From the UHGV virus genome UHGV-0130218: 19,889 bases of DNA; one strand, 5' to 3'. Under the pieces are notes generated by a model. The model did no database searches. It saw nothing but the letters and a program-made list of their open reading frames with translations, and was not told the DNA's origin. Of the stretch, positions 1 to 19,889 are shown piece after piece. Positions within the stretch are counted from its first letter, which is position 1; each line of letters opens with the position of its first letter. Both the position numbers and the translations under genes were made by a program. The stretch comes from a virus.

Positions 1-9
1 GTTGCCGAT

Positions 10-35
10 CTGAGGTCGGTTAAGTCGCTGCGGGT
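10..35. repeat. Direct repeat copy 1 (partner at 1323-1348)
   Basis: Seen in sequence: 10-35 ctgaggtcggttaagtcgctgcgggt versus 1323-1348 ttgaggttggttatgtcgctgcgggc, with a 24-nt core differing at 2 positions. On the minus strand each copy overlaps a stop codon preceded by codons for ...PAAT. Confidence 0.7.
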
Positions 36-49
36 TTGTCTGCCTGTAG

Positions 50-349
50 CTACTTCGAAGAAAGGGCAAGTTTGCGCACAGTCGTCAGGAAATTGAATGG
101 GGTTGAATCCCACAACTCAGGTGAAAAATCAAATCCATACCGGCTTTTGAACTCCTCATCCAGCCTGTCTCCGTAAAGCACAAGGAAAGAATCGACCTCT
201 TCGGCTAACTCTTTTAACATCCAGTCGGGAGCTGTTTTTTTATAGAGTTCAACAGTGCCTTCAATAGTATCCTCTCCCTCATTTATGAGGTCATGATCCT
301 GATTGAAATAACCCTGAATCAGCTGATCAAGATGATAGAAACTTTGCAT
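50..349 (-). CDS. Putative immunity protein of the adjacent toxin-like ORF
   Basis: 99-aa ORF that starts 12 nt downstream of the toxin-like ORF on the same strand. Small, acidic (D/E-rich), no catalytic motif, as is typical of immunity partners of nuclease toxins. Family not assignable by eye. Confidence 0.45.
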   Translation of the reverse strand: MQSFYHLDQLIQGYFNQDHDLINEGEDTIEGTVELYKKTAPDWMLKELAEEVDSFLVLYGDRLDEEFKSRYGFDFSPELWDSTPFNFLTTVRKLALSSK

Positions 350-361
350 AATCCACCTGTC

Positions 362-1207
362 CTATGGGGTCGGGAATGCTGTAAGGATATAGTAAGGTTT
401 TCCGTTATACTCTTGCAATTCGATAACAATCCTCACTCCACGCATGCTGATGCGCTGTGTGCTGCCTCGCGTGAATCCATACCCAACCTCCTGACCGGCA
501 GAATAATTGATGGTAAGGCGTCCACCAATTTTACCACCTCCGAGTAACGATTTGATATTTGCCCGGTTAAGATAGACCGCCCTCGAAATAACATTTTCAG
601 CAACATTTAAGTCTTTAAACGTTGAAGACATAACAAGTCGCTTATTTTTCTCGAATCGGGCAAGTAACTCACTGTCAGTTTTTCCGACATGATTTGCGAG
701 TGTATGGCCGCCGGGTTTAAGACCCGTAACTGATTCATGCTGGATCAATTTGATGCGACCAGCTTTAATTGCAGCTACACGGACGGCACCAATAGCAGCT
801 GCAAATCCAAGCGGAACGGCTATATCAACTGTCATGCCGATATTGAGGGCGGTGTCTTCATCGGCACCAAGTTCTCTTGCCGCGCTTACAGCAATTTGCC
901 AGGTGGCTGAGCGCGTATCACGACCGGTTATTAGCTGTCTGGCTGCGCTTTGAACAGCGTCAAGACTATGTGCACCAACAACCACACATCCCGCTTTCGT
1001 TAGTCCTGTTGGTTCTGGCGCGATACATAGTGCCGTGGCACCGGCCATTTCTACCGCTCCGAGTAAAACGCCAAGTCCCCCCAACAGTCGGTTACTCAGC
1101 GTTTCCGCCTCTGTAATGCTTTTATCTGAAAGCACCGCCGCCAGCTGTACCGGTGACATAACAACGACCATTCCACCTTCTTCCATAACAGTATCCCATC
1201 CCTCCAT
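362..1207 (-). CDS. Putative polymorphic-toxin-like protein (Gly/Ala-rich pre-toxin segment ending in TG plus C-terminal nuclease-like domain)
   Basis: 281-aa ORF. N-terminal part has a Gly/Ala-rich hydrophobic segment (LLGGLGVLLGAVEMAGATALCIAPEPTGL...AARQLITG) resembling pre-toxin TG domains. C-terminal ~130 aa carries GGHTLANHVGK (His-x4-His-x2-Lys), reminiscent of EndoU/RNase-type toxin domains. No secretion or delivery domain is present, and the upstream frame closes 17 codons before the ATG. Confidence 0.5.
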   Translation of the reverse strand: MEGWDTVMEEGGMVVVMSPVQLAAVLSDKSITEAETLSNRLLGGLGVLLGAVEMAGATALCIAPEPTGLTKAGCVVVGAHSLDAVQSAARQLITGRDTRSATWQIAVSAARELGADEDTALNIGMTVDIAVPLGFAAAIGAVRVAAIKAGRIKLIQHESVTGLKPGGHTLANHVGKTDSELLARFEKNKRLVMSSTFKDLNVAENVISRAVYLNRANIKSLLGGGKIGGRLTINYSAGQEVGYGFTRGSTQRISMRGVRIVIELQEYNGKPYYILTAFPTP

Positions 1208-1322
1208 ATCCTGACTCGATAATAGCCAAAACTTTCTTCGGTTGATAAGAGTAAATTACTGGCTTTTCTTATTTATTTGAACTCATCATATTCAGCTGAG
1301 ATAAAAAGACGGCTGTTGCTGG

Positions 1323-1348
1323 TTGAGGTTGGTTATGTCGCTGCGGGC
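1323..1348. repeat. Direct repeat copy 2 (partner at 10-35)
   Basis: See copy 1. This copy overlaps the stop codon of the 63-aa ORF ending ...DEPAAT. Confidence 0.7.
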
Positions 1349-1524
1349 TCGTCGCATGTCGGCAGCCAGTCGTCGTAGCTTTCTTCTTTCAGTGACGGGT
1401 TGGTCTGTATCTCCTGCTTTATGTTCCGCTTCTCATGATTCAGGCCGTACTCTTTCAGCATCATGGGCAGCCCCTGCCCGAACATTTTCAGGCTGAGCAC
1501 CTTTCTGTATCCGTTAGCCTTCAT
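1333..1524 (-). CDS. Hypothetical 63-aa protein whose 3' end is duplicated downstream of the immunity ORF
   Basis: ORF with ATG start ending ...SYDDWLPTCDEPAAT. The last ~45 nt are related with indels to the sequence just past the immunity ORF stop, which encodes LQADKPAAT-stop in frame. No recognisable domain. Confidence 0.25.
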   Translation of the reverse strand: MKANGYRKVLSLKMFGQGLPMMLKEYGLNHEKRNIKQEIQTNPSLKEESYDDWLPTCDEPAAT

Positions 1525-1675
1525 ATGCGTATTCCGATGATTCCGGTGTTTTCGATCGCGCTTTTCGCGCTTTCCTGCTGCGCATTCGCGCTCTCGAAAT
1601 GAAGGGGGAGAGCGCGCCGCAGTCCGCGGCCATCGACGAGCTGCCGATGCGCTAAGTCGTCAGGGCAGCTTCGAT

Positions 1676-1819
1676 ATGAATCAGGAGCCGGTATTGTCCG
1701 TGACGGGTATGCACCGGCCGCAGATTACTGACGTTGATACGGAGCTGTTACGCAGCCCTGCGAAGAGGATGATGCTTGCCAGAAAGCTGGCTGAAAATGG
1801 CGAGACAAAAGCGGAGGAG
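1676..1819 (+). pseudogene. Short ORF abutting ogr/delta, possibly the C-terminal remnant of a truncated upstream late gene (sid-like position)
   Basis: 47-codon frame (MNQEPVLSVTGMHRPQITDVDTELLRSPAKRMMLARKLAENGETKAEE) ending 5 nt before the ogr/delta ATG. The frame is closed upstream at 1655-1657. The sid assignment is by position only. Confidence 0.2.
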
Positions 1820-1824
1820 TAAGC

Positions 1825-2043
1825 ATGTTTCACTGGCCGTTCTGCAAAACCAGCGCGCATTCCCGCACCAGTCGGTATCTGTCCGATAACGTCAAACAGC
1901 GCTATCACCAGTGCATGAACATAGAGTGCTCGGCCACGTTCCGCACGCTTGAATCCATCGACGGGGTTATTCGTTCACCGGCAACAGAGCCGGTCATCCC
2001 TGCACCCGCACCGGCGGCCACCGTTAACCGTGCCGGTGCGTAA
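1825..2043 (+). CDS. ogr: Ogr/Delta-family zinc-finger late-gene transcription activator (P2/P4 type)
   Basis: 72 aa. MFHWPFCKTSAHSRTSRYLSDNVKQRYHQCMNIECSATF matches the Ogr/Delta signature (P2 Ogr as I recall it: MFHCPLC...RTSRY...RYHQCQN.NCSATF). RBS ggagga lies 8 nt upstream. The first Cys ligand position is W (TGG). Confidence 0.85.
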   Translation: MFHWPFCKTSAHSRTSRYLSDNVKQRYHQCMNIECSATFRTLESIDGVIRSPATEPVIPAPAPAATVNRAGA

Positions 2044-2409
2044 GCACGGCCAGTTATCAGGAGAAACATACGTGACCACACTGACGCTACATAAATTATT
2101 CGGCGCAGGATAATGACATTTTAACGGTCATCGGATTCAGGCCTGACGCGGCTTCGCGCGATGATAGTCGTGAAAAATTCACACCCGCACAGAACCTGAA
2201 TTACACACGCCGCCGTGCAGAACTGGCCGTGCAGTAGTCCGCTTAAAAATCCCCGAAAATCCCGCCATTTTTACTTATAAGAGCCATGCATGCATAGGTG
2301 CATGGTTTTGCATGCGTTTTACCGACACTGAATTCCCCGCCAGCGCCAGCACTGGCGCGCTCTGAGGCCGGTCATGCGCCTGCATTAAAAGCGCCCCCTT
2401 AAGCGGGCA

Positions 2410-2428
2410 GGCGTGGCGGGGAGAGCAT
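2410..2428 (+). other. cos-like 19-mer (P2/P4 cohesive-end-like)
   Basis: GGCGTGGCGGGGAGAGCAT matches 16 of 19 positions of the P2/P4 cohesive-end sequence as I recall it (GGCGAGGCGGGGAAAGCAC). It sits where P4 has cos, between the delta/psu late genes and the int-proximal region. Confidence 0.4.
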
Positions 2429-2505
2429 TGCGCGCCAAAAGGCTTGAAAGGAATTCTTCACGGAGGCAATATTAAGATAATATAAACTTAAGTCAGGACG
2501 ATTGT

Positions 2506-2754
2506 ATGTATGATCAGTCTTTCAATCCGCGCACACTCTCACGATGTTTCAAACCTGAGGATTTCCATAAAAATAGAGCATTAAGTCTAGACAGTGTTCG
2601 AGAAAAGACTATTAACTCGGCTATCGAAAGATATAAGGATGGGTTCTTGGGTTATAATTTACGCTCATCCGTTTTAAGAGGGAAAACAGTATATTGGGCC
2701 GATGAGTTAGCTGATGTATTGGTCTTGAGGAAAATTAAAAAAAAATTTATCTAA
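2506..2754 (+). CDS. Reverse transcriptase, N-terminal (fingers) segment; frame ends inside an A9 tract
   Basis: ATG with RBS agga 8 nt upstream. 82 codons encoding ...GYNLRSSVLRGKTVYWADELADVLVLRKIKKK, consistent with RT motifs 1/2. Stops at 2752-2754, just after the A9 run at 2737-2745. Confidence 0.6.
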   Translation: MYDQSFNPRTLSRCFKPEDFHKNRALSLDSVREKTINSAIERYKDGFLGYNLRSSVLRGKTVYWADELADVLVLRKIKKKFI

Positions 2755-2845
2755 GCTATATCAATTAAGATTACCTTCTCGAACAAAGATTGTTGATACA
2801 TTAAAGGTTTTTTTATCAGAGTGTTCACAGTATAAAATATACAGA

Positions 2846-3769
2846 TTGGATATATTTTCATTTTATGAATCTTTCGATAAAAACTATATATTTAATAAAA
2901 TAGATGGATTGGAGCGGTTAGAGCTTAAAACAAAGCAGGTTCTAAAGGAATTTCTTTATTCATTCTATCTGAATGGTGGGCAAGGAATACCAAGAGGATT
3001 GTCAATCAGTGCATACTTGGCAGAGTTACTAATGTATGATTTCGATAATCAAGTGAAAGATAACCACTCTGTTTTTTATTATGCTAGGTATGTAGATGAT
3101 ATAGTTATTGTCACTAGTGGTTACGAAGATAGTGATGCTTTTATTGAGAATGTAAAATCAAACCTTCCAAATGGATTGCGTTTTAATGAAGGGAAGAAAT
3201 ATTATATTAGCGATTTAATTCCAAAATCTTCCAAAAAAACAAACCGTGCACCCTCCAAAAAATTGTTATCCTTTGAATATTTAGGGTACGATTTTAGCGT
3301 GGGAGATAAAATTGAAGAGTGCAATATAAGAGGATTCTATAGGGTAATTGAAATTGATCTTGCACATGCAAAGGCTAATAAAGTAAAAAGTAGAGTGATT
3401 TATTCGATTGTTGATTTTAATAAAACCAATGATTTTGAGTTGCTATGTGAAAGACTAAAATTCCTGTCCACAAACTTTAGTGTTTTAGATTCAGATAGAG
3501 TATTAAAACGGTTGTCGGGCATTCATTTTAATTATCCTCTTATTGATGCTAAATCTTCTAAGCGCCTTGCTGAACTTGATGTGTTTTTAAGAAAGGCTGT
3601 ATTATCATCTAGTGGTAAGGTTTTCTTTGATTTTCATGCGAACTTAAACCAATGCAAAAAATATCGATTACTTAAGATTAGTTTTGTTAGAGGCCATGAG
3701 AAACGTCATTTTTTTCATTATTCAGCTTCAAAAATGATGAAAATTCAAAGGTGTTGGAAATATGTCTAA
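2846..3769 (+). CDS. Reverse transcriptase, palm/thumb segment (the frame is open from 2729, so it is likely continuous with 2506-2754 after a +1 shift)
   Basis: RT motif A YRLDIFSFYESFDKNYIF, motif B QGIPRGLSISAYLAELLMYDFD, motif C YYARYVDDIVIV, motif D/E LRFNEGKKYYIS. No ATG or GTG precedes these motifs in this frame; the ORF track uses TTG at 2846. AT-rich. Confidence 0.8.
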   Translation: MDIFSFYESFDKNYIFNKIDGLERLELKTKQVLKEFLYSFYLNGGQGIPRGLSISAYLAELLMYDFDNQVKDNHSVFYYARYVDDIVIVTSGYEDSDAFIENVKSNLPNGLRFNEGKKYYISDLIPKSSKKTNRAPSKKLLSFEYLGYDFSVGDKIEECNIRGFYRVIEIDLAHAKANKVKSRVIYSIVDFNKTNDFELLCERLKFLSTNFSVLDSDRVLKRLSGIHFNYPLIDAKSSKRLAELDVFLRKAVLSSSGKVFFDFHANLNQCKKYRLLKISFVRGHEKRHFFHYSASKMMKIQRCWKYV

Positions 3770-5714
3770 AAAAAAGGAAGTAAGAGTTAATAAAAAAGAT
3801 TTTAATAGGGTTTTAGTTACTGAAACCATACCCTATGAAACGCCTATAATAGTGTCCAATGATGGTTTTTATAACAATGTAGTTAAATATACAACGGCCA
3901 ATGATACTGCTAAGGTATTGATTCAAAGAATAATTCTAGGGGAAAAGAAGAAAGGTAGGTATACGATTCCCTATGTTTTTAAAATTAATAAAAATGAGAC
4001 GGAGTTTCGACGTTTAGCCTTTCCACACCCCATATCTCAGATTGAAATGCGGGATTTTTATCTCCATTTTAATCAAATGATGATCAATTTTTGTTCCCGT
4101 AGTGATTTTTCTATTCGGCGACCGGTGAAGGTTGCAAGTACATATTATTATAAGAACTTATTGGAAGACAAGAATTTATATAAGAGAGGGCCTGTTGATA
4201 CCGACAAAAATGAACTATTAACTCGGCATGCTTCTTCATATTTTGGCTATCACGGATATGATCGCCTGTATAAGTTCTTTATGTCTAATGAGTTTATTGA
4301 CCTTGAGCGTAAATATAATACGCTATATACATTAGATGTTTCAAAATGTTTCGACAGTATCTATACTCATTCAATTTCTTGGGCTGCAAAAACCAAGACT
4401 TTCATTAAAGGGATGTTAGCTAATAAATCATTAAACTTTGGTGATGCTTTTGATAAATTAATGCAACGTTGCAACTTTAACGAAACCCATGGTGTAATTA
4501 TCGGTCCAGAAATTAGTCGAATATTCGCTGAGGTTATATTTCAAAAAATAGATTTAAATGTTCAGTTTAAATTAAATAATATCGAGCCATCGATACGTAA
4601 GGGTATCGATTATGATATTCGCCGTTATGTTGATGATGTTTTTATTTTTGCTAAAAATGAAACTAATGCCGAAATTATATATAAGATTTACACTGATAAA
4701 CTGAATGAATATAACATGCATATAAATTTGGGTAAAGTAACAAAAAACACTCGACCTTTTATCACAGCAAAAACGCAAATTATACATCACGTCAATCAAA
4801 GAATGAATTTATTTATTGAATCTTTTCTTGGTTATGATGATGAAATGAAATTAATCGCAAAGCCAATATATAACAATAGGAAGTTAGCTAACAAATTTAT
4901 AGATGAGGTGAAAATAATATGTGCTGAAAATAATGCGGGATATGGTGAGGTTGCTTCTTATATTGTGTCGGCGATTTTTGAAAGAATTAAAAGATTAACT
5001 TCTTCAGTTAATCAAGTCGAAGATAAAGATATATACAATGCAATGTATGTTTTGCTCCATATTTCATTGTTCTTTTTCAGAGTTGCTCCGTCTGTTAGTT
5101 CATCATATAAATTGGCTTCAATACTTATCGTGGCTCTCAGATATTTTAAGGCTAAAGTACCATCATACAGTGAGCTTATAGCATCATATGTTTATTTTGA
5201 AATTGAAGACTTTCTTAAATCTGCTAATACTAGCAAAGTAGCCATAGATAATCTAATTAGTCTTGAGGCATATAATATTATGTATGTTATAGGTGAGCTA
5301 GATCAAGAACGATATTTATCAAAACAGTTGATTGAGAACATTTTTAGTGAAGTTGATTCTTATTTTGATATAGTGTCCTGTCTATATATCGTAAAGGATA
5401 AGAAAGTTTATAATACACTTAAAAATAAAATTATTGATATTATTAACTCCAAGTTAATGTCAAGTGATAGTATTTTGGATTATAGTGAAAAGGCAATGCT
5501 CTTTTTGGATGTTATGTCTTGCCCTTATATTGATTTAAAATGGAAAAAAATATGGTTGAAATCAACTTTAAAAGAATTGCAAGAAGCTACTCCTAACAAT
5601 GAAAAAATAGATAGTTTTATCAGTTATTCTGTAGCGAATCCTTGGTTTGTGGACTGGAGTAATGTCGATCTTTTGAATTTCTTAGAAAAAAAACAATTGA
5701 AAAAAGCCTATTGA
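3762..5714 (+). CDS. Reverse transcriptase with long alpha-helical C-terminal extension (UG/Abi-type, defence-associated RT-like)
   Basis: 650 aa. Motif A YTLDVSKCFDSIYTHSI, motif B HGVIIGPEISRIFAEVIF, motif C RRYVDDVFIFAKN, followed by ~300 aa of predicted helical sequence. Its ATG overlaps the upstream RT stop by 8 nt, indicating translational coupling. AT-rich. Confidence 0.85.
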   Translation: MSKKKEVRVNKKDFNRVLVTETIPYETPIIVSNDGFYNNVVKYTTANDTAKVLIQRIILGEKKKGRYTIPYVFKINKNETEFRRLAFPHPISQIEMRDFYLHFNQMMINFCSRSDFSIRRPVKVASTYYYKNLLEDKNLYKRGPVDTDKNELLTRHASSYFGYHGYDRLYKFFMSNEFIDLERKYNTLYTLDVSKCFDSIYTHSISWAAKTKTFIKGMLANKSLNFGDAFDKLMQRCNFNETHGVIIGPEISRIFAEVIFQKIDLNVQFKLNNIEPSIRKGIDYDIRRYVDDVFIFAKNETNAEIIYKIYTDKLNEYNMHINLGKVTKNTRPFITAKTQIIHHVNQRMNLFIESFLGYDDEMKLIAKPIYNNRKLANKFIDEVKIICAENNAGYGEVASYIVSAIFERIKRLTSSVNQVEDKDIYNAMYVLLHISLFFFRVAPSVSSSYKLASILIVALRYFKAKVPSYSELIASYVYFEIEDFLKSANTSKVAIDNLISLEAYNIMYVIGELDQERYLSKQLIENIFSEVDSYFDIVSCLYIVKDKKVYNTLKNKIIDIINSKLMSSDSILDYSEKAMLFLDVMSCPYIDLKWKKIWLKSTLKELQEATPNNEKIDSFISYSVANPWFVDWSNVDLLNFLEKKQLKKAY

Positions 5715-5880
5715 ATTGCTAATTTGTTGTTGAAGCAACCAATATGCCCTACACGATTTTTCGATATACTAGGGCTGATTACGGTAGGTAAGTTGCATGT
5801 AACCTGGCCTACCTTATGACGCTCAAGAGCAGAAATGCACACACTAAGGGATGAGGTTGCTTCAACCCCTTTTATTTTCT
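5715..5880 (+). ncRNA. Candidate structured non-coding RNA downstream of the RT operon
   Basis: 5729-5740 GTTGAAGCAACC and 5855-5866 GGTTGCTTCAAC are perfect reverse complements (12 bp), enclosing ~115 nt with internal stems such as 5784-5789 GGTAGG / 5808-5813 CCTACC. A T-rich tail follows. No ORF. Confidence 0.35.
5848..5880 (+). terminator. Putative intrinsic terminator for the RT operon
   Basis: Stem GGTTG-CTT-CAACC at 5855-5867 followed by CCTTTTATTTTCT. The int stop codon (5862-5864 on the minus strand) lies in the loop. Confidence 0.4.
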
Positions 5881-7058
5881 ACAAAATTCCCCCACCACAG
5901 CATCAGCTCTACTCTTTGTTGCAAATAGACAGAGCGGTTGTATGCTCTTCGTACCTCATTCTTATCAGAATGAGCTAGTGCTGCTTCAATGACGTCTGGA
6001 TTAAATCCTTCTTCATTAAGCGTCGTGCTAGCTATCGAGCGTAAGCCATGAGCAACTAGCTTCCCATTCCAGCCAACTCTTTTTAGTGCAGCATTAGCCG
6101 TCTGGCTATTCATAGCTTTCTTAGGGTCATTTCTACTTGGAAAAACATGATCACGGTGCTTACTGATGGGTGCCATGATCTCAAGAATATAAAGCGCCTG
6201 AGGAGATAGAGGAATTAAATGTTCACGCTTCGCTTTCATCCTTTCGGCGGGGATTGTCCAGAGTTTTGAGTCGAGATCGATCTCTTCCCACCTGGTACCG
6301 GAGGCTTCAGAAGGGCGTACAAGGGTTAGGAGTTGCCACTCAATTAGACAGCGAGTAGGAACAGACAGATTTGACATAACCAAAGAACGCATCAGACTTG
6401 GTAATTCTTCTGGTCTAAGCGTAGGCATATTTTGCTTTTTAGGCCTCTCAAAAGCCATTCCAACTCCTGAGGTTGGGTTTGCGTCAATCAAGCCGGTATT
6501 TACCGCGTAAATCATAATCTCATTAATACGCTGTACCAGACGACGAACAGTCTCCAGAGCACCACGCGCTTTGATTGGCTCTAATGCTTCAACAATTGTT
6601 CTGGCCTTAATCTCCTGAACAGGTATCGTGCCTATTGCAGGGAAAACGTCCTTGTCTAAAGATCGCCAAATATCTTTTGCATAGTCTTCGGTGACGCTTT
6701 TGCTCTTCATTTTGAACCAGTTGGTGGCCACAGTTGAGAAAATGCTATCCAGCTCTATCTGACGCTTTTCTGATGCATGCTCTTGTTGCTGTTGTGGATC
6801 CATATCTAGCGCGAGCATGGTTAAGTGCTGGTCGCGTATCTGACGAGCTGCTGCGAGTGTAAAGGCAGGGTATGAGCCGAGACTCAAATTTGTGCGGCTG
6901 CTGCTTCCCGGTCGTTGATAACGGAAGCGCCAGAGTTTTTTGCCGGAGGTTTTTACGAGTAAGAACAGGCCATCACCATCATGCAGGGTGAAGTCTTTTT
7001 CGCGGGGTTTTGCTTTGAGGATTTCGTTGTTAGTGAGGGGGCGTGTAATGCGCGCCAT
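5862..7058 (-). CDS. int: P4-type tyrosine integrase
   Basis: 398 aa. N-terminus LTNNEILKAKPREKDFTLHDGDGLFLLVKTSGKKLWRFRYQRPG is typical of P4-family integrase arm-binding domains. The C-terminal catalytic region has HGLRS...LAHSDKNEVRRAYNRSVYL (R, H-x-x-R, Y). RBS aggga upstream. It is adjacent to a tmRNA 3' fragment, as with CP4-57 intA. Confidence 0.9.
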   Translation of the reverse strand: MARITRPLTNNEILKAKPREKDFTLHDGDGLFLLVKTSGKKLWRFRYQRPGSSSRTNLSLGSYPAFTLAAARQIRDQHLTMLALDMDPQQQQEHASEKRQIELDSIFSTVATNWFKMKSKSVTEDYAKDIWRSLDKDVFPAIGTIPVQEIKARTIVEALEPIKARGALETVRRLVQRINEIMIYAVNTGLIDANPTSGVGMAFERPKKQNMPTLRPEELPSLMRSLVMSNLSVPTRCLIEWQLLTLVRPSEASGTRWEEIDLDSKLWTIPAERMKAKREHLIPLSPQALYILEIMAPISKHRDHVFPSRNDPKKAMNSQTANAALKRVGWNGKLVAHGLRSIASTTLNEEGFNPDVIEAALAHSDKNEVRRAYNRSVYLQQRVELMLWWGNFVENKRG

Positions 7059-7079
7059 GTCTGGATCCCTTCCATAATT

Positions 7080-7127
7080 GGTACACGTTTAATGGACCAC
7101 AGTATAGCGTGTACCTAAACGTGTACC
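7080..7127. promoter_or_regulatory. Cluster of three 8-mer repeats (CGTGTACC) upstream of int; candidate integrase/regulator binding sites
   Basis: GGTACACG at 7080-7087 (inverted) and CGTGTACC at 7108-7115 and 7120-7127, between the int start and the att core. Confidence 0.3.
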
Positions 7128-7171
7128 TATTTTCTCTGGATTTAACCGGATGTTCTCGGACAACGCCAGAC

Positions 7172-7210
7172 ACAAAAAAGCCCGCAGGGCTTGCGCCGTG
7201 CGGGCTTTCA
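7172..7210 (-). terminator. Intrinsic terminator downstream of the tmRNA 3' fragment (minus strand)
   Basis: Minus-strand reading: GCCCGCA-(12-nt loop)-TGCGGGC followed by TTTTTTGTG (plus coordinates 7205-7172). Confidence 0.5.
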
Positions 7211-7262
7211 GGACTTCATCGGATGACTCTGGTAATCACCGATGGAACATTTTGGTGGAGCT

Positions 7263-7300
7263 GGCGGGAGTTGAACCCGCATCCGTAACCAGCTATCTCA
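7263..7300 (-). other. ssrA: tmRNA (ssrA) 3'-terminal fragment serving as att core (not a complete gene)
   Basis: Reverse complement of 7263-7290 is GCGGGTTCAACTCCCGCCAGCTCCACCA, which matches the T-arm, acceptor 3' strand and CCA end of enterobacterial tmRNA. Sequence beyond 7300 is AT-rich coding DNA with no tag-peptide region. Confidence 0.7.
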
Positions 7301-7311
7301 TTGAAAAATAA

Positions 7312-8172
7312 TCAAATAAATTTGTTTTTCCATGTCTCGTATCTTTTACGTATCCTTTGAAGTAGTAATGCCGTCCAGCTAAGGCCGTGAGAGAATGTTA
7401 GATTAAAAGTTGCTTCCACTGTATCTCCACGTATTGAGAATCTATTTATCCGATATTCAGTAGAAAAAAACTCTTTTTTTGTTGTTCCAGAGATTTCTTC
7501 ATATTCAATTAATAAAACAGGCCCATCTATTTGAGTTAACATATTTTCATGGAGGCTGATTTTATCCAAGAGGTAGTTAGATAATAGTGTCGGTATTAAT
7601 GTGGGGATGTGAAGATTTACCTCTTCTTTGTTAACGCTCCAAGGGAGAATATAAACAACATCAGAATATTGTTCTTCATGAGAATACCATTTGGATTGAC
7701 CAAAACCTAATAATGAAATGTAAGTGTGACCTTGTTTGTCTAATTGATAACAGTATTCATTAGCCATCATGGCTGCTTTGTAACCTTTGGTGTCAAAGGT
7801 ATGTTCATCGTCTAGTTTTTTTATTTTATTTAACAAAAAATGTTTTTCGTAATTGAATATCCATTGGTATTTGAATTTCAACGCTGGGCCTAGACCAACA
7901 TTTAATATTGGCAGGGTGGGATTGTTGTTTTTTGATATAGCATCAAAAACACCTTTGTTTACTATTTTTGTTTTATCAATTTTTATTTTTACATCTTTAG
8001 TGATTATCTGTACTTTGTTTGATAACTTTCTTTGGATAACAGTTTGCCTTATAGCTAAATAAGCAGCAATTGCTGATAAAGCACTTGCTGTCAAACCACC
8101 ATATCCGAGCCATGCGGGGTCTGCCATATCGAAGTATTCCTGCCTTATAACAAGGCAGGAATTATTTCTCAA
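7312..8172 (-). CDS. Hypothetical membrane-anchored protein; AT-rich moron between the lambdoid int and the att core
   Basis: 286-codon ORF with a TTG start; a more likely ATG start at 8127 gives MADPAWLGYGGLTASALSAIAAYLAI, a predicted N-terminal transmembrane helix. The ~240-aa soluble domain has no motif I recognise. Strongly AT-rich compared with the neighbouring int. Confidence 0.6.
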   Translation of the reverse strand: MRNNSCLVIRQEYFDMADPAWLGYGGLTASALSAIAAYLAIRQTVIQRKLSNKVQIITKDVKIKIDKTKIVNKGVFDAISKNNNPTLPILNVGLGPALKFKYQWIFNYEKHFLLNKIKKLDDEHTFDTKGYKAAMMANEYCYQLDKQGHTYISLLGFGQSKWYSHEEQYSDVVYILPWSVNKEEVNLHIPTLIPTLLSNYLLDKISLHENMLTQIDGPVLLIEYEEISGTTKKEFFSTEYRINRFSIRGDTVEATFNLTFSHGLSWTALLLQRIRKRYETWKNKFI

Positions 8173-9344
8173 TTCTTCACATTGTTCAAGGATGTGATCG
8201 ATGAGTTGTTATCATAATCTTTCAAATAGCGTCCGTAATGACGAAAGAGCATCTCAGGTCCTTTGTGGCCCATCTGCGCAGCCAGCCAAAATAAGTTTAC
8301 ACCGCAGCTTATCATACGTGTGGCGAATGTATGCCTTGTCTGATAAGGATTACGGTACCTGATACCGGCTTTCCGGAGCGTAGGAACCCAGGCTTTTTTC
8401 CTAATGGCGTCCGCGCTGGCCCATGGCTTGTTTGTCTTCGGATCTTCAAAGACACAACCATTCTTCATGAAGCTAAAGGGCTTTTGTTCGTTTAGAGCAA
8501 TCATCGCTTCCTCGGTTAACTCAACCTTGCGTGTTCCTGCCTTCGTTTTCGTACCTTTCGTCACGCCAGAGACGCTGGCGCTCTGTACATGAGCCGTCTT
8601 CTCAACGAAGTCAATGTCCCTCCAGCGTAGTGCGCAAAGTTCCGAACTGCGTAGACCTGTCTGAAGCGCAAATCTGAATAAGTTCTCCCATTGCTTATTA
8701 CCCGCTGATTTTAACAGCGCGCTTACCTCTGCTGGAGATAGTGGATCAACAATATAAGTACTTTCCTCGTCACTTTTTTTGCTTTGATATCGTGAAGCTG
8801 TTACCTGTGACACTGGATTAATTTGTAAAACACCATCAGTTACAGCTTCATCAAGTGAGGAACGAAGAAACGACAACTGGTTACGTATCGTCTTCAATGT
8901 TGTTTTCTGATTCTGAATCCATGTTTTTAATGCTGCTGGCGTTAACTCACTGGCCGGGAAAATGTGAAGTTCAGACAGTGCGCTACGGCATTTTTTATAC
9001 CCGCCAATGGTGGAGGGGGAAAGATTCCTCGTTTCGCAAATCTTCAGGTACTCATCAAGATACATTTTCACTGTTTTCCCGGTCGCAGCATTACCGAAAA
9101 TTTTTAACCTCACCGAACGAGGGAAATATTCAGCATAGATAAATGTTCCACGCTCGATTTTGTTGTGGATTTCGCCGAGCATACGCTCGGCATATTTAAG
9201 GTTTTTGTTGTTCACTTCTAGATTTGAAAGGGGTTCTCTGCATTTCACCCCCTTGTATGTGAACGTAATATTGATGGTTTCACCACTGCTGTGCTTCCTG
9301 ATGGTTACACCACGTGGGAGTTTAGGCGATTCTTTCGTGCCCAT
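8169..9344 (-). CDS. int: Phage tyrosine integrase (lambdoid type)
   Basis: 391 aa. C-terminal catalytic region RNPYQTRHTFATRMISCGVNLFWLAAQMGHKGPEMLFRHYGRYL (R...H-x-x-R...Y). Its start overlaps the xis-like ORF. Confidence 0.9.
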   Translation of the reverse strand: MGTKESPKLPRGVTIRKHSSGETINITFTYKGVKCREPLSNLEVNNKNLKYAERMLGEIHNKIERGTFIYAEYFPRSVRLKIFGNAATGKTVKMYLDEYLKICETRNLSPSTIGGYKKCRSALSELHIFPASELTPAALKTWIQNQKTTLKTIRNQLSFLRSSLDEAVTDGVLQINPVSQVTASRYQSKKSDEESTYIVDPLSPAEVSALLKSAGNKQWENLFRFALQTGLRSSELCALRWRDIDFVEKTAHVQSASVSGVTKGTKTKAGTRKVELTEEAMIALNEQKPFSFMKNGCVFEDPKTNKPWASADAIRKKAWVPTLRKAGIRYRNPYQTRHTFATRMISCGVNLFWLAAQMGHKGPEMLFRHYGRYLKDYDNNSSITSLNNVKN

Positions 9345-9523
9345 TTTGCAACCTCACTAAGATCTATCCATCTCTCCTTAACGCCTTCAACCTTAAGCAC
9401 CTGCACCCCTTCACGCCAAACGCCGCGCTGTACACGCTTATTGATCGCATCTGGGGTTTCGCCAGTCTCTTTGCAATAAGTTGAGATGGGAACACAATCG
9501 AGGCTCAGCATATACTTCTCCAT
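9305..9523 (-). CDS. xis: Excisionase-like small DNA-binding protein
   Basis: 72 aa, basic. Overlaps the int start by 40 nt, the classic xis-int arrangement. Confidence 0.6.
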   Translation of the reverse strand: MEKYMLSLDCVPISTYCKETGETPDAINKRVQRGVWREGVQVLKVEGVKERWIDLSEVAKWARKNRLNSHVV

Positions 9524-9545
9524 TAACTCGGCTGCACCCGAGTAA

Positions 9546-10118
9546 TTAAAACTTGTCGCTGTTGGTAGGGATCAGTTTCTGCCAAATTGCTGACAAATAT
9601 TTTGCCTGGTGTCGCGCATCAGCTAGGGCATTGTGCACATCGCCAATAAAAGGCATGTCACGCTTCGGATCGAAACCGACACTGCGACCAAGCGTAACAA
9701 TAGTGCGCACATCGTGATCGTTCCAAAAGCCCCAAGGGCATATGCGGCCGGCGCGTTCGTAAGCTCCACGCAGAATCACATTGTCAAAGGTGGCACCGTT
9801 ACCCCAGACCTTCATGTATTTTGGATTATCTGCGTGCCGGTGAATGAAATGGCTCAGTTCCGACAGTGCATCAGTGATAGGCAGCGCATCATCAACACAA
9901 ATAGCTGAGCGCGCTTCCGAGCTTTGTTTGAGCCACCAAAGAATAGTATCTCCGTCCGGTACCGCACCCTGATCCATTGCGCTTTCAAGCGAGATGGCCG
10001 TATAGAATTCTTGACCAAGTTCACCTGTATGAGGGTTAAAAAAGACGGCACCAATTGACACGATCGGCGCGTTTGGCTTTTTTCCCATCGATTCGAGGTC
10101 AATCATTAAGTCGTTCAA
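9546..10118 (-). CDS. DnaQ-like (DEDDh) 3'-5' exonuclease
   Basis: 190 aa. N-terminal Exo I motif MIDLESMG, and a C-terminal His/Asp motif HNALADARHQ. Confidence 0.65.
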   Translation of the reverse strand: MNDLMIDLESMGKKPNAPIVSIGAVFFNPHTGELGQEFYTAISLESAMDQGAVPDGDTILWWLKQSSEARSAICVDDALPITDALSELSHFIHRHADNPKYMKVWGNGATFDNVILRGAYERAGRICPWGFWNDHDVRTIVTLGRSVGFDPKRDMPFIGDVHNALADARHQAKYLSAIWQKLIPTNSDKF

Positions 10119-10402
10119 TTGCTTTCTCCATTGTTCTTGGCTTCTGATTCACTGTGGGGGCTGTAGCGCGAGTCGGCGTTGTCGCTAACGTGGCAATAAT
10201 GAGCCCCGTCAGGACGAGTACAAATTGTCCCGCACCTATCACATGCCAATATTGCTTCCAGCTCCGCGATCCGCTCCTCTGCTTTTGACAACTGCTCGAG
10301 AAGTTCTTCTGCTAACGTCACACGCATCACGACTTTCTGACAGTCGTGGCGCTTGGCTCTGGCGATTGTGCCGCGCAGACTCGCATAATTGTTGGGGGTC
10401 AT
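10115..10402 (-). CDS. Hypothetical phage early protein (Cys-containing, coiled-coil)
   Basis: 95-aa ORF overlapping its downstream neighbour by 4 nt, indicating an operon. No assignable domain. Confidence 0.5.
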   Translation of the reverse strand: MTPNNYASLRGTIARAKRHDCQKVVMRVTLAEELLEQLSKAEERIAELEAILACDRCGTICTRPDGAHYCHVSDNADSRYSPHSESEAKNNGESN

Positions 10403-10596
10403 TGGACGGACTCCTGACGAAGATGGTTAATTTCGGCGTCAAGGCTCATTCGCTGGTCCATCGATTCCGTCAAGGCGGCAAATGTAACGTCCAGGCGAGT
10501 GGCTACCTCACGCATCAGAGAAGCTTCTGCTGGTGACAGTTTCTCCGCCGCAGCATGGGCTGCGGCTACCAGTTCTTTTATCTTCATGCGAGGCAT
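10399..10596 (-). CDS. Hypothetical small phage early protein
   Basis: 65-aa ORF in the same operon, overlapping both neighbours. Helical, charged. Confidence 0.45.
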   Translation of the reverse strand: MPRMKIKELVAAAHAAAEKLSPAEASLMREVATRLDVTFAALTESMDQRMSLDAEINHLRQESVQ

Positions 10597-11123
10597 GCGC
10601 GTGATTCCGTAAGCTCATTGAAACGGTTAATGAACAAGCCATATGCTTGGCCTGGACGAAGAGGGACGATCTGGATAATGTCGCTGGCCGGTATACCTTC
10701 AAGACAAGGCCAGAGTGAGCCGTCGTCGATATCCAGATCGCGGCGTTCAGTGGCAAGCATCACCAGATCGGCGTATTTCACTACCGCTGACATATCAGGG
10801 GTGATGCTGAATTTGGCCCGGATCAGCTGTTCTACCCGCTCTTCAATGCGACGATAATCTGGAAGCAATGCCTTTAGGGGGGCAGGTATGTCTTGGCAAT
10901 AGGCTTCAGCTGCATCATGCATCAGGGCTTCAAAGGCAAACTCTGGCGGCACAATTTGGCTGCACAGTACCGAGTGCTGGGCCACGCTGTAAAATTCCGG
11001 CAGATGACCACTGAAGCGGCAGATGTGGGAAAGTGCGGTCGCAATATCCTCGAGCTCTACATCGTCAGCGGTTGAATTAAGGTAATTGAATTTCTTACCT
11101 GAAAGTGTCTGGATATAACTCAT
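10584..11123 (-). CDS. HD-domain phosphohydrolase (YfdR-like prophage protein)
   Basis: 179 aa. HD signature ...SVAQHSVLCS...ALMHDAAEAY. Size and neighbourhood match the CPS-53 yfdP-yfdQ-yfdR arrangement. Confidence 0.75.
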   Translation of the reverse strand: MSYIQTLSGKKFNYLNSTADDVELEDIATALSHICRFSGHLPEFYSVAQHSVLCSQIVPPEFAFEALMHDAAEAYCQDIPAPLKALLPDYRRIEERVEQLIRAKFSITPDMSAVVKYADLVMLATERRDLDIDDGSLWPCLEGIPASDIIQIVPLRPGQAYGLFINRFNELTESRACLA

Positions 11124-11257
11124 CGTCTTTTCTTCTCCATATTTGGCAGCTGCACCTGCGCTAGTTTTGGTTGTACGAATCCCTCGCCTTTGGCGATTAA
11201 TAAAGGGAATTGCGCTTCAATAAATCCCCGCGGCGCCGGGGATTTAATGCAGAGAAA

Positions 11258-12088
11258 TTACGCTTTAAAGTTACCGATAAAGGTTTCTACTGGCTCGCCG
11301 TCGAATTTGCTGATTAGCAGATCTCGGAATTCATTGGCGATCGCTTCTTCCTGCGCTTCCAGCTGAACAATACGCAGAACAAAGCGTGGTTCGTCACCTG
11401 TGAGTAGACTATTGCGAAGGCTGAATGCTCGCTCACCAAGACCTTCATACGGCACGCATTTGAACTCGAACGCTACCGGCATTACATCTTTGCTGCTGGC
11501 CTCAACGCTCTGCATTAGTGATTTTTTCCCGCTGAAATCACCGTCTTCATGATCCTGCTGAGTCGCCTGCTGGATAGTGATGCGACGAACAGCCTGAGCA
11601 GCCTGTGAAATCTGCATGGTATTTCCTTCAGCATCAAAGGCCAGCAGGTAATCACTCCAGTCTTCCAGCCATTCGGCGATCTGCTTTTGCTTCAGTCGGT
11701 CACCGTTAATCGCCAGCAGCGCGCGGAAAGGTGCAGTCTGTTTCAGGGTGATTGCAGCAACGTTATCAGCATGGCCTGGGTTTTCCAGCGTGCCGATATT
11801 GAACACGGAGCGTGCTGTCATATTGTCCGCATCGATAAAGCAGCGAGCCGGCTCTTCGACACTGGCATACCCTTTAGAATAACGGGCGAAATCATTGATG
11901 CTGGTCGTGGTCATGGCGCCACGGAAGCGGAAGCGCTCCAGTGAAAAATTTTCCAGGCTCGCTACCTTTGTATTTTCCGGCAAAATAGCTGTTGGACAGG
12001 CGAGTCCGTTAATATCATTCAGGTGATAGCCGGAGAGAACCAGGTCTTTAACCTGTTTGATGGCGCTGCTGTCTAGTTGCTGAGACAT
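11258..12088 (-). CDS. YfdQ-like prophage protein (DUF2303-type)
   Basis: 276 aa. Called from size and position between the YfdP-like and YfdR-like genes. No catalytic motif recognised. Confidence 0.6.
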   Translation of the reverse strand: MSQQLDSSAIKQVKDLVLSGYHLNDINGLACPTAILPENTKVASLENFSLERFRFRGAMTTTSINDFARYSKGYASVEEPARCFIDADNMTARSVFNIGTLENPGHADNVAAITLKQTAPFRALLAINGDRLKQKQIAEWLEDWSDYLLAFDAEGNTMQISQAAQAVRRITIQQATQQDHEDGDFSGKKSLMQSVEASSKDVMPVAFEFKCVPYEGLGERAFSLRNSLLTGDEPRFVLRIVQLEAQEEAIANEFRDLLISKFDGEPVETFIGNFKA

Positions 12089-12144
12089 AAAAATTCCTTA
12101 TCTGCTAATGATCGAAGTGGTTGCAGTGAATTGGTTGAGGCGGT

Positions 12145-12516
12145 TCACTGAGCCGCTTTAAGCTTTCCGTCAACGCCGCCGTTGATGCCGAACAACTGTC
12201 CCTGATCTTCTTGGAGGATGGTCAGCTTGCCGCCTTTGTTAACCCACATTGGTGTTTCGGTGGTGTCTTCTTCGGAGGCTTTACCGCGCGGGGTAGGGGT
12301 TACGTAGTTCAGCTTGTGCTTGATCTTGACGCGCTTCTCTTCGACGGAGTTACCCATACGCTCAATATCAAAGGTGAGGACTACTTTGCCTTTGGTACCG
12401 TTGTTCAGAACGCCAAGCGCGGTAGTGTTTAAAGCTGCCGCGATCTTGTTCATGAACACGCCGGCATCCAGTTCGCCCAGGAAATCGGGCACTACGGTCA
12501 TGCGGTCATTACTCAT
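12145..12516 (-). CDS. YfdP-like prophage protein
   Basis: 123 aa, first sizeable ORF of the leftward early operon. Assignment is by synteny and size only. Confidence 0.5.
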   Translation of the reverse strand: MSNDRMTVVPDFLGELDAGVFMNKIAAALNTTALGVLNNGTKGKVVLTFDIERMGNSVEEKRVKIKHKLNYVTPTPRGKASEEDTTETPMWVNKGGKLTILQEDQGQLFGINGGVDGKLKAAQ

Positions 12517-13267
12517 GGTTTAACCCTCTGTGAGGCGGCTGCCACCGCCAGTGGAACTTCTCCATACACAACAGAAAAGGGCACCTGCGTAGCAGTGAAG
12601 ATTGCAGCCTCCATTTCTGCGCCCGGGTGGATTGGGGAATGAGCCCGTCGCCCGGTGATGCCCTTGTCTCTTGTGTAAAAAAGGTGCCCACCGATGTGAT
12701 GGGCAAAGACTACTCACAGCAATGATTTTGTTGTGGCGGTGGTGCCTCCACCTGCCGGACCGGCCAGAACCGGCGACGCTACACCTCAAGAAACGTATTC
12801 ATTTCAAATGTTGAAATAAAAACTTGTTGGCCTCGTCACGTGCGCAGAGCCGCATTACCACAACTGGAAGCGCACTCCGCCAGGTAACAAACCGATCCCC
12901 ATCAGTAAGAAGAGGAGTGCGCTTTCATGTTGTGTTGTGTTGGTCGGTGCTGATCTCCGGCTTTCGGGATGGTTTTGCCATTGCCCCGCGCGGGTTAATA
13001 GTCCGCTGCACATCAGCCTGTGCATTCACCACAACGGTGAGGGCACTGTTTATCTGCTTTACCGATTCGCGTCTCACGCAGTCCGATAATCAGCAATGCT
13101 CTCGCCTGTTGTGCCCTTAAAAAGCTGGCTGTCACCCTCAAGGGGAAAGTGAGCAGCCAGAACAGGGATCACTTCTTATTGCTTTGGCCTGCTTTTAACC
13201 ACATCAGGCGCGGTGGTTCTGCTTAACAACCGCGAAAGTAATAGTGGGTACCAATCGCGTGATTTAA

Positions 13268-13319
13268 ATGTACCTTTAGTTACTTTTTCGGTCAAGCGAG
13301 GAATGTACTTTTTGTTACC
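13268..13319. promoter_or_regulatory. OL-like operator region (two copies of the ATGTACYTTTWGTTAC motif)
   Basis: 13268-13283 atgtacctttagttac and 13303-13318 atgtactttttgttac, immediately 3' of the repressor gene. The same motif recurs at 14078-14093 in the cI-cro intergenic region. Confidence 0.45.
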
Positions 13320-13371
13320 ATGAGGGATAAAAAAAATGCCAGATGAGCATCCGGCATTAGAAATGAATAAC

Positions 13372-14031
13372 TTAAATATTCTGGGTTATCTGAACAACTT
13401 TACCGACAATCCGGCAATTTCCATCTATCGGTATAGGTTTGAAGGCAGGATTAAGCGGCATCAGATACGCGAAAGGGCTATCCCAGACGAGTTTTTTCAC
13501 TGTTGCTTCAGCAGAGCCATCAAGTATCGCCACGACTATTTTCCCGTAAAGGTCATCCAGTTGGCCATAGTGTGGTTCAACTATTACGATCGACCCTTCG
13601 GGTATGGATGGTAGACCATGTGGGTTAGTCATCGATTCCCCACGAACAACCAGGCCGAATACTTCATCAGAAACGTTTGCAGTGGTTTGCGTCCATGAAA
13701 TCACATCAGAAAGCCTTGAGCATGCGTAAGTATCAGTCCACGTCCCTGCCTGGACAGCAGAGATAATTGGAACTGCCTTAGGGGGCTTGAGAAAGGGGAT
13801 CACTTTGGTGTCATCCTGCGCTTCATCTCCTTTCCCGTAGAGAATCCATTCAGGCGTGGTTTGCAACGCCATCGCCAGCTGATGGAGGTTCTCACCATCA
13901 GGCTTCGTGTTACCGCTCTCCCATTTAGTAACGGACACGCGGCTAACACCTAGGCGTTTAGCTAGGGTCTGCTGCGTTATATCGAGCTGGACTCGACGGG
14001 ATCTTATTCGGTCTTTCATCTCTGTTTTCAT
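13372..14031 (-). CDS. cI: CI-type phage repressor (HTH plus S24 LexA-like peptidase domain)
   Basis: 219 aa. N-terminal HTH QQTLAKRLGVSRVSVTKWESG. C-terminal GESM (Ser nucleophile) and ATVKKL (Lys) motifs. Divergent from the cro-like gene. Confidence 0.85.
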   Translation of the reverse strand: MKTEMKDRIRSRRVQLDITQQTLAKRLGVSRVSVTKWESGNTKPDGENLHQLAMALQTTPEWILYGKGDEAQDDTKVIPFLKPPKAVPIISAVQAGTWTDTYACSRLSDVISWTQTTANVSDEVFGLVVRGESMTNPHGLPSIPEGSIVIVEPHYGQLDDLYGKIVVAILDGSAEATVKKLVWDSPFAYLMPLNPAFKPIPIDGNCRIVGKVVQITQNI

Positions 14032-14094
14032 GTAACCAATGTTACATTGATTCCTTGTAACTGTTGTTTGCTATTTGATGTACCTTTTGTTACC
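14032..14094. promoter_or_regulatory. OR-like operator region between cI and cro
   Basis: Inverted half-sites TGTAAC-N4-GTTACA at 14031-14046, gtaactgttg at 14055-14064, and atgtaccttttgttac at 14078-14093. RBS aggagg at 14113-14118 precedes cro. Confidence 0.45.
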
Positions 14095-14123
14095 TTTAAG
14101 GCGTGAGTTAACTAGGAGGAGCC

Positions 14124-14312
14124 ATGCGTAAATCACAAGTTATTGAGCACTTTGGCGGAGTATCAAAAACCGCCAGTGTTCTTGGGATCTCCCATCCGGC
14201 TGTTTGCCGATGGGGAGAGGTTATTCCTCAGAAGCAAGCGTTCGTTATCGAACGAATTACTGAAGGCAAGCTTAAGTACGACGCCAGCCTTTATCAGAAG
14301 CCTACAGATTAG
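14124..14312 (+). CDS. cro: Cro-type small HTH repressor
   Basis: 62 aa. VIEHFGGVSKTASVLGISHPAVCRWGEVIPQKQAFVIERITEGKLKY resembles P22-type Cro as I recall it. Divergent from cI, with a strong RBS. Confidence 0.8.
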   Translation: MRKSQVIEHFGGVSKTASVLGISHPAVCRWGEVIPQKQAFVIERITEGKLKYDASLYQKPTD

Positions 14313-14349
14313 GCATCTGGGAAGAAACCACAGATATAAGGGGTTAGCC

Positions 14350-14898
14350 GTGGGTATAGAACCTGAATGGAAAGTAGATAAGCAGCCAGCCTGGCTGGTG
14401 GCCGCAATCAAAAAAACGATAACCGAGCTTCCTGGCGGGTATTCCGAAGCAGCTGAGTGGTTGGGTGTGACCGAGAACGCGCTGTTTAACCGGCTGCGTA
14501 CCGATGGTGATCAGATCTTCCCGCTCGGTTGGGCGATGGTGCTTCAGCGTGCTGGTGGTTCAAACCACATAGCGAACGCTATTGCACGTCACTCGAACGG
14601 TGTGTTTGTGCCATTGGCTGATGTTGAAAAGATTGAGAACGGCGATATCAACCAGCGTCTCATGGAGTCAGTTGAGTGGATCGGCAGGCATTCGCAATAC
14701 GTTCGTAAAGCTACCGCTGACGGCGTTATTGATGCTCAGGAACGCGCCCAGATCGAAGAGAACAGCTATCAGGTGATGGCTAAGTGGCAGGAACATTTGA
14801 CGCTGCTTTTCCGTGTGTTTTGCGCGCCGGAAAAGAGTGACGCCCGCGAGTGTGCAGCTCCGGGCGTCGTGGCAGACAAATCTTGTATGGAGAAGTAA
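14350..14898 (+). CDS. CII-like / YdaT-like regulatory protein (start probably GTG at 14350, not the longer 14143 frame)
   Basis: The long ORF-track frame from 14143 would overlap cro. GTG at 14350 is preceded by aagggg 8 nt upstream. Position after cro and size (~183 aa) fit CII-like regulators of lambdoid prophages. Family call is tentative. Confidence 0.5.
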   Translation: MGIEPEWKVDKQPAWLVAAIKKTITELPGGYSEAAEWLGVTENALFNRLRTDGDQIFPLGWAMVLQRAGGSNHIANAIARHSNGVFVPLADVEKIENGDINQRLMESVEWIGRHSQYVRKATADGVIDAQERAQIEENSYQVMAKWQEHLTLLFRVFCAPEKSDARECAAPGVVADKSCMEK

Positions 14899-15070
14899 TC
14901 CGCATGACCAGTTTAACGGCTTTTAACCGTTTACCGCAACTCAGGATGATCCCGGTACCGGGCGCTCCGTTGTTTCGGTATGAACGCAGAATAGCAAACC
15001 GCTGGGTGCCATGTAACCACAGTCGGGCGGTCGCAATTGTGGGGGTTTACTACAGGAAGGCGAAACGCTT

Positions 15071-15250
15071 ATGCGCGAAGTTAACCGAAGGTTCAAAGAC
15101 CACAGAGGGATCCCCGTTCGGGTTATCCGGTGGGAGCCAGAGACTCAACGAGTTATCTACCTGCGGGATGGTTATAACCACGAATGTTTCAGCCCGCTCG
15201 AACAATTTAAGCGCAAGTTTACAGAGTTAAAGGACGACCATGAGCACTAA
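15071..15250 (+). CDS. Small conserved phage protein (59 aa), below the ORF-track size cutoff
   Basis: ATG at 15071 with GAAGG upstream. Encodes MREVNRRFKDHRGIPVRVIRWEPETQRVIYLRDGYNHECFSPLEQFKRKFTELKDDHEH, a balanced protein-like composition. It overlaps the next gene start and lies fully inside the low-complexity 14850-15230 frame. Confidence 0.4.
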   Translation: MREVNRRFKDHRGIPVRVIRWEPETQRVIYLRDGYNHECFSPLEQFKRKFTELKDDHEH

Positions 15251-16103
15251 ATTAACGGGTTACGTTTGGGACGCTTGTGCCGCTTCTGGCATGAAGCTGT
15301 CCAGCGTTGCCATCATGGCGCGTCTGGCAGACTTCAGCAGTGATGAAGGGGTTAGCTGGCCTTCCATCGCTACCATTGCGCGCCAGATTGGTGCCGGTGA
15401 GAGCACGGTTCGCACAGCCATATCTCAACTGGAAAAAGACGGGTGGTTAACCCGTCAGCAGCGCCGTAAAGGCAACCGCAATGCATCGAACGTTTACCAG
15501 CTTAATGTTGCGAAATTACAGGCTGCTGCCTTTTCTCACCTGTCAGATTCTGACGCATCAAAATCTGATGCCTCAAAAACCGACGCGTCAAAATCTGAGG
15601 CATCAAAAAACGATGAAAAAGGCGGTTTTCACCCGTCAGAATCTGGGGGGGATCCGTCAGTAAATACAACTACTGATCCATCAGATAAAAAACATTCTTG
15701 TCCGGTTGCTGCGCAACCCGACCCTGTGGTGGTTATCACCGATCAGGCGAAGCAGGTTTTATCACATCTGAACAAGACCACTGGTTCACGGTATCAGGTC
15801 TGCAAATCGTCCTTGGAAAACATCCGGGCTCGCCTGGCTGACGGGTTTACGCCCGATGAGCTGCTGTTGGTGGTGGATTACAGCGTCGAGAAGTGGGGCG
15901 AGGATCTGAAAATGGCCGAATACCTGCGCCCAACAACGTTGTTTTTGCCATCTAAATTCCCAGGTTACCTGCAATCCGCAAATAAGTGGAACGCAGCAGG
16001 ACGCCCAGAACGACAGTACTGGGGCTCAATTCGTAAGCATGATCCGATGAAATTTGGTGGGCCAGATAAAGCCATCCCAGCTGGCTTCAGGGGAGCGAAA
16101 TGA
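15240..16103 (+). CDS. Replication initiator (lambda O-like; N-terminal winged-HTH, C-terminal phage replication-protein domain) with internal repeats
   Basis: 287 aa. N-terminal HTH-like segment VSWPSIATIARQIGAGESTVRTAISQLEKDGWL. Central (S/T)DASK pentapeptide repeats encoded by 15-bp tandem repeats. Position after cro/cII as for lambda O. Confidence 0.65.
   Translation: MSTKLTGYVWDACAASGMKLSSVAIMARLADFSSDEGVSWPSIATIARQIGAGESTVRTAISQLEKDGWLTRQQRRKGNRNASNVYQLNVAKLQAAAFSHLSDSDASKSDASKTDASKSEASKNDEKGGFHPSESGGDPSVNTTTDPSDKKHSCPVAAQPDPVVVITDQAKQVLSHLNKTTGSRYQVCKSSLENIRARLADGFTPDELLLVVDYSVEKWGEDLKMAEYLRPTTLFLPSKFPGYLQSANKWNAAGRPERQYWGSIRKHDPMKFGGPDKAIPAGFRGAK
15549..15608 (+). repeat. Four tandem 15-bp repeats inside the O-like gene; candidate origin iterons
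   Basis: tctgacgcatcaaaa / tctgatgcctcaaaa / accgacgcgtcaaaa / tctgaggcatcaaaa, in frame (coding SDASK-like repeats). Analogous to the lambda ori iterons, which lie within O. Confidence 0.5.
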
Positions 16104-16999
16104 TGAGCATGAATGCTGATAACAAATATTGCCGCGCGCTGGCTGAACTTCGCTCAAAGCCAGCGCATGAATTGAAAGAGGTTGGCGATCAGTGGCGCAC
16201 TCCGGATTTGTTGTTTTGGGGCATCAATTCGATATTTGGGCCGATGGTTCTGGATCTGTTTGCAGACGATAGCAATGCTAAATGCCCTGCATGGTATACC
16301 GCCGAAGATAACGCGCTGACGCAGGATTGGTCAGTGCGTCTGGCAGAACTCGGTGGCGCCGCGTTTGCAAATCCGCCTTATAGCCGTTCTCAGTACCATG
16401 AAAAGCAGGCCATCACTGGCATGACCCACATCATGAATCACACAATGGCGATGCGTGATAAAGGTGGTCGTTACATATACCTCGTGAAGTCAGCCACAAG
16501 TGAAACATGGTGGCCGGAGGATGCCGATCACATCATGTTTATTCGTGGTCGTATTGGGTTCGATCTTCCTGTTTGGTTTGTTCCCGCTGACGAGAAGCAG
16601 CAACCCACCAGCGCATTTTTTGCCGGGGCAATCGCTGTCTTTGACAAAACCTGGCGTGGTGAAAGCTTCAGCTATATCAATCGCACCGAACTGGAAGAAA
16701 AAGGGCGAGCAGCATTGTCATTGGCTCAATTCGCCGCGGCAAAAATGGCCCTTCCGTCCGTGCCGGAAAAAGCAATGCCTACTGCCATTGCAACGCCTGA
16801 TGCAGAGTCGCGCATCTGGCCGCTGGAGGTTGGTCTGGTATTCAATCAGCTCGAGGGGGCGGATTCTCTGGAGGTGAACCAACAGAACAAGTTGAAGGCC
16901 AACATCAACCAACTCTGGCTGGAGCGTGTGCCTACCAGCGAAATAATTAGCGTGGCTGGTGGTCTGATTAGCAGCATGCAGGGGGCCGTCAATGCGTGA
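16100..16999 (+). CDS. Phage N6-adenine DNA methyltransferase (Dam-type)
   Basis: 299 aa. N-terminal WRTPDLLFWGINSIFGPMVLDLFADDSNAKCPAWYT and catalytic motif FANPPYS. Overlaps the upstream gene by 4 nt and the downstream gene by 8 nt. Confidence 0.7.
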   Translation: MMSMNADNKYCRALAELRSKPAHELKEVGDQWRTPDLLFWGINSIFGPMVLDLFADDSNAKCPAWYTAEDNALTQDWSVRLAELGGAAFANPPYSRSQYHEKQAITGMTHIMNHTMAMRDKGGRYIYLVKSATSETWWPEDADHIMFIRGRIGFDLPVWFVPADEKQQPTSAFFAGAIAVFDKTWRGESFSYINRTELEEKGRAALSLAQFAAAKMALPSVPEKAMPTAIATPDAESRIWPLEVGLVFNQLEGADSLEVNQQNKLKANINQLWLERVPTSEIISVAGGLISSMQGAVNA

Positions 17000-18929
17000 A
17001 ATCATCGTTGATAACTTTGCCGGTGGTGGCGGCGCGAGTACCGGCATTGAACTGGCCATCGGGCGTAGCGTGGATATCGCTATCAACCACGACGAAAACG
17101 CTATTGCGATGCATAAGACGAATCACCCTGACACGCTGCATTATTGCGAGTCGGTGTTTGACGTTGACCCAAGCGCAGCCACCAGCGGTAAACCTGTCGG
17201 TCTGGCCTGGTTTAGCCCTGACTGCCGCCACTTTTCCAAAGCTAAGGGCGCTAAGCCGGTTAAGAAAGAGATTCGCGGGCTGGCGTGGATTGTTCTGCGC
17301 TGGGCGCTGGCAGTACGTCCCCGCGTCATGATGCTGGAGAACGTCGAAGAATTTAAGACATGGGGCCCGCTGCTGGATGAAGAATTACGCCCGGATCCTG
17401 AGCGTGCTGGTGAAACATTCGAGGCATTTGTCGGCATGCTGTCGACTGGTATCGCGGCGAATCACCCAGCACTGGCTGAGGTTTGCGAATTTCTTGCCAT
17501 TGAGCCGCACGGCCAGCAGGCGCAACAGCTGATCGCTGGGCTTGGCTATGAGGTCGATTATCGTGAGCTGCGCGCTTGTGATTACGGCGCGCCGACGATC
17601 AGAAAGCGTTTCTTCATGGTCATGCGCTGTGACGGCCGCAAGATTCATTGGCCTGAAGCGACTCATGGGGATCCAAAATCACTGGAAGTACAAAGCGGCA
17701 AGCTGGCGCCATGGCGTACCGCGGCGGAGTGCATTGACTGGAATATCCCGGCCCGGTCCATCTTCGACCGCAAAAAGCCGCTGGCGGAAAATACGCTCAA
17801 ACGTATCGCGCGCGGCATCCAGCGCTTTGTTATCGAAAGCGCATCGCCTTTCATCGTGAAGTGTAACCACACCACGACGAAAGGAGGTTATGACTGTTTC
17901 CGCGGGCAATCGTTGTTAGAGCCATTGCAGACCATCACTAAAAAGCATGGCTACGCGCTGGCGGTACCGCATCTTACTAAATTCCGCACCGGGGCCACCG
18001 GGCAGCCAGTGACCGAGCCGGTACCAACTGTCACCGCTGGTACGTCGGCTCGCCCGGGCGGTAATGGGCATGCGCTTGGCGTAGTTGAGGCCGCGCTGAC
18101 ACCGTTCCTGGCGGGCAATGGCGGCAGTGAGTACCAGGCAAAGCCGCGCCCGCTGGATAAACCCGCTCATACAATCCTCAAGCAGTCCCGCGCGTGTGTG
18201 GTTGCTCCTGTCATCGCCCGCCAGTTTGGTGCCAGTGTTGGGCACAGGGCAGACGAGCCTAGCGCAACGATTACTGCTGGCGGTGGCGGTAAATCGCAGC
18301 TGGTAACCCCAACACTGATCCAGATGGGATACGGCGAACGCCCAGGGCAAGAACCGCGTGTTCTTCAACTGAATAACCCGCTCGGCACGGTCACTGCTGG
18401 TGGTAATAAGTTTGCGGCGGTGAGCGCGTTCCTGGCGAAGCACTATGGTGGGAATTACTCGGGGCCGGGTGTTGGTATGGATGAGCCTGCCCACTCAGTC
18501 ACTACCGTTGATCATCACGCGGTAGTTGCGTCGCACCTGGTGAAGCTGCGCGGAACCTGCCGCGACGGTCAGACCATGGATACACCTATGCCGACGATTA
18601 CCGCTGGTGGCCAGCACGTTGGCGAGGTCCGGACATTCCTCGAAACCTACTGCGGTGAAAGCGAGGATGAATGGCTGGTGACGATCGAAGGAGTTAAGTA
18701 CCAGATCATCGATATCGGAATGCGCATGCTGCAACCGCATGAGCTTTATAAGGCGCAGGGCTTCCCTGACGGCTACGTTATCGATCAGGACTATCGCGGC
18801 AATCGTTACGCCAAAGACAAGCAGGTAGCGCGCTGCGGTAACGCAGTACCGCCGCCGTTCGCTCGTGCGCTGGTAGAGGCAAATCTTCCTGAATTATGTG
18901 CAAATCAAAAGGCGGGTGCAGCCGCCTGA
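16992..18929 (+). CDS. C5-cytosine DNA methyltransferase with an expanded repeat-containing variable region
   Basis: 645 aa. Motif I FAGGGG, motif IV region FSPDCRHFS, motif VI MLENV, C-terminal ARCGNAVPPPFA. The central region holds about seven ~36-aa modules, each with a P-x-x-T-(I/V)-T core. Confidence 0.85.
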   Translation: MREIIVDNFAGGGGASTGIELAIGRSVDIAINHDENAIAMHKTNHPDTLHYCESVFDVDPSAATSGKPVGLAWFSPDCRHFSKAKGAKPVKKEIRGLAWIVLRWALAVRPRVMMLENVEEFKTWGPLLDEELRPDPERAGETFEAFVGMLSTGIAANHPALAEVCEFLAIEPHGQQAQQLIAGLGYEVDYRELRACDYGAPTIRKRFFMVMRCDGRKIHWPEATHGDPKSLEVQSGKLAPWRTAAECIDWNIPARSIFDRKKPLAENTLKRIARGIQRFVIESASPFIVKCNHTTTKGGYDCFRGQSLLEPLQTITKKHGYALAVPHLTKFRTGATGQPVTEPVPTVTAGTSARPGGNGHALGVVEAALTPFLAGNGGSEYQAKPRPLDKPAHTILKQSRACVVAPVIARQFGASVGHRADEPSATITAGGGGKSQLVTPTLIQMGYGERPGQEPRVLQLNNPLGTVTAGGNKFAAVSAFLAKHYGGNYSGPGVGMDEPAHSVTTVDHHAVVASHLVKLRGTCRDGQTMDTPMPTITAGGQHVGEVRTFLETYCGESEDEWLVTIEGVKYQIIDIGMRMLQPHELYKAQGFPDGYVIDQDYRGNRYAKDKQVARCGNAVPPPFARALVEANLPELCANQKAGAAA

Positions 18930-18943
18930 TATGGAGAAATAGC

Positions 18944-19636
18944 ATGAATCAGTTAACCGCAAAGGGTGTTGTGACAATGTCCAGCCGTGAAATTGCCAAG
19001 CTGGTGCAGAGCAAACATGGTGATGTGAAGCGCTCAGCTGAGCGCCTTGCTTCTGCTGGTATTTTAACCGCGCCGTTGGCGCACACCCCCTACACACACC
19101 CGCAAAATGGGCAAACCTACGAGGAGTATTGGTTCAACAAACGTGATTCTCTGGTGATCGTCGCCAGGTTGTCGCCAGAATTTACCGCCGCTGTTGTCGA
19201 TCGCTGGCAAGAGCTGGAGAACAGCCAGGCCGTAAGTGTCCCGCAAACATTGCCGGAGGCATTACGTCTCGCCGCGGATCTGGCCGAGCAGAAAGAACAA
19301 CTCAGCCAGCAGTTAGCCGCTGCCGCGCCGAAAGTTGAGTTTGTCGATCGGTATTGTACTGCTAAAGGCTCAATGTCTTTCCGCCAGGTGGCAAAGCTGT
19401 TGCAGGCCAAAGAGACCGATTTCCGCTTGTTCCTCATTGAGAGCGGCATTTTGTACCGGCTCAGTGGAGTGCTGACACCGCGGCACCAGCACATTGCTGC
19501 CGGGCGGTTTGAAGTGAAAACTGGCACTACGAGCGAAACAAACTACGCCTTTAGCCAGGCACGTTTTACACCCAAAGGCATCGAGTGGATCGGCGGCCTG
19601 TGGACGGCACACATCGCTAAGGGGCATGCCGCGTGA
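18944..19636 (+). CDS. Phage antirepressor-like protein (Rha/Ant N-terminal plus KilA-C-like C-terminal domain)
   Basis: ATG at 18944 preceded by ggaga; the upstream TTG extension would overlap the methyltransferase gene. N-terminal SSREIAKLVQSKHGDVKRSAERL resembles Rha/Ant. C-terminal VDRYCTAKGSMSFRQVAKLL...FRLFLIESGILYR resembles the KilA-C/ANT domain. Confidence 0.65.
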   Translation: MNQLTAKGVVTMSSREIAKLVQSKHGDVKRSAERLASAGILTAPLAHTPYTHPQNGQTYEEYWFNKRDSLVIVARLSPEFTAAVVDRWQELENSQAVSVPQTLPEALRLAADLAEQKEQLSQQLAAAAPKVEFVDRYCTAKGSMSFRQVAKLLQAKETDFRLFLIESGILYRLSGVLTPRHQHIAAGRFEVKTGTTSETNYAFSQARFTPKGIEWIGGLWTAHIAKGHAA

Positions 19637-19889
19637 GAGGACTGTTTACAGCCGAGACTGTTCCGCGCCTTGGGCTTGTGCTGTTAAAGCCGGGTAGCGA
19701 ACTGATGTCTTTGTTTCAACAGGGGCGTGTGCTGGTGGAGCCTCAGCCAAAAAGTATGGCTGGGCTTCCGTCGGGGCTCGTCCCTGATGCCAGGCAGCCG
19801 CTGGCAGAAGATAAGTCGCTCGAGGAATTCTTCACCGACGAGAGAGTAATCCGTGCAGCAGGCGGTTTGACCGCGTGGGAACCCTGGTT
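19633..19889 (+). CDS. Hypothetical protein, 5' partial ORF running off the window end
   Basis: Open frame from GTG at 19633 (overlapping the upstream stop as GTGA) to the end of the window without a stop. No recognisable domain. Confidence 0.3.
   Translation, partial: MRGLFTAETVPRLGLVLLKPGSELMSLFQQGRVLVEPQPKSMAGLPSGLVPDARQPLAEDKSLEEFFTDERVIRAAGGLTAWEPW

Follow-up and report, generated by a model that had tools for sequence, protein, structure and literature searches.

A two-gene cassette with a predicted RNase A-like toxin near attR of a decayed P4-like satellite

The first lines of the window, by which we mean the whole stretch of 19,889 nucleotides from UHGV virus genome UHGV-0130218, contain a 281-aa ORF, a small acidic ORF that starts 12 nt past its stop codon, and a 63-aa ORF that ends in ...DEPAAT-stop. 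Similar short sequences stand on both sides of the first two. The question is what the two genes do, why the end of a gene appears twice around them, and on what kind of element they are carried. An earlier note, made from the letters alone, described this layout correctly, but it missed that all of these genes lie on the minus strand and that the 63-aa ORF is part of an alpha primase gene. Since the window starts at position 1, the note also left the left-hand side open, and it overlooked the decayed P4-like satellite in which the genes are found. Coordinates of the features are given in Table 1.

Table 1 Features of the left part of the window. Column Position denotes window coordinates, counted from the first letter. 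Column Strand denotes the coding strand, with a dot for regions given without strand. Column Remarks denotes description or basis.
Feature	Position	Strand	Remarks
Copy 2, displaced alpha primase gene end	1..49	-	pseudo-stop TAA 20-22; terminator 5' arm 4-11, part of loop 1-3
Immunity gene	50..349	-	99 aa, CdiI_2 family; PF18593, stop-codon comparison
Toxin gene	362..1186	-	274 aa from M8; mechanical ORF to 1207 (362..1207, 281 aa)
Toxin C-domain	371-709	-	predicted RNase A-like nuclease
Toxin N-domain	713-1186	-	conserved, hydrophobic, helical; perhaps distantly DUF4225-like
Cassette leader	1208..1302	-	conserved wherever the cassette occurs
Copy 1, non-coding part (alpha terminator remains)	1303..1332	-	stem destroyed in the window lineage
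P4-type alpha primase/helicase stub	1333..1554	-	aa 704-777 plus stop; last ~20-45 bp are the coding part of copy 1
Deletion junction, alpha stub to sid-like tail	1555..1562	.	tblastn/blastn match ends against the intact order in L001, L089
Rest of decayed P4-like satellite	1563..7058	.	Pfam, E. coli annotation of matching genes, PADLOC, tblastn
sid tail	1563-1822	+	
delta/Ogr	1825-2043	+	Pfam Ogr_Delta
psu tail	2091-2234	+	
DRT3 in psu-int hotspot	2506-5714	+	PADLOC Drt3a and Drt3b
P4-type integrase	5862-7058	-	integrase domains

The toxin gene and the immunity gene

Judged from sequence and modelled structure, the C-terminal domain of the larger protein is a bacterial RNase A-like toxin domain with the fold of the Yersinia kristensenii CdiA-CT, and RNase activity is predicted for it. 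Residues 167-279 match PF18431 with 115.2 bits (cut-off 27, E 3.7e-33) over profile positions 1-113 of 113, and a profile of the toxin family reaches 5E3E_B with E 1.1e-21 in hmmsearch. The AF2 model of the domain has pLDDT values of 75-94 and was aligned by Foldseek to 5E3E_D and 5E3E_B with E 3e-9, a target TM of 0.83 and 37-38% identity. Residues H173, R184, T276 and F278 correspond to His175, Arg186, Thr276 and Tyr278 of CdiA-CT Ykris, which are needed for activity in that protein, and the change of Tyr278 to Phe is frequent among its homologs (PMC5435912). Three of them (H173, R184 and T276) are invariant across 16 homologs. The H-x4-H-x2-K pattern pointed out in the earlier note is present as H168-x4-H173-x2-K176 within the motif GGH-TLAN-H-VG-K. 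The C-domain has a pI of 10, and the NCBI name of the protein is RNase A-like domain-containing protein; a search of NCBIfam returned only a sub-threshold match, to RNase_A_lipo.

The acidic 99-aa ORF (pI 4.35) is, from its family match, a CdiI_2 immunity protein and is predicted to neutralise the toxin. It matches PF18593 with 76.2 bits (cut-off 26.7, E 3.6e-21) and, weakly, 5E3E_A, and the order of toxin followed by immunity homolog is found in 67 of 69 loci. These results uphold the proposal that the two ORFs form a polymorphic toxin/immunity pair. In the window lineage the immunity gene is longer by two codons, added by a TAG>TCG change at the ancestral stop, as seen in comparison with L074 and L008.

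The true start of the toxin is probably M8 (window 1186), where homologs begin; L014 has the upstream ATG in another reading frame. The leader contains a sigma-70-like promoter, TTATCA-18-TATTAT at 1248..1219, and this match is weak on its own because the promoter scan found 1 site where 1.7 were expected. Both hexamers are kept in L004, L013, L014, L015, L074, L008 and L089, and DNA homology to L008 begins at window ~1260 (L004 9948).

The N-terminal part of the toxin had been described as a Gly/Ala-rich, pre-toxin-like segment. The richness is real (27.8% Gly+Ala), but the implied PT-TG family did not hold: PF14449 has no match at E<=0.1 in the window toxin, nor at E<=1 in 52 homologs. Mean pairwise identity is 63% for the N-domain versus 43% for the toxin domain, with the former higher in 98% of pairs. 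Elsewhere, this 158-aa N-domain is found behind an Rhs core (P0293) and joined to an ATLF-like domain (P0319) or to unknown C-termini. It may be distantly DUF4225-like, although the link is weak. Among remote N-domain relatives, P0293 matches PF13988 (DUF4225) with 26.9 bits and is the sole relative above the cut-off of 25.9; P0272 follows with 25.5 bits, P0190 with 19.2 and three further ones with ~16. All of these matches fall on one region of the profile, 38-137, in a colinear alignment. Of 52 close toxin homologs, 3 match DUF4225 (best E 0.062) and none reaches the Pfam cut-off, and the window toxin has no match at E<=1. The N-domain was modelled by AF2 with a pLDDT below 50, and no credible match to it came from Foldseek.

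The satellite and the repeats

Gene content identifies the window as a decayed P4-like phage satellite that is integrated at ssrA of an Enterobacter-type genome. Genes int, psu, delta, sid and alpha are all recognisable and stand in P4 order, and the element is a non-functional remnant since three of them (psu, sid and alpha) have shrunk to stubs. The stretch from alpha aa 1-703 through sid aa 1-158 has been lost at the deletion junction. The integrase gene is flanked by ssrA in L002 and L004. An intact-looking satellite from IMG/VR, L089, has int, psu, delta, sid and a 777-aa alpha that is 97% identical to that of E. coli. This satellite carries the same cassette directly behind the canonical terminator, and its contig breaks exactly at the immunity stop.

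The repeats on both sides of the cassette are, on alignment with such relatives, two copies of the end of the alpha primase gene and its terminator. Positions 11-40 and 1324-1353 are identical at 26 of 30 bases, whereas 60 shuffled versions of bases 1-2400 gave best 30-mer matches of 20 on average and never above 22. The direct repeats noticed earlier are therefore real, but not their length of 24 bp. When one or two indels are allowed, the similarity spans the terminator and passes the left end of the window. Alignment with relatives puts the start of the displaced copy ~45 bp ahead of the alpha stop and shows that 10 bp were lost later, so that the original duplication was ~79 bp and included the terminator.

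Copy 1 lies upstream of the cassette. The 63-aa ORF (1333..1524) is the alpha stub read from an internal Met, and the stub itself consists of the last 74 codons. It matches PF03288 (Pox_D5) with E 1e-7 and E. coli alpha aa 704-777 in tblastn, and in blastn more than 1,200 E. coli alpha genes cover window 1526-1303. Homology to E. coli alpha stops at window 1303, and the cassette starts immediately after the T-run of the copy 1 terminator. In the window this terminator folds at only -0.3 kcal/mol; L089 and L015 have an intact hairpin at the same position. Copy 1 of L089 is 100% identical to the canonical E. coli sequence and ~87% identical to copy 2.

Copy 2 follows the immunity gene, and the frame past the stop codon TAG reads LQADKPAAT-TAA, as had been reported. 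Base 1 of the window falls within the loop of its terminator hairpin. Beyond this left end, in the extension from L004, copy 2 runs into the terminator 3' arm, a T-run and the crr iterons GGTGAACA. In BLAST it matches the E. coli alpha end and crr, and its hairpin has -12.5 kcal/mol versus -14.6 for the canonical E. coli hairpin. Copy 2 is thus colinear with the end of a P4-type alpha gene followed by its terminator and crr iterons. In cassette-free E. coli satellites (e.g. the empty site L001) alpha, terminator and crr are uninterrupted, and in the IMG/VR satellite the cassette stands after the terminator. The downstream copy is accordingly a displaced alpha end, in agreement with the displaced gene end proposed in the earlier note.

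Junctions are alike at ssrA (L004, L014) and at selC (L074, L008). A search for a closer alpha lineage as the source of copy 2 found none, the best E. coli matches being ~85% identical; alpha alleles clearly recombine. Blastx of the DNA 3' of the immunity gene against alpha proteins was informative in L008 only, and DNA alignment was used instead. The same cassette is absent from 5,426 complete E. coli genomes, where matches are confined to the alpha end and the sid-delta-psu part.

Other identities of the repeats were considered and rejected. As att sites they bear no likeness to the 3' end of ssrA or to what follows it, and the attL region does not occur a second time near the right end of L004. 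As crr iterons they fail since the GGTGAACA iterons start only past copy 2. As a transposon footprint they lack both a transposase and a significant inverted repeat at the cassette borders.

Distribution, proposed function and alternatives

As a rule the toxin family forms stand-alone two-gene pairs, and most of its members are not on satellites. In 10 genome loci and 9 IMG/VR loci the toxin is preceded by alpha, and the pair recurs at the alpha-distal, attR-proximal satellite end in Enterobacter, Pantoea, Tatumella and Erwinia. Tatumella L022 has the order alpha, terminator, crr, toxin, immunity, attR, and pseudo-ssrA att copies stand on both sides of the pair in Pantoea and Erwinia. The pair is retained where the rest of the satellite erodes: selC is followed directly by the cassette in L008, and L021, L015 and the window are similar. 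Several copies are found in some genomes, and L074, L079, L086, L064, L065 and L068 have the immunity gene alone or a broken toxin with an intact immunity gene. In 10 Photorhabdus loci the toxin stands ~50 bp behind an orphan hcp (PF05638) and is followed by arrays of 2-8 immunity paralogs. The absence of a delivery domain stated in the earlier note stands as far as Rhs, CdiA, PAAR and LXG are concerned; it overlooked, however, that the N-domain is conserved and has Photorhabdus relatives directly behind hcp. Neither the toxin nor the immunity protein matches any PADLOC-DB v2 family at E<=0.01.

We consider it probable, though well short of settled, that this is the attR-proximal end of a decayed P4-like satellite whose cargo is a T6SS-type effector/immunity pair and whose repeats are the alpha end with its terminator. 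The cargo would be a two-gene cassette with its own promoter-like site, and the toxin would combine a hydrophobic N-terminal, perhaps distantly DUF4225-like domain with a C-terminal RNase A-like nuclease. Interbacterial antagonism would be its most likely use. The toxin may leave the cell by way of the host T6SS as a small cargo effector, probably via Hcp, the N-domain may help it across the inner membrane of the target, and the RNase would then degrade RNA; kin cells would be protected by the cognate cytoplasmic CdiI_2 protein, which would block the nuclease. T6SS export in Enterobacter is extrapolated because no hcp, vgrG or PAAR gene was found beside the cassette in the window or in any locus outside Photorhabdus. 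At 29 kDa the toxin is also large for a cargo of the Hcp lumen, and an addiction or abortive-infection module would fit a cytoplasmic toxin/immunity pair on a mobile element just as well. The P. temperata homolog is a putative T6SS effector in the list of Batot et al. (2017, PMC5435912), and the effector role of the DUF4225 domain in Hcp modules has been shown by experiment (PMC9765294).

As to the origin of the repeats, we propose that the arrangement arose once. Copy 1 closes the upstream alpha gene, now a stub, and copy 2 is the displaced alpha end, still leading into a working terminator and the crr replication iterons. Two satellites may have recombined, homologously within alpha and illegitimately just after the immunity gene, by a path that we can outline only conjecturally; a deletion within a tandem satellite array would be equivalent. 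The second alpha end may, however, also have come from an in-situ duplication instead of from a different satellite. Later moves between satellites and att sites would have occurred by recombination in alpha. A broader and more tentative idea, which we put forward as possible rather than probable, is that the segment from the alpha terminator/crr to attR is a second, hitherto undescribed cargo site of P4-like satellites. T6SS-type cassettes might spread from there by helper-phage transduction and outlive the satellite, and the att-flanked units of Pantoea and Erwinia may perhaps be moved in trans by satellite integrases; alternatively, the cassette might be an anti-phage suicide module.

The alternative that fares best, although we find it unlikely, is that the pair serves the satellite itself as a toxin-antitoxin-like addiction or abortive-infection (anti-phage/anti-helper) module, with the RNase restrained by the immunity protein, freed on phage infection or element loss, and not exported. 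The cassette is on a P4-like satellite with DRT3, and satellites are known reservoirs of defence systems (PMC9122126). It persists in elements stripped of nearly everything else (L008, L021, L015 and the window), as would be expected of an addictive module, and in Enterobacter no secretion gene is linked to it. However, neither protein matches PADLOC, the cassette lies outside the known psu-int hotspot, and most family members are off satellites. The linkage to hcp, the 2-8 immunity paralogs and the orphan immunity genes are hallmarks of interbacterial polymorphic toxins, and so is the combination of a conserved N-domain with a fast-evolving toxin, which argues against toxin-antitoxin or Abi modules. 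The immunity protein is also without the DNA-binding domain typical of type II antitoxins.

Direct repeats exactly at the borders of a 1.2-kb module that occurs at different genomic places could also be read as target-site duplications or recombination (att) sites of a small mobile element, the more so as att-flanked minimal toxin-immunity units exist in Pantoea and Erwinia and a satellite integrase could move such a unit in trans. We regard this as quite improbable for an insert of 1.26 kb without transposase, recombinase or terminal inverted repeat. The repeats are ~87% and not 100% identical, they are an alpha coding end with a terminator and not an ssrA or selC att core, and the cassettes of Pantoea, Tatumella and Erwinia are without them; the Pantoea att copies are ordinary satellite att sites in tandem arrays. 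We know of no transposon footprint that a duplication of ~79 bp would not far exceed. Finally, we regard it as very improbable that the pair is an orphan cdiA-CT/cdiI module that came out of a contact-dependent inhibition (type V) locus. The closest solved relative is admittedly the Y. kristensenii CdiA-CT/CdiI complex, Pfam names the families CdiA-CT and CdiI, and CDI loci typically have orphan CT/immunity pairs with displaced gene ends. However, the toxin gene is free-standing, its 274 aa begin at a conserved Met, and neither a VENN motif nor a CdiA repeat precedes it; neither cdiA nor cdiB is among the recurrent neighbours in ~100 loci, the displaced gene end comes from alpha primase and not from a toxin gene, and the neighbours of the toxin in the window are the alpha primase stub and the immunity gene.

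Taken as a T6SS-type effector/immunity pair on a satellite, the two genes are of a kind already known, in a setting that is modestly new. The gene pair is ordinary because its families are in Pfam, the protein has been named by NCBI, and a homolog has stood on a list of putative T6SS effectors since 2017. The satellite context is mildly interesting in that the pair recurs across several P4-like lineages, one of them intact-looking. If the toxin is truly a T6SS effector, then phage satellites would carry weapons of bacteria together with the antidotes, and not antiviral systems alone, and the flanking alpha-end/terminator copies would be a simple sequence signature for finding such cargo.

Comparison with known systems

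The closest known pair is the CdiA-CT/CdiI of Y. kristensenii ATCC 33638 (5E3E; PF18431/PF18593). The nuclease domain matches it over its full length (113/113 profile positions), and an acidic immunity gene of the CdiI_2 family lies directly 3' of the toxin in both. In contrast to CdiA-CT, the window toxin is free-standing and not the tip of a large CdiA exoprotein, it has a different N-domain of ~158 aa, and it has Phe in place of Tyr278. There is no CdiB or CdiA near it, and its carrier is a phage satellite.

A second likeness is to the Hcp-linked DUF4225 modules of Vibrio parahaemolyticus (Jana et al. 2022, PMC9765294), which have a small effector without PAAR, VgrG or Rhs and are mobile modules of two or three genes. 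Photorhabdus members of the toxin family resemble them in standing directly behind an orphan hcp with immunity genes next. Unlike in these modules, the perhaps DUF4225-like part of the window toxin is N-terminal and followed by a second, nuclease toxin domain, its similarity to DUF4225 is below the Pfam threshold, and there is no hcp in the window. The predicted immunity protein is a soluble CdiI_2 protein and not a small membrane protein.

Like the cargo of P4-like satellite hotspots (Rousset et al. 2022, PMC9122126), the cassette is accessory and conflict-related, and the psu-int hotspot of the window is occupied by DRT3. Unlike that cargo, it lies at the opposite end, from the alpha terminator/crr to attR, and it resembles an interbacterial weapon rather than an antiviral system, having no PADLOC match. 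CdiA, RNase A and crr are not mentioned in the text of that paper.

The last parallel is Aux3 of Vibrio cholerae (Santoriello et al. 2020, PMC7721734), a T6SS effector/immunity pair on a phage-like integrative element with a P4-type integrase and att sites. There, too, the pair is kept as the element decays, as in the window, L008, L021 and L015, and the parallel extends to the att-flanked minimal units in L077 and L060. Aux3 differs in its PAAR gene, its peptidoglycan hydrolase and its origin from a prophage-like element of ~40 kb, whereas in the window the carrier is a P4-like satellite, the toxin is a predicted RNase, and dependence on a T6SS is a proposal drawn from its relatives.

The toxin/immunity pair and its carrier

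All genes of the cassette region lie on the minus strand (see the table below). The 281-aa ORF and the small acidic ORF 12 nt after it had been described in the earlier note as a toxin/immunity-like pair, and the HMM searches it proposed agree. The 281-aa protein matches the entire Pfam model RNAse_A_bac (PF18431) at aa 167-279 (E 4e-33) and the 99-aa protein matches CdiI_2 (PF18593, E 4e-21). The profile of the toxin family also matches the Y. kristensenii CdiA-CT chain 5E3E_B (E 1e-21), and the AF2 model of the toxin C-domain (pLDDT 75-94) superposes on 5E3E with a target TM of 0.83. The residues that matter in CdiA-CT Ykris, namely His175, Arg186, Thr276 and Tyr278, have H173, R184, T276 and F278 as counterparts; the first three are invariant across homologs and Tyr to Phe at position 278 is reported as a common substitution (PMC5435912). 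With a pI of 4.35, the immunity protein is acidic; the nuclease domain of the toxin, with a pI of 10, is basic. The pair belongs to known families. Homologs begin at the 8th codon of the 281-aa ORF, and in a close relative the ATG upstream of it is not in frame. The real toxin is therefore probably 274 aa long, starting at window 1186. Many assemblies of Enterobacter type contain the identical toxin, with index entries for it in 371 blocks.

Features of the window, and att copies in Pantoea/Erwinia loci
Feature	Position or length	Strand	Remark
63-aa ORF	1524..1333	-	Ends ...DEPAAT-stop; first in 5' to 3' order
Spacer, 63-aa ORF to 281-aa ORF	125 bp	-	
281-aa ORF (toxin)	1207..362	-	PF18431
Gap, toxin to 99-aa ORF	12 nt	-	
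99-aa ORF (immunity)	349..50	-	PF18593; followed by sequence repeating the end of the 63-aa ORF
sid-like tail, 72-aa Ogr/Delta gene, last 48 codons of psu		+	Right of cassette, in this order
DRT3 (Drt3a and Drt3b, two reverse transcriptases)	2506-5714	+	Right of psu tail; canonical psu-int hotspot of the satellite remnant
P4-type integrase			Follows DRT3
Integrase	8169-9344		Second prophage
Rv2179c-like exoribonuclease	9546-10118		Second prophage
DUF2303	11258-12088		Second prophage
S24 CI-type repressor	13372-14031		Second prophage
CII/CP76	14143-14898		Second prophage
Replication protein	15240-16103		Second prophage
C5 DNA methylase, 645 aa	16992-18929		Second prophage
att copies, L077	7702-7767, 9159-9227, 11063-11128		
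att copies, L060	7653-7822		
att copies, L018 and L020			Two copies each

The cassette is carried by a decayed P4-like phage satellite. By Pfam, the 63-aa ORF corresponds to the C-terminal part of Pox_D5, with which P4-type alpha primases end. Window 1526..1303, which comprises this ORF and 30 bp past its stop, aligns to over 1,200 E. coli alpha genes; at the protein level the stub is alpha aa 704-777. The intact order in the cassette-free E. coli satellite L001 is tRNA, int, hotspot, psu, delta, sid, regulators, alpha, terminator, crr and attR. In the window, alpha aa 1-703 through sid aa 1-158 are deleted (junction 1555-1562). The element adjoins smpB/ssrA in the Enterobacter-type assemblies with the identical toxin.

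The DRT3 region has a GC content of 31%, compared to 47% for the window. Its Drt3a is split into 82 aa (2506-2754) and 307 aa (2846-3769), and has 420 aa in loci L002 and L003 and 373 aa in L004; the split copy may be a pseudogene or a sequencing error. A 17-nt direct repeat (15/17 identical) links window 73-89, in the 3' part of the immunity gene, to 1648-1664 in the sid stub; with roughly 0.2 chance matches estimated in 2.4 kb it is probably meaningless. Beside the P4-type integrase, another, unrelated prophage occupies window 7312-19889. Since the satellite directly abuts ssrA in L002 and L004, this prophage appears to have entered the same site later.

The repeats, the borders of the insert and their origin

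The direct repeats reported to bracket the cassette are identical at 26 of 30 positions (11-40 and 1324-1353), while the best 30-mer match in 60 shuffles of bases 1-2400 had a mean of 20 and never exceeded 22. The in-frame LQADKPAAT-stop past the immunity stop codon is likewise present. In order to extend the sequence leftwards, as had been proposed, we used locus L004, which matches the window exactly. Past the immunity stop it holds an alpha-end remnant, a hairpin terminator, crr iterons and chromosomal genes, in this order. The terminator of this copy 2 is intact (AGATCGGC-AACA-GCCGGTCT-TTTT, -12.5 kcal/mol), window base 1 lies inside its hairpin loop, and P4-type crr iterons (GGTGAACA) follow it. 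Canonical E. coli sequence runs uninterrupted from the alpha stop to the same hairpin (-14.6 kcal/mol) and crr. The downstream copy is thus the displaced gene end that had been proposed, and the order of alpha end, terminator and crr shows it to be that of a P4-type alpha primase. The crr after copy 2 (L004 11237-11310) retains one of the two ~120-bp repeats seen in E. coli satellites, the match spanning ~141 bp versus ~387 bp in E. coli; this loss is a further sign of an element no longer able to replicate.

Copy 1 consists of the alpha stub end and the remains of its terminator T1, which is intact in loci L089 and L015 and has fallen to -0.3 kcal/mol in the window; the cassette starts directly after its T-run. 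We aligned the post-immunity sequences of six loci (L004, L013, L014, L015, L074 and L008) to alpha ends. The junction between immunity gene and alpha remnant is the same in all six, ~45 bp before the alpha stop, with an extra 10-bp loss in the L004/L074 lineage; in the L004 type, a TAG to TCG mutation at the immunity stop has added two codons to the gene. The alignment gives as the original structure alpha...stop-T1, cassette (~1.26 kb), and last ~45 bp of alpha-stop-T2-crr, a duplication of ~79 bp. The repeat is real, and its length of 24 bp in the earlier note has to be replaced by this larger unit that includes the terminator. The same arrangement occurs in several species-level lineages and at two integration sites, ssrA (L004, L014) and selC (L074, L008).

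The proposed comparison with cassette-free genomes fixes the borders of the insert, with L001 as the empty and L089 and L013 as the occupied satellites. The left border lies after GGTCTTTTT; on the right, the alpha-end remnant marks the return to canonical sequence, with T2 and CTTTC...crr after it. L089 (1-11158 of IMG/VR UViG_3300011240_000044) carries int, two hotspot genes (uncharacterised ORFs of 383 and 214 aa in the psu-int interval), psu, delta, sid (247 aa) and alpha (777 aa, with 97% identity to the alpha of L001). From the alpha end through the terminator it agrees with L001 at 67/67 positions, the cassette follows at once, and its toxin is 98% identical to that of the window. The contig breaks off precisely at the stop codon of the immunity gene, where the alpha-end repeat should start and where an assembly would typically fail; L089 looks like an intact P4-like satellite carrying the cassette. 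Compared to L001, the alpha end upstream of the cassette is 100% identical in L089 and ~90% in the window, and the cassette itself is nearly identical between the two. Differing alpha alleles with a near-identical cassette argue that the module T1-cassette-copy 2-crr moved between satellites by recombination within alpha.

The simplest account of the duplication is one recombination between two satellites, which would have been homologous in alpha and illegitimate just past the immunity gene. A large deletion inside a tandem satellite array would give the same product by another route. Related loci clearly contain decaying satellites in tandem: in L015 an N-terminal integrase fragment is joined directly to T1, in L090 part of int is joined to alpha aa 741-777, L077 has the order att, toxin-immunity, att, alpha remnant (aa 561-) with two genes, att, and in L021 and L008 selC is followed almost directly by the alpha stub or the cassette itself. 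In-situ duplication may instead have made the two copies, which are ~87% identical; among extant E. coli alpha ends, the best match to copy 2 is ~85%. The insert contains no transposase, recombinase or inverted repeat, and no transposition mechanism is known to leave a 79-bp footprint. The repeats as att sites were rejected, as they are alpha end and terminator.

Likely role of the pair

The toxin family consists of free-standing proteins of ~274 aa across Enterobacterales, with relatives in Ralstonia, Acetobacteraceae and Acidobacteriaceae. A CdiI_2 gene lies downstream in 67 of 69 loci, and the pair mostly stands alone as a two-gene unit whose neighbourhood varies. Ten Photorhabdus loci have an orphan hcp directly upstream of the toxin and 2-8 immunity paralogs downstream; the P. 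temperata homolog was named a putative T6SS effector by Batot et al. (PMC5435912). Mean pairwise identity is higher in the N-domain (63%) than in the toxin domain (43%). An exhaustive search also found the N-domain after an Rhs core (1008 aa), before an anthrax-lethal-factor-like (ATLF-like) metallopeptidase domain and before unknown C-termini (remote relatives P0293, P0319, P0272, P0300), so that it acts as a module which polymorphic toxins share. DUF4225 is a Pfam domain that experiments have shown to be an effector in Hcp auxiliary modules (PMC9765294). Of 20 remote relatives, 6 match it weakly but colinearly, and 1 of the 6 passes the threshold. The N-domain is predicted helical with low confidence and is hydrophobic at aa 41-64 and 120-149; it may help the toxin to cross the target inner membrane.

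Some loci have an immunity gene alone or a broken toxin beside an intact one. A toxin with an internal deletion or frameshift was seen in L074 (8001-8557), L064, L065, L068 and L071; L079, L086 and L063 appear to retain the immunity gene only. The hcp linkage, conserved N-domain, module reuse and orphan immunity genes point to interbacterial antagonism. With moderate confidence, we predict a T6SS-type interbacterial effector/immunity pair as the most likely role. The main rival is a satellite addiction or defence module. Neither protein matches PADLOC models. T6SS export is putative in Enterobacter, where none of hcp, vgrG and PAAR is linked to the cassette; the genus does have T6SSs (PMC13185608).

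Satellites as carriers of the cassette

An alpha gene, either complete or reduced to a stub, precedes the toxin in 10 of 75 genome loci and 9 of 24 IMG/VR loci, including toxin clades just 52-69% identical to the toxin of the window. Tatumella ptyseos (L022) has psu, delta, sid, ..., alpha, terminator, crr, toxin, immunity and attR, in this order. In Pantoea satellites the alpha-to-attR interval is taken up by other unknown genes, which suggests a second variable region there. They include proteins of 474 aa (L018 4561-5985) and 601 aa (L020 3986-5791), both without a Pfam domain, one of 502 aa with an HNH_2 domain (L077 5833-7341), and a recurrent pair of unknown ~220-aa and ~190-aa proteins (L020 6321-7518). 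In Pantoea/Erwinia the toxin-immunity pair is bounded by att sites, which are copies of the pseudo-ssrA 3' end and ssrA terminator; this ~1.5-kb unit without integrase might be mobilised in trans.

Added to the earlier note are the P4-type primase as owner of the displaced end, the terminator within the repeat and the decayed satellite as carrier. The system is of a known kind, in a recurrent cargo position on P4-like satellites that is apparently undescribed. The described cargo hotspot of P4-like elements is psu-int, in a paper whose text does not mention these toxins (PMC9122126), whereas the cassette occupies the alpha-attR site. Among published systems the nearest parallel is V. cholerae Aux3 (PMC7721734), in which a T6SS effector/immunity pair was kept from a decaying integrative element that has a P4-type integrase.

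Follow-up and report, generated by a model that had tools for sequence, protein, structure and literature searches.

The 72-residue open reading frame (ORF) at 1825..2043 on the plus strand of viral genome UHGV-0130218 (19,889 nt, here called the window) encodes an Ogr/Delta-family protein, and on sequence grounds it probably represents a non-functional delta relic, inactivated by a missense mutation and located in an immobilised P4-like satellite at the ssrA gene of an Enterobacter hormaechei / E. cloacae-complex lineage. The initial annotation had described a decaying satellite, and this description is supported by our homologue alignment, by population data and by the wrecked state of the alpha, sid and psu genes.

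Zinc site and spread of the Trp allele

We aligned the window ORF with the experimentally studied P2 Ogr (NC_001895, 24036..24254) and P4 Delta (NC_001609, 10314..10814), and with the Delta proteins of intact satellites. The translation begins MFHWPFCKTSAHSRTSRYLSDNVKQRYHQCMNIECSATF, reading MFHWPFC, and the full 72-residue product is MFHWPFCKTSAHSRTSRYLSDNVKQRYHQCMNIECSATFRTLESIDGVIRSPATEPVIPAPAPAATVNRAGA. It matches the Pfam family Ogr_Delta (PF04606) with 64.5 bits, well above the family cutoff of 26.3, with the alignment opening at residue 5 (profile position 3), directly after the tryptophan. The corresponding Cys4 allele (P0003) scores 70.1 bits and aligns from profile position 1, leaving the window allele 5.6 bits lower; P2 Ogr scores 76.9 bits. 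The window protein has the same length as P2 Ogr (72 residues), shares 48% identity with it and has the same MFH-x-P-x-C start and the same x22 and x4 spacings. It is a single-domain protein like Ogr, whereas P4 Delta comprises two repeats in 166 residues.

The four-Cys zinc site of the Ogr/Delta family conforms to CX2CX22CX4C (PMC3931495). In the window protein the motif instead reads W4-x2-C7-x22-C30-x4-C35. Cys-7, Cys-30 and Cys-35 are its only cysteines, and a compensating cysteine is absent. These three residues are invariant among P2 Ogr, both P4 Delta repeats and the intact satellite Deltas, and position 4 is a cysteine everywhere except for the tryptophan in the window. Codon 4 (1834..1836, plus strand) is TGG, compared with TGT or TGC in intact relatives and in the related remnant L016. 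The alignment thus upholds the earlier claims that Trp occupies the first zinc-ligand position and that the three remaining cysteines are intact, and it places the first ligand at residue 4, with no other Cys supplying it. The proposed single-nucleotide change (TGY to TGG) likewise holds, the P0003 protein differing only at residue 4. Cysteine substitutions in Ogr and in the 186 B protein abolish function. As Trp cannot coordinate zinc, the N-terminal zinc knuckle should not form in the window protein, judging from conservation and the four-Cys motif, and DNA binding and activation should be lost without it. His-3 and His-12 are located near the zinc site and are conserved; both are found in Cys4 proteins too. 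A search of solved structures returned no Ogr/Delta structure, the best PDB match being a NrdR zinc ribbon with a marginal E-value of 0.16.

Because only a single base is involved, the TGG codon could in principle reflect a sequencing or assembly error in this record. The chance of this is negligible: independent projects have contributed at least 375 contigs (601 index blocks) with the exact 72-residue W4 protein, many of them complete Enterobacter chromosomes, and therefore TGG is not a base-call error. The same base is present in nine sister loci and in the divergent remnant L018, which together with the independent contigs secures the base call on which the initial annotation relied. The source records annotate the W4 protein as an ogr/Delta-like zinc finger protein of E. 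hormaechei subsp. xiangfangensis or the E. cloacae complex. The first 7.25-7.29 kb of the window are 99.8-99.97% identical across the nine sister chromosomes, with delta being invariant.

We next consider position 4 in the wider family. Among 134 homologue-cluster sequences it is Cys in 117, a gap in 10 truncated copies, Trp in four, Tyr in one (P0025) and another residue in each of the remaining two, which are copies with a scrambled N-terminus. The four Trp sequences include the query, the window allele (P0001) and a divergent relative (P0016). P0003, a common E. hormaechei allele, occurs in 932 index blocks and differs from the window protein solely by its Cys4. It is part of complete satellites in four of the six places that we read; the fifth (L017) is without a called alpha, and the sixth is the remnant L016. 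In GTDB species-representative genomes, a search with the codon-4 context and any third base gave two exact matches, both TGT, and the W4 allele with this exact flank was not found there.

Loss of replicase, regulators, promoter and late genes

We compared the window with intact relatives from E. coli (L001, L002) and Enterobacter (L012-L015). On their minus strand, these encode alpha (777 residues), DUF5375, a 75-residue ORF, an Ash/Icd-like gene and an AlpA-type helix-turn-helix (HTH) protein. Their plus strand carries genes for a Sid-like protein (247 residues), Delta (72 residues) and Psu (187 residues), then a variable hotspot and the integrase, followed by a tRNA or ssrA. The window retains a C-terminal stub of the alpha primase-helicase on the minus strand (homology 1303..1529; ORF 1333..1524, 63 codons), which covers positions 35-86 of the 86 in Pox_D5 and 738-801 of the 802 in the DNA primase profile phrog_2249. 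In blastn comparisons with L002 and L012, whose alpha 3' ends it matches, the stub represents the last ~64 codons of the 777-codon gene, the remainder of which is deleted. The blastn coordinates against L001, L002 and L012 place the junction of a ~4.5 kb deletion, equivalent to 1479..6001 in L002, at 1530..1563. Lost with it are alpha codons 1 to ~713, DUF5375, the 75-residue ORF, the Ash/Icd-like gene, the AlpA-type HTH gene, the Psid-type promoter, the intergenic control region and ~159 codons of sid, its 5' two-thirds. Consequently, the alpha primase is reduced to its stub in the window, and alpA and an epsilon/ash-type gene are missing, since L001, L002 and L012 carry alpA and the Ash/Icd-like gene in the stretch that is lost here. 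A single deletion removed the replicase, the regulators, the promoter and most of sid, and stranded delta by taking its native promoter, its cis target and its partner genes.

Two features are found on the alpha side of this junction. At the distal edge of the alpha-homologous segment, ~20 bp past the stop of the stub ORF, a 13-bp indel (1303..1315, AAAAAGACGGCTG) is polymorphic among otherwise near-identical strains, the 13 bp being missing in L003 and L007. Directly downstream of the alpha stub lies a toxin-immunity pair, formed by a stand-alone 281-residue protein (50..1207, minus strand) with a CdiA-CT RNase A-type toxin domain (PF18431, E=4e-33) and a following CdiI_2 immunity protein (PF18593, E=4e-21); a CdiA body or CdiB is absent nearby. 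The pair may be satellite cargo from a variable region beyond alpha, or an orphan module.

On the other side, nucleotide alignment to L002 identifies a 3' remnant of the sid-like late gene (1564..1822, plus strand, ~86 codons), in which 1 bp has been lost near 1644/1645, shifting the frame, and 9 bp near 1668, leaving the frame unchanged. The ORF at 1676..1822 (48 codons), which starts at an internal Met, is the last in-frame piece of sid. It covers profile positions 192-238 of 242 in phrog_6165 and aligns to the C-termini of P4 Sid and of the 247-residue Sid-like proteins. The upstream gene had been described as a truncated, 47-codon C-terminal remnant of a late gene; the truncation is confirmed, but the remnant is longer (~86 codons) and frameshifted.

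Ogr/Delta-dependent late promoters have the form TGT-N12-ACA. A dyad of this form, TGTGCCAGAACTGYCACA, is located ~90 bp upstream of the sid start in all five intact relatives checked (L001, L002, L012, L013 and L015), in each case within the segment that is deleted from the window. We did not find a TGT-N12-ACA dyad in window 1207..6531, and delta therefore is left without its native promoter and cis target while its ribosome-binding site is kept. A consensus scan, which read-through or weak promoters could escape, detected no sigma70-like site on the plus strand between 1200 and 1825. More than 600 assemblies contain the delta ORF itself in full length, with GGAGGAG in front of it as a good Shine-Dalgarno sequence.

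We assessed constraint on delta against a consensus of nine reference loci with full-length sid-delta, all of which except L017 have a called alpha. The window delta differs from this consensus by one replacement (C4W) and two synonymous changes. Within 1587..1708 the sid remnant differs by 14 synonymous and 8 non-synonymous changes, three of the latter located at the junction. We rejected the idea that selection has kept delta unusually conserved relative to the sid remnant, the excess divergence of sid being mostly synonymous. The divergence points to a divergent allele acquired while sid was functional, rather than to faster neutral decay. The cluster of mostly synonymous differences at 1587..1708 separates the window from all intact references used, and 1709..2094 are almost identical to them, which suggests an older mosaic junction within sid. 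The flanking wreckage has accumulated ~3-4 indel events per kb, and at this rate a 219-bp ORF without indels is unremarkable. Together these comparisons appear to provide evidence neither for nor against selection on delta.

The intact ORF with its strong ribosome-binding site, present in hundreds of genomes, could indicate that the W4 protein is still partly active, with a three-Cys site folding with the help of His-3, His-12 or water, and with the protein, expressed by read-through, trans-activating late promoters of a P2-like phage or a co-resident satellite. The rest of the protein is the same as in the common, functional-looking allele, the two conserved histidines adjoin the site, and sister strains such as L011 harbour P2/186-like prophages at this locus. 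We consider residual activity improbable, however: His-3 and His-12 are equally present in Cys4 proteins and hence do not represent a compensation, Cys4 is near-invariant, the native promoter has been deleted with no promoter-like site upstream on the plus strand, and the escape of so short an ORF from indels is expected at the local indel rate. An inactive relic thus remains our preferred reading of the W4 protein.

The psu gene was previously regarded as missing. We found instead that it is present with an internal deletion, as seen by blastn overlap with L001 and L002 and by three-frame translation against L015 Psu. In this remnant (2073..2237, plus strand), the first eight codons (2073..2096, starting with GTG at 2073) and the last 48 codons (2091..2234, stop codon 2235..2237) meet at 2091..2095 in different reading frames, with ~393 bp gone internally. 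P4 backbone continues downstream of psu (2251..2428, plus strand), as concluded from alignment to the joined ends of P4 NC_001609 and from a terminator scan, which locates a terminator-like hairpin at 2289..2304. At 2410..2428, the P2/P4 cohesive end is matched in 16 of 19 bases by a cos-like site, GGCGTGGCGGGGAGAGCAT, whose flank (2380..2409) aligns to P4 at ~85%. A cos component is hence present between psu and the hotspot, as a predicted site.

Cargo, borders and order of events

Two reverse transcriptase genes of a DRT type 3 (DRT3) defence system follow the cos-like site. A possible packaging signal, sitting between the psu remnant and DRT3, is thus still linked to the cargo in a remnant that is unable to replicate. 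The first gene, drt3a (2506..3769, plus strand), is frameshifted in the window: a run of nine A at 2737..2745 replaces the eight A of intact copies, as seen in our table of differences and in the sequence context, and splits the gene into ORFs at 2506..2754 (82 residues) and 2846..3769 (307 residues). Intact drt3a encodes 420 residues (PADLOC Drt3a, E=3.3e-144 for the L003 copy) and is present in six of the nine sister loci. The second gene, drt3b (3762..5714, plus strand), is full length with 650 residues, of which 4-650 align with positions 2-651 of the 651-position PADLOC Drt3b profile (E=1.7e-223). With drt3a broken, the window does not hold a DRT3 system in which both reverse transcriptases are intact.

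Downstream of drt3b lies a full-length P4-type tyrosine integrase of 398 residues (5862..7058, minus strand), as defined by Pfam, phrog_1 and an alignment with six satellite integrases. Its VRPSE, HGLRS, LAHSD and RRAY motifs are conserved, and it contains Arm-DNA-bind_3, Phage_int_M and Phage_integrase domains. Of the earlier statement that defence cargo and integrase remain intact, the part on drt3b and the integrase stands, and the part on drt3a does not. Homopolymer length changes break DRT3 genes in a minority of near-identical strains. The A9 run in drt3a is shared by the window, L006 and L010; L005 carries a -1 change at 2533, L009 an additional A in the A8 run across the drt3a/drt3b overlap (window 3768..3775), and L006 a -1 change at 5686 in drt3b. 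Either long-read assembly errors or genuine slip-strand switching of the defence system may underlie these variants.

The right attachment border of the satellite is a copy of the ssrA (tmRNA) 3' end (7253..7285, minus strand); the L003 match ends 33 nt inside the tmRNA located at 15428..15791. We did not detect a second ssrA 3'-end copy as a left attachment site with 9-12-mers in L003 and the window. The same result was obtained for the intact L015, and therefore the left-site search is uninformative. Rfam at gathering thresholds gave no matches in the whole window, and ARAGORN found no tRNA or tmRNA in it; the intact ssrA must therefore be located beyond the end of the window. The remainder of the window (7286..19889) is occupied by a second integrated element, a prophage, arranged in tandem at ssrA in this strain. 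It encodes a 391-residue integrase (Arm-DNA-bind_2), an Rv2179c-like exonuclease, DUF2303, an S24/HTH CI-type repressor, a CP76-type CII, a replication protein and a 645-residue C5 cytosine methyltransferase.

Two sister remnants, L016 (E. hormaechei CP135594) and L018 (a Logan contig), allowed us to address the order of events. Both contain an alpha/sid deletion junction identical to that of the window, with a left arm that has diverged by 0.5-1%; their psu genes have kept the full length, with a frameshift after approximately codon 9 and, in L016, an additional in-frame stop. Codon 4 of delta is TGT (Cys) in L016 and TGG (Trp) in L018. As the junction is shared and L016 has kept Cys4, the deletion most simply predates C4W, and the most parsimonious order would place C4W in an ancestor that the window and L018 have in common. 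Three remnant lineages and a single informative site (1836) underlie this order, and site 1923 conflicts with it. The conflict would be resolved if the 3' part of the L018 delta, which shows 9 mismatches in 219 bp compared with ~0.75% elsewhere, had been replaced by recombination.

The missense change would accordingly have hit a delta that was already stranded by the deletion. An alternative scenario is that ligand loss was itself selected, either because an orphan Delta could mis-activate late (lysis) genes of resident P2-like prophages, or because the disabled protein might serve as a dominant-negative decoy for P2-like phages. It is noteworthy for this scenario that the sole amino-acid difference from the consensus hits one of four ligands in 72 residues, a chance of ~5-6% per random replacement, that the allele is very widespread and that independent ligand or N-terminal losses occur in other remnants. 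We nevertheless regard selected loss as quite unlikely. The case was picked because a ligand was hit, which introduces an ascertainment bias; the promoter had most likely gone already, so that there was probably nothing to silence; and vertical transmission of a 7.3-kb block, with 99.8-99.97% identity between strains, explains how widespread the allele is. A relic decaying after the loss of its promoter thus accounts better for the Trp allele. Loss of replication and of packaging as a unit would explain why the element as a whole persists, and a further reason for its retention may be that the host benefits from, or is unaffected by, its cargo (DRT3 and possibly the toxin-immunity pair).

Other degraded deltas were found beside retained cargo. 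The Tyr4 allele (P0025; L019 8001..8297), which has lost its stop codon, is accompanied by a type I restriction-modification system in place of sid, by a split integrase and by the absence of alpha and psu. In Klebsiella (P0050; L021 and L022, 8001..8162), an N-terminally truncated delta adjoins a reverse transcriptase and SLATT_5 cargo, and alpha, sid, psu and integrase were all not called at L021/L022. A degraded delta beside retained cargo is thus recurrent.

We also compared the cargo of the three remnants. L016 and L018 carry a 661-residue HATPase_c_3 protein and a 396-residue integrase (74% DNA identity to that of the window), so that remnants with one alpha/sid junction have different modules, DRT3 with the 398-residue integrase (int398) or HATPase_c_3 with the 396-residue enzyme (int396). 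Divergence between the window and L016 rises from ~1% in delta (1825..2043) to 6.7% to the right of the psu junction (Fisher p ~0.001, 1825..2094 versus 2095..2438). This jump at the psu deletion junction indicates that the cargo-plus-integrase module has an ancestry different from that of the left arm, and makes the locus a candidate for the replacement of a module after the element had become defective. An intact E. coli satellite, GF3-3 (L023), contains the same psu-drt3a-drt3b-int398-ssrA module with 86.6% DNA identity, and the DRT3 module is thus normal satellite cargo. We tentatively envision, as a possibility that we hold to be somewhat less probable than even, that the remnant serves as a landing pad: it has kept the delta-psu-cos backbone and the ssrA border, incoming P4-like satellites could integrate in tandem at ssrA, and recombination in the delta/psu homology could then swap the cargo-plus-integrase module. 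Here, the psu junction at 2091..2095 would be the scar of such an exchange, which would have brought in DRT3 and int398.

Relation to intact and defective P4-like elements

Compared with P4, in which the order is sid-delta-psu followed by cos, the window delta is likewise positioned directly after sid and before psu. The window shares with intact P4-like satellites (L012-L015, L001, L002 and L023) a common alpha ... sid-delta-psu-cos-hotspot-int-att backbone, and the Delta proteins are 96-99% identical. In contrast to these satellites, only two of seven core genes are present as full ORFs in the window, namely the integrase and the delta with its mutation; only fragments are left of alpha, sid and psu, and alpA and the ash/epsilon-type gene are gone. 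P4-like satellites are defined by seven core components, at least five of which are required, and delta is almost never missing from functional elements (PMC8628076). By these standards the window has an integrase, has neither an intact sid nor an intact psu, and contains a delta ORF that is recognised by its HMM although a ligand Cys is lost. It differs from the P2 Ogr, P4 Delta and 186 B activators in that its first ligand is Trp and that the Ogr/Delta-responsive promoter of its operon has been deleted.

Defective P4-like elements have been described in which pseudogenised core genes, most often the primase, are found beside conserved defence genes (PMC13586616, NAR 2026). The window is an instance of this published class and likewise occupies a tRNA/tmRNA site. 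It differs from the reported elements in that a core gene, delta, is lost by a missense change, which is flagged neither by pseudogene finders nor by RefSeq, and in that its own defence gene drt3a is frameshifted, in a minority of strains.

The case is an ordinary one, and it leaves the understanding of Ogr/Delta proteins and of satellites unchanged. What is specific here is that inactivation of delta is invisible to pseudogene calls based on indels or stop codons, and that cargo and integrase were apparently swapped between remnants sharing one junction. RefSeq gives the W4 allele the ordinary name 'ogr/Delta-like zinc finger family protein', and counts of delta-positive satellites can consequently include dead copies, for which the presence of all four cysteines would be a cheap filter. 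The three remnant lineages suggest an order of decay in which the replicase, the regulators and the promoter are deleted first, and in which the orphaned late genes then decay by missense changes and indels, while the integrase and the cos-like site persist, as does the defence system in most strains. The locus also offers a tangible candidate for an exchange of cargo in an element that was defective beforehand. PMC13586616 left open whether such elements still trade defence systems, and if the remnant indeed acts as a landing pad, it would answer this question.

Follow-up and report, generated by a model that had tools for sequence, protein, structure and literature searches.

The 462-bp region studied here (positions 2044-2505 of the window, i.e., of the whole analyzed stretch of 19,889 nucleotides from the virus genome UHGV-0130218) is very probably the psu-to-cargo junction of a P4-like satellite. 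It comprises a psu pseudogene, a complete cos site, and the 5′ leader of a DRT3 defense cassette, and the cos sequence is intact while the island that carries it appears to be an immobilized remnant. The biology of such a locus is already described, and the locus is of a known, ordinary kind: both the location of cos beside the P4 defense hotspot (PMC9122126) and the retention of defenses by defective satellites (PMC13586616) have been published. The parts of the region are as follows.

2072-2237, plus strand: psu pseudogene with a 398-bp out-of-frame internal deletion relative to the intact satellite of Escherichia coli GDSC2227PM (locus L002)
2244-2273, no strand assigned: satellite-specific block, AAAATCCC twice, located between TAAAAAT and ATTTTTA (repeats D2 and I6)
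2284-2320, no strand assigned: cluster of TGCAT-rich palindromes in the left arm of cos, CCATGCATGCAT-AGGTGCATGG-TTTTGCATGCG, common to satellites and helpers
2343-2358, no strand assigned: GCGCCAG-CA-CTGGCGC, a GC-rich inverted repeat (I9) in the left arm of cos, conserved in satellites and helpers
2381-2435, plus strand: 55-bp cos core, made up of a 29-bp left flank, the 19-nt cohesive-end sequence, and a 7-bp right flank, TGCGCGC
2410-2428, plus strand: 19-nt cohesive-end (nicking) sequence GGCGTGGCGGGGAGAGCAT, identical to P2/P4 at 16 of 19 positions and to phage 186 at 18 of 19
2436-2505, plus strand: AT-rich 5′ leader of the DRT3 cassette with a sigma-70-like putative promoter and an AGGA ribosome-binding site

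Homology of the region and the psu pseudogene

A search of phage records paired window positions 2091-2408 with the final 319 bp of P4. Upon alignment to the circularized P4 junction, window 2091-2438 corresponded to P4 11305-11624 followed by 1-29 (76% identity, E = 3e-66), a span that runs from the final 156 nt of psu through the right-end flank and the cohesive end of 19 nt to 10 bases further on. The same part of the window is 96% identical to the intact P4-like satellite of E. coli GDSC2227PM, which has the gene order alpha ... sid-delta-psu-cos-NB-ARC cargo-int-tRNA-Leu. The order in the island studied here is psu remnant, cos, DRT3, int, and ssrA.

In the initial annotation, the region was described as one ORF-free leader of about 460 bp in front of the reverse transcriptase (RT) genes. 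While no complete ORF of at least 40 amino acids indeed exists within 2114-2505, only the segment 2436-2505 can be assigned to the RT (DRT3) cassette. Moreover, psu had been regarded as absent, but a deletion pseudogene was found instead, in which the 5′ codons and the last 48 codons remain. The 5′ piece consists of a GTG start and eight codons at 2072-2095, and the 3′ piece of the last 48 codons and a TAG stop at 2091-2237 (stop at 2235-2237), with the deletion junction falling within 2091-2095. The deletion is defined by two window segments that match separated segments of L002 around its intact psu: window 1564-2095 matches L002 9001-9542 (92%), whereas window 2091-2438 matches L002 9936-10285 (96%). 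The psu gene of L002 is an intact 564-bp CDS (9519-10082), of which 398 bp are missing from the window. Consistent with this assignment, the frame translation of the 3′ piece (INYSAQDNDILTVIGFRPD...) matches approximately residues 140-190 of P4 Psu, and P4 11305-11460 aligns to the same piece (P4 psu is CDS 10888-11460). We also considered that the psu fragments could form a hidden small ORF and rejected this candidate, as the 5′ part encodes 13 amino acids followed by a stop and a start codon is missing from the 3′ part. Among species-representative genomes, an exact-match scan for the deletion junction gave 0 matches. The annotation of the region should accordingly read "psu pseudogene, cos site, and DRT3 5′ leader" and not "ORF-free leader".

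The cohesive-end sequence and the cos core

The cohesive end of P2 and P4, as read from the P4 and P2 records, is GGCGAGGCGGGGAAAGCAC, from which GGCGTGGCGGGGAGAGCAT differs by three mismatches. The number of chance matches of this quality expected in the window was 0.00 (200 shuffles). These data bear out the initial recognition of a cos-like 19-mer with 16 of 19 positions identical to the P2/P4 cohesive end at 2410-2428, and both the type of the sequence and its position within the satellite agree; a 19-mer of the P2/P4-family form GGCGNGGCGGGGANAGCAY is present at exactly these coordinates. Because the cos sequences of P2, 186 (GGCGTGGCGGGGAAAGCAT), and Enterobacter phage ENT4 (GGCGAGGCGGGGATAGCAC) differ from each other at positions 5, 14, and 19, these three positions are variable among viable phages, and it is exactly there that the 19-mer of the window departs from P2/P4.

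To delimit the distribution of this allele, IMG/VR was scanned by exact match for GGCGNGGCGGGGAGAGCAT, and 120 loci were listed (the true number being at least 120). Among these 120 listed matches, the exact window 19-mer occurred in at least 73 P4-like and at least 18 P2-like loci. In 13 of 13 P2-like loci checked, the 19-mer is located between gpA and gpQ, which is the cos position of P2 and 186. The P2-like contigs that carry it are mostly 29-33 kb long, and the record of phage SEN1 stops exactly at the position equivalent to window 2409.

The concept of a 55-bp cos core comes from Ziermann & Calendar 1990, as cited in PMC5694545. In the window, the left flank of this core contains an imperfect palindrome, GCCCCCTTAAGCGGGC, which abuts the nick site. 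The core is identical to those of P4, P2, 186, and ENT4 at 46, 48, 49, and 50 of 55 positions, respectively. As the cores of these four phages and satellites share 46-52 of 55 positions with one another, the window lies within the natural range. Judged by sequence comparison, the cos is not degenerate but an allele of a natural lineage of P2/186-like phages and satellites, and its three mismatches to P2/P4 represent lineage variation and not decay.

Conservation of the flanking elements

According to the alignments, a complete P2/P4-family cos region spans about 2244-2435. Its conservation was assessed across 85 non-redundant P4-like satellites and 17 P2-like helpers. This set was selected by the 19-mer with G at position 14 (G14) and is biased toward one lineage; the 19-mer is conserved by construction in a set selected in this manner, and only the conservation of the flanks is independent. 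Between 2239 and 2435, 99 columns are ≥95% conserved among the satellites, and the window carries the consensus base at every one of them; it deviates at four of the 141 columns that are ≥80% conserved, which is the satellite median.

The elements of the flank differ in their distribution between satellites and helpers. The block AAAAATCCCCGAAAATCCCGCCATTTTTAC (2244-2273), located just 3′ of the psu stop, has most of its columns conserved at ≥80-95% in the 85 satellites but is not conserved in the 17 P2-like loci, and P2-like phage records match the window from position 2282 on. The cluster of GCATGC/ATGCAT palindromes that had been noticed at 2284-2316 comprises the inverted repeats I7 and I8 and the direct repeat D3. 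Within this cluster, GTGCATG and TTGCAT are invariant across P4, P2, and 186, and GCG follows next in P4 and 186. The palindrome cluster (2284-2320) is probably a part of the terminase recognition region. The GC-rich inverted repeat is also present, although at 2343-2358 and thus two bases to the left of its initial, approximate placement at 2345-2360, and it has a counterpart in 186 (CGCCAG-AG-CTGGCG) and in P4 (GCGCC..GGCGC). Hence, the flanking cos-recognition elements, whose lack of alignment had been named as a refutation of the cos assignment, could be aligned with those of P4, P2, and 186, which leaves the assignment unrefuted on this count.

In the P2/P4 system, the terminase of the helper recognizes cos and introduces nicks that are staggered by 19 nt. 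By analogy, a helper terminase would bind the cos region described here and make staggered nicks 19 nt apart; indirect support for such cleavage comes from phage records of relatives, whose ends coincide with the equivalent of window 2409. Every extended conserved element lies toward psu, whereas conservation on the cargo side of the cohesive end is limited to 7 bp. With this asymmetric arrangement, the cargo should be exchangeable directly beside the cohesive-end sequence, and cargo exchange adjoining this sequence has been described by Rousset et al. 2022 (PMC9122126).

The leader and the DRT3 cassette

Past position 2435, the family-wide conservation collapses. Likewise, in approximately 1,777 of the 5,426 complete genomes of E. 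coli, similarity to the query ends at window 2435-2438. The abrupt switch to AT-rich DNA pointed out in the initial annotation was evident from the GC content, which drops from 0.61-0.64 (2300-2449) to 0.38 (2450-2549) and to approximately 0.3 within the RT genes. In the DRT3-carrying satellite of E. coli GF3-3, the corresponding leader shows >90% identity. Based on these comparisons, we assign the 70-bp leader to the cargo, with its beginning exactly at the hotspot boundary.

The suggestion that the AT-rich end may hold the promoter of the RT operon gained support from a promoter scan, which found a promoter-like site there (TTGAAA at 2444-2449, an 18-nt spacer, and AATATT at 2468-2473). This site matches the consensus at 9 of 12 positions and is supported by one independent homologous cassette, that of GF3-3, in which both hexamers are invariant. 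An AGGA ribosome-binding site precedes the drt3a ATG at 2506. The leader would thereby provide the DRT3 cassette with its own putative promoter and a ribosome-binding site.

The cargo was identified as DRT3 by PADLOC (Drt3a (UG3), E = 3e-119; Drt3b (UG8), E = 1.7e-223). In the window, an additional A in the homopolymer run at 2737-2745 splits drt3a into two ORFs (2506-2754 and 2846-3769). This A9 run is present here and in CP181762.1 (L132), and an A8 run with an intact 420-aa Drt3a exists in L081, L130, L131, and L133-L137; the A9 run could be a sequencing error or a genuine slippage that inactivates DRT3. A search for Drt3a relatives in IMG/VR returned the same contig alone.

[quoted passage not shown] A candidate for this RNA was found at the corresponding position.

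5729-5866, downstream of drt3b: candidate DRT3 ncRNA, 96% identical to E. coli GF3-3

The candidate folds stably (z = −3.3), and its ACACAC template motif (5840-5845) is unpaired in the predicted fold. Its conservation relative to GF3-3 exceeds that of the coding DNA, and at its 3′ end it overlaps with the int stop (5862).

Since DRT3 requires an ncRNA (PMC13174585) and the region contains several inverted repeats, the ORF-free stretch itself might be regarded as a structured RNA leader or as the ncRNA partner of the RT system. We consider this extremely improbable. In the literature the ncRNA is located downstream of drt3b, where the candidate with the ACACAC motif lies in the window; the segment 2239-2505 does not fold better than shuffled sequence (z = −0.36); and 2091-2435 is conserved with satellites of unrelated cargo and with P2-like phages. 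Rfam searches yielded nothing at gathering thresholds across the whole window and nothing at E ≤ 1 within 1950-2600. Having no Rfam match and folding like shuffled sequence, the ORF-free stretch does not appear to be an RNA element of the RT system.

Lost and damaged satellite genes

Upstream of psu, the island retains fragments of two further core genes and a full-length late-gene activator with a substitution.

1303-1526, minus strand: 3′ remnant of alpha (P4-like primase), comprising the last ~194 nt and 32 nt downstream
1564-1822, plus strand: sid pseudogene, 3′ third, interrupted by an internal stop and by deletions of 1 bp and 9 bp
1825-2043, plus strand: ogr/delta-type late-gene activator of 72 aa (Pfam Ogr_Delta, E = 8.6e-18)

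The alpha remnant is 90% identical to L002 4254-4479, where alpha is a minus-strand CDS (4286-6619), and a 63-aa Pox_D5 fragment is annotated at the position of this remnant in relatives. One deletion of ~4.5 kb has brought what is left of alpha next to the final third of sid, near 1564. The deleted segment is the homologue of L002 4480-9000 and is absent from the window. Lost with these 4.5 kb were the remainder of alpha, DUF5375, the Icd-like/epsilon region, an HTH regulator, the ori/promoter intergenic region, and two thirds of sid, and the same single deletion took away the late promoter too. In line with this loss, no epsilon or alpA/regulatory genes were found in the nine related assemblies. 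The sid remnant aligns to L002 9001-9269 (sid-like CDS 8526-9269), and its translation matches the C-terminus of Sid.

In the delta-type gene, codon 4 (1834-1836) encodes Trp in place of the first of four zinc-ligand Cys residues, resulting in MFHWPFC compared with MFHCPLC in P2 Ogr and MFHCPFC in L002. This replacement is probably inactivating, as it is common to nine of nine related loci examined, and we presume a loss of function from what is known of the Ogr zinc finger. The core set of a functional P4-like satellite consists of int, alpA, epsilon, alpha, sid, delta, and psu (PMC8628076). Measured against a functional P4-like core, the island lacks an intact alpha with ori/crr, intact sid and psu, epsilon, alpA, and a detectable second attachment site.

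On the minus strand, window 50-349 and 362-1207 encode a CdiI_2 immunity protein of 99 aa and an orphan CdiA-CT protein of 281 aa with a toxin domain of the RNase-A type. Both lie between the alpha remnant and the host flank, and the window contains no upstream cdiA body.

Attachment site, host, and related loci

Related loci allowed us to recognize ssrA as the attachment site of the island, the integrase gene of which is preserved.

5862-7058: int, intact, 398 aa

One copy of the ssrA 3′ core is located beside int (7253-7288). A second copy, which would mark attR, was not found on the alpha side in the 1.9 kb searched by blastn-short and with a 24-mer allowing three substitutions, a search that a short or diverged core could escape; the best repeat was 9 bp long. 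A tRNA scan detected no tRNA genes in the window.

The protein encoded in the host flank is 100% identical to that of Enterobacter hormaechei B56. The exact Drt3b protein was indexed in 459 blocks of the assembly collection, from which eight loci were retrieved. All eight are organized alike, with a DeoR/PfkB gene on one side and int-ssrA-smpB on the other, and are 99.8-99.99% identical to window 1-7288. The 462-bp region and the Cys-to-Trp replacement in delta (C4W) are identical in nine loci, i.e., in these eight and in the IMG/VR locus L081. According to these comparisons, the island is fixed at the ssrA site of an E. hormaechei lineage. As a remnant it is young, with all relatives being ≥99.75% identical. 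A suitable name for the island would be [quoted passage not shown].

The copy of the ssrA 3′ end (7253-7288) is followed by a second integrase gene (8169-9344, minus strand) and a prophage (7312-19889) that shares ~90% identity with lambdoid prophages of E. coli, so that ssrA has tandem occupants. In other E. hormaechei strains, the elements at this spot differ, a 186-like prophage (L134) being one of them. The species-representative strain E. hormaechei B56 (L138) is without the island. Its positions 8675-8786, compared with 11392-11506 of the related locus L130, show ~110 bp of homology to the int-ssrA intergenic arm and 15 nt of ssrA beside the same host flank, and this leftover suggests that the site was formerly or differently occupied.

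Fate of the cos site

The initial annotation had opposed two outcomes, namely a functional cos in an element that can still be packaged and a degenerate cos in a fixed remnant. Neither describes the locus, where the cos is intact in sequence yet the island is a fixed remnant. Of the earlier interpretation as a whole, the identity of cos, its flanks, and the promoter-like site were retained, whereas the absence of psu, the mobility dichotomy, and the single leader had to be given up. In the island, an intact cos signal apparently has no route to a packageable substrate, because attR was undetected, a replicon and helper-activating genes are lacking, and the element is only ~7.4 kb long. Most likely, the cos is a recently stranded, currently unused passenger beside the retained DRT3. 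Its intactness is not evidence of selection, since the remnant is young and the time needed for decay may have been lacking.

Three other readings of the cos were weighed against that of a stranded passenger. If the genes around cos, which are clearly decayed, were taken as a guide, the site could be a degenerate, non-functional relic whose three mismatches are decay like that of sid, psu, and delta, and the identity of just 16 of 19 positions to the textbook P2/P4 sequence would fit. This is very unlikely, given that the differing positions are those variable among viable P2, 186, and ENT4, that the identical 19-mer occupies the cos position in at least 13 P2-like contigs and recurs in at least 73 satellites, and that there is zero deviation across the 99 highly conserved flank and core columns. 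Conversely, the island might still be mobilizable, with the terminase of a P2/186-like helper packaging the island or adjacent chromosome and spreading DRT3. Besides the intact cos sequence, this possibility draws on an intact int, which at 398 aa has the same length as in E. coli GF3-3, on the packaging by P2 of plasmids that carry the P4 cos alone (PMC9942202), and on the 186-like prophage that some strains (L134) harbor as a tandem neighbor at ssrA, and PMC13586616 left open whether defective elements still swap defenses. We nevertheless consider mobilization unlikely. With attR undetected, no Int-mediated circle would form; with alpha, ori, crr, and epsilon gone, neither amplification nor helper induction is expected; and a monomer of ~7.4 kb without sid would be unfit for a head of P4 size (about 11.6 kb) or P2 size (about 33 kb). 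In addition, P2 terminase prefers circular monomer substrates, and the near-identical island at the same chromosomal site in nine other assemblies fits vertical inheritance. This estimate includes packaging after recombination with a resident intact satellite or tandem prophage as well as cos-initiated lateral packaging.

A third reading would have the intact cos kept for a role, be it the lateral packaging of DRT3, a terminase decoy or chromosome-cutting trigger that acts with DRT3, or a homology anchor for cassette swaps. If so, the terminase of an incoming P2/186-like helper would start packaging at the chromosome and transfer the adjacent DRT3, a decoy or cutting trigger would cooperate with DRT3 against P2-like phages, and an anchor would let the remnant keep exchanging defense cassettes with live satellites. 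We assign such a retained role a very small chance and favor the stranded, unused passenger. The locus then illustrates that a packaging signal can outlast the genes around it, being short and the decay being recent, and that a satellite may lose all mobility functions while its defense cargo is kept, a known idea that is documented here at the level of single bases. Searches for P4 hotspots that are anchored on psu miss islands of this kind, for which the 55-bp cos core would be the better anchor.

Comparison with known satellites and phages

As in P4 (NC_001609, ends 11624/1), the cos of the island is located between psu and the variable hotspot/int, and the two elements are colinear from the 3′ end of psu to the 19-mer plus 10 bp. 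The 55-bp core and the TGCAT palindromes are shared with P4, P2, and 186, and the GC inverted repeat with 186 and P4. In contrast to P4, P2, and 186, the window has the cos allele T5, G14, T19, which belongs to a separate lineage of P2-like phages and satellites, and the element can apparently no longer replicate, regulate a helper, or excise.

The island also resembles the P4 hotspot described in PMC9122126, in that the cargo lies between cos and int, the switch from conserved to variable sequence occurs a few bp past the cohesive-end sequence, and the cargo is a reverse-transcriptase defense system, here specifically DRT3. An island like this one would have been missed in that study, because an intact Psu protein served there to locate the elements. 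Near-identical defense genes are kept by defective P4-like elements, and primase is the core gene that is most often pseudogenized (PMC13586616). Like the 'UGRs' of that study (PMC13586616, 2026), the island has mobility and core genes including primase pseudogenized or deleted, and the intact satellite of E. coli GF3-3 has a near-identical counterpart of its adjacent defense system. Beyond what was described for 'UGRs', the present locus offers a base-level anatomy, in which an intact cos is accompanied by the loss of sid, psu, alpha, and, apparently, attR, and the remnant is fixed at ssrA in an E. hormaechei lineage.

The satellite of E. coli GF3-3 (NZ_CP053259.1, 1132150-1142789) is intact, with the order alpha...sid-delta-psu-cos-drt3a-drt3b-int-ssrA, and looks like the undeleted form of the island. 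Both have the ssrA/smpB integration site, a 398-aa integrase, and the same cos 19-mer (19/19), and they carry the same DRT3 cassette with the similarity of leader (>90%) and ncRNA region (96%) noted above. Unlike the island, the GF3-3 satellite possesses intact alpha, regulators, sid, and psu as well as a delta of a different family, and its cos left arm is about 80% identical to that of the window.

Follow-up and report, generated by a model that had tools for sequence, protein, structure and literature searches.

Two reverse transcriptase (RT) genes and a non-coding region occupy positions 2506–5880 of the UHGV virus genome UHGV-0130218, a stretch of 19,889 nucleotides referred to here as the window, and raise the question of which system they form and whether this copy of it can work. 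A first-pass annotation, made from the sequence alone, had compared the locus with type 3 defence-associated RT systems (DRT3; UG3 + UG8 + ncRNA), while allowing for a divergent or undescribed two-RT system. We assign positions 2506–5866 with high confidence to a DRT type 3 anti-phage cassette composed of drt3a (UG3), drt3b (UG8) and an ncRNA, in a frameshifted copy that is likely inactive or attenuated. The DRT3 identity is already known and is already present in RefSeq annotation.

Identity and layout of the cassette

The cassette contains the following features.

2444–2486, + strand: putative promoter, TTGAAA-18 nt-AATATT (consensus-scan match at the AT-rich start of the cargo, right after cos)
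2506–3769, + strand: drt3a, Class 2 UG/Abi RT (UG3) with a +1 frameshift (PADLOC; PDB 9z6y_A; exact protein match after repair)
2737–2745, + strand: A9 homopolymer, the frameshift site (A8 in intact alleles)
3762–5714, + strand: drt3b, Class 1 UG/Abi RT (UG8) with an alpha-Rep C-terminal domain, intact, 650 aa (PADLOC; PDB 9z6y_H and 26cz_A)
5729–5866, + strand: core of the DRT3 ncRNA (fold, inverted repeats, covariation)
5839–5844, + strand: 5'-ACACAC-3', template for Drt3a (unpaired in the MFE fold; published as template)
5855–5880, + strand: presumed terminator-like element closing the cassette, made up of the 3' arm of helix P1 followed by CCCCUUUUAUUUU

The profile search suggested by the first-pass annotation ranks the UG3 and UG8 families best, and not group II introns or retrons. 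Drt3a, repaired by removal of one A, matches the PADLOC model PDLC02175 with an E value of 3e-144 (profile positions 1–416 of 417), and Drt3b matches PDLC02176 with 2e-223 (positions 2–651 of 651). The runners-up are far weaker (UG17 at 3e-26 for Drt3a and Drt6 at 7e-42 for Drt3b). Furthermore, the PDB entries 9z6y and 9z6z, 'Drt3a/Drt3b reverse transcriptase protein', are matched at E values of 6e-239 (9z6y_A, repaired Drt3a) and 0, and an E. coli locus 87% identical to the window is labelled drt3a/drt3b in RefSeq. Together with the ACACAC template in the ncRNA, these matches bear out the comparison with type 3 systems; the DRT3 profiles, the solved structures and the ACACAC ncRNA refute the notion of a divergent or undescribed two-RT system.

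It is extremely improbable that the locus is another retroelement, be it a retron, a group II intron, a diversity-generating retroelement, a single RT similar to AbiK, Abi-P2 or DRT4, or an undescribed pair of RTs. Secondary matches to retron-type RTs (about 1e-9 to 1e-11) and to AbiK, AbiP2 and Drt4 (about 1e-28 to 1e-30) are observed, and no Rfam model recognises the ncRNA. However, the DRT3 models score at least 100 orders of magnitude better and over the full length, the family-specific ACACAC ncRNA is present, and the window's proteins share 85% and 91% identity with Drt3a and Drt3b of E. coli GF3-3, which equal the DRT3 PDB chains over the first 102 residues. In agreement with the first reading, no maturase, endonuclease or effector domain is found in either protein, RVT_1 being the sole Pfam match in both. 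A retron was rejected on the range of its RT matches, the absence of a retron RNA in Rfam and the absence of an effector gene; a group II intron was rejected on the RVT_1-only Pfam result and the absence of a group II intron match in Rfam.

The alignment with 9z6y_H spans residues 1–650 of Drt3b, whose long helical C-terminal half, pointed out in the first reading, is the published alpha-Rep domain. Residues E26, R83, D192, V193, F197, R253, Y289-V-D-D292 and the C-terminal Y650 are present, and all of them are invariant in 16 homologues, down to 41% identity. Their counterparts in 26cz_A are E22, R71, D182/I183/F187, R241, Y276VDD and Y666. This mapping locates the nucleotide-gating residues (the Glu gate E26, the Arg switch R253 and the stacking Arg R83) and the catalytic aspartates (D192 and D291/D292; D182 and D278 in 26cz_A), while Y650, the last residue of Drt3b, matches the C-terminal priming tyrosine of UG8 RTs. 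Every Drt3b residue published as essential is kept.

The order drt3a–drt3b–ncRNA on the + strand is that of the RefSeq-annotated E. coli locus, as is the 8-nt overlap ATGTCTAA at 3762–3769, where drt3b starts within the end of drt3a. The first-pass annotation had described this overlap correctly, along with the AT-rich character of the genes: the GC content is about 0.27–0.35 over 2600–5800, compared with about 0.45–0.58 in the flanks. Positions 2444–2486 may tentatively be taken as the native promoter. The region 2440–2505 is conserved relative to E. coli GF3-3, and the consensus scan of the window yields no enrichment over shuffled sequences. At the other end, the terminator-like element overlaps the integrase stop codon (5862–5864), and the 3' arm of P1 can form an alternative hairpin, GGUUG-CUU-CAACC.

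The non-coding region is enclosed by P1, a perfect 12-bp inverted repeat (5729–5740/5855–5866), and folds with a z score of -3.1, with none of the shuffled sequences folding equally well; the inverted-repeat bracketing seen in the first reading is therefore genuine. In P2, positions 5743–5745 and 5747–5750 pair with 5847–5853. P1 and P2 are supported by covariation, with 90.8% of cells paired compared with 39–51% in slid controls and compensatory changes in 12 of the 19 pairs. The fold also contains internal stem-loops, among them GGUAGG/CCUACC (5780–5788/5808–5816) and a small hairpin, GCA-GAAA-UGC (5829–5838), immediately 5' of the template. A covariance model of the ncRNA matched its own subfamily only, so that the internal helices are drawn from single-sequence folding alone. 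The ACACAC template is single-stranded between the small hairpin and the 3' strand of P2. Of 66 diverse loci, 60 carry the motif in the 260 nt that follow drt3b, compared with a chance expectation of ~6%. The ncRNA is 96% identical to that of GF3-3, compared with 87% for the whole locus.

The A9 tract in drt3a

The two RT frames lie on the + strand with the motifs quoted in the first-pass annotation, but RT-a is not one open frame over 2506–3769. In the window, drt3a lacks a single intact open reading frame: an N-terminal stub of 82 aa (ORF 2506–2754, frame 1) ends with TAA at 2752–2754, and the RT domain is encoded in frame 2. This frame is not open before 2729, stops at 3767–3769 and has TTG at 2846 as its first ATG, GTG or TTG. 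Deletion of one A from the A9 tract yields a 420-aa protein, with YVDD at residues 195–198, that is an exact match to 'MULTISPECIES Drt3a, Enterobacter cloacae complex', found in 279 contigs. Near-identical loci have A8 when drt3a is intact and A9 when it is broken. E. coli GF3-3 has GTTCAAAGTAA at this position, with no A run. Translational coupling of the two RTs, as first proposed, holds for the intact allele and not for the window, the frameshift having been overlooked.

The 82-aa stub occurs in 27 contigs and 41 collection blocks, compared with 279 contigs for intact Drt3a and 459 blocks for Drt3b, and the A9 allele makes up about 9% of occurrences. An additional A might also arise from sequencing or assembly error, in which case the strain would carry an intact, ordinary DRT3 operon. 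Homopolymer length errors are frequent in long-read assemblies, two A9 loci (L005 and L008) are complete genomes, and the window differs from the intact loci here by little beyond one base. We nevertheless consider an error very unlikely, as the sources of the stub in the 41 blocks include contigs from SPAdes (at 44x coverage) and from MEGAHIT, as well as Logan assemblies built from short-read runs. In addition, SNP 209G is common to four A9 loci (L008 and L091–L093) and is seen in none of the five A8 loci read, indicating inheritance of A9 by descent and not random error. A9 is a real, inherited allele, and it is also found in a second lineage, 97.7% identical.

The mechanism of the family is described in two sources from 2026, by Wang, Sternberg and colleagues (PMC13174585) and in a review of Deng et al. 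2026 (PMC13314766). Drt3a associates with the ncRNA encoded downstream and reads its looped 5'-ACACAC-3' over and over to give poly(dT-dG). Drt3b, a hexameric alpha-Rep RT, needs no nucleic acid template to synthesise poly(dC-dA), starting instead on the C-terminal tyrosine of its own chain; a Glu and an Arg next to the active site enforce the dC/dA alternation. The two strands anneal into a poly(GT/AC) duplex that is normally removed by the host RecBCD; a phage inhibitor of RecBCD, such as lambda Gam, allows the product to accumulate, leading to abortive growth arrest (PMC13174585, PMC13314766). Defence requires intact RT active sites of both enzymes, and DRT3 is toxic or lethal upon loss of RecBCD (PMC13174585). 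Synthesis of poly(dT-dG)/poly(dC-dA) and phage protection have been shown for E. coli homologues only (PMC13174585, PMC13314766).

With A9 in place of A8, translation would end after 82 residues, leaving the RT domain out of frame and lacking a good start codon. Since defence needs a catalytically active Drt3a, we infer from the sequence that the DRT3 copy of the window has most likely lost its activity or, at best, retains a strongly attenuated one. Without Drt3a, Drt3b could continue to produce protein-linked poly(dC-dA), and its expression may fall in the A9 copy because translational coupling to drt3a is lost.

In E. coli, slippage of RNA polymerase or the ribosome on A or T runs of at least nine can restore the frame in some products. 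The A9 tract is long enough for this, and the copy may thus be leaky instead of dead. A further step would be to regard the A9 allele as functional, with RNA polymerase slippage that leaves one A out of the mRNA, or tRNA-Lys slipping by +1 on the run, giving a working, perhaps down-tuned DRT3; we consider this unlikely. Only a single-base shift in a run of nine As would be needed, the same run occurs in both lineages, and the allele persists at its observed frequency with drt3b, the ncRNA and the remainder of drt3a unchanged. As DRT3 is toxic without RecBCD, a lower dosage could be tolerated or even favoured. However, the tract is not conserved, with no run in GF3-3 and an in-frame A8 in most alleles, and is therefore not a programmed recoding site; the absence of further decay is also expected of a recent mutation. 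Ongoing loss fits the other shortened drt3a and drt3b alleles of this species, which encode 347, 517 and 231 aa and lie on long contigs. Inactivation or attenuation of the window's copy remains the preferred reading.

It is conceivable, although we hold it to be quite improbable, that the A8/A9 tract serves as a heritable on/off or dosage switch (contingency locus) for DRT3. Slipped-strand gain of one A would then silence Drt3a, with slippage on A9 keeping a low level, and reversion to A8 would restore the system, so that cells could tune or shed a constitutively active DRT3 that is lethal upon RecBCD loss. The presence of A9 in two lineages 2.3% apart, at a frequency of about 9%, fits such a switch and ordinary recurrent loss equally.

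The satellite carrier

The cassette sits in the cos–int cargo hotspot of a P4-like satellite. Its carrier is a decayed, non-mobile remnant of such an element at ssrA in the Enterobacter cloacae complex (E. hormaechei), with the following parts.

1303–2240, no strand assigned: remains of the satellite backbone (synteny to the intact satellites L001 and L002; Pfam Pox_D5 and Ogr_Delta)
1333–1524, - strand: alpha primase remnant, last 63 codons (Pfam/synteny)
about 1564–1824: 3' fragment of sid, about 260 bp (synteny)
1825–2043: delta (Ogr/Delta zinc finger), intact (Pfam Ogr_Delta)
about 2072–2237: psu, missing about 394 bp internally near 2093 (synteny)
2282–2458, no strand assigned: cos region of the P4-like element (alignment to P4 and to P2-like phage genome ends)
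5862–7058, - strand: P4-type tyrosine integrase, 398 aa, intact (Arm-DNA-bind_3, Phage_int_M and Phage_integrase)
7253–7288, - strand: copy of the 3' end of ssrA (tmRNA), the attachment site and right boundary of the element (L001 alignment)

Positions 2091–2408 align to the right end of phage P4 (X51522, positions 11305–11623 of 11624), and 2282–2458 align to the ends of P2-like phage records. The 19-nt GGCGTGGCGGGGAGAGCAT at 2411–2429 appears to resemble the P2/P4 cohesive end. These alignments and the integrase domains confirm the location between a cos-like region and a P4-type integrase given in the first reading. Of the P4-like satellite described there, int, cos and delta are present, but the element is a deleted remnant and not an intact one, a decay that had gone unnoticed. 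The P4 core set comprises int, cos, delta, psu, sid and the alpha primase/helicase, together with the epsilon/icd and cI region. It is incomplete here, with primase, sid and psu degraded, and synteny with intact satellites shows that everything between icd and the regulator, both included, has been lost. Window positions 2091–7288 align to 7792–12978 of L001, where ssrA occupies 12943–13305. No complete tmRNA is found in the window, and a second prophage is inserted beyond the 3'-end copy of ssrA.

Comparison with known systems

E. coli GF3-3 (NZ_CP053259) carries the allele type of PDB 9z6y/9z6z, which represent the E. coli Drt3a–Drt3b–ncRNA complex (Deng et al. 2026, as summarised in PMC13314766). 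Its three parts follow one another as in the window, 8-nt gene overlap included, and they too lie in a P4-like element at ssrA, in the interval from cos/psu to int. Identity to the window is 87% overall at the DNA level, with 85% for the Drt3a protein and 91% for Drt3b, and GF3-3-type Drt3b shares the length of 650 aa and the ...KKAY priming tyrosine. In contrast, GF3-3 has no homopolymer where the window's drt3a is shifted, retains only the inner 6 bp of the window's 12-bp P1 helix, and resides in an intact satellite (primase, icd, sid, delta and psu), whereas that of the window is a remnant.

UG3 + UG8 has already been listed among the RT systems of P4-like hotspots, from psu/cos to int (Rousset et al. 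2022, PMC9122126; Mestre et al. 2022, PMC9226505). The window's cargo is at the same position, directly after cos and before int, but in its carrier the primase is gone, as is the greater part of both sid and psu. The carrier fits the class of 'defective P4 with conserved defence genes' (bioRxiv 10.64898/2026.02.27.708500).

EcoDRT3 (PMC13174585; PDB 26cz, DRT3b of 667 aa) follows the same plan of an RT-like domain, an alpha-Rep domain and a C-terminal tail. Its key residues E22, R71, D182, F187, R241, YVDD and Y666 are all kept in the window's Drt3b, and its ACACAC template likewise lies in a loop beside a stem-loop. Its DRT3b is distant in sequence (phmmer E value 3e-93, with gaps in the alpha-Rep region), and the two ncRNAs probably belong to different subgroups.

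DRT9 and DRT10, Class 2 UG RTs with an ncRNA, resemble Drt3a in making repeat DNA from a short template in an ncRNA loop, but they rely on a single RT, yield different products such as poly-dA and tandem repeats, and work with different partners, SLATT in the case of DRT10; in PADLOC, the window's Drt3a matches Drt9 at 2e-17 and UG17 at 3e-26. AbiK, Abi-P2, DRT4 and DRT6 (Class 1 UG/Abi) share with Drt3b protein priming, synthesis without a nucleic acid template, alpha-Rep domains and hexamers. Unlike Drt3b, each of them functions on its own, with products that are random or otherwise different, and their models match the window's Drt3b at E values of 1e-28 to 7e-42, compared with 2e-223 for the Drt3b model.

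Identity of the cassette

The cassette at 2506-5866 is a type 3 defence-associated reverse transcriptase (DRT3) system, encoded by the following reading frames and a downstream ncRNA:

2506-2754, + strand, N-terminal stub of drt3a, 82 aa
2846-3769, + strand, reverse transcriptase domain part of drt3a, 307 aa, TTG start
3762-5714, + strand, drt3b, 650 aa

The first-pass annotation had likened the locus to a UG3 and UG8 pair with an ncRNA, and database comparison bears this out. In a PADLOC profile search, the frame-repaired first protein matched Drt3a (PDLC02175, E 3e-144, profile positions 1-416 of 417) and the second Drt3b (PDLC02176, E 2e-223, positions 2-651 of 651). The runner-up families were UG17 for Drt3a (3e-26), and Drt6 (7e-42) followed by AbiK, AbiP2 and Drt4 (about 1e-28) for Drt3b, the DRT3 profiles surpassing them by more than 100 orders of magnitude for both proteins. 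Both also matched the chains of PDB 9z6y and 9z6z, named 'Drt3a/Drt3b reverse transcriptase protein' (E 6e-239 for Drt3a and E 0 for Drt3b). Over their first 102 residues, these chains are the proteins of GF3-3, a complete Escherichia coli genome (NZ_CP053259) with an 87%-identical locus annotated as drt3a and drt3b in RefSeq; compared with those of GF3-3, the window proteins show 85% identity for Drt3a and 91% for Drt3b.

Pfam finds RVT_1 and no other domain in either protein, in agreement with the annotated lack of a maturase, endonuclease or effector partner. The description of the cassette as an AT-rich island likewise holds, with a GC content of about 0.27-0.35 over 2600-5800 vs about 0.45-0.58 outside. 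Public databases contain the exact proteins under the names 'MULTISPECIES: antiviral reverse transcriptase Drt3b [Enterobacter cloacae complex]' (270 contigs) and, for the repaired form, 'MULTISPECIES: antiviral reverse transcriptase Drt3a [Enterobacter cloacae complex]' (279 contigs). The host is therefore a cloacae-complex Enterobacter, mostly E. hormaechei.

In the system studied by Wang et al., Drt3a and the ncRNA produce poly(dT-dG) from an ACACAC template; Drt3b produces poly(dC-dA) without RNA, using Y666 as the priming residue, E22 as the dA gate and R241 as the dC switch, and the two strands form double-stranded DNA (PMC13174585). Defence requires both reverse transcriptase active sites, and knockouts of recB, recC or recD fail to maintain DRT3; escaper mutations of phage lambda lie in gam, and expression of Gam leads to growth arrest (PMC13174585). 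According to a review of Deng et al. 2026, Drt3a, Drt3b and the ncRNA assemble into a 6:6:6 complex, and the poly(GT/AC) duplex is of kilobase scale (PMC13314766). When the window Drt3b is mapped onto the Drt3b structure from the Wang et al. system (26cz), E26, R83, D192/V193/F197, R253, Y289-V-D-D and the C-terminal Y650 are at corresponding positions, and these residues are invariant across an alignment of 16 sequences with identities down to 41%.

A single-base frameshift in drt3a

Both annotated reverse transcriptase genes are real, but the first has no intact reading frame. The ORFs at 2506-2754 and 2846-3769 are in different frames. Frame 1 ends in LRKIKKKFI before the stop codon at 2752-2754, while frame 2, read upstream of 2846, stays open back to 2729 and includes the 'YRLDIFSFYESF' motif (in translation) cited in the annotation. 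The two frames meet at a run of nine As, 2737-2745 (A9). With one A deleted, they become the coding sequence of one 420-aa protein; drt3a is therefore a single gene split by a +1 insertion. The reported 8-nt overlap with drt3b was found at 3762-3769 (ATGTCTAA). The case illustrates that a reading of the sequence by itself can name a DRT3 cassette correctly yet overlook a one-base frameshift.

Seven loci are 99.8-100% identical to the window over 1-7285, all with the exact Drt3b. Five of them carry eight As (A8) and an intact 420-aa drt3a, and two carry A9 like the window. The 82-aa stub occurs in 27 contigs and 41 collection blocks, compared with 459 blocks for Drt3b (about 9% of occurrences). 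A sequencing error is an unlikely source of A9. The stub is found in short-read data assembled by SPAdes (44x coverage), MEGAHIT and Logan, and so is no long-read artefact. Furthermore, the SNP 209G is common to four A9 loci (L008 and L091-L093) and absent from all five A8 loci read (L003, L004, L006, L007 and L009), which argues that the A9 allele is inherited.

A9 is also present in a second DRT3 lineage, 97.7% identical, on a 61.8-kb contig (L090, ENA ERZ8157675). Its Drt3a shares 415 of 420 residues with the nearest sequence, an intact Drt3a of the E. coli type, and its left flank differs, with YceI and a partial Psu, suggesting a second, independent slip. The integrase of this locus was called as two pieces of 125 and 182 aa.

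A conserved programmed frameshift at the A run was considered and rejected: GF3-3 has no homopolymer at this site, so the run is no conserved recoding signal, and most alleles are in-frame A8. We also rejected a functional restart product from the TTG at 2846, as this codon is already within motif A (R-L-D-I-F); a scan of frame 2 between 2729 and 2846 found no ATG, GTG or TTG. Since defence needs an active Drt3a and frame 2 offers no start before motif A, we infer from the sequence that the window copy of DRT3 is inactive or strongly attenuated. Some full-length Drt3a could still arise by slippage on the A9 run.

Further truncated alleles occur in E. hormaechei, namely a 347-aa Drt3a on a 224-kb contig, a 517-aa Drt3b in a complete genome and a 231-aa Drt3b on nine contigs (P0135, P0139 and P0143). 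Contig ends do not account for them, suggesting repeated decay of DRT3 in this species. The natural loss-of-function (or leaky) allele and its otherwise identical A8 counterpart form a pair that could be used to study both the cost of DRT3 and the activity of Drt3b by itself.

The ncRNA downstream of drt3b

Downstream of drt3b, the window and GF3-3 share 96% identity, vs 87% for the whole locus. As RNA, this region folds at -46.3 kcal/mol (z = -3.1), with no shuffled sequence folding as well, and the fold comprises the following elements, all on the + strand:

5729-5740 / 5855-5866, P1, 12-bp closing helix, a perfect inverted repeat
5743-5750 / 5847-5853, P2, inner helix
internal, variable stem-loops
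5829-5838, small hairpin
after the small hairpin, unpaired ACACACUA, containing ACACAC (5839-5844)

The P1 repeat corresponds to the inverted repeats said to bracket a non-coding region. From species-representative genomes we collected 80 diverse drt3b loci and examined 66 for ACACAC, which lies within 260 nt downstream of the drt3b stop in 60 (chance expectation about 6%); two of the remaining six have truncated flanks.

An alignment of the subgroup to which the window belongs comprised eight ncRNAs, from Enterobacter, E. coli, Photorhabdus, two Pseudomonas, Arhodomonas, a Desulfobacterium MAG and an alphaproteobacterial MAG. P1 and P2 are paired at 90.8% in this alignment, vs 39-51% with the partner slid by 1-3 columns; compensatory changes occur at 12 of the 19 pairs, and none of 500 shuffles reached the covariation score. 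Fold and covariation match the published DRT3 ncRNA. A whole-window Rfam search at gathering thresholds gave no match, and Rfam 15 does not contain the DRT3 ncRNA. The variable internal stem-loops could not be aligned with MAFFT; the covariance model built from the eight ncRNAs was therefore limited to P1 and P2, and it is silent on the internal helices. Searched against 83 sources, it recovered its own eight seeds and one weak match, and its reach therefore stops short of other DRT3 ncRNA subgroups. A promoter scan showed no enrichment, with 19 sites vs 17.3 expected.

ACACAC lies about 105-190 nt after the drt3b stop in the closer subgroup (234 in one locus) and only about 27-50 nt after it in distant homologues (L061-L088, 28-32% identity). 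This spacing implies that in the distant subgroup the ncRNA may be arranged differently, its template lying close to the 5' end. In the window, within 5855-5880, the 3' arm of P1 overlaps the integrase stop codon at 5862-5864 and is followed by CCCCUUUUAUUUU; the DRT3 transcript and the convergent int gene therefore have their ends in common. The same arm is also able to fold on itself into a small terminator-like hairpin.

A decayed P4-like satellite at ssrA

From 1303 rightward, the sequence matches P4-like satellites with two deletions. The first joins 1526 to 1563, with loss of about 4.5 kb from most of the primase to mid-sid, and the second removed about 394 bp internal to psu near 2093. 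The elements of the region are:

50-1207, - strand, orphan CdiA-CT (RNase A-like, 281 aa, PF18431), then CdiI_2 immunity protein (99 aa); the pair adjoins the satellite remnant on its left
1825-2043, delta, intact
2091-2408, cos region, aligns to the P4 right end
2282-2458, cos region, aligns to the ends of P2-like phages
5862-7058, - strand, satellite integrase, right border of the DRT3 cargo
7253-7288, 36-nt copy of the ssrA 3' end, attachment site
7312-8172, - strand, AT-rich ORF, 286 aa, GC about 0.32
8169-9344, integrase of a second element, after the ssrA copy
9546-10118, - strand, prophage-encoded Rv2179c-like 3'-5' exoribonuclease, 190 aa, E 3e-72, adjoining the prophage integrase

The AT-rich DRT3 cargo begins directly after cos (2091-2458) and ends at the integrase, placing it where the annotation had located it. 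ARAGORN found no tRNA or tmRNA in the window, where the attachment site is represented only by the ssrA 3' end copy; full-length cdiA is likewise absent from the window.

In the second element, which also includes the 286-aa ORF, the early region is lambdoid and encodes a cI-like repressor, Dam, Dcm and Ant. The start of the 286-aa ORF overlaps the stop of the element's integrase by 4 nt, which places the ORF at the int-att junction, a frequent prophage site for accessory or defence genes. Its sole match is phrog_7259 (unknown function, E 2e-42), with none in Pfam or PADLOC. The exoribonuclease has a weak DEDDh match in PADLOC. While a lambdoid prophage lies 3' of the DRT3 island in the window, the otherwise near-identical sister genomes (L003-L009) carry smpB directly, a 186/Fels-2-like P2-family prophage or other integrase-bearing islands at this position. 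The ssrA 3' end is a tandem-integration hotspot.

The defence cassette has outlived its P4-like carrier and is now a fixed chromosomal island beside ssrA in E. hormaechei. This survival in a decayed satellite and the natural A8/A9 polymorphism are the only points of mild interest. The locus is not new in kind, its proteins being already named Drt3a and Drt3b in NCBI. DRT3 has been known as a defence system since 2020, its ncRNA and CACACA motif have been in the literature since 2022, and accounts of its mechanism and structures followed in 2026. P4-like satellites are likewise known for their cos-int hotspot, UG3 and UG8 systems have been reported in such hotspots, and defective P4 elements that retain defence genes have already been described.

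Follow-up and report, generated by a model that had tools for sequence, protein, structure and literature searches.

A DRT3 operon in a decayed P4-like satellite

The window, a 19,889-nucleotide stretch of UHGV virus genome UHGV-0130218, carries a DRT3 anti-phage operon composed of drt3a, drt3b, and a candidate downstream noncoding RNA (ncRNA). The operon sits within a decayed satellite of the P4-like type, integrated at ssrA in a clone of Enterobacter hormaechei. The features of the locus, in window coordinates, are as follows.

1336 to 2228, unstranded: remnants of the P4-like satellite backbone (tblastn of GF3-3 satellite proteins and the GF3-3 annotation)
2506 to 2754, plus strand: 5′ segment of drt3a in frame 1, coding for Drt3a residues 1 to 79, then KFI and a stop
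2729 to 3769, plus strand: 3′ segment of drt3a in frame 2, coding for Drt3a residues ~76 to 420, with motif A (YRLD) and the YVDD catalytic motif
2737 to 2745, plus strand: A9 homopolymer, the frameshift site (window sequence and sister loci)
3762 to 5714, plus strand: drt3b, intact, 650 aa (NF041748 and PADLOC Drt3b)
3768 to 3775, plus strand: second A8 tract, running from the final two bases of the drt3a stop into drt3b codons 3 to 5
5686 to 5693, plus strand: third A8 tract, near the 3′ end of drt3b, an internal control for homopolymer length errors
5729 to 5866, plus strand: candidate DRT3 ncRNA (predicted fold, position, and ACACAC template)
5862 to 7058, minus strand: P4-type tyrosine integrase, intact, 398 aa (NF007246, 580 bits)

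A scan of complete E. coli genomes yields a single related locus, in strain GF3-3, which is syntenic, 86% identical, annotated as drt3a/drt3b, and used here as the intact reference; it lies in a P4-like satellite adjoining ssrA, flanked by psu and the integrase. The backbone remnants in the window consist of the C-terminal 74 aa of the primase, frameshifted capsid fragments, an Ogr/Delta-like open reading frame (ORF), and the C-terminal 46 aa of psu. Further to the left (50 to 1207), ORFs of 99 aa and 281 aa code for an RNase-A-like toxin and CdiI_2-like immunity pair, and an IS3-type transposase was rejected as their identity; to the right, a second prophage lies in tandem from about position 7300. 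Relative to GF3-3, the only indel within the drt3a, drt3b, and integrase coding regions (4.5 kb) is that at the A run in drt3a, so the window is not a generally error-ridden assembly. That reading was also rejected for the small ORFs at 1300 to 2230, which derive from large deletions in the P4-like backbone and not from scattered indels. The element is absent from the E. hormaechei representative in GTDB, and the GTDB species representatives contain only distant Drt3a relatives, with no more than 44% identity.

The drt3b gene lies directly downstream of drt3a and codes for a UG8, class 1 reverse transcriptase (RT) that scores 620.7 bits against NF041748 (cutoff, 350 bits), with which PADLOC concurs. 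The two genes overlap by 8 nt, with the drt3b ATG inside the end of drt3a (ATGTCTAA), an arrangement that suggests their translational coupling. In its predicted structure, the candidate ncRNA has several hairpins enclosed by a long closing stem, and a terminator-like hairpin and T-run come after these (terminator-like site at 5855 to 5867). The predicted fold of 5718 to 5880 has a free energy of −46.3 kcal/mol (z = −3.0) and leaves CACACAC at 5838 to 5844 unpaired; an Rfam search returned no family match for the candidate.

The locus closely parallels EcoDRT3, which comprises UG3 and UG8 RTs and an ncRNA (Wang et al. 2026, PMC13174585). The gene order is the same (drt3a, overlapping drt3b, and downstream of it the ncRNA, here a candidate, with ACACAC), both proteins score above the NCBIfam equivalog cutoffs, and the operon occupies a defence slot in a mobile element. 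In EcoDRT3, the ncRNA has the same downstream position and ACACAC template as the candidate here; DRT3a copies ACACAC to make poly(dTdG), DRT3b produces poly(dCdA) without any nucleic acid template, and defence requires DNA synthesis from both RTs (PMC13174585); T5 and lambda-vir are among the phages restricted in the EcoDRT3 work. DRT3 becomes toxic once RecBCD is lost or inhibited (PMC13174585). The two loci differ in protein lengths (420 and 650 aa here versus 398 and 667 aa in EcoDRT3) and in that drt3a of the window is frameshifted, the system in this genome being probably inactive.

A run of nine A's splits drt3a

Nine consecutive A's lie at 2737 to 2745, in the context …GGAAAATT-AAAAAAAAA-TTTATCTAAG…, at a position where the in-frame allele has eight, read as AAA AAA AAT and coding for K78, K79, and N80. 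The original prediction that the run splits an RT gene into two frames holds in its main points. In frame 1, translation from the ATG at 2506 reaches a TAA at 2752 to 2754, giving an 82-aa product with the C terminus …VLVLRKIKKKFI (…LRKIKKKFI, then stop); this piece aligns to positions 1 to 82 of the NCBIfam Drt3a profile NF041747, and tblastn places residues 1 to 75 of GF3-3 Drt3a at 2506 to 2730. The stop had been put six codons past the run, which is correct when counted from the start of the run, but it is the third codon after the run ends. Frame 2 opens at 2729, right behind a TGA at 2726 to 2728, and closes with the stop at 3767 to 3769. As predicted, it has no start codon ahead of motif A, the earliest ATG, GTG, or TTG being the TTG at 2846, which corresponds to L114 within the YRLD motif itself; the 307-aa ORF from there (2846 to 3769) aligns to NF041747 positions 116 to 412.

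Removal of one A fuses the two segments into a 420-aa RT, again as foreseen, and the fused protein is identical to the Drt3a of most sister genomes. The junction differs from that proposed, with two lysines before the asparagine rather than three (…LRKIKKNLSKLYQL…, or …RKIKKNLSK…). The restored protein spans the NF041747 profile from end to end (positions 1 to 412 of 412) at 385.1 bits against a cutoff of 200, matches PADLOC Drt3a with an E value of 3e-144, contains the RYVDD catalytic motif, and is of the UG3, class 2 RT type, which bears out the suggestion that the gene codes for the RT of a defence system. In the window there is no single intact drt3a ORF, only the 82-aa ORF and the startless remainder in frame 2, and this copy of drt3a counts as a pseudogene or frameshifted allele.

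Elsewhere, Drt3a is, with few exceptions, the product of a single ORF about 420 aa long. Homologues at E ≤ 1e-10 number 259, and among the 120 of these that were listed, nearly all are 410 to 425 aa long and cover 99 to 100% of the fused query; of 80 distant genomic loci, 74 have an uninterrupted ORF with a length of 390 aa or more. Homologues do not consistently carry the N-terminal segment and the RT core as separate conserved genes, the arrangement that would have spoken against a split; they are fused. Around the tract, R75 and K76 are invariant across the family and N80 is nearly so, with variation at residues 78 and 79.

A9 is a minority allele in a near-clonal set of genomes

The exact Drt3b of the window occurs in 459 blocks of the assembly collection, with the source names E. 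hormaechei and E. cloacae complex, and an identical protein is found in 270 contigs. Ten loci retrieved through this identical Drt3b include eight with A8 and two with A9, the latter from complete genomes CP181762.1 and CP175998.1; the A8 loci have a 420-aa drt3a, with the exception of L008, in which a 1-bp deletion at 2533 leaves a 373-aa gene call. Counts of exact product sequences give the same picture on a larger scale, with 279 contigs coding for the A8 product (420 aa), 27 for the A9 product (82 aa), and 3 for the A7 product (86 aa); products of A6, A10, and A11 are absent from this count. Off-frame alleles (A9 and A7) therefore account for 30 of 309 contigs, or ~10%. In-frame A8 is also present in relatives with 92% and 90% protein identity, and a relative with 85% identity has CAAAGTAA (V-Q-S-N) at the tract position, without an A8. 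A scan of IMG/VR produced a single match, with A8, and a scan of JGI metagenomes for the tract with a variable gap produced none. The comparison of tract lengths among homologous loci that had been proposed thus identifies A8 as the majority state. Together, the allele counts, the A8 in relatives, and the single-ORF structure of the family indicate that in-frame A8 is the ancestral, functional state and that A9 is derived.

It had been suggested that the extra A could be a sequencing or assembly error, in which case the true run would be A8. Homopolymers are error-prone in long-read assemblies, and the two A9 loci among the ten are from complete genomes, but this explanation is scarcely credible. 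The A9 allele is found in at least 27 contigs, which include NCBI complete genomes, SPAdes and MEGAHIT metagenome assemblies from ENA, and Logan assemblies of public sequencing runs (runs behind A9 contigs include SRR8767478, ERR4472591, SRR18729807, ERR14747201, and SRR31174340). The window and an independent contig assembled by MEGAHIT agree without a mismatch across 6,754 bases, A9 included. A9 also co-segregates with linked single nucleotide polymorphisms (SNPs): seven A9 loci have 209G and two have 5367T/5831G, and neither 209G nor 5367T/5831G is seen in any A8 locus. The operon's other A8 tracts, which start at 3768 and 5686, hardly vary in length; a single contig has a length variant at 3768 to 3775 (A9; QFI31196.1, P0023, 654 aa), and neither the A7 nor the A9 product of the tract at 5686 to 5693 occurs in a collection of 15 billion proteins. 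The absence of any further coding indel over the 4.5 kb shared with GF3-3 likewise argues against error. By all appearances, A9 is a real, inherited variant that is present in about one in ten related assemblies.

Tract history and mutability

Carriers of the window's Drt3b form a tight clone, differing at 0 to 3 SNPs in 13 kb of sequence, 6 kb of which is chromosomal flank; the right chromosomal flank has one private SNP in 2.1 kb and gives no lineage resolution. On their right-hand side, the A9 loci fall into at least five different contexts, and the A9 haplotypes in the clone are compatible with one origin followed by diversification, with neither homoplasy nor reversion seen among the clone's loci compared. 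With a cargo gene of the neighbouring prophage (7312 to 8127) as a lineage marker, one match, L122, reaches the tract and has A9; another, L124, extends into drt3a but ends short of it.

A second A9 occurs in contig L023, which is 97.4% identical to the window, has SNPs along the whole locus, and lies in a different genomic context. Its drt3a differs from that of the window by 15 synonymous and 7 nonsynonymous codon changes, which points to purifying selection on drt3a over most of the divergence and to a younger, independent frameshift; P0004, an intact Drt3a found in 24 contigs, falls between the window and L023 forms. L023 also has a Y261C substitution at an invariant residue and two integrase frameshifts, indicating that its locus is decaying. 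Within the clone, CP077264.1 carries a different drt3a frameshift, the 1-bp deletion at 2533. We infer at least two independent gains of A9, one in the clone, for which a single origin is enough, and one in the L023 lineage. With A7 in three contigs added, the tract length appears to have changed at least two or three times, and the tract behaves as an indel hotspot.

The run is as expected from the composition of the operon, which has a G+C content of 30 to 32%. When synonymous codons are resampled with the operon's own codon usage, a mean of 2.8 runs of at least eight A's or T's is expected and three are observed (probability of at least as many, 0.59), and the probability of an A8 at K-K-N is about 0.5. 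Because the run count matches expectation, the tract itself is unremarkable and the ninth A is the event. The A8 run is apparently due only to an AT-rich gene and a lysine-rich stretch, with no retention beyond composition and codon usage and nothing that indicates selection for the tract.

These data bear on whether the tract could be a contingency locus, in which A8 is retained as a reversible ON/OFF switch that maintains a mixed DRT3-on and DRT3-off population, the benefit being relief from an abortive-infection system that is costly or self-toxic and makes DNA continuously. A7, A8, and A9 do segregate within a near-clonal genome set, in which the tract is found both lengthened (27 contigs with A9) and shortened (3 with A7), A9 has arisen independently in a lineage diverged by 2.6% (L023), the other A8 tracts of the operon vary in just one and zero contigs, A8 is kept in the relatives with 90 to 92% identity, and the toxicity of DRT3 without RecBCD (PMC13174585) means that the OFF state could be favoured at times. 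Against this, the number of runs is that predicted by codon usage (2.8 versus 3, with an A8 at K-K-N having a probability of about 0.5); one origin accounts for all A9 loci of the clone, without homoplasy, without the A9-linked SNPs in any A8 locus, and with no reversion seen; the deletion at 2533 in CP077264.1 and the decay of L023 resemble plain erosion; and the 85% relative lacks the tract. Such a contingency locus is unlikely.

In A9 genomes, drt3b, the ncRNA, and the frame 2 part of drt3a show no further damage, a point against inactivation that carries little weight because these genomes are so recent (0 to 3 SNPs in 13 kb). As a counterpoint to simple decay, this tract has changed at least two or three times and the other A8 tracts one and zero times, a difference that could reflect selected switching.

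Homopolymer phase variation offers a partial likeness. The drt3a tract resembles the cases described in Bordetella pertussis (PMC1891110) and the Mycobacterium tuberculosis complex (PMC10334774) in being a coding homopolymer with +1 and −1 alleles in a clonal pathogen population and the gene turned off. It differs in that its tract falls within the codon-usage prediction and that no reversion is seen.

Potential for expression of the A9 allele

Restoration of the frame requires a 1-nt deletion in the mRNA, a 2-nt insertion, or a +1 ribosomal shift. A −1 ribosomal frameshift on A_AAA_AAA was considered and rejected, as −1 fails to restore the frame and +1 or −2 is required. If tRNA-Lys slipped by +1 within the run, the product would be exactly the wild-type peptide. 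No stimulatory signal (an upstream Shine-Dalgarno sequence and a slow codon) is apparent near the run, and the codons that follow are the ordinary TTT and ATC.

Runs of nine A's are productive slippage sites in several bacteria (PMC1088944), and in Citrobacter rodentium an A11 run rescues tssM1 at about 20 to 25%, by insertion (PMC4256274). With E. coli RNA polymerase and sense poly(A) of up to A8, deletion slippage is undetectable and insertion barely detectable (PMC6260861). Any leak of full-length Drt3a from the A9 allele is expected to be small at most.

The original prediction also held out a slippage-dependent switch, and the corresponding explanation is that A9 is expressed by design, with transcriptional slippage or +1 frameshifting setting a ratio of the 82-aa peptide to full-length Drt3a. 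The slippage known at nine-A runs, the rescue of tssM1, and the exact wild-type sequence that a +1 tRNA-Lys shift would give are all in its favour. Recoding sites, though, are expected to be conserved in the out-of-frame arrangement, and here that arrangement is derived and in the minority (27 A9 versus 279 A8), with Drt3a being a single ORF across the family, including at 74 of the 80 distant loci. The required 1-nt deletion is moreover the type of slippage that is undetectable up to A8, and no stimulatory signal accompanies the run. Programmed recoding is accordingly very improbable, and the switch by design is not borne out.

Like C. rodentium tssM1 (Gueguen et al. 2014, PMC4256274), drt3a is an enterobacterial gene interrupted just past a poly(A) run. 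In tssM1, transcripts of altered length restore the frame, with insertion rescue at about 20 to 25%, and the interrupted form is fixed in the species with both products needed; here, in contrast, the interrupted form is in the minority, the run has nine A's rather than eleven, and a deletion would be required for rescue. The tract shares its run length and base with the 9A/9T sites of Thermus dnaX, Shigella mxiE, and insertion sequence elements (Baranov et al. 2005, PMC1088944), but those sites are conserved as out-of-frame or dual-product arrangements among homologues, and the drt3a tract is not.

As a counterpoint to loss of function, A9 runs are classic slippage sites (PMC1088944), and some full-length Drt3a may persist.

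Consequences for DRT3

The A9 run is probably a plain inactivating mutation at a mutational hotspot, and not a built-in expression switch. An inactivating mutation was among the options raised originally, and it is the best fit to an A8 state that is both majority and ancestral in a family with a single ORF. Under this explanation, replication slippage would have added one A (A8 to A9) in the window's lineage. Translation ends after 82 residues, leaving the fingers from R75 onward, motifs A to E, and YVDD out of frame and without a start. By extension from EcoDRT3, the A9 allele is most likely DRT3-off or strongly weakened, because EcoDRT3 defence needs both RTs (PMC13174585). The early stop lies 1 kb upstream of the overlapping drt3b start, and expression of drt3b and the ncRNA is probably lowered as well, by polarity and the loss of translational coupling. 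The allele may leak slightly, by way of 1-nt-deletion transcripts or +1 slippage of tRNA-Lys. It is heritable and has spread with a sublineage of the clone, and it is reversible in principle (A9 to A8).

Both the defence system and the type of mutation are already known, and the specific polymorphism is new but ordinary. Phase-variable restriction-modification mod genes are an example of homopolymer-tract phase variation. It is rather improbable, and somewhat more so than a contingency locus in the general sense, that the K78-K79-N80 tract is a true reversible DRT3 switch by which sublineages of the clone toggle off (A9 or A7) and on (A8). In that case, the switch might act on a costly, DNA-synthesizing abortive-infection system that is held in check by RecBCD, and the A9 state might have low, slippage-dependent Drt3a. 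If true, this would be the first phase-variable RT defence system, and RT-based defence would join restriction-modification systems as a target of phase variation; the present evidence falls short of showing this.

With A9 as an inactivating mutation, the locus is best annotated as a frameshifted drt3a in an otherwise complete DRT3 operon, and not as two genes or a recoding site. In about 10% of assemblies of one hospital-associated E. hormaechei clone (the 30 of 309 contigs above), DRT3 would be off through a single-base homopolymer change, and presence/absence calls of defence systems would overstate the functional immunity of these strains. The A8/A9 allele pair would constitute a natural experiment on the cost of DRT3 to its host.

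Damaged drt3a copies at related loci

The A9 run at 2737-2745 is not the only lesion found in drt3a. In CP077264.1 (related locus L035/L008), which belongs to the same clone, drt3a carries a 1-bp deletion equivalent to window position 2533; this frameshift is independent, does not lie in any long homopolymer, and occurs in a genome with A8 at the tract. The DRT3 locus of ENA ERZ8157675 NODE_328 (L023/L012) is 97.4% identical and sits in a genomic context different from that of the window. Its drt3a also has A9, together with a Y261C substitution at an invariant Drt3a residue, and its integrase contains two frameshifts; this is a second, more decayed DRT3 copy.

Satellite remnant and tandem prophage

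DRT3 lies in what remains of a P4-like satellite, which otherwise retains its integrase (5862-7058) and DRT3. The same ssrA site also holds a second prophage, integrated in tandem. Features flanking the operon are as follows.

50-349, minus strand: CdiI_2-like ORF, 99 aa
362-1207, minus strand: ORF with a bacterial RNase-A domain (PF18431), 281 aa
1336-2228: satellite remnant, reduced to the tails of primase and psu, capsid fragments that include a frameshift, and an Ogr/Delta-like ORF
7312-8127, minus strand: 271-aa gene of unknown function, between the second prophage's integrase and attachment site
8169-9344, minus strand: second prophage integrase

The first two ORFs probably form a toxin/immunity pair; some sister genomes have gene calls of 269 or 274 aa for the toxin. 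The pair is located precisely at the truncation point of the P4-like primase, of which the last 74 codons remain. The position of the 271-aa gene, whose product has no match in PADLOC, looks like a variable cargo (defense) slot, and in sister strains it is occupied by a CbiA/ParA-like gene plus two small ORFs, or by a D12 methyltransferase plus an AAA_15 ATPase.

Further features of the DRT3 operon

Two additional elements of the operon are of note.

3768-3775: second A8 run, covering the stop codon of drt3a and codons 3 to 5 of drt3b
5729-5866: candidate DRT3 noncoding RNA, with CACACAC at 5838-5844 unpaired

In one genome of E. hormaechei, which encodes the 654-aa protein QFI31196.1, the second run is A9, placing drt3b and its ATG in different frames. 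At its 3' end the candidate RNA, for which there is no Rfam family, shares a few bases with the integrase stop codon.

Several A8 runs are present in DRT3 operons of the clade to which this operon belongs, and transcription fidelity is affected by GreA. Deletion of greA abolishes defense by EcoDRT3, an effect left unexplained in that study (PMC13174585). A connection of the greA effect with the A8 runs through slippage is pure speculation.

Follow-up and report, generated by a model that had tools for sequence, protein, structure and literature searches.

A predicted gene for the DRT3 non-coding RNA between drt3b and the integrase gene of a P4-like satellite

DRT3 systems and the locus in the window

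According to published work, the DRT3 (UG3 + UG8) anti-phage system requires a structured non-coding RNA (ncRNA) encoded downstream of UG8. This RNA is part of a 6:6:6 complex; DRT3a copies the conserved ACACAC loop of the RNA into poly(dTdG) (Wang et al.; Deng et al.), and the second reverse transcriptase (RT) writes poly(AC), templated by side chains of its own protein. [quoted passage not shown] The DRT3 complex of E. coli has been solved by cryo-EM (PDB 9z6y/9z6z; Deng et al. 2026), and the EcoDRT3 ncRNA of E. coli ECOR12 (161 nt) has been defined by RIP-seq (Gao et al. 2020; Wang, Yoneyama et al. 2026, Table S3). A short loop template beside a structured element, copied repeatedly into tandem-repeat DNA, is also found in the DRT10 and DRT9 ncRNAs and in telomerase RNA, an analogy which Wang et al. 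draw explicitly. These systems differ in their RT clades, template sequences and products (poly-dA for DRT9); among them, DRT3 alone combines RNA-templated synthesis of one strand with a second RT that is protein-templated.

We analysed a stretch of viral DNA of 19,889 nucleotides (UHGV-0130218, referred to as the window), in which positions 5729-5880 are very probably the gene for the DRT3 ncRNA. This identification is based on the adjacent Drt3a and Drt3b, the ACACAC template, a covarying closing helix and 96% identity to the corresponding region of E. coli GF3-3; the same evidence bears out the preliminary description of this DNA, which had proposed a structured ncRNA of the kind needed by defence RTs. 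The element has been described before (Gao 2020; Deng 2026; Wang 2026); it is closely orthologous to the RNA of the solved E. coli complex. The DRT3 operon is located in a P4-like satellite, between cos and int, and the genes and predicted features of the locus are as follows:

2506-3769, + strand: drt3a (UG3, Class 2 RT), PADLOC Drt3a, split into ORFs 2506-2754 and 2846-3769
3762-5714, + strand: drt3b (UG8, Class 1 RT), 650 aa, PADLOC Drt3b with 741.9 bits over the full length
5697-5725, + strand: predicted sigma-70 promoter of the ncRNA, proposed from positional conservation
5732-5878, + strand: predicted DRT3 ncRNA transcript, about 140-147 nt, both ends being predictions
5862-7058, - strand: P4-type integrase gene int (Pfam Phage_integrase, Phage_int_M, Arm-DNA-bind_3)

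Judged by the sequences of its products, drt3a-drt3b is a DRT3 defence operon. The drt3a product matches the PADLOC Drt3a profile in two parts (62 bits for residues 1-80; 359.5 bits for profile positions 114-416) as well as PDB 9z6y_A (Drt3a), and the YVDD motif is present. Drt3b matches PDB 9z6y_H (Drt3b) with 1337.8 bits; its residues E26 and R253, named in a published commentary as base-selecting, are invariant in an alignment of 18 homologues. Concerning the integrity of the two partner RT genes, drt3b is intact and drt3a is not: a +1 frameshift, possibly a sequencing error, splits it into ORFs of 82 and 307 aa. It lies in a run of A at about 2736-2744, which is A9 in the window and A8 in L089, a 98%-identical relative with an intact gene. 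Unless the frameshift is such an error, the system may be inactive here. The int gene is convergent with the ncRNA gene, overlaps it by about 17 nt and is a neighbour outside DRT3. The convergent int arrangement is also seen in L001, L089 and L095, and int is absent beside the ncRNA in Dickeya (L094).

In E. coli GF3-3 (NZ_CP053259), drt3a, drt3b, the ncRNA and a convergent P4-type int follow one another in the same order as in the window, again within a P4-like satellite located at ssrA. Over 201 nt the two ncRNA regions share 96% identity, and the motifs CCAAUAUGCCCU, ACACAC and AGGGAUGAGG are unchanged. GF3-3 Drt3b matches 9z6y_H with 1444 bits over all 650 residues, which is consistent with identity or near-identity; the window RNA is tied to the solved complex indirectly, through a protein match and a genomic neighbour. 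The two loci differ slightly in the apex of the long hairpin, in the tetraloop beside the template (GAAA in the window, GCAA in GF3-3, both GNRA) and in drt3a, which is frameshifted in the window. The closing helix P1 also differs, with about 6 bp and an isolated pair in GF3-3 and 12 bp in the window, because the outer 5' arm is different.

The Drt3b of the ECOR12 system is only distantly related to that of the window (PDB 26cz_A, 317 bits). The ECOR12 ncRNA also lies just downstream of drt3b, starting 16 nt past the stop codon; in its fold a closing helix begins at nucleotide 1, internal hairpins lie inside, and an unpaired ACACAC separates a hairpin from the 3' strand of the closing helix. 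Its carrier, too, is a P4-like satellite, with psu and ogr/delta nearby. Read side by side, however, the ECOR12 ncRNA has none of the conserved motifs of the window's clade except ACACAC, and megablast searches of E. coli genomes with the window-type or the ECOR12-type region recovered only the type used as the query. ECOR12 also has a separate canonical terminator hairpin, GGCCGCGAAAGCGGCC-UUUUU, whereas in the window the 3' arm of P1 directly abuts the U-tract. The protein start and end coordinates in Table S3 of Wang et al. do not fit the stated lengths and seem to be swapped; the distance from drt3b to the ECOR12 ncRNA was therefore measured in the identical locus of a complete genome.

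Anatomy of the predicted RNA

The structured region begins 15-17 nt past the drt3b stop codon, on the strand shared with drt3b. Its elements, all on the + strand, are listed below:

5729-5740, + strand: 5' arm of P1, conserved core 5731-5740 UGAAGCAACC
5743-5750, + strand: 5' strand of P2, UAU-G-CCCU, within the conserved CCAAUAUGCCCU, paired with 5847-5853 in the RNAalifold consensus
5754-5763, + strand: small hairpin CGA-UUUU-UCG (helix 3), from predicted folds
5769-5827, + strand: long variable hairpin, base CU.GGGC / GCUC.AG (helix 4)
5783-5789 with 5807-5813, + strand: middle of the long hairpin, GGUAGGU / GCCUACC, from predicted folds
5792-5803, + strand: apex of the long hairpin, GUUG-CAUG-UAAC, from predicted folds
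5829-5838, + strand: template-adjacent hairpin GCA-GAAA-UGC (helix 6), 3 bp with a GNRA loop, directly 5' of the template
5839-5844, + strand: template 5'-ACACAC-3', single-stranded in every predicted fold
5847-5853, + strand: 3' strand of P2, AGGGAUG, within the conserved AGGGAUGAGG motif, 3' of the template
5855-5866, + strand: 3' arm of P1, conserved core 5855-5864 GGUUGCUUCA, containing the int stop codon
5855-5878, + strand: terminator-like 3' end, GGUUG-CUU-CAACC (5855-5867) or P1, then CC-UUUUAUUUU (5870-5878)

In the predicted RNA the inverted repeat forms the closing helix P1, lengthened by P2 and enclosing the hairpins and the single-stranded ACACAC; the outer 2 bp of P1 are specific to the window sequence and its 98% relatives. 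The hairpin at 5829-5838 probably corresponds to 'stem-loop 4' of Wang et al., going by the published text, and probably sets the template boundary. A kink-turn in the CCAAUAU / AUGAGG internal loop was considered and dropped by eye, as it does not fit the standard k-turn pattern. The preliminary description had overlooked the ACACAC template, the functional centre of the element.

Several of its other observations hold. The 12-nt repeat reported at 5729-5740 and 5855-5866 is exact (GTTGAAGCAACC is the reverse complement of GGTTGCTTCAAC, with a spacer of 114 nt), and its length was never reached in 1000 dinucleotide-preserving shuffles of 5715-5885, in which the longest perfect inverted repeat is mostly 6-7 nt and at least 10 nt in 0.8%. 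Inverted repeats of 12 nt or more within 250 nt number 11 in the 19.9-kb window as a whole, so length alone does not single out this one; the case for it rests on position and conservation. Each arm is self-complementary, as had been noted: both are near-palindromes which differ only in the centre (AAG vs CTT). The hairpin GUUGCAUGUAAC at 5792-5803 is found in the minimum-free-energy fold, and the T-rich tail is present as TTTTATTTT at 5870-5878. For the GGTAGG/CCTACC stem, CCTACC is at 5808-5813 as given, while GGTAGG is at 5783-5788 and not at 5784-5789. The region had also been described as free of ORFs, which is true for ORFs of at least 60 aa; four mechanical ORFs of 25-47 aa overlap the region, and the int stop codon (5862-5864, minus strand) falls inside the 3' arm.

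The predicted fold of 5732-5878 has a free energy of -42 kcal/mol, and the sequence folds more stably than its shuffles, with z = -3.0 for this segment and z = -2.8 for 5715-5885. Rfam 15 is without a DRT3 ncRNA family, and the window has no match in it at the gathering score. Permissive matches (E up to 10) to STnc240 and mir-302, at E = 3.5 and 9.5, are attributed to chance.

The RNA appears to be made from its own sigma-70 promoter overlapping the end of drt3b. The predicted -35 hexamer TTGAAA (5697-5702) coincides with drt3b codons Leu646-Lys647, the 17-nt spacer contains the TGA stop codon of drt3b, and the extended -10 is TGcTAATTT (5717-5725). The -10 begins 6 nt past the stop codon, and the transcript would start near G5732, at the base of P1. 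A strict consensus sigma-70 scan called no promoter, so the proposal rests on positional conservation: in 52 of 83 non-identical loci a TAnnnT follows the Leu646 hexamer at a spacing of exactly 17 nt, compared with 0-5 at non-coding background offsets, the -35 hexamer itself being confounded with the conserved Leu-Lys codons. In the ECOR12-type locus, a TATTTT hexamer precedes the published RIP-seq 5' end by 7 nt, and the drt3b stop codon precedes it by 16 nt.

At the other end, the RNA probably terminates within the U-tract at 5870-5878. In a pattern scan, 5855-5867 and the T-rich tail are terminator-like on the + strand, with a weak stem (5 bp, 3-nt loop). The enterobacterial relatives and a number of AT-rich loci have a U-rich tail after P1, and most others lack it; the U-tract as a universal 3' end was rejected, since it is confined to the window's clade and some AT-rich loci.

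Conservation and covariation across loci

Of 81 homologous loci, drawn from many lineages within and outside the proteobacteria, 76 have an ACACAC 97-228 nt past the drt3b stop codon, and base frequencies lead to a chance estimate of about 0.07 per 300 nt. A covariance model built from the window and five close relatives matches the + strand downstream of drt3b in 20 further loci. On the window itself it scores 182.6 bits on the + strand vs 25 bits on the - strand. Near-palindromic close relatives also give minus-strand matches to the model.

The preliminary description had suggested folding and covariation analysis across homologous loci as a check. Both were run, and the stems covary. The covariation alignment comprises 20 independent sequences, only from loci left out of model building; it is fitted to the model structure and so favours that structure in the counts which follow, an effect which an alignment-free test offsets, though for P1 only. 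In this alignment, 93% of the cells are paired vs 34-52% with slid partners, compensatory changes occur in 30 of 43 pairs, and none of 500 shuffles reached any of the observed measures. Looking at each helix separately, both sides are changed in 10 of the 13 pairs of helix 1 (P1 and part of P2), and compensatory changes are seen in 3 of 4 pairs of helix 2 (P2), in all 3 of helix 3 (the small hairpin at 5754-5763) and in all 6 of helix 4 (the base of the long hairpin). The third pair of helix 6 (5829-5838) is AU in 9 sequences, GC in 8 and CG in 2. The long inner hairpin is gapped out in most distant sequences, and distant loci have another hairpin there; its support consists of few compensatory changes in close relatives (in L084, the GGUAGG/CCUACC stem shows G-C to A-U and A-U to U-A) and of a hairpin of some kind at this position in other loci.

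The alignment-free test took, in each of the loci, the longest helix joining the two flanks. It lies at the place that matches P1, 10-24 nt past the drt3b stop codon and 1-15 nt past ACACAC, in 65 of 84 loci vs 5.1% of shuffles. G.U pairs make up 11% of the P1 pairs across loci in this search, which indicates that P1 is an RNA helix on the + strand. The self-complementarity of the individual arms is kept only in the closest relatives.

Alternative readings and proposed role

A region between convergent genes, in which the pattern scan marks 5855-5877 on the + strand (GGTTG-CTT-CAACC, then CCTTTTATTT), could be a transcription terminator and nothing else, possibly a bidirectional one between the RT operon and int, with no function as an RNA. 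We consider this highly improbable: it leaves unexplained both the ACACAC at its conserved distance from drt3b and about 115 nt of conserved, covarying inner structure, an RNA of the same kind lies beside drt3b in Dickeya, where int is missing, and most distant loci lack the U-tract after P1. The preliminary description had named a bidirectional terminator for the RT operon and int as the reading left if the RNA were refuted; a terminator for int is not supported, as on the minus strand the helix is followed by AACAAATTAGC and not by a U-tract. Its proposed switch between terminator and long-range stem lacks comparative support, as the arms lose their self-complementarity outside the closest relatives. 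The likeness it drew to the a1/a2 repeats of retrons proves superficial. An msr-msd element is indeed a structured RNA bracketed by inverted repeats and used by an adjacent RT, and the enclosed RNA would here be reverse-transcribed from a 2'-OH branch into msDNA. However, retron ncRNAs are located upstream of the RT, whereas this RNA is downstream, and the RT family is another one: the RTs score as Drt3a and Drt3b (UG3 and UG8), with the generic RT and CRISPR-associated RT models at about 34-41 bits among the matches listed. Retrons prime from a 2'-5' branch at a conserved G and copy the msd body, in contrast to the dinucleotide repeat of DRT3, and the published role of the DRT3 RNA is that of a telomerase-like repeat template. 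A retron-like element is hardly conceivable at this locus.

The neighbouring P4-type integrase and the near-palindromic arms could equally suggest a palindrome acting at the DNA level (an att core, or a binding site for the integrase or a regulator), a reading to which we assign a negligible probability. The attachment site lies beyond int, where a partial ssrA 3' end is found at about 7050-7289 (ssrA is beyond int in L001 as well); a scan for tRNAs and tmRNAs was negative, so the repeat is no att site derived from a tRNA. The element travels with drt3b and not with int, and its helix is kept through G.U pairs and wholesale sequence replacement, which points to a constraint on the RNA rather than on the DNA. 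More weight, though still less than even, is due to the possibility that the ncRNA gene is intact in a system which is dead or decaying, the RNA being a relic without current function. The A9 run does split drt3a, and Drt3a is the enzyme that reads the RNA; on the other hand, a one-base homopolymer difference is typical of sequencing or assembly errors, the nearest relatives have an intact drt3a, and the rest of the operon is undamaged (drt3b is full length and the ncRNA has every conserved motif). We regard this decay as doubtful.

Taking the region as the DRT3 ncRNA gene, and extrapolating from the orthologous systems, Drt3a would bind the RNA and copy ACACAC over and over in a telomerase-like manner to give poly(dTdG). 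The poly(GT/AC) duplex would then build up once phage Gam blocks RecBCD, leading to abortive infection. The ncRNA may further be an autonomous, separately regulated transcription unit and not a mere 3' tail of the RT operon, so that int expression could tune DRT3, an idea which we put forward as quite unlikely. In P4-like satellites, transcription from the convergent int would pass through the entire ncRNA gene in antisense, and satellite induction, with the expression of int, could lower or raise the level of the template RNA and in this way tune DRT3 activity. A literature search of partial coverage found no mention of such a coupling between int and the ncRNA.

The element itself brings no new biology, and the comparative results are of modest practical value. 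The frameshifted drt3a of this copy is relevant for cloning or annotating the locus, and the anatomy of the RNA (closing helix, GNRA-capped boundary hairpin, template) is usable over about 80 divergent loci. A real functional RNA was recognised here from the sequence alone, and the RNA of DRT3 serves as template and scaffold in a DNA-synthesis machine that ranks among the most unusual yet described.

The DRT3 operon and its satellite

The 650-aa ORF at 3762–5714 matches the Drt3b model of PADLOC from end to end (741.9 bits), and the two ORFs preceding it match Drt3a: the ORF at 2506–2754 covers the N-terminal 80 residues of the model and that at 2846–3769 covers profile positions 114–416. Both reverse transcriptase (RT) proteins also match the chains named Drt3a and Drt3b reverse transcriptase in PDB 9z6y/9z6z, the solved E. 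coli complex. Judged by these matches, the operon is a DRT3 system. The reading frame of drt3a is shifted (+1) after residue 80 by the homopolymer at 2736–2744, which is A9 in the window and A8 in the intact, 98%-identical relative L089. Either A9 is a sequencing error in the homopolymer, or the DRT3 system is inactive in this genome; a real mutation would be inactivating, and possibly slippage-prone, in the RT that uses the ncRNA. The frameshift is the one serious caveat on functional status.

The genes around the operon form a P4-like satellite set (Ogr/Delta-like zinc finger, primase fragment, cos-like sequence and P4-type integrase, int). In the E. coli GF3-3 homologue the layout is that of the window, psu–drt3a–drt3b–int–ssrA; psu, carried by relatives, seems to be missing from the window. 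Directly after the Ogr/Delta-like gene lies a second perfect 12-nt inverted repeat (GCACGGCCAGTT at 2044–2055, AACTGGCCGTGC at 2221–2232, 165 nt apart). The stretch from there to drt3a (~2090–2505) is conserved with L089 and includes GGCGTGGCGGGGAGAGCAT, which is presumably the P2/P4 cos-like sequence. The left part of the satellite, beside a 63-aa primase (Pox_D5) fragment at 1333–1524, contains a 281-aa ORF (within 50–1207, − strand) whose C-terminus matches the bacterial CdiA-CT RNase A toxin domain (115 bits); the 99-aa ORF after it could encode its immunity protein.

The sequence upstream of int (7050–7289) has matches in 744 E. coli genomes, where it corresponds to the 3′ end of ssrA (tmRNA) nearest int. 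No complete tmRNA gene was found in the window, and the segment looks like an attachment-site copy of the ssrA 3′ end, in which the hairpin AAAGCCCGCAGGGC/GCCGTGCGGGCTTT (7177–7208) is probably the ssrA terminator. Since a second integrase (8169–9344) lies beyond this copy, two mobile elements appear to stand in tandem at ssrA. A prophage-like block (9546–19636) follows:

9546–10118: Rv2179c-like 3′-5′ exoribonuclease
11258–12088: DUF2303 protein
13372–14031: CI-like S24 repressor
14143–14898: CII-like regulator
15240–16103: replication-like protein
16100–16999: Dam methylase
16992–18929: C5-cytosine methylase-like protein, 645 aa
18896–19636: antirepressor

Structure of the region downstream of drt3b

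The preliminary description placed a structured region bracketed by an inverted repeat directly after the operon, and this observation is confirmed. The 12-nt repeat is exact: GTTGAAGCAACC at 5729–5740 is the reverse complement of GGTTGCTTCAAC at 5855–5866, and 114 nt separate the arms. In 1000 dinucleotide-preserving shuffles of 5715–5885 the longest perfect inverted repeat was mostly 6–7 nt and 12 was never seen. Length alone does not single out this repeat, since 11 that are 12 nt or longer, within 250 nt, occur across the window. As + strand RNA the region folds into one closed domain (−46.3 kcal/mol, z = −2.8), in which the repeat forms the closing helix. Concerning the inner elements, GUUGCAUGUAAC is present at 5792–5803 and CCTACC at 5808–5813, as described, while GGTAGG occupies 5783–5788, one base before the position first given; the T-rich tail TTTTATTTT spans 5870–5878. 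The claim that the region has no ORF holds for ORFs of at least 60 aa; four mechanical ORFs of 25–47 aa overlap it. The convergent integrase gene ends inside the 3′ arm, its stop codon being 5862–5864.

The RNAalifold consensus of the window and five close relatives contains 43 pairs, in the following elements:

5729–5740 / 5855–5866, + strand: P1, the closing helix
5743–5750 / 5847–5853, + strand: P2, a short helix inside P1
+ strand: small hairpin
+ strand: long three-part hairpin
+ strand: template-adjacent hairpin

In the homologous locus L084 two of the GGUAGG/CCUACC pairs differ at both positions (A-U in place of G-C, U-A in place of A-U). The covariance model built from the same six sequences matches the + strand just past drt3b in 20 further loci, none of them used in building it. 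In the 20-locus alignment, standard pairs fill 93% of cells, compared with 34–52% when the 3′ partners are slid by 1–3 columns; both-side changes occur in 30 of the 43 pairs, and none of 500 shuffles reached any observed covariation measure. Helix 1 (P1 and part of P2) shows compensatory changes in 10 of 13 pairs, one position being AU in nine loci, GC in seven, CG in three and UA in one. Because this alignment was fitted to the model, an alignment-free test was also run, taking in each locus the longest uninterrupted helix between the post-stop sequence and the 45 nt after ACACAC. A helix of at least 8 bp, starting 10–24 nt past the stop and with its 3′ arm 1–15 nt past ACACAC, was found in 65 of 84 non-identical loci versus 5.1% of shuffled controls. 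G·U accounts for 81 of 742 pairs in this helix, and the covariance model scores 182.6 bits on the + strand of the window versus 25 bits on the − strand; the constraint therefore acts on + strand RNA, unlike that on a DNA palindrome.

The conserved P1 core in the window's clade is 10 bp (5731–5740 / 5855–5864), and the outer two pairs of the repeat are confined to the window and its 98% relatives; P1 of GF3-3 is left with 6 bp and one isolated pair, against 12 bp in the window. In distant loci the long inner hairpin is swapped for other hairpins of different length, which suggests that its apex probably has no sequence specificity.

The ACACAC template and the predicted transcript ends

The motif ACACAC (5839–5844), overlooked in the preliminary description, lies directly 3′ of a GAAA-capped hairpin of 3 bp (5829–5838) and 2 nt ahead of the P2 3′ strand, and is unpaired in all predicted folds. 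The loci sampled were 80 encoding Drt3b relatives (one genome per species, 31–47% protein identity), to which closer relatives (58–98%) were added. Of 81 loci, 76 have ACACAC 97–228 nt past the drt3b stop, the chance estimate from base frequencies being ~0.07 per 300 nt; among the five loci without it, L044 and L058 have just 15 and 70 nt after the stop. In the enterobacterial clade CCAAUAUGCCCU, GAGAGCAGAAAUGC-ACACAC-UAAGGGAUGAGG and the arms are nearly invariant, and the intervening sequence varies. The region is a DRT3 ncRNA gene, and the preliminary suggestion, an ncRNA on which a defence RT system depends, was correct. Gonzalez-Delgado et al. 2021, with reference to Gao et al. 2020, state that DRT type 3 (UG3 + UG8) requires a structured ncRNA encoded after the UG8 gene. 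Wang, Yoneyama et al. (bioRxiv 10.64898/2026.05.04.722794) report that this ncRNA has a highly conserved 5′-ACACAC-3′ in a loop, that poly(dTdG) synthesis by DRT3a depends on the ncRNA, that ACACAC mutation abolishes both product and defence, and that read-through into 'stem-loop 4' beside the template truncates products; poly(dCdA) is made by DRT3b without a nucleic-acid template, and the duplex accumulates upon RecBCD inhibition by phage Gam. According to two commentaries on Deng et al. 2026, Drt3a, Drt3b and ncRNA form a D3-symmetric 6:6:6 complex with the RNA as template and scaffold.

In a complete genome carrying the locus type of E. coli ECOR12, which has another characterised DRT3 ncRNA, the published 5′ end is 16 nt past the drt3b stop; the hexamers TTGCGA and, 18 nt downstream of it, TATTTT precede this end, TATTTT by 7 nt. 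The EcoDRT3a and EcoDRT3b coordinates in Table S3 of that preprint (bioRxiv 10.64898/2026.05.04.722794) disagree with the stated lengths and are apparently swapped; the 16 nt were re-measured in the identical locus L097. A promoter search in 83 non-identical loci was anchored on the conserved Leu646 codon (hexamer mostly TTGAAA): TAnnnT occurs exactly 17 nt downstream of this hexamer (6 nt after the stop) in 52 loci, and at other non-coding offsets in 0–5. The corresponding feature of the window is:

5697–5725, + strand: predicted extended −10 promoter, TTGAAA at 5697–5702 (Leu646–Lys647), 17 nt including the stop codon, TGcTAATTT at 5717–5725

This promoter would place the ncRNA start close to G5732, where P1 begins; it is an inference, as a strict consensus promoter scan gave no call at 5697–5725 and the −35 is inseparable from codon conservation. 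The predicted start agrees with the published ECOR12 5′ end.

The end of int overlaps the ncRNA gene, its last six codons and stop (5862–5880, − strand) lying over the P1 3′ arm and U-tract (5855–5878, + strand), likewise in L001, L089 and L095; as the two are convergent, int transcripts running past the stop would be complementary to the ncRNA along its full length.

Alternative readings and characterised relatives

A scan finds a terminator-like pattern, the hairpin GGUUG-CUU-CAACC at 5855–5867 followed by CCUUUUAUUU. The U-rich tail after P1 is present in enterobacterial relatives and some AT-rich loci, not generally; L084, L085 and L088 lose the local hairpin and keep the tail, which is why the tail is taken as the likely 3′ end in the window's clade. 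The proposed switch between terminator and P1 conformations has no comparative support, given that hairpin loss, and the minus strand has no U-tract after the helix, contrary to a bidirectional terminator. A pure terminator cannot explain the region: it leaves the invariant template and 115 nt of covarying structure unaccounted for, and in Dickeya the RNA adjoins drt3b without int. The analogy with retron a1/a2 repeats fails on RT family, on RNA position and on the published product, as a retron-like msr-msd does not fit a DRT3 product that is a dinucleotide repeat, with no cDNA mapping to the RNA body (bioRxiv 10.64898/2026.05.04.722794). An att site or protein-binding palindrome is rejected because int separates the region from the attachment site (partial ssrA 3′ end, ~7050–7289) and the helix is kept via G·U pairs and sequence replacement.

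Compared with characterised systems, GF3-3 Drt3b matches 9z6y_H with 1444 bits over all 650 residues, which suggests that they are identical or near-identical, and the window's Drt3b scores 1337.8 bits. Given this match and the 96% identity between the window and GF3-3 across 201 nt spanning the ncRNA region, the window RNA and the one expected in the solved complex are close orthologues. The Drt3b of ECOR12 is distant from the window's (PDB 26cz_A, 317 bits), and its 161-nt, RIP-seq-defined ncRNA (Table S3, bioRxiv 10.64898/2026.05.04.722794) shares, on reading it against the window, ACACAC alone of the conserved motifs of the window's clade. Its architecture is that of the window: a 10-bp closing helix begins at nucleotide 1 and encloses hairpins, and ACACAC is unpaired immediately ahead of the 3′ strand; a separate terminator hairpin comes next.

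The DRT3 ncRNA has already been described genetically, biochemically and structurally, and the copy in the window is closely orthologous to the characterised RNA. To this family, whose biology is remarkable, our analysis adds a predicted promoter, conserved in position, that spans the stop codon of drt3b, the general anatomy of the RNA over ~80 loci, and the drt3a frameshift.

Follow-up and report, generated by a model that had tools for sequence, protein, structure and literature searches.

Williams is said to have described, in 2003, tandem arrays of islands at tRNA and tmRNA genes. In the Islander work, the regenerated target gene and the displaced fragment serve as the markers of an island's two ends, tandem arrays are recorded, and the tmRNA gene is the most enriched of the integration targets (PMC4383910). 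Tandem prophages are likewise expected where two phages share an attB (PMC8112680). At ssrA itself, excision of the CP4-57 type yields the delta-T357 allele and has been found to switch ribosome rescue pathways, and the same kinds of lesion have been tabulated for P4-type islands (PMC10107115). For the phage side, a 39-nt 'tmRNA pseudogene' and an attP are annotated next to gene 31, int and xis in the database record of LLS (PQ299149), a free phage.

Here we analyse a stretch of DNA of 19,889 nt, referred to throughout as the window, in which a 36-nt ssrA fragment lies between two integrases. We consider it probable, at roughly 85%, that this fragment is the displaced 3′ end of the gene at a hybrid att site, being both the attR of a lambdoid prophage and the former attL of a P4-type island. 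We propose that the prophage spans 7253 to beyond 19889 and that the P4-like island spans 7252 to just beyond position 1. The fragment is an ordinary and well-documented type of tandem integration scar, of which this locus provides a fresh instance.

The exact part of the ssrA copy comprises 28 nt at 7253-7280 and runs, on the minus strand, from the T-stem to the CCA; the plus-strand letters (TGGTGGAGCTGGCGGGAGTTGAACCCGC) give the ssrA 3′ end in reverse-complement form, and the minus strand from 7280 to 7253 reads GCGGGTTCAACTCCCGCCAGCTCCACCA. This core is identical to the final 28 nt of the annotated E. coli ssrA and to the Enterobacter ssrA 3′ end (28/28 nt), it is common to the attP of LLS, E. 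coli ssrA and the window, and it retains the wild-type T357 (CAGCTCCACCA). Similarity to ssrA extends to 7288, where BLAST homology to E. coli stops, with six of the eight extra positions matching (mismatches at 7281 and 7286), so that the full ssrA-like stretch is 36 nt long and 34/36 identical. This extension derives from the phage and belongs to no functional gene. Related prophages (L036, L039, L042-L044) share the T at 7281 in their P arms, and intact Enterobacter and E. coli ssrA have a C at the equivalent position. Read on the minus strand from 7300 to 7160, the order is an AT-rich, phage-like stretch, the extension, the core, a trailer and a terminator. ARAGORN found no tmRNA or tRNA in the window, and no Rfam family matched it at the gathering score; in E-value mode the tmRNA model scored 27.8 bits at 7253-7379 (minus strand), under its 47-bit gathering score, which is as expected for a gene fragment. 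These results bear out the statement of an earlier note on this DNA that only a terminal piece of ssrA and no complete tmRNA is present, while the CCA end that it placed at 7263 lies in fact 10 nt away, at 7253-7255.

In a three-way alignment of the window with LLS and with E. coli ssrA, the window agrees with LLS rather than with ssrA upstream of the core; past the CCA and one further A, it agrees with the E. coli ssrA-int spacer rather than with the P′ arm of LLS. The right arm and core are about 88-91% identical to the free phage from window position 7252 onward, and LLS is thus a free element that carries the same fragment within its attP. The left arm and core (6701-7288) are about 92% identical to a junction between intact ssrA and a P4-type int that is matched in 748 of 5426 E. 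coli genomes (L002 is an example), the region matched there taking in an "integrase domain-containing protein" as well as the 3′ end of the intact ssrA. By alignment, then, the site reads as the P arm of the lambdoid attP, the core, and the downstream arm of a P4-type attL, and the boundary between the two mobile elements is fixed at 7253-7288, which matters little beyond correct annotation.

The earlier note had proposed that two elements sit in tandem at ssrA, with a P4-type int in the orientation of the fragment on one side, and the int-proximal end of a lambdoid prophage on the other. Both flanks are as it described them (Table 1), and the assignment of the two junction arms to different elements upholds the tandem integration. 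The two elements are not both mobile, for the P4-like "satellite" is decayed and has no second copy of the core; the array is tandem by history. [quoted passage not shown]

Table 1. Features of the hybrid att site and of the two flanking elements (window coordinates)
Feature	Position	Strand	Remarks
Primase C-terminus remnant, 63 aa	1333-1524	-	matches last ~60 residues of phage DNA primases
Ogr/Delta-like regulator ORF	1825-2043	+	P4-like satellite core trace
Drt3a, two frames	2506-2754; 2846-3769	+	split; profile positions 1-80 and 114-416
Drt3b	3762-5714	+	intact, 742 bits
P4/CP4-57-type tyrosine integrase, 398 aa	5862..7058	-	Pfam Arm-DNA-bind_3, Phage_int_M, Phage_integrase; NCBIfam NF007246, 580 bits
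Candidate arm-type sites of P4-type Int, GGTACACG x3 (within 7080..7127)	7080-7087; 7108-7115; 7120-7127	+; -; -	
Intrinsic terminator	7174..7208	-	GCCCGCACGGCGCAAGCCCUGCGGGC then U6; stem 7180-7205, U-run 7174-7179
ssrA 3′ trailer with hairpin	7209..7252	-	CAUCGGUGA...UCAUCCGAUG, predicted fold; trailer letters AAAUGUUCCAUCGGUGAUUACCAGAGUCAUCCGAUGAAGUCCUGA
Common att core	7253..7280	-	T-stem 5′ strand, T-loop, T-stem 3′ strand, acceptor 3′ strand, CCA; terminal A at 7253
ssrA-like extension of lambdoid P arm	7281..7288	-	TTACGGAT, against TTTCGGAC in ssrA
Int-proximal (P) arm of lambdoid attP	7289..7400	-	aligns with LLS attP P arm; overlaps 3′ end of cargo ORF
Candidate arm-type sites of lambdoid Int, direct repeats AAGATACG and AGGATACG	7338..7356	-	spacing 11 nt
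Cargo ORF, 271 aa, homologue of LLS gene 31	7312..8127	-	phrog_7259 match (PHROG of unknown function)
Tyrosine integrase of lambdoid prophage, 391 aa	8169..9344	-	Pfam Arm-DNA-bind_2, Phage_integrase
Lambdoid excisionase	9305..9523	-	phrog_2917 (annotated excisionase), E = 5.7e-42

The arrangement could have arisen as follows. A P4-like element would have entered ssrA. The regenerated gene would have retained a trailer and a terminator, and the int of the element would have come to lie about 200 nt downstream of it. A lambdoid attP carrying a copy of the ssrA 3′ end would then have recombined with this regenerated ssrA, and a functional ssrA would now be completed by the phage's own copy, beyond the window at the other end of the prophage. 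The former 3′ end, together with the trailer, the terminator and the P4-like island, would thereby have been displaced about 40 kb downstream, so that it came to lie beside the lambdoid int and the cargo ORF. The functional ssrA of the strain should accordingly be one that phage DNA completes, about 40 kb from the fragment.

We infer that the P4-like element came first because it is both the more decayed and the distal one; its primase is reduced to a 63-aa C-terminus, its Drt3a is frameshifted and it has no attR. The reversed order, in which the P4-like element arrived after the lambdoid phage and took the displaced fragment, and not the functional ssrA, as a secondary attB, seems to us unlikely. 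It would draw on the fact that the fragment keeps the full T-arm and 3′ end, the apparent target of P4-type integrases at ssrA, and on the opposite order of the two families in E. coli K-12, by which either can come second. However, decay has gone much further in the P4-like element than in the prophage, newcomers normally hit the intact gene and so come to lie proximal to it, and in E. coli the same type of P4 int directly adjoins an intact ssrA.

With one genome taken per species, we surveyed 69 loci, from Enterobacterales, Pasteurellaceae and Aeromonas among others, whose integrases are related to the lambdoid Int, with 58-92% protein identity. In at least 65 of them, int is followed after 0.1-2.5 kb by an ssrA 3′ fragment on its own strand, and in 23 a P4-type int on that strand starts about 200 nt after the fragment. 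Two of the loci (L048 and L057) carry the window's own subtype of P4-type int, with 88-89% protein identity and a near-identical spacer. An intact, co-oriented ssrA at the other end of the prophage was seen in five relatives: in two short remnants, L026 (Silvania) and L070 (Enterobacter), ARAGORN places an intact tmRNA, int and the fragment within 10 kb, and in three IMG/VR proviruses (L176, L188 and L191) an intact tmRNA abuts the opposite, gp30-side end of the phage. In these three proviruses, the homologue of LLS gene 30, which belongs to the other side of attP, has an intact tmRNA directly behind it on the opposite strand, as predicted. These comparisons indicate that, in this family, int usually lies beside the displaced fragment, with the regenerated ssrA at the opposite end of the prophage; the contact between the fragment and the int-proximal prophage end in the window is thereby explained. 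They also indicate that ssrA is used repeatedly by both the lambdoid and the P4-type family; how often is illustrated by 23 of 69 species representatives, together with the reversed order in K-12.

It is very improbable that the window holds no integration junction at all, with the fragment belonging, as a 'tmRNA pseudogene', to the attP of a phage genome that is free or circular, or with the whole window forming one composite element. The free phage LLS has the same pseudogene, and in four loci (L031, L040, L043 and L082) the fragment is followed by an LLS-type P′ arm; in the window, however, the DNA to the left of 7252 diverges completely from the P′ arm of LLS and matches the chromosomal arrangement of ssrA, trailer, terminator and P4-type int, and the source contig runs on into Enterobacter chromosomal genes. 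That the likeness to ssrA stems from chance or low complexity can be set aside, since 28 of 28 nt agree, the 28-mer occurs once in the window and 200 shuffles gave no match even with up to 3 mismatches allowed, and the position of the fragment is conserved in at least 65 related loci.

Returning to the hybrid site as a junction of two elements, we consider the lambdoid side. As in an LLS-like temperate phage, the int-xis module, the immunity region (cI, whose product has an S24 peptidase domain, cro and a cII-like gene) and the replication gene O follow one another in lambda order; methylases and an antirepressor are also retained, and a Q antiterminator follows just beyond the window in the source contig. 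Within the O-type replication gene (15240-16103) we also observed four or five tandem 15-nt units (TCAAAATCTGAYGCN) at 15543-15617 on the plus strand, which are probably the iterons of a lambdoid ori. In its P arm, the motif A[AG]GATACG matches the window twice, both matches being the direct repeats of Table 1, which fall within the 3′ end of the cargo ORF. Comparison of 24 loci and the LLS attP shows a repeat pair similarly far upstream of the core throughout, with a sequence that is lineage-specific (e.g. GGAGCCG twice, or ATGCACG followed by ATGCAC). Repeats that are lineage-specific and yet equivalent in position are typical of arm-type Int sites, and we infer that these 8-mers would bind the lambdoid Int.

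The 271-aa cargo ORF lies between the lambdoid int and attP and has a hydrophobic N-terminal stretch; searches against Pfam, PADLOC and NCBIfam gave no hit for it. Most relatives have no gene at this position, and their fragment follows int after about 115 nt. The position looks like a slot for cargo (moron) genes.

A complete set of packaging and morphogenesis genes was not found in the source contig outside the window, where two chimeric ORFs occur (L011, 18366-20920). One joins the central part of a Glyco_hydro_19 endolysin to the final ~90 positions of the GpA terminase nuclease domain, and the other joins the first 26 aa of gpW to the portal protein. These chimeras point to a deletion of cos, terS and most of terL, so that the prophage is probably packaging-defective. 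On the map of LLS, the distance from portal to attP is about 22 kb, compared with the approximately 18.5 kb of source contig that remain.

The P4-like side has preserved its integrase, the DNA of which is about 92% identical to that of int genes adjoining ssrA in E. coli, and little of its core. Of the core genes of a P4 satellite (alpha primase-helicase, delta/ogr, sid, psu and cos), the only traces left are the Ogr/Delta-like ORF and the primase tail. The octamer GGTACACG is present in three copies in the window where 0.2 would be expected; the copies sit in the int-proximal arm of the P4-type attL, the block is also found upstream of the closest P4-type int genes (L048 and L057), and the copies may bind the P4-type Int. 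Neither pattern and regular-expression searches nor short-word BLAST revealed an attR or second core above chance for this element in the window and in the 9 kb of source contig that cover the P4-like block and the adjacent chromosome. The island is thus an eroded remnant which, having lost its attR, is stuck in place.

Two further gene groups were noted within the remnant. Beside the P4-type int is a DRT type 3 defence pair (2506-5714, plus strand), in which Drt3b is intact and Drt3a is apparently frameshifted. An orphan CdiA-CT toxin tip, RNase A-like (362-1207, minus strand), is paired with a CdiI_2 immunity gene (50-349, minus strand), and the pair, spanning 50-1207, is bracketed by 30-nt direct repeats (11-40 and 1324-1353) that are 87% identical.

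The block of identity common to attP, attB and attR extends from the T-stem 5′ strand to the CCA plus 1-3 nt, and both integrases appear from these alignments to use the same stretch of ssrA. Among relatives, P-arm variants (ACGGG, GCGAG) lie 5′ of the T-loop, and the acceptor 3′ strand is where delta-T357 and the larger deletions of the displaced, downstream side are located. Because these polymorphisms bracket TTCAACTCCCGCCAGC, which comprises the T-loop and the 3′ T-stem, the lambdoid crossover would fall within it, on the assumption that the regenerated gene has the wild-type sequence. Excision of the prophage by lambdoid Int and Xis should still be possible through recombination between the far-end junction and the present site and, since the fragment in the window keeps T357, excision should leave a wild-type tmRNA 3′ end. 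This prediction differs from excision of the CP4-57 type, which leaves delta-T357 (PMC10107115).

We also observed that delta-T357 or larger deletions of the acceptor 3′ strand are present in many displaced fragments behind the lambdoid int family (L016, L022-L025, L038, L043, L044, L050, L053, L078, L036, L047, L064 and L076). Such lesions are the ones that PMC10107115 tabulates for P4-type islands. In contrast to these lesioned relatives, the fragment in the window is wild type.

Downstream of the core, an intrinsic terminator had been proposed at 7205-7172, which agrees with the stem and U-run in Table 1. This strong terminator is conserved behind ssrA in E. coli Santai, K-12 and many other loci, and the trailer likewise recurs behind ssrA in K-12 and many other loci. 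Both are also present at L050 without any P4-type int, and their origin could be either native or element-supplied. In diverged genera (L016, L022, L024, L026, L070 and L072) the hairpin of the trailer seems to have been kept through changes on both strands, as in the example of CATCGGTGA/TCATCCGATG against CATCAATGG/CCACTTGATG. This suggests a conserved processing element of pre-tmRNA that integrating elements supply as well. As a separate observation, Rfam gives a partial match of 33.5 bits, against a gathering score of 376 bits, between 7174-7262 (minus strand) and the Salmonella sRNA IsrM; the alignment is limited to 7 nt at the start of the model and to the terminator region at its 3′ end, and the terminator of IsrM may be derived from an ssrA att site.

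We mention as a doubtful idea that the hybrid site acts like lambda sib, as a retroregulatory switch for the expression of Int and the cargo ORF, with integration swapping the 3′ end of the int-cargo transcript. If this were so, transcripts of int and the 271-aa ORF would in the prophage reach the tRNA-like ssrA fragment, the trailer hairpin and the ssrA-type terminator, whereas those of the free phage would reach the P′ arm instead. A scan for sigma-70 promoters across 6900-7500 gave no hits.

As for the host, the window is 100% identical to gut-metagenome contigs in ENA, including one of 156 kb (L003), in which the P4-like block ends about 150-350 nt past window position 1 and is followed by a DeoR/PfkB gene and then an ABC permease gene. 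The DeoR/PfkB flank is 96.8% identical to Enterobacter intestinihominis (L050), where the gene lies just downstream of an ssrA fragment, which places the array at the chromosomal ssrA locus. Megablast of the chromosomal flank against the 5426 E. coli genomes returned no match and the lambdoid int module was absent from complete E. coli genomes, so that E. coli was rejected as host; the host is probably Enterobacter. The exact junction sequence had no match in IMG/VR, in which a provirus with a 99%-identical int (L085) has, judging from its locus coordinates, apparently been trimmed just short of the fragment.

Of the systems described, the closest to the prophage is LLS, which agrees with the window in the order xis, int, 271-aa cargo ORF, P arm and ssrA 3′ copy, has the same core and shows about 88-91% nucleotide identity over the region from int to the early genes. 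After the core, LLS continues into a phage P′ arm with a terminator of its own and gene 30, whereas the window continues into the ssrA trailer, the terminator and the P4-type int, and it is for this reason that we regard the copy in the window as integrated. The late genes of the source prophage are, at the DNA level, unrelated to those of LLS and contain deletions.

On the other side, CP4-57 of E. coli K-12, in which ssrA is followed by intA, resembles the window in having a co-oriented P4-type int about 200 nt downstream, with a near-identical trailer hairpin and terminator between the ssrA 3′ end and int. The P4-type int of the window is of a different subtype, with about 58% protein identity to the integrases behind K-12-type arms; its match of about 92% in DNA is to another int subtype of E. 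coli. Moreover, CP4-57 abuts an intact ssrA and has an attR with a delta-T357 core (PMC10107115), whereas in the window the upstream partner is only a fragment, the core keeps T357 and there is no attR.

K-12 also presents the two families in reverse order, the attR of CP4-57 (CGCCAGC-CCACCA) being the known delta-T357 allele (PMC10107115). In the K-12 derivative ER1709 (L193, 22590-22790), a stretch of about 170 nt that directly follows this attR is homologous to the P′ arm and terminator of LLS, and it seems that an LLS-type prophage left a scar in K-12 on the distal side of CP4-57. Since P′ arm DNA of this type stands behind the CP4-57 attR, it is conceivable, though doubtful, that in many enterobacteria the ssrA 3′ flank and terminator are entirely element-supplied and serially replaced. 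Compared with the tandem island arrays of Islander (PMC4383910), the window differs in that its distal element has lost the far-end repeat, only the proximal one keeping a fragment, and agrees in the displaced 3′ fragment, the two serial integrases and the tmRNA gene as target.

What the first reader, a model, noticed from the sequence alone, without database searches (positions are those of the whole stretch)
7312..8172. AT-rich membrane-anchored protein of unknown function in the int-att moron slot of the lambdoid prophage
The ORF sits between the lambdoid integrase and the att core, a classic position for lysogenic-conversion, exclusion or defence morons. Its base composition is far more AT-rich than the adjacent int, resembling the RT cargo. 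It has one predicted N-terminal TM helix (AWLGYGGLTASALSAIAAYLAI) and a ~240-aa domain with no motif I recognise. It may be an uncharacterised superinfection-exclusion or abortive-infection protein.
Basis: partly seen in the sequence, partly recalled or inferred. Interest (0 to 1): 0.6.

Follow-up and report, generated by a model that had tools for sequence, protein, structure and literature searches.

The report
Prophage membrane protein in defence hotspot
Between the integrase and the attachment site of a lambda-like prophage sits a self-contained gene cassette for a membrane-anchored protein of an unstudied family; related prophages carry known anti-phage systems at the same spot, so it is a good but untested candidate for a new phage-defence gene.

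Summary
A real, AT-rich gene lies between a lambda-type integrase (8169-9344, -) and the ssrA-derived att core (7253-7280, -). Its true start is almost certainly ATG 8127, giving 271 aa rather than 286.

The protein has one N-terminal transmembrane helix. Family-wide charge bias predicts N-out/C-in, which puts the ~230-aa beta-rich domain in the cytoplasm. There is no match in Pfam, NCBIfam, PADLOC or PDB sequences, and no convincing fold match. The only hit is PHROG 7259, of unknown function. A profile search finds about 600 clusters, all unnamed.

New evidence:
- **Variable slot.** Among 80 prophages with integrases at least 84% identical, 33 carry a family member in the int-att slot and 7 have it empty. 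Others carry DarT-NADAR, PD-Lambda-5 or other AT-rich cargo.
- **Diversity.** Slot alleles are very diverse (11 clusters at 50% identity), yet selection is purifying (dN/dS 0.15).
- **Conserved cassette.** A sigma-70-like promoter in the integrase 3' end abuts a covarying hairpin that hides the ribosome-binding site. I read this as insulation from read-through.

Best reading: a lysogen-expressed anti-phage (exclusion or abortive-infection) protein. The function is inferred, not shown.

The parts
8169..9344 (-). Lambda-type tyrosine integrase (391 aa) of the ssrA-integrating lambdoid prophage; its last ~15 codons carry the -35 element of the cassette promoter
   Evidence: Pfam Arm-DNA-bind_2 3.9e-22 and Phage_integrase 2.5e-19. 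It is 94% identical to the phage LLS integrase. The int C-terminal codons differ according to the cargo type that follows.
8184..8189 (-). -35-like hexamer TTGAAC of the cassette's own promoter (inferred)
   Evidence: Consensus scan. TTG(A/C)NN with exactly 17 nt to the -10 in all 23 distinct int-linked family loci, although the spacer sequence and the stop-codon position vary.
8161..8166 (-). -10-like hexamer AATAAT (inferred); its last two bases already belong to the 5' arm of the hairpin
   Evidence: (A/G)ATAAT is invariant in 26 distinct sequences.
8136..8162 (-). Conserved RNA hairpin ATTCCTGCCTT-gttat-AAGGCAGGAAT; the 3' arm contains the SD (GGCAGGA, 8144-8138)
   Evidence: Fold. RNAalifold on 26 distinct sequences predicts it independently, and 9 of 10 pairs show compensatory changes. 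Pairing is 90.4%, 0 of 500 shuffles reach this, and slid controls give 40-54%. No Rfam family matches here.
7312..8127 (-). CDS of the 271-aa protein (stop codon included)
   Evidence: PHROG 7259, E=1.6e-42. dN/dS 0.146.
8050..8112 (-). Residues 6-26: transmembrane helix with a conserved small-residue face (positions 11, 14, 15, 18, 19, 21, 22, 25), followed by the conserved juxtamembrane motif Q32-R33-x-x-S-x-K
   Evidence: K+R count averages 0.34 on the N flank and 3.66 on the C flank, and 120 of 120 members have more on the C flank. AF2 helix spans residues 4-36.
7378..8007 (-). Residues 41-250: beta-rich globular domain, predicted cytoplasmic. Family-invariant N76-x-G78-L-G80-x-A82, plus W89, P162, P175 and D/E211
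7318..7377 (-). Residues 251-270: basic C-terminal helix (LQRIRKRY...), conserved only in the enterobacterial subgroup
7253..7280 (-). att core: 28 nt identical to the 3' end of ssrA (tmRNA)
   Evidence: Phage LLS annotates its attP and a tmRNA pseudogene at the equivalent place (PMC12315714).
7178..7192 (-). Resident ssrA intrinsic terminator; the only terminator-like site downstream of the ORF in the integrated state
   Evidence: AAGCCCTGCGGGCTT followed by TTTTGTGTCT. It lies within the ssrA-flank match.

Best explanation
A self-contained moron cassette in the int-attP slot of an ssrA-integrating lambdoid prophage. It consists of its own sigma-70-type promoter inside the 3' end of int, a hairpin that pairs the ribosome-binding site with a pyrimidine stretch starting in the -10 element, and a 271-aa ORF. 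In the integrated state the ORF is followed by the att core and the host ssrA terminator.

The product is a single-pass inner-membrane protein. It has a tiny N-terminus outside, a strongly conserved small-residue TM helix, and a fast-diverging beta-rich domain in the cytoplasm.

I propose that the lysogen expresses it from its own promoter. Those transcripts would start inside the 5' arm, so the hairpin cannot form and the SD stays free. Read-through transcripts from int or pL would fold the hairpin and stay untranslated, as in IS10 fold-back inhibition.

I propose further that the protein protects the lysogen against other phages. The variable cytoplasmic domain would recognise a phage component at the membrane. 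The conserved TM and juxtamembrane part would act through helix-helix association, either blocking genome entry or collapsing the membrane (abortive infection).

Shown: the gene, selection on it, the family, the hairpin covariation and the hotspot. Inferred: promoter use, topology and anti-phage function. Speculative: the sensor-effector split.
For: (1) Position. The gene is the last before attP in the free phage LLS and in prophages.

(2) Hotspot. Of 80 loci with int at least 84% identical, 33 carry the family and 7 are empty. At least 21 carry other cargo, all AT-rich: DarT plus NADAR-DarT1 antitoxin; an AAA_15/21 ATPase plus PD-Lambda-5_B (E=2.8e-123); DUF4325 plus a HATPase-like protein; and a ParA-like set.

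(3) Diversity. Slot alleles form 11 clusters at 50% identity although the integrases are 84-99% identical. dS of the ORF is 1.0 against 0.48 for int in the same phage pair, and dN/dS is 0.146.

(4) Conservation pattern. The TM and juxtamembrane segment and one beta-hairpin motif are the most conserved parts across 120 members. The rest of the domain is variable.

(5) Topology. The charge bias is uniform across the family.

(6) Promoter. The hexamers keep a 17-nt spacing in 23 of 23 distinct loci, although spacers are only 55% identical and the int stop codon shifts position.

(7) Hairpin. Covariation is strong, and the U-G wobbles are compatible only with sense-strand RNA. The element is absent when other cargo occupies the slot.

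(8) Retention. A Klebsiella allele survives with its promoter in a prophage remnant 3 kb from ssrA and is seen on at least 1000 contigs.

(9) Distant members. They are stand-alone genes in islets with integrases, YoeB/YefM, SymE, HicA or an OLD-family ATPase.
Against: No phenotype, expression or localisation data exist for any member.

PADLOC has no model that matches. hhalign against P22 SieA, P22 SieB and HK97 gp15 gives probabilities below 2%.

Hotspot neighbours prove opportunity, not function. Several other occupants of the slot are themselves uncharacterised.

The TM segment of this particular allele is weakly hydrophobic (+3.6 kcal/mol on the Hessa scale).

The bases at the expected transcription start are mostly pyrimidines, and no start site has been mapped.

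One distant member sits among housekeeping genes.

No conserved residues suggest an enzymatic activity, so the effector step is conjecture.
Confidence: 0.5

Rival explanations
1. A lysogenic-conversion or fitness factor unrelated to phages. On this view it is a membrane protein that alters envelope physiology, stress tolerance or virulence of the lysogen, as lambda Bor and Lom or the gtr genes do. The latter are next to attP in P22.
For: P22 carries gtrABC next to attP. The Klebsiella allele is kept in a prophage remnant on at least 1000 contigs, so it benefits or does not harm the host without the phage. The cassette has its own promoter.
Against: The globular domain is predicted to be cytoplasmic in 120 of 120 members. 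There is no enzymatic or transporter signature. The extreme allelic diversity behind near-identical integrases and the defence or TA nature of the identifiable alternative cargo fit an arms race better than a physiological role.
Confidence: 0.17
2. A toxic membrane protein serving the prophage as an addiction or stabilisation element, or as a lytic-cycle timing factor. The hairpin would keep translation very low.
For: The SD-sequestering hairpin indicates tight translational control. The small-residue TM helix resembles helices that self-associate in membranes. Distant members lie next to TA modules. A TA pair (DarT-NADAR) is an alternative occupant of the slot.
Against: No partner ORF or conserved antisense element is present. 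Distant members have no conserved neighbour and no such hairpin. The gene persists alone in the Klebsiella remnant. Lambdoid lysis genes lie elsewhere, and LLS already has a complete five-gene lysis module (PMC12315714).
Confidence: 0.13
3. An early-left accessory gene expressed from pL through int during lytic growth, for example a host-takeover or anti-defence factor, rather than a lysogen-expressed gene.
For: It has the same orientation as int and xis and lies directly downstream, with no intrinsic terminator between int and the ORF. Lambda's b-region genes are transcribed this way (established knowledge).
Against: The conserved hairpin would occlude the SD precisely in such read-through transcripts. 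A conserved promoter precedes the gene. The gene is retained where the whole early-left operon has been lost.
Confidence: 0.1
4. A non-functional or decaying hitch-hiker ORF.
For: It is annotated only as a hypothetical protein and is rare: one of 50,697 phage records, and none of 5,426 complete E. coli genomes by megablast.
Against: dN/dS is 0.146. About 600 full-length relatives at 50% clustering share invariant motifs. AF2 gives a confident fold. The regulatory elements are conserved.
Confidence: 0.03

Closest known systems
PHROG 7259 (phage protein family, function unknown)
   Same: Direct sequence membership: E=1.6e-42 over residues 20-278 of the 286-aa reading and profile positions 7-264 of 277.
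   Different: The family carries no annotation, so membership adds no functional information. The profile search here shows the family is far wider than phages, at about 600 clusters at 50% identity.
Prophage superinfection-exclusion membrane proteins: lactococcal Sie2009, S. thermophilus Ltp, P22 SieA, HK97 gp15
   Same: These are small membrane-anchored proteins encoded by prophage morons and expressed in the lysogen, and they block genome entry of other phages. From my own knowledge of the literature, Sie2009 and Ltp also lie beside int in the lysogeny module.
   Different: There is no sequence relation: hhalign probabilities are 0.2% for SieA and 1.8% for gp15. The protein here is larger (271 aa, against 62 for gp15 and 164 for SieA). 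Its bulk is predicted to be cytoplasmic, whereas Sie2009 and Ltp act on the outer face.
Membrane-linked single-gene or membrane-effector abortive-infection proteins: lactococcal AbiP, lambda RexB, P22/lambda SieB
   Same: The architecture of an N-terminal membrane anchor plus a cytoplasmic domain resembles AbiP, as I recall it. The expected logic of a membrane effector triggered by infection is also shared.
   Different: No homology was found: no PADLOC hit, no Pfam SieB hit, and hhalign against SieB gives 0.5%. No trigger and no membrane lesion have been shown.
Phage and satellite defence hotspots (P2 and P4, Rousset et al. 2022, PMC9122126)
   Same: A fixed slot next to conserved genes in related temperate elements holds interchangeable, AT-rich anti-phage cargo. 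Here the slot is int-attP, with DarT-NADAR, PD-Lambda-5 and others.
   Different: This is a different phage lineage (lambdoid, integrating in ssrA) and a different slot. In the papers I searched I found no description of this slot as a hotspot. The left boundary of the cargo lies inside the int coding sequence.
IS10/Tn10 fold-back inhibition (protection from external promoters)
   Same: A hairpin pairs the SD with an upstream segment that is present only in transcripts coming from outside. Only transcripts from the element's own promoter would be translated (established knowledge of IS10). The geometry here is the same: the 5' arm begins within the -10 element.
   Different: This is inferred from sequence only, and the transcription start is not mapped. 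The setting is a prophage moron, not a transposase.

Membership tests
PHROG 7259 | Significant full-length match to the family profile | tested here: met
   E=1.6e-42, 146.7 bits, residues 20-278 matched to profile positions 7-264 of 277.
Known anti-phage defence families (PADLOC-DB v2, 5027 models) | Match to any defence-protein profile | tested here: not met
   0 families at E up to 1. The DRT3 genes in the same window score 1e-108 to 1e-223 in the same call, so the search works.
SieB (Pfam PF14163), P22 SieA, HK97 gp15 | Sequence or profile similarity | tested here: not met
   No Pfam hit. hhalign of the 120-sequence profile gives probabilities of 0.2%, 0.5% and 1.8%.
Moron (autonomous extra gene in a phage genome, sensu Hendrix) | Present in some and absent from other closely related phages at the same site | tested here: met
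   Of 80 loci with int at least 84% identical, 7 have an empty slot, 33 carry the family and at least 21 carry other cargo.
Moron | Base composition different from the neighbouring phage genes | tested here: met
   GC 0.333 against 0.45-0.49 for int, xis and exo.
Moron | Own promoter and terminator (independent transcription in the lysogen) | tested here: inconclusive
   A conserved -35 / 17 nt / -10 arrangement is present in 23 of 23 distinct loci. The only downstream terminator is the host ssrA terminator. There are no transcript data.
Defence-hotspot cargo | The same slot in related elements holds experimentally validated defence systems | tested here: met
   PD-Lambda-5_B at E=2.8e-123 with an AAA_15/21 ATPase. 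DarT (Pfam 1.7e-23) with the NADAR-DarT1 antitoxin (2e-91). That these systems are validated is from the literature, not tested here.
Defence-hotspot cargo / Abi / Sie | Reduces infection by some phage when expressed | not testable with these tools
   Needs efficiency-of-plating, adsorption, injection and survival assays.
Fold-back inhibition (IS10 type) | A conserved hairpin that includes the SD | tested here: met
   The purine-rich 3' arm ends 6-10 nt before the start codon. 9 of 10 pairs covary, 90.4% of cells are paired, and 0 of 500 shuffles reach this.
Fold-back inhibition (IS10 type) | The gene's own transcripts start within or after the 5' arm, so only read-through RNA folds | not testable with these tools
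   The geometry is consistent, since the 5' arm starts in the -10 element. The start site must be mapped experimentally.
Bitopic inner-membrane protein, N-out/C-in | One hydrophobic helix and a positive-inside charge bias | tested here: met
   Family median Kyte-Doolittle value 2.09. K+R averages 0.34 on the N flank and 3.66 on the C flank, and the C flank is richer in 120 of 120 members. There is no second hydrophobic segment. This allele alone is marginal (1.32). Topology was not measured.

The most novel reading that the evidence does not exclude
The gene is the first recognised member of a large, unannotated family of stand-alone, membrane-tethered anti-phage proteins, with about 600 clusters at 50% identity spanning Enterobacteriaceae to Burkholderiales, Fibrobacter and Deltaproteobacteria. 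The cytoplasmic domain has no counterpart among solved structures. A fast-evolving sensor domain would be coupled to a conserved small-residue TM helix that acts as the effector. The gene is delivered in a moron cassette whose translation is insulated from prophage read-through by a fold-back hairpin. It also marks the int-attP interval of ssrA-integrating lambdoid phages as a defence hotspot that I found undescribed.
Probability: 0.35. Interest if true: 0.75.

Novelty: new variant of a known kind. Interest (0 to 1): 0.58.

Why it matters
If the protein is an anti-phage factor, it adds a widespread single-gene defence family that current annotation tools miss, with no PADLOC, Pfam or NCBIfam model. 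One allele is seen on at least 1000 Klebsiella contigs, which bears on phage-therapy host range. It would also add a membrane-tethered mechanism with no structural precedent.

Two results stand regardless of function. First, the int-attP interval of this integrase lineage is a cargo hotspot whose occupants, including several unknown gene sets, are candidates for defence discovery. Second, the promoter-plus-hairpin arrangement is a clean, testable example of how a moron can be shielded from its host phage's own transcription.

Tried and rejected
**Sequence annotation.** Pfam, NCBIfam and PADLOC on the protein gave nothing. Pfam on 120 relatives gave only four single sub-threshold hits. PDB sequence profiles gave nothing.

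**Spurious name.** One relative is named by JGI as 'UPF0716 family protein affecting phage T7 exclusion'. I rejected this because its FxsA hit is below the cut-off (20.8 against 25.2 bits).

**Known exclusion proteins.** Homology to SieA, SieB and gp15 is rejected.

**Searches that returned nothing.** The GTDB representative-genome scan produced no confirmed relative.

**Hairpin alternatives.**
- A sib- or tI-like retroregulator of int: considered and set aside. It stays linked to int in both phage and prophage states, has no U-tract, and is present only when this family is the cargo.
- A DNA operator palindrome: disfavoured by the many U-G wobbles.
- A family-wide leader hairpin: rejected, because distant members lack it.

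**Partner gene.** The 266-aa gene downstream in the Klebsiella and Citrobacter loci is rejected as a partner. It is 87% identical between the genera and is host flank.

**Literature.** Searches found no paper on this family or this slot. The LLS paper does not discuss gene 31.

Full report
**1. What is there**

The ORF listing reports a 286-aa ORF at 7312..8172 on the minus strand, starting at a TTG that overlaps the stop codon of the upstream gene. The upstream gene (8169..9344, -) is a 391-aa tyrosine integrase with Arm-DNA-bind_2 and Phage_integrase domains.

Beyond the integrase lie an excisionase-sized ORF, a DnaQ-like exonuclease, YfbR-like, DUF2303/yfdQ and yfdP-like genes, a cI-type repressor, a CII-like regulator, an O-like replication gene, two methyltransferases and an antirepressor. 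This is a lambdoid early region, syntenic with the free temperate phage LLS (PQ299149; PMC12315714).

Downstream of the ORF, the 28-nt 3' end of ssrA occurs once in the window, at 7253-7280 (-), with none expected by chance. It runs on into the ssrA terminator and flank, which are 88% identical to E. coli. ARAGORN and Rfam find no whole tmRNA gene, only a sub-threshold 3' fragment. The ORF is therefore the last prophage gene before the att junction.

Beyond the junction is a separate P4-type integrase island carrying DRT3.

**2. The gene is real, and its start is 8127**

All 26 close homologues begin M-A/S-D/E-P at the ATG at 8127. The database copy from Enterobacter hormaechei is 271 aa and 100% identical. 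A purine-rich SD precedes that ATG.

GC content is 0.333 (GC3 0.276), against 0.451 for int and 0.30-0.31 for the DRT3 genes. Against the phage LLS allele (76% identical), dN/dS is 0.146.

**3. The protein**

Pfam, NCBIfam and PADLOC give nothing. The only hit is PHROG 7259, of unknown function (E=1.6e-42).

The word-indexed search found just 27 clusters, all in Enterobacteriaceae. A full HMMER profile search of 1.84 billion representatives found much more: 602 proteins at E of 1e-3 or better and 133 at 1e-10 or better. Nearly all are 230-290 aa and match over their full length. Named members come from Cronobacter, Citrobacter, E. coli, Fibrobacter, Limnobacter, Chromobacterium, Bordetella, Peristeroidobacter and Deltaproteobacteria. 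All of the named ones are 'hypothetical'.

None of 120 members reaches a Pfam family above cut-off, and the profile hits no PDB sequence.

The N-terminal hydrophobic segment is marginal in the window's allele (Kyte-Doolittle 1.32). Family-wide it is a clear TM, with a median of 2.09. K+R counts average 0.34 on the N flank and 3.66 on the C flank, and the C flank is richer in 120 of 120 members. No second hydrophobic segment exists. The predicted topology is therefore N-out/C-in, with a cytoplasmic globular domain.

The most conserved parts family-wide are:
- the TM helix, with small residues at positions 11, 14, 15, 18, 19, 21, 22 and 25;
- the juxtamembrane motif Q32-R33-x-x-S-Y-K-P;
- the motif N76-x-G78-L-G80-x-A82, plus W89, P162, P175 and D211.

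The rest of the domain is variable.

**4. The slot is a cargo hotspot**

I fetched 80 IMG/VR prophage loci whose integrases are 84-99% identical to this one. I located the int stop, the ssrA core and any family member in each.

| Slot content | Loci | int stop to ssrA core |
|---|---|---|
| Family member directly after int | 33 | 849-901 nt |
| Empty | 7 | 66-78 nt |
| Other cargo | at least 21 | about 1.5-2.85 kb |
| Contig ends, or core not found | the rest | not measurable |

The other cargo is also AT-rich (GC 0.32-0.38). It includes:
- DarT with its NADAR-DarT1 antitoxin;
- an AAA_15/21 ATPase with PD-Lambda-5_B (E=2.8e-123);
- DUF4325 plus a HATPase-like protein;
- a ParA-like three-gene set;
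- a DUF4760 protein;
- an unknown two-gene set.

DarTG and PD-Lambda-5 are published anti-phage systems (my knowledge of the literature). The slot therefore behaves like the P2 and P4 hotspots (PMC9122126).

Within the slot the family is extremely diverse. Thirty-one proteins fall into 11 clusters at 50% identity and 7 at 35%, behind near-identical integrases. Synonymous divergence of the ORF is twice that of int in the same phage pair, whereas the first 42 codons track int. This suggests exchange of alleles, or of their C-terminal parts.

**5. A conserved regulatory cassette**

A consensus scan finds TTGAAC, a 17-nt spacer and AATAAT at 8189-8161. Immediately after it comes an 11-bp hairpin (8162-8136) whose 3' arm is the SD.

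All 23 distinct int-linked family loci keep TTG(A/C)NN, exactly 17 nt, and (A/G)ATAAT. This holds although spacers are only 55% identical and the int stop codon sits at different places.

The hairpin sequence changes freely while pairing is kept. RNAalifold predicts it independently on 26 distinct sequences, with compensatory changes in 9 of 10 pairs. Pairing is 90.4%, 0 of 500 shuffles reach the observed covariation, and slid controls give 40-54%. Frequent U-G pairs point to the sense RNA rather than a DNA palindrome.

Promoter and hairpin are absent when the slot is empty or holds other cargo, and the last ~15 int codons differ by cargo type. The cassette boundary therefore lies inside int. 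Distant family members outside this context lack the hairpin.

The 5' arm starts within the -10 element, so a transcript from this promoter should lack it and be translatable. Read-through RNA from int or pL would hide the SD. This is the logic of IS10 fold-back inhibition (established knowledge). It is inferred here, because no start site has been mapped.

**6. Other context**

In Klebsiella pneumoniae the gene and its promoter survive in a remnant about 3 kb from an intact ssrA, with an IS element in place of int. One allele is recorded on at least 1000 contigs.

Distant members are stand-alone genes with no conserved neighbour. They lie next to a degraded integrase, YoeB/YefM plus an FRG protein, SymE, HicA, or an OLD-family ATPase. 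One sits among housekeeping genes.

Only phage LLS among 50,697 phage records carries a member. Megablast with two alleles found none in 5,426 complete E. coli genomes.

**7. Interpretation**

The evidence establishes four things: a selected gene, a wide unannotated family, a bitopic membrane architecture by prediction, and an autonomous cassette in a hotspot that otherwise holds defence or TA cargo.

The most likely function is protection of the lysogen against other phages (confidence about 0.5). A cytoplasmic, fast-evolving domain tethered to the membrane, together with a strongly conserved small-residue TM helix, fits a sensor-effector protein. Such a protein could block genome entry from the inside or trigger membrane failure. 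I cannot separate these two options.

Shielding translation from read-through makes sense if the protein would harm the phage's own lytic cycle.

The rivals are:

| Rival | Confidence |
|---|---|
| Non-defence conversion factor | 0.17 |
| Toxic stabilisation or timing protein | 0.13 |
| Early-left lytic accessory gene | 0.10 |
| Junk | 0.03 |

**8. Comparison with known systems**

It is a member of PHROG 7259 only. It is not a member of any PADLOC family, nor of SieA, SieB or gp15. It resembles Sie2009 and Ltp (int-adjacent, membrane-anchored, lysogen-expressed) and AbiP (TM anchor plus cytoplasmic domain) in design, but not in sequence.

**9. Verdict**

I rate it as a new variant of a known kind (a prophage moron for phage exclusion or defence), with interest 0.58.

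Noticed in passing
window 2506-5714 (+): A DRT3 defence system (Drt3a 7e-108, Drt3b 1.7e-223 in PADLOC) lies in the P4-type-integrase island beyond the att junction. drt3a appears split: an 82-aa N-terminal ORF (2506-2754) ends just after a run of nine A (2737-2745), and the rest (matching profile positions 114-416) continues in another frame from about 2846. This could be a frameshift, a phase-variable tract or a sequencing error.
   Followed up: partly
window 50-1207 (-): A 281-aa ORF (362-1207) ends in a bacterial CdiA-CT RNase A toxin domain (3.7e-33). It is followed by a 99-aa ORF (50-349) that could be its immunity gene. This looks like an orphan CDI toxin-immunity module in the same island.
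   Followed up: no
L074, L098, L099, L057, L102 (int-att slot, about 4170-6400 in each): A recurring alternative cargo pairs a DUF4325 (STAS-like) protein with a ~300-aa protein that has a weak HATPase_c-like match, plus a third gene. No PADLOC model matches, so it is a candidate uncharacterised defence system in the same hotspot.
   Followed up: partly
L063, L065, L066, L100, L052 and L088-L093, L097 (int-att slot): Two further slot cargos have unknown function. One is a ParA-like AAA_31 ATPase with two unannotated proteins (weak PDC-M28B hit). The other is a 127-aa plus 271-aa pair on the opposite strand with no hits at all.
   Followed up: partly
window about 8172-8215, and the equivalent in L027-L106: The last ~15 codons of the integrase differ according to which cargo follows. 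Cargo exchange therefore recombines inside the int coding sequence and rewrites the integrase C-terminus.
   Followed up: partly
L003 2818-6834 (Klebsiella pneumoniae CP153603): An intact ssrA lies only about 3 kb from the family gene. An IS element and a 49-residue int remnant sit between them, so the prophage has been reduced to the moron cassette. The allele is seen on at least 1000 contigs.
   Followed up: partly
L002, L004, L005 140-3922 (-): A 1260-aa protein with no Pfam or PADLOC hit lies next to the Klebsiella remnant locus. It may be another uncharacterised island gene.
   Followed up: no
window 15543-15617 (+): Four tandem 15-nt repeats (TCAAAATCTGATGCC-like) lie inside the O-like replication gene (15240-16103). 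They are probably origin iterons.
   Followed up: no
window 16100-18929 (+): The prophage carries adjacent Dam-type N6-adenine and C5-cytosine methyltransferase genes. The latter is a 645-aa protein with extra unassigned sequence. They may serve as anti-restriction functions.
   Followed up: no
window 7174-7262 (-): A weak sub-threshold Rfam match to the Salmonella island sRNA IsrM (33.5 bits against a gathering score of 376) overlaps the ssrA terminator region. It is probably just the shared ssrA flank.
   Followed up: no

Follow-up and report, generated by a model that had tools for sequence, protein, structure and literature searches.

The repeats around the cI-like repressor gene described here are very probably operators of that repressor, and would belong to the lysis/lysogeny switch of a lambdoid prophage of the P22 C2/phage 21 type. 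The complete stretch of DNA that was analysed, 19,889 nucleotides of the virus genome UHGV-0130218, is referred to as the window. Three kinds of evidence carry this assignment: the dyad structure and layout of the sites, their conservation among related loci, and the co-variation of their half-sites with the recognition helix of the repressor.

Repeats and probable operator sites

The 16-bp sequence ATGTACYTTTWGTTAC is present in three exact copies (13268-13283, 13303-13318 and 14078-14093), all on the + strand, and is found nowhere else in the window. An earlier note on this DNA had placed two of these copies just 3' of cI and one in the cI-cro intergenic region, and both the coordinates and the exactness of the matches are right. 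The left pair lies 54-106 bp past the stop codon of cI (13372-13374), with an intrinsic terminator on the - strand between the pair and the gene. When up to three mismatches to the 16-mer were allowed, four matches were found in the window versus 0.57 expected, the fourth being the palindrome designated OR3 in Table 1. The core of this palindrome, TGTAACCAATGTTACA (TGTAAC-N4-GTTACA, 14031-14046), is perfect except for its centre. The A of the cI ATG (CAT on the + strand, 14029-14031) is paired with the first T of this core, and the inverted TGTAAC/GTTACA half-sites that had been seen abutting the start codon in fact overlap it by one base.

Judged from the sequence, the true unit is an 18-bp dyad, ATGTAAC-N4-GTTACAT, with 7-bp arms and a 4-bp centre. 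The reading of the motif as an OL/OR operator in the earlier note is supported, but the note had delimited it as a 16-mer repeat. The same applies to its description of OR, which comprised the copy at 14078 and the half-sites at the cI start: both are retained, but a middle site, OR2, had been missed, and OR is now read as three sites. OR2 is located by its position, 25 bp from OR3 and 23 bp from OR1, which is like that of the middle site of the imm21/P22-type, and its GTAAC arm is kept among the relatives.

To score the sites, a position-weight matrix made from 24 distinct sites of relatives only, with the window excluded, was applied to the entire 19.9-kb window. The four top scores fell on OR3, OR1, OL1 and OL2, in this order (Table 1). 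In 200 simulated sequences, the best matrix score had a mean of 9.3 (sd 2.7), and the motif is thus far beyond chance. OR2 and a candidate weak third OL site are indistinguishable from background by matrix score alone. At the offset of this third site (-30 to -32), the Klebsiella phage and E. coli MIN9 have sites of 11.1 bits, Kluyvera one of 11.5 bits and Edwardsiella one of 22.6 bits, and the site is absent from those loci that carry the conserved block GGCTACTTCGTGGGCGTCCTGCCTGTTCGCTG at that place. One further match in the window (18020-18035, 11.5 bits), which lies inside the cytosine-methylase gene, was rejected as a probable chance match because its score lies less than 1 sd from the mean best score of the simulations.

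Table 1. Coordinates of the predicted operator sites, promoters and genes of the immunity region in the window
Feature	Coordinates	Strand	Sequence elements	Remarks
OL1 ATGTACCTTTAGTTACTT	13268-13285		ATGTACC TTTA GTTACTT	covers pL -10 and spacer; 18.6 bits; invariant in relatives
OL2 ATGTACTTTTTGTTACCA	13303-13320		ATGTACT TTTT GTTACCA	directly upstream of pL -35; 35 bp from OL1; 17.7 bits
Candidate weak third OL site AGTAATAGTGGGTACC	13237-13252			32 bp from OL1, in transcribed pL leader; 8.0 bits
OR3 ATGTAACCAATGTTACAT	14030-14047		ATGTAAC CAAT GTTACAT	perfect 7-bp arms; overlaps cI ATG; 21.5 bits
OR2 TTGTAACTGTTGTTTGCT	14055-14072		TTGTAAC TGTT GTTTGCT	left arm good, right arm poor; overlaps PR -35; 5.0 bits
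OR1 ATGTACCTTTTGTTACCT	14078-14095		ATGTACC TTTT GTTACCT	covers PR spacer and -10; 21.3 bits
pL, putative leftward early promoter	13267-13295	-	-35 TTGACC 13295-13290, 17-bp spacer, -10 TACATT 13272-13267	promoter scan
PR, putative rightward early promoter	14068-14096	+	-35 TTGCTA 14068-14073, 17-bp spacer, -10 TACCTT 14091-14096	inferred
Intrinsic cI terminator	13325-13358	-	10-bp stem (13358-13335) and T-run	ends cI transcript before OL2
cI-like repressor, 219 aa	13372-14031	-		P22 C2-like HTH and S24 self-cleaving domain
cro, 62 aa, P22_Cro family	14124-14312	+		PF14549 5.6e-23; PDB 1RZS (P22 Cro) 1.1e-12
CII (CP76)-type regulator	14350-14898			follows cro
Replication/HTH protein	15240-16103			downstream of CII-type gene
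Immunity cassette OL-cI-OR-cro	13259-14332			~1.1 kb; match to 14310, to 14332 with more sensitive search

Repressor, Cro and early genes

The two genes that had been called cI and cro on inspection were identified as such by homology, cro as a member of the P22_Cro family and cI by the Pfam domains HTH_3 (3.4e-15) and Peptidase_S24 (3e-22). In a phmmer search against PDB sequences, the repressor matched the P22 C2 N-terminal domain (1ADR, 5.4e-14; 2R1J, 1.3e-13) and lambda cI (1e-21), and a tblastn comparison with imm21 C2 gave 43.5% identity over residues 5-213. Residues 10-213 align with residues 23-226 of lambda cI. Within this alignment VQA95-G96, GES133M and VK179K are placed opposite VQAG, GNSM and FKKL of lambda, which correspond to the cleavage site (Ala95-Gly96), the catalytic Ser133 and Lys179. 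The order of elements is that of a lambdoid early region, i.e. pL/OL - cI - PRM/OR/PR - cro - cII - replication genes. An ORF of 92 aa (13336-13614, + strand) runs antisense to cI and overlaps the cI terminator and the coding region.

The repressor belongs to a 90%-identity cluster of 520 members from Enterobacter, Klebsiella, Citrobacter, Leclercia and Raoultella, the annotation of which is generic only (“LexA family / S24 peptidase”).

Specificity of the probable operators

The earlier note had suggested a comparison with the operators of known lambdoid immunity groups. As a reference for the imm21/P22-type, the region carried by phage DE3 was used, which contains operator-like 18-mers of the ATTTAAG-N4-CTTAAAT type. 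The start-to-start spacings in phage 21/P22 are the same as in the window (35 bp at OL, 25 and 23 bp at OR), OR3 directly adjoins the start codon of the repressor gene in both, and both share the two-domain repressor, the P22_Cro-family Cro and 18-bp dyads with a 4-bp centre. However, the half-site of the window, ATGTAAC, differs from ATTTAAG at positions 3 and 7, and helix 3 of its repressor, SRVSVTKW, differs from SNVAISQW at five of eight positions. Lacking the half-site of P22/21 immunity and the corresponding helix, the window is therefore a relative with a different specificity and not a member of the P22/21 immunity group. Furthermore, the -10 of PR appears at the outer end of OR1 in the window and between OR2 and OR1 in phage 21/P22, and, again unlike phage 21/P22, the window has no detectable N gene downstream of pL. 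In P22, the repressor has six 18-bp binding sites with rotational symmetry, and makes contacts at positions 2-7 and 12-17 but none at the four central bp (PMC4267663). Compared with these six operators in all (PMC4267663), the window has only two strong sites at OL.

A second comparison is provided by a sister group, Enterobacteria phage mEp390, Yersinia phage YeP1 and Escherichia phage vB_EcoM-720R4, whose repressors are 52-54% identical to that of the window. Site layout and spacing are the same, as is the register in which OR3 overlaps the ATG. In this group, the half-site is TGTAGG/CCTACA and the residue before the helix-3 Trp is Gly, whereas the window has Lys at this position, so that heteroimmunity is to be expected for these phages. 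The window was also compared with ZF40 (Pectobacterium), AH07 (Pantoea) and ST101-KPC2phi6.3 (Klebsiella). Their repressors are 62%, 80% and 95% identical to that of the window, respectively, and they have the TGTAAC/GTTACA half-sites and a helix 3 of the ..TKW form, as in the window, while the surrounding phage genomes differ from that of the window. The OL spacing of ZF40 is 33 bp instead of 35 bp. We predict that the window, ZF40, AH07 and ST101-KPC2phi6.3 form one immunity group. As the half-site is unlike both that of P22/21 (TTTAAG) and that of the mEp390 group (TGTAGG), the cassette would define an immunity group of its own. ZF40 itself is a myovirus of the phiPLPE group (PMC3391216).

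On an operator layout that is the same in all three groups, the half-site thus changes with the repressor: TGTAAC is found with the helix 3 of the window or with SRVTITKW (ZF40), TGTAGG with (N/S)RVTVTGW (mEp390, YeP1, 720R4 and an Stx2c prophage), and TTTAAG with the imm21/P22-type helix. Among the indirect lines of evidence, this co-variation speaks most strongly for the repeats being sites of the repressor itself that set its immunity specificity, and it supports what the earlier note had claimed for the motif.

The co-variation also weighs on the alternative that CI recognises some other sequence and that the repeats serve only Cro, or else a different regulator, for example a host factor or the CII-like activator. 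Because Cro proteins share the operators of their repressors, the sequence alone cannot assign the protein that selects for conservation, and the three copies of ATGTACYTTTWGTTAC, with TGTACC and a T-rich centre, form a sub-class that is distinct from the symmetric OR3. As to the CII-like candidate, activators of the CII type act at direct repeats in or near cro-cII and not at OL. We nevertheless consider this alternative improbable: the half-site tracks helix 3 of the repressor across three groups, no other repeated dyad was found in the OL or OR regions, and the layout is position for position that of phage 21/P22, where the repressor binds such sites (PMC4267663).

If the repeats are the operators of the CI-like repressor, a more far-reaching reading can be formulated, which we regard, taken as a whole, as rather unlikely. 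Under this reading, the operators would comprise two functional sub-classes that both regulators tell apart mainly via the centre of the site. One may be represented by the asymmetric TGTACC-(T-rich)-GTTACC at OR1, OL1 and OL2, which is nearly invariant in relatives, and the other by the symmetric TGTAAC-CAAT-GTTACA at OR3. In addition, the correspondence of Lys, Gly or Gln before the helix-3 Trp with AAC, AGG or AAG in the half-site would constitute a natural recognition code of P22-type repressors.

With lambda, the window shares the general logic, i.e. a tripartite OR between the divergent cI and cro genes, an OL at the leftward promoter, operators that overlap -10 and -35 elements, and a cI start codon at or beside the likely transcription start. 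Lambda operators, however, are 17-bp sites with a sequence unrelated to that of the window, and lambda Cro belongs to a different fold family. In lambda, rexAB separates cI from OL and pL is followed by the N gene, whereas in the window the terminator and then OL directly follow cI.

In the literature searched, neither TGTAAC operators nor the operators or the switch of ZF40 are described, and there is no binding, footprint or expression report for this repressor. The word operator does not occur in the ZF40 genome paper, and the published descriptions of AH07 and ST101-KPC2phi6.3 are without operators. The immunity type is thus ordinary and apparently undescribed, with a different specificity on a P22 C2-type switch. 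While the general concept of such switches is unchanged, the operator definition is concrete and testable, and it concerns a type of immunity often found in Enterobacterales. It predicts which prophages and phages should be homoimmune, ZF40, a phage used in anti-CRISPR work, among them.

Conservation of the sites

The conservation alignment contains 16 loci, i.e. the window and 15 relatives with cI genes that are 67-95% identical. A scan of one genome per species yielded 13 further loci, with repressors of 67-90% identity, from Pseudescherichia, Kluyvera, Phytobacter, Kosakonia, Buttiauxella, Edwardsiella and others. Over the 16 sequences, column identity is 93% in OR3, 92% in OR2 and 99% in OR1, compared with 52% in the OR3-OR2 spacer and 55% in the cro leader; the conservation of OR2 is partly confounded with that of the PR -35, and that of OR1 and OL1 with that of the -10 hexamers. 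At OL, only OL1, the GTCAA of the pL -35, the arms of OL2 and the A/T-run of the terminator are conserved. GTCAA and AATGTA of pL are invariant or nearly so in the 16 aligned loci, and the spacer between the sites varies. OL2 has an invariant GTTAC arm and a freely varying centre (TTTT, TTAT, CTAT, AAAA or TAAA).

Since operators and promoters overlap in this way, the shared sequence might be a duplicated promoter core, made up of the -10 elements and spacers of pL and PR and conserved for RNA polymerase. OL1 indeed holds TACATT and OR1 holds TACCTT, and OR2 overlaps the -35 of PR. This explanation is very improbable, because OL2 and OR3 carry the same dyad at other promoter positions, the motif has opposite orientations with respect to transcription at pL and at PR, and conservation is equally high in the dyad arm that lies away from each -10. 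Moreover, the sister phages alter both arms symmetrically.

Next to the operators, the cI terminator (13335-13358) shows compensatory stem changes across the relatives. Its pairing and A/T-run are kept and its sequence is replaced, which makes it a clean small example of structure-preserving evolution.

Promoters and proposed mode of action

Whereas pL was called by the promoter scan, PR is below the threshold of the scanner and was read from the sequence, in a block that is conserved in all relatives. As the scan overall gave no enrichment over shuffles, the promoter calls rest on conservation and not on the scan. The PR spacer carries TG at 14088-14089 and ends in TGT, and PR is a plausible extended -10 promoter for cro. 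At the PR position, mEp390 has TTGACC-18-TACTAT.

For cI, a -10-like hexamer, TAACAT (14044-14039, - strand), lies inside OR3, 7 nt upstream of the A of the ATG, and is the probable -10 of PRM. No Shine-Dalgarno sequence precedes the cI ATG. Together, these two features suggest that the cI mRNA is leaderless, as in lambda. The geometry of PRM is uncertain, as a start at the cI ATG would centre OR2 near -32, compared with near -42 in lambda.

In the proposed switch, dimers of the 219-aa repressor would recognise ATGTAAC-N4-GTTACAT by HTH contacts to the outer 6-7 bp in both arms and by indirect readout of the A/T-rich 4-bp centre. Repressor bound to OR1 and OR2 would block PR and thereby keep cro, the CII-like gene and the replication genes off, and repressor bound to OL1 and OL2 would block pL. 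Occupancy of OR3, either at high repressor concentration or by Cro, which is expected at the same sites, would shut off the promoter of cI itself. RecA-stimulated self-cleavage at Ala95-Gly96 would lift repression. The P22 repressor binds best to sites with an A-tract centre, with a KD of 4.3 nM, the other tested centres giving 14.4 and 57.6 nM (PMC4267663). By analogy with this preference, OR1, OL1 and OL2 should be strong sites due to their pure A/T centres, and OR3 (CAAT) and OR2 (TGTT) should be weaker.

Exchange of the immunity cassette

The cassette OL-cI-OR-cro is 86-87% identical in Klebsiella phage ST101-KPC2phi6.3, in the Escherichia phages vB_EcoS-733R5 and 716R3, and in 23 of 5,426 complete E. 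coli chromosomes, all of which have unrelated flanks. Conversely, the flanks of the window (to 13218 and from 14327/14345 onwards) match, at 91-98% identity, the Escherichia phages Eeyore, Flotzy and LLS, which have different repressor and cro genes. The edges lie just outside OL1 and just after cro. Because the cassette is shared with unrelated flanks and the flanks are shared with other repressors, OL-cI-OR-cro can be considered exchangeable, and by these homologies it is a swappable cassette, which is the classical definition of an immunity region. That the copies are merely conserved junctions that promote module recombination, a by-product of mosaicism without a regulatory role, is hardly credible: the homology of the Klebsiella-phage cassette does start at 13259, 9 bp before OL1, and that of Eeyore/LLS stops at 13218, but the OR copies are internal to the cassette, and junctions need neither dyad symmetry nor fixed spacing nor helix co-variation. 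Studies of protein-DNA recognition could draw on the cassette for naturally occurring variants of specificity within a constant P22-like scaffold.

The leftward leader

Between pL and the first gene of the leftward operon, which is yfdP-like (12145-12516), lies a leader of ~740 nt (12517-13262, - strand) in which no convincing ORF was found. It contains two terminator-like hairpins, one at ~13168-13120 that is followed by CUUUUUAA and one at 12705-12685 that is followed by a T-run. In addition, there is a long hairpin at 12865-12927, and the fold of 12670-12960 has a z of -3.6. The small minus-strand ORFs of 12509-13295 gave no relevant PHROGs match for an N-type antiterminator; a weak match of unknown function was obtained for one junk-like ORF. 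A scan of the whole window with Rfam at gathering thresholds gave no hits. Given two terminator-like hairpins in an ORF-poor leader of 740 nt and no N homologue, the leftward operon possibly uses an unrecognised antitermination device, which may be RNA-based.

Directly after pL, many relatives have a nearly invariant block of ~38 nt, GGCTACTTCGTGGGCGTCCTGCCTGTTCGCTGTTGATG (in window orientation), which the window lacks. The block is carried by loci L005, L007-L009, L011, L014, L016-L018, L020 and L022, which include YeP1 and thus a different immunity group.

Other features of the window

The left part of the window contains several further elements. At 50-1207 (- strand) there is an orphan toxin/immunity pair, consisting of a 281-aa protein with a C-terminal CdiA-CT RNase A-like domain (3.7e-33) and, after it, a CdiI_2 immunity protein (3.6e-21). 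The segment 2846-5714 (+ strand) holds a defence pair of DRT type 3, with matches to Drt3a (7e-108) and Drt3b (2e-223). The Drt3a ORF has a TTG start and covers positions 114-416 of the model only, and the 1.6 kb upstream of it (1208-2845) contain no ORF of at least 90 aa. Drt3a may therefore have undergone truncation or a frameshift; alternatively, this upstream stretch may hold a non-coding component.

Two integrase genes lie in tandem (5862-7058 and 8169-9344), in the stretches 5862-7300 and 7252-9344. The element of the left integrase, with psu, primase and integrase, resembles P4-like satellites that in E. coli are inserted at ssrA. The start of the lambdoid prophage is at ~7252, beside an ssrA-derived att fragment. 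No tRNA or tmRNA was found in a scan of the window, which thus has no intact tmRNA gene, and the ssrA-type attachment site is therefore present as a fragment only.

In the early right operon (16100-18929, + strand), a Dam-like N6-adenine methyltransferase of 299 aa adjoins a C5-cytosine methylase. The latter is unusually long (645 aa), and its first ~120 residues alone match the Pfam model.

Follow-up and report, generated by a model that had tools for sequence, protein, structure and literature searches.

Probable replication origin in the linker-coding part of the initiator gene of a lambdoid prophage

The window analyzed here, the whole stretch of 19,889 nucleotides from the virus genome UHGV-0130218, carries tandem 15-bp repeats inside a gene for a predicted replication initiator. 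This raises the question whether the repeats are maintained for the peptide that they encode or for the DNA itself and, if the latter applies, whether they belong to a replication origin, as the original prediction had proposed from the sequence of the window.

The initiator gene and its genomic context

The repeats are located in an ORF of 287 aa on the plus strand (15240-16103), the replication-initiator gene, whose product consists of an HTH_36 N-domain, a repeat-bearing linker and a Phg_2220_C C-domain. The Pfam search assigned the HTH_36 winged helix to residues 23-70 (E=2.7e-9) and Phg_2220_C to residues 173-245 (E=2.9e-22); DnaD_N at residues 21-89 scored below the Pfam cut-off. In the PHROG database, the protein matched phrog_11896 ('primosomal protein', 1.6e-79), phrog_391 ('replication initiation O-like', 4e-49) and, over residues 103-285, a 'DnaD-like helicase loader' (6.9e-8). 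The search against solved structures returned weak winged-helix matches of MarR, GntR and PaaX only (E>=0.019).

The gene had originally been named O-like. No match of the initiator to Phage_rep_O (PF04492) was obtained at E<=0.01, with lambda O itself scoring 5.7e-36, and the BLASTP comparison with lambda O was not significant (E=0.26). For this reason, the name was kept for the role and the position of the gene and dropped for its family, siblings with a lambda-O C-domain being described below. The gene belongs with the HTH_36 / PHROG 'replication initiation O-like' initiators that are sited after cro and cII.

The gene context is that of a lambdoid early-right operon. A CI-like repressor is encoded on the minus strand (13372-14031), and a CII/YmfL-like gene is located between it and a small ORF (14850-15230), which belongs to a PHROG family of unknown function and at whose position relatives have an annotated DUF4222 gene. 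Directly downstream of the initiator gene, a Dam methylase is encoded (16100-16999), followed by a C5 methylase (16992-18929) and an antirepressor as the last of these operon genes. The C-domain of the initiator is not of the P-binding type of lambda O: Phg_2220_C is followed by the Dam methylase, and no P gene is found there. Furthermore, no helicase, loader or primase gene was found in the replication module of the window, whose downstream part consists of the methylases and the antirepressor (the window ends at 19889), and none of the three is annotated in the complete genome of the related Escherichia phage LLS.

The LLS-type module has been described as one gene, an O homologue, with neither helicase nor loader (Zheng et al., 2025, PMC12315714). 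In that study, 34 of 314 Enterobacteriales lambdoid phages, about one in nine, were found to possess an O homologue only. None of these 'O-only' phages had been studied experimentally, and their replication was described as not understood (PMC12315714); iterons are mentioned nowhere in that paper, and it contains no origin map. Judged by its predicted gene content, the module of the window belongs to this 'O-only' class.

Constraint on the DNA of the repeat array

The four head-to-tail 15-bp units first noticed at 15549-15608 were recovered by Tandem Repeats Finder at the same position (period 15, 4.0 copies, 77% matches, consensus TCTGACGCATCAAAA), together with a 30-bp period at 15552-15613 (87% matches). 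Each unit contains the inverted half-sites TCTGA-N4-TCAAA and encodes (S/T)(D/E)ASK. The units are in frame and give rise to SDASK SDASK TDASK SEASK at residues 104-123; with the flanking units, the array corresponds to residues 99-128, which according to the Pfam placement lie in the linker between HTH_36 and Phg_2220_C, as had been predicted. A degenerate unit precedes the array at 15534-15548 (TCTCACCTGTCAGAT) and a degenerate fifth unit follows at 15609-15623 (AACGATGAAAAAGGC), the latter in register with the array and without a match to the core motif. Given these two units, the span of 15534-15615 that had been proposed for the whole feature is reasonable.

The array is flanked by two related elements. 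The proximal one, box A (15533-15552, TTCTCACCTGTCAGATTCTG), holds the perfect 11-bp palindrome TCAGATTCTGA at 15543-15553, which matches the core motif exactly on both strands. The distal dyad site, box A' (15626-15646, TTTTCACCCGTCAGAATCTGG), has its core TCAGAATCTGG at 15636-15646, and in the repeat search box A and 15626-15645 were 85% identical. Read as DNA, the region is a series of alternately inverted 5-bp half-sites (TCTCA-CCTG-TCAGA-T-TCTGA-CGCA-TCAAA-A-TCTGA-TGCC-TCAAA...), in which most of the internal units form imperfect dyads (TCAAA versus TCAGA). Allowing at most one mismatch, the core TCARAWTCTGA has 10 strand-matches in the 19.9-kb window versus 1.85 expected, and none of 200 shuffled sequences reached 10, so that the array exceeds chance. 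Except for one site, all matches in the window are confined to 15543-15646, and none is located in the cI-cro intergenic region.

The codon analysis covered 94 relatives, which represent many genera of the Enterobacterales; units in the linker were picked solely by the peptide pattern S[KNED]x[DE], and their codons were tabulated afterwards. In these counts, which represent non-independent events as the relatives share descent, the first serine of the unit is encoded by TCA in 389 of 404 cases (background in the same genes 16%) and the third-position serine by TCT in 234 of 261 (background 9%). Between them, lysine is always AAA (277/277, background 62%), aspartate always GAT (51/51, 55%), glutamate always GAA (43/43, 57%) and asparagine always AAT (33/33, 40%). 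The third base of the last codon, the 12th nucleotide of the unit, is free (GAC 237, GAT 101). Frozen synonymous sites together with a free 12th nucleotide delimit the constrained stretch as exactly TCA-RAW-TCT-GA, an 11-nt dyad, and the conserved DNA consists of the alternating inverted 5-bp half-sites TCTGA-N4-TCARA-W-TCTGA.

The control consisted of 56 N-domain codons, each for a residue that at least 85% of these sequences share. On average, the top codon accounted for a fraction of 0.53, and at none of the 56 did it reach 0.9. In a set of 35 representatives with less than 80% nucleotide identity, the first serine was still TCA in 139 of 145 units, the third base of the middle codon was A or T in 145 of 145, and the following serine was TCT in 82 of 97, with N-domain third positions averaging 40% identity among the same representatives. 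The sub-families with SERSD and SEHSD have a changed peptide and have nevertheless kept TCTGAACGTTCAGA as DNA, a palindrome that is perfect over 14 bp. The 'x' residue of the repeat is A, P or T, whose codons all have C as their second base (70% C in the motif matrix). Across 511 kb of locus sequence, 430 of 448 plus-strand motif matches are located within 210 bp, at +270..+480 of the initiator gene. Neighboring matches are mostly spaced by 15 bp (263 adjacent pairs), followed by 48 bp (44) and 30 bp (21); the 48-bp interval separates box A' from the final unit of the array and recurs in 44 loci. On this codon evidence, the linker peptide is dictated by the embedded DNA sites, and not the reverse.

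A slippage-prone, low-complexity protein linker whose DNA has no function of its own would agree with a repeat that is in frame, hydrophilic, variable in copy number and placed between two folded domains. Such a linker does not explain synonymous sites that are frozen over the 11-nt dyad and randomized in adjacent and N-domain codons, nor a peptide that varies (SDASK, SDPSK, SERSD) over constant half-sites. The nucleotide-level selection and the dyad symmetry make the protein linker alone insufficient as an explanation, and it is regarded as highly improbable. An overlapping gene was also considered as the cause of the frozen codons and was rejected: the stop-to-stop spans of the other five frames drop to 1-24 codons in some loci, so that no alternative frame is consistently open.

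A second explanation places the selection on a single-stranded structure, either an mRNA hairpin for translation or stability of the initiator message or an ssDNA or cruciform priming signal. The segment 15530-15700 does fold at -53.2 kcal/mol, versus -31.6 +/- 3.6 for shuffled sequences (z = -6.0), and through long, imperfect inverted repeats box A can pair with box A', and likewise unit 2 with unit 4. Strong folding is, however, to be expected of any array of palindromic units. Position 4 of the motif is A and not G in 61% of the units, so that an A-C mismatch arises whichever way the dyad is read; with a mismatch in the commonest unit, pairing is not the selected target. Furthermore, a copy number between 2 and 9 alters any global fold, the complementarity of units 2 and 4 is not reproduced in the Nissle prophage, and a 5-bp stem with a 1-nt loop is impossible. 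Selection on such a structure is therefore considered very unlikely.

Downstream elements, relatives and the probable assignment as origin

Beyond box A', a conserved block was identified at 15650-15686 (GGATCCGTCAGTAAAT...CTGATCCATCAGAT), in which GATC occurs twice (15651-15654, 15675-15678) and another dyad, CTGA-TCCA-TCAG, is located at 15673-15684. Its consensus GTTTTcACCCgtCAGAATCTGGnGGgGATCCGTCAGTAAAtTCAAaacaaGATCCATcAG was derived from 89 loci anchored on the SGGDP peptide. In these loci, the codons of box A' are frozen (F as TTT in 85/89, E as GAA in 81, S as TCT in 87/89), and so are those of the block (D as GAT in 89/89, V as GTA in 88/89, P as CCG in 82/89). The neighboring glycine codon, at mid-block, has a fully randomized third base (GGC 38, GGG 34, GGA 9, GGT 8), and saturation and constraint are thus found side by side. 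GATC occurs on average 2.7 times per linker versus 0.48 times per N-domain. A Dam-like ORF was detected in at least 46 of 93 flanks, which were short and searched with a single query sequence, and the GATC sites are present regardless of it.

The AT-rich region that was to be expected next to an origin was found at 15657-15701, with a minimum GC of 0.275 over 40 bp, and represents a candidate unwinding element. It begins about 50 bp past the last tandem unit and comprises the sole 40-bp windows with a GC of 0.275 or less within 14100-19800, the early-right operon. The patch is modest, as 8% of the 40-bp windows across the whole 19,889 nucleotides are equally AT-rich. Taking array, boxes and block together, the four direct 15-mers of the original prediction are present, and the functional unit is better described as the inverted half-sites plus the block, at about 15533-15701.

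The closest relatives were identified by megablast. The first 504 nt of the gene, comprising N-domain, repeats and linker, are 94-97% identical in the Escherichia phages LLS, Eeyore and Flotzy and in E. coli prophages, and 78% identical in the Nissle 1917 prophage; an Enterobacter wuhouensis contig matches the window itself at 97.6% identity. At gene nt 504 (15743), where the C-domain begins, the megablast homology ends in a recombination junction, beyond which the C-domain of these relatives is unrelated, and relative L018 matches the window up to 15743 only. With tblastn and with a scan that covered each species by one genome, the family was widened to SfII, SfIV, phiNP, YeP2, phiP27 and EKP1, together with 80 loci spread over about 30 genera of the Enterobacterales; the N-domain identities are 61-100%. 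In addition, 26 plasmid records contain the N-domain, comprising megaplasmids with prophages, 15-kb e14-like circles and phage-sized circles, so that they were not taken as evidence of autonomous replication.

The repeat number varies between strains, as had been suspected: the 94 loci contain 2-9 motif copies each, and the number changes in steps of 15 and 30 bp. The near-identical E. coli prophages of ECONIH5 and ECONIH4 have 4 and 6 units and differ by a 30-bp indel, and an SfII-like pair likewise has 4 (L007) and 6 (L008).

N-domain and repeats are inherited together, and the C-domain is swapped among relatives. The same N-domain/repeat module is joined to Phg_2220_C in the window, LLS and phiNP, to a genuine lambda-O C-domain in SfII (BLASTP 7e-26 versus lambda O), and to other C-domains in phiP27, where DnaC and DnaB come next, and in EKP1, where a toprim protein does. 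Judged from these sequence comparisons, origin specificity (N-domain and ori) can be separated from partner specificity (C-domain), as is classical for lambdoid phages. Distant HTH_36 initiators with 34-44% N-domain identity each have dyad repeats of their own, with other sequences, at the corresponding position of the gene. Examples are GGGGCAGGAGCTGCC (three copies) in Stx phage 24B, TGCCATCnnATGGCA (four copies) in Klebsiella RothD and GTGACAnnnTGTCAC (three copies) in Vibrio D290; Salmonella SI5, Pectobacterium ZF40, Vibrio 236O40-1 and p42 also belong to this group. Where it is definable, the tandem spacing in these initiators is mostly 21-25 bp.

The replication origin of the prophage is probably the segment at about 15533-15701, where its own initiator gene encodes the linker, and the repeats are very probably the initiator-binding sites of this origin. 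The assignment, in agreement with the original prediction of a prophage ori, is backed by the nucleotide-level selection with its N-domain control, the changed peptides over the same DNA, the localization of the motif, the second frozen block, the AT-rich patch and the modularity of the gene, as well as by the dyads of the distant HTH_36 initiators, the lambda control and the published precedent. We infer the identity of the binding protein from the co-inheritance of the repeats with the N-domain. Counted against the assignment were the 15-bp period of about 1.4 helical turns, versus 20-24 bp in lambda and the distant HTH_36 initiators, the imperfect internal dyads, the modest AT-rich patch and the lack of an encoded helicase loader.

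The conservation evidence shows a DNA site and not its role, and the same array could also be a cis-acting protein-binding array other than an origin, namely an operator for early-right transcription, a site for a host factor or a target of Dam/SeqA at the GATC sites. Candidate binders of such an operator are the initiator itself or the neighboring YmfL/CII-like or DUF4222-like regulator. The two invariant or nearly invariant GATC sites with a phage Dam gene directly downstream would suit such an array, as would the 15-bp packing, which is unlike that of characterized lambdoid iterons. On the other hand, the position matches the origins of lambda, P22 and L, the AT-rich patch adjoins, and the array is co-inherited with the DNA-binding domain of the initiator across C-domain swaps. 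An operator is also disfavored by the distribution of the motif, absent from the cI-cro intergenic region and, apart from the one other site with up to one mismatch, from the rest of the window, and by the complete phage LLS, which has no other annotated replication element. A role other than that of an origin is accordingly judged unlikely.

For an origin at this position, the following mechanism is proposed. Dimers of the N-domain would bind the dyad sites cooperatively and form a nucleoprotein complex like the 'O-some' of lambda, which would strain and open the adjacent AT-rich patch. Since the module has neither a P-like loader gene nor a helicase gene, the DnaD-like C-domain (Phg_2220_C) may recruit the helicase-loading machinery of the host, and pR transcription through the initiator gene may assist, as in lambda. 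The copy number would shift by slippage in 15- or 30-bp steps, which the protein would tolerate since its linker sequence is dictated by the DNA sites.

Two pairings of half-sites come into question for a dimer. In TCTGA-N4-TCARA, the distance between the centers is 9 bp, as is usual for HTH dimers, and this pairing is a perfect palindrome in some relatives; in TCARA-W-TCTGA, the half-site centers are 6 bp apart. The sequences TCTGACGCGTCAGA and TCAGATTCTGA are candidate dimer sites for pairings with centers 9 bp or 6 bp apart. Due to the 15-bp step of about 1.4 turns, successive sites lie roughly on opposite faces of the helix.

A more far-reaching version of the proposal is speculative and rather unlikely in its entirety. 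According to it, the 15-bp lattice and the GATC pair would form the origin of a self-sufficient, loader-less initiator, which polymerizes on alternating helix faces, opens the patch and recruits host DnaB via its DnaD-like C-domain, with firing gated by adenine methylation/SeqA and thereby coupled to the phage Dam encoded downstream. If this were true, the origin that has been missing for the 'O-only' lambdoid phages would be located here.

An origin of this kind, embedded in an initiator gene, is already known from lambda, P22 and L, and the distinctive feature here is the 15-bp half-site lattice. No description of this particular origin was found in the literature searched, including that on iterons in SfV-/SfII-type phages, on Phg_2220_C and on the motif itself, where an older one is possible; for this phage group, which has an initiator without a helicase loader, an initiator-embedded origin has not been described. 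The region marks the probable origin of a phage class with uncharacterized replication. It also provides a clear case of a protein linker whose sequence is dictated by an embedded DNA element, the peptide drifting and the half-sites being fixed. For the annotation of Enterobacterales prophages, TCARAWTCTGA at 15-bp spacing could serve as a marker of this origin type.

Comparison with known systems

The iterons of plasmids are direct repeats of about 17-22 bp, which are spaced about two helical turns apart, bound by monomers and located outside the rep gene. The locus resembles the iteron plasmids of the RepA, pi and TrfA type in its winged-helix initiator, its tandem binding sites and its AT-rich unwinding element. 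It differs from them in the dyad nature of its sites, in their 15-bp spacing and in their position within the gene.

Among phages, the distantly related ori-binding proteins of lambda, P22 and L have been inferred to carry, and to bind, different iterons, each inside its own coding region, and gene 18 of phage L contains six imprecise copies of an 11-bp sequence (PMC8022706). Unlike gene 18 of P22 and L, the initiator of the window has another repeat sequence and belongs to another initiator family, and P22 and L have a DnaB-type helicase (gene 12) adjacent.

A closely related published phage is LLS. Its gene 44 is 97% identical over N-domain, repeats and linker and contains the same four units, and the order of repressor, cro, cII-like gene, small ORF, O-like gene, methylase and antirepressor is shared as well; beyond nt 504, the C-domain sequence differs from that of the window. 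Since phage LLS grows on E. coli K-12, the near-identity of the module means that lattice, boxes, GATC pair and patch define a concrete fragment for experiments.

In lambda, which served as a control, the iterons are annotated at +349..+433 of gene O, in accordance with the original prediction that had placed them inside this gene, with spacings of 20, 24 and 23 bp and a GC minimum of 0.25 directly after them. The window differs from lambda in its N-domain, which is HTH_36 and not Phage_rep_O, and in that no P gene follows. Its units are 15 bp apart, compared with 20-24 bp (roughly two turns) in lambda, and its half-sites comprise 5 bp, compared with lambda arms of about 6-7 bp around an A-rich center. 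Furthermore, a GC-rich spacer and a second dyad box separate the array from the AT-rich patch, which is weaker than that of lambda and further from the array. What both have in common is a set of dyad sites inside the initiator gene, in the linker between a DNA-binding N-domain and a C-domain, which starts at about +300 to +350 nt and directly precedes the part of the gene that is richest in AT, though in the window only after the spacer and the second box. As in lambda and its Stx-phage variants, where iterons inside the initiator genes vary in number (PMC7466680), with four in lambda and six in the Stx variants, the number of sites differs among relatives. Finally, sibling genes of the window family carry the true C-domain of lambda O, joined to the same N-domain and repeats.

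Folding, GATC sites and methylase genes at the putative origin

The single strand of window 15530-15700, which includes the four 15-bp units (15549-15608) within the initiator gene (15240-16103, + strand), has a predicted folding energy of -53.2 kcal/mol and is far more stable than its shuffled versions (z = -6.0). Box A (15533-15552) pairs with box A' (15626-15646), and units 2 and 4 are exact reverse complements of each other. The strong fold probably arises as a by-product from the palindromic character of the units, but cruciform extrusion at the putative origin is possible.

Within the putative origin block a pair of GATC sites is located at 15651-15654 and 15675-15678, of which one is conserved in 89 of 89 relatives and the other in 79 of 89. 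The sites are kept via a frozen Asp-Pro codon pair, GAT-CC(G/A). The initiator gene is directly followed by a phage Dam methylase gene (16100-16999), and a link to the GATC sites by methylation or SeqA is possible. The end of the Dam gene is overlapped by the start of the gene for a 645-aa C5 cytosine methyltransferase-domain protein (16992-18929). The C5 domain is confined to the N-terminal part of this protein (best-scoring stretch: residues 6-122), outside of which no assignment was obtained with Pfam.

Integrases, defence genes and a toxin ORF

Two tyrosine integrase genes are encoded on the - strand at 5862-7058 and 8169-9344. Their distance of only ~1 kb suggests a tandem integration of a defence island and the prophage. 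No tRNA or tmRNA genes were detected in the window by ARAGORN, whereas in the related Escherichia phage LLS the annotated attP is located inside a tmRNA pseudogene.

The first integrase, which carries an Arm-DNA-bind_3 domain, adjoins a Drt3a/Drt3b pair of type 3 defence-associated reverse transcriptases (2846-5714; also ORF 2506-2754) with PADLOC profile matches of 7e-108 and 1.7e-223, respectively. The profile match of the Drt3a ORF begins only at position 114; the cause is either a start located further upstream or a frameshift or truncation in the gene.

Furthermore, Pfam assigns the C-terminal part of a 281-aa ORF (362-1207, - strand) to the CdiA-CT RNase A toxin domain (3.7e-33), and a small ORF directly downstream (50-349, - strand) could be its immunity gene.

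C-domain exchange and comparison with lambda and distant initiators

At window ~15743 there is a sharp junction where the C-terminal domain was swapped. SfII-type siblings share the N-domain and the repeats (SfII locus, 2501-3442) but their C-domain is of the lambda-O type (E=7e-26) instead of the window's Phg_2220_C, and the next gene is PerC-like. A P gene is absent from both types.

The protein alignment of the SfII initiator with lambda O extends across the linker containing box A'. In lambda, CGTCAGAGAATTCTGG (862-877 of the control locus L102) is located immediately right of the AT-rich tract and resembles box A' CGTCAGAATCTGG of the window's family (window 15634-15646), which could be due to common ancestry of an origin element or to chance.

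In three distant HTH_36 initiators, two to three copies of a short element, (A)GAACCAGTCAC(T), follow the iterons (L098, 1808-1848; L099, 1768-1795; L101, 1779-1807). The iterons of these loci are unrelated; the short element downstream of them is shared. Its copies recall the GATCCRTCAG pair 3' of the array in the window's family and may represent a second, shared origin element.
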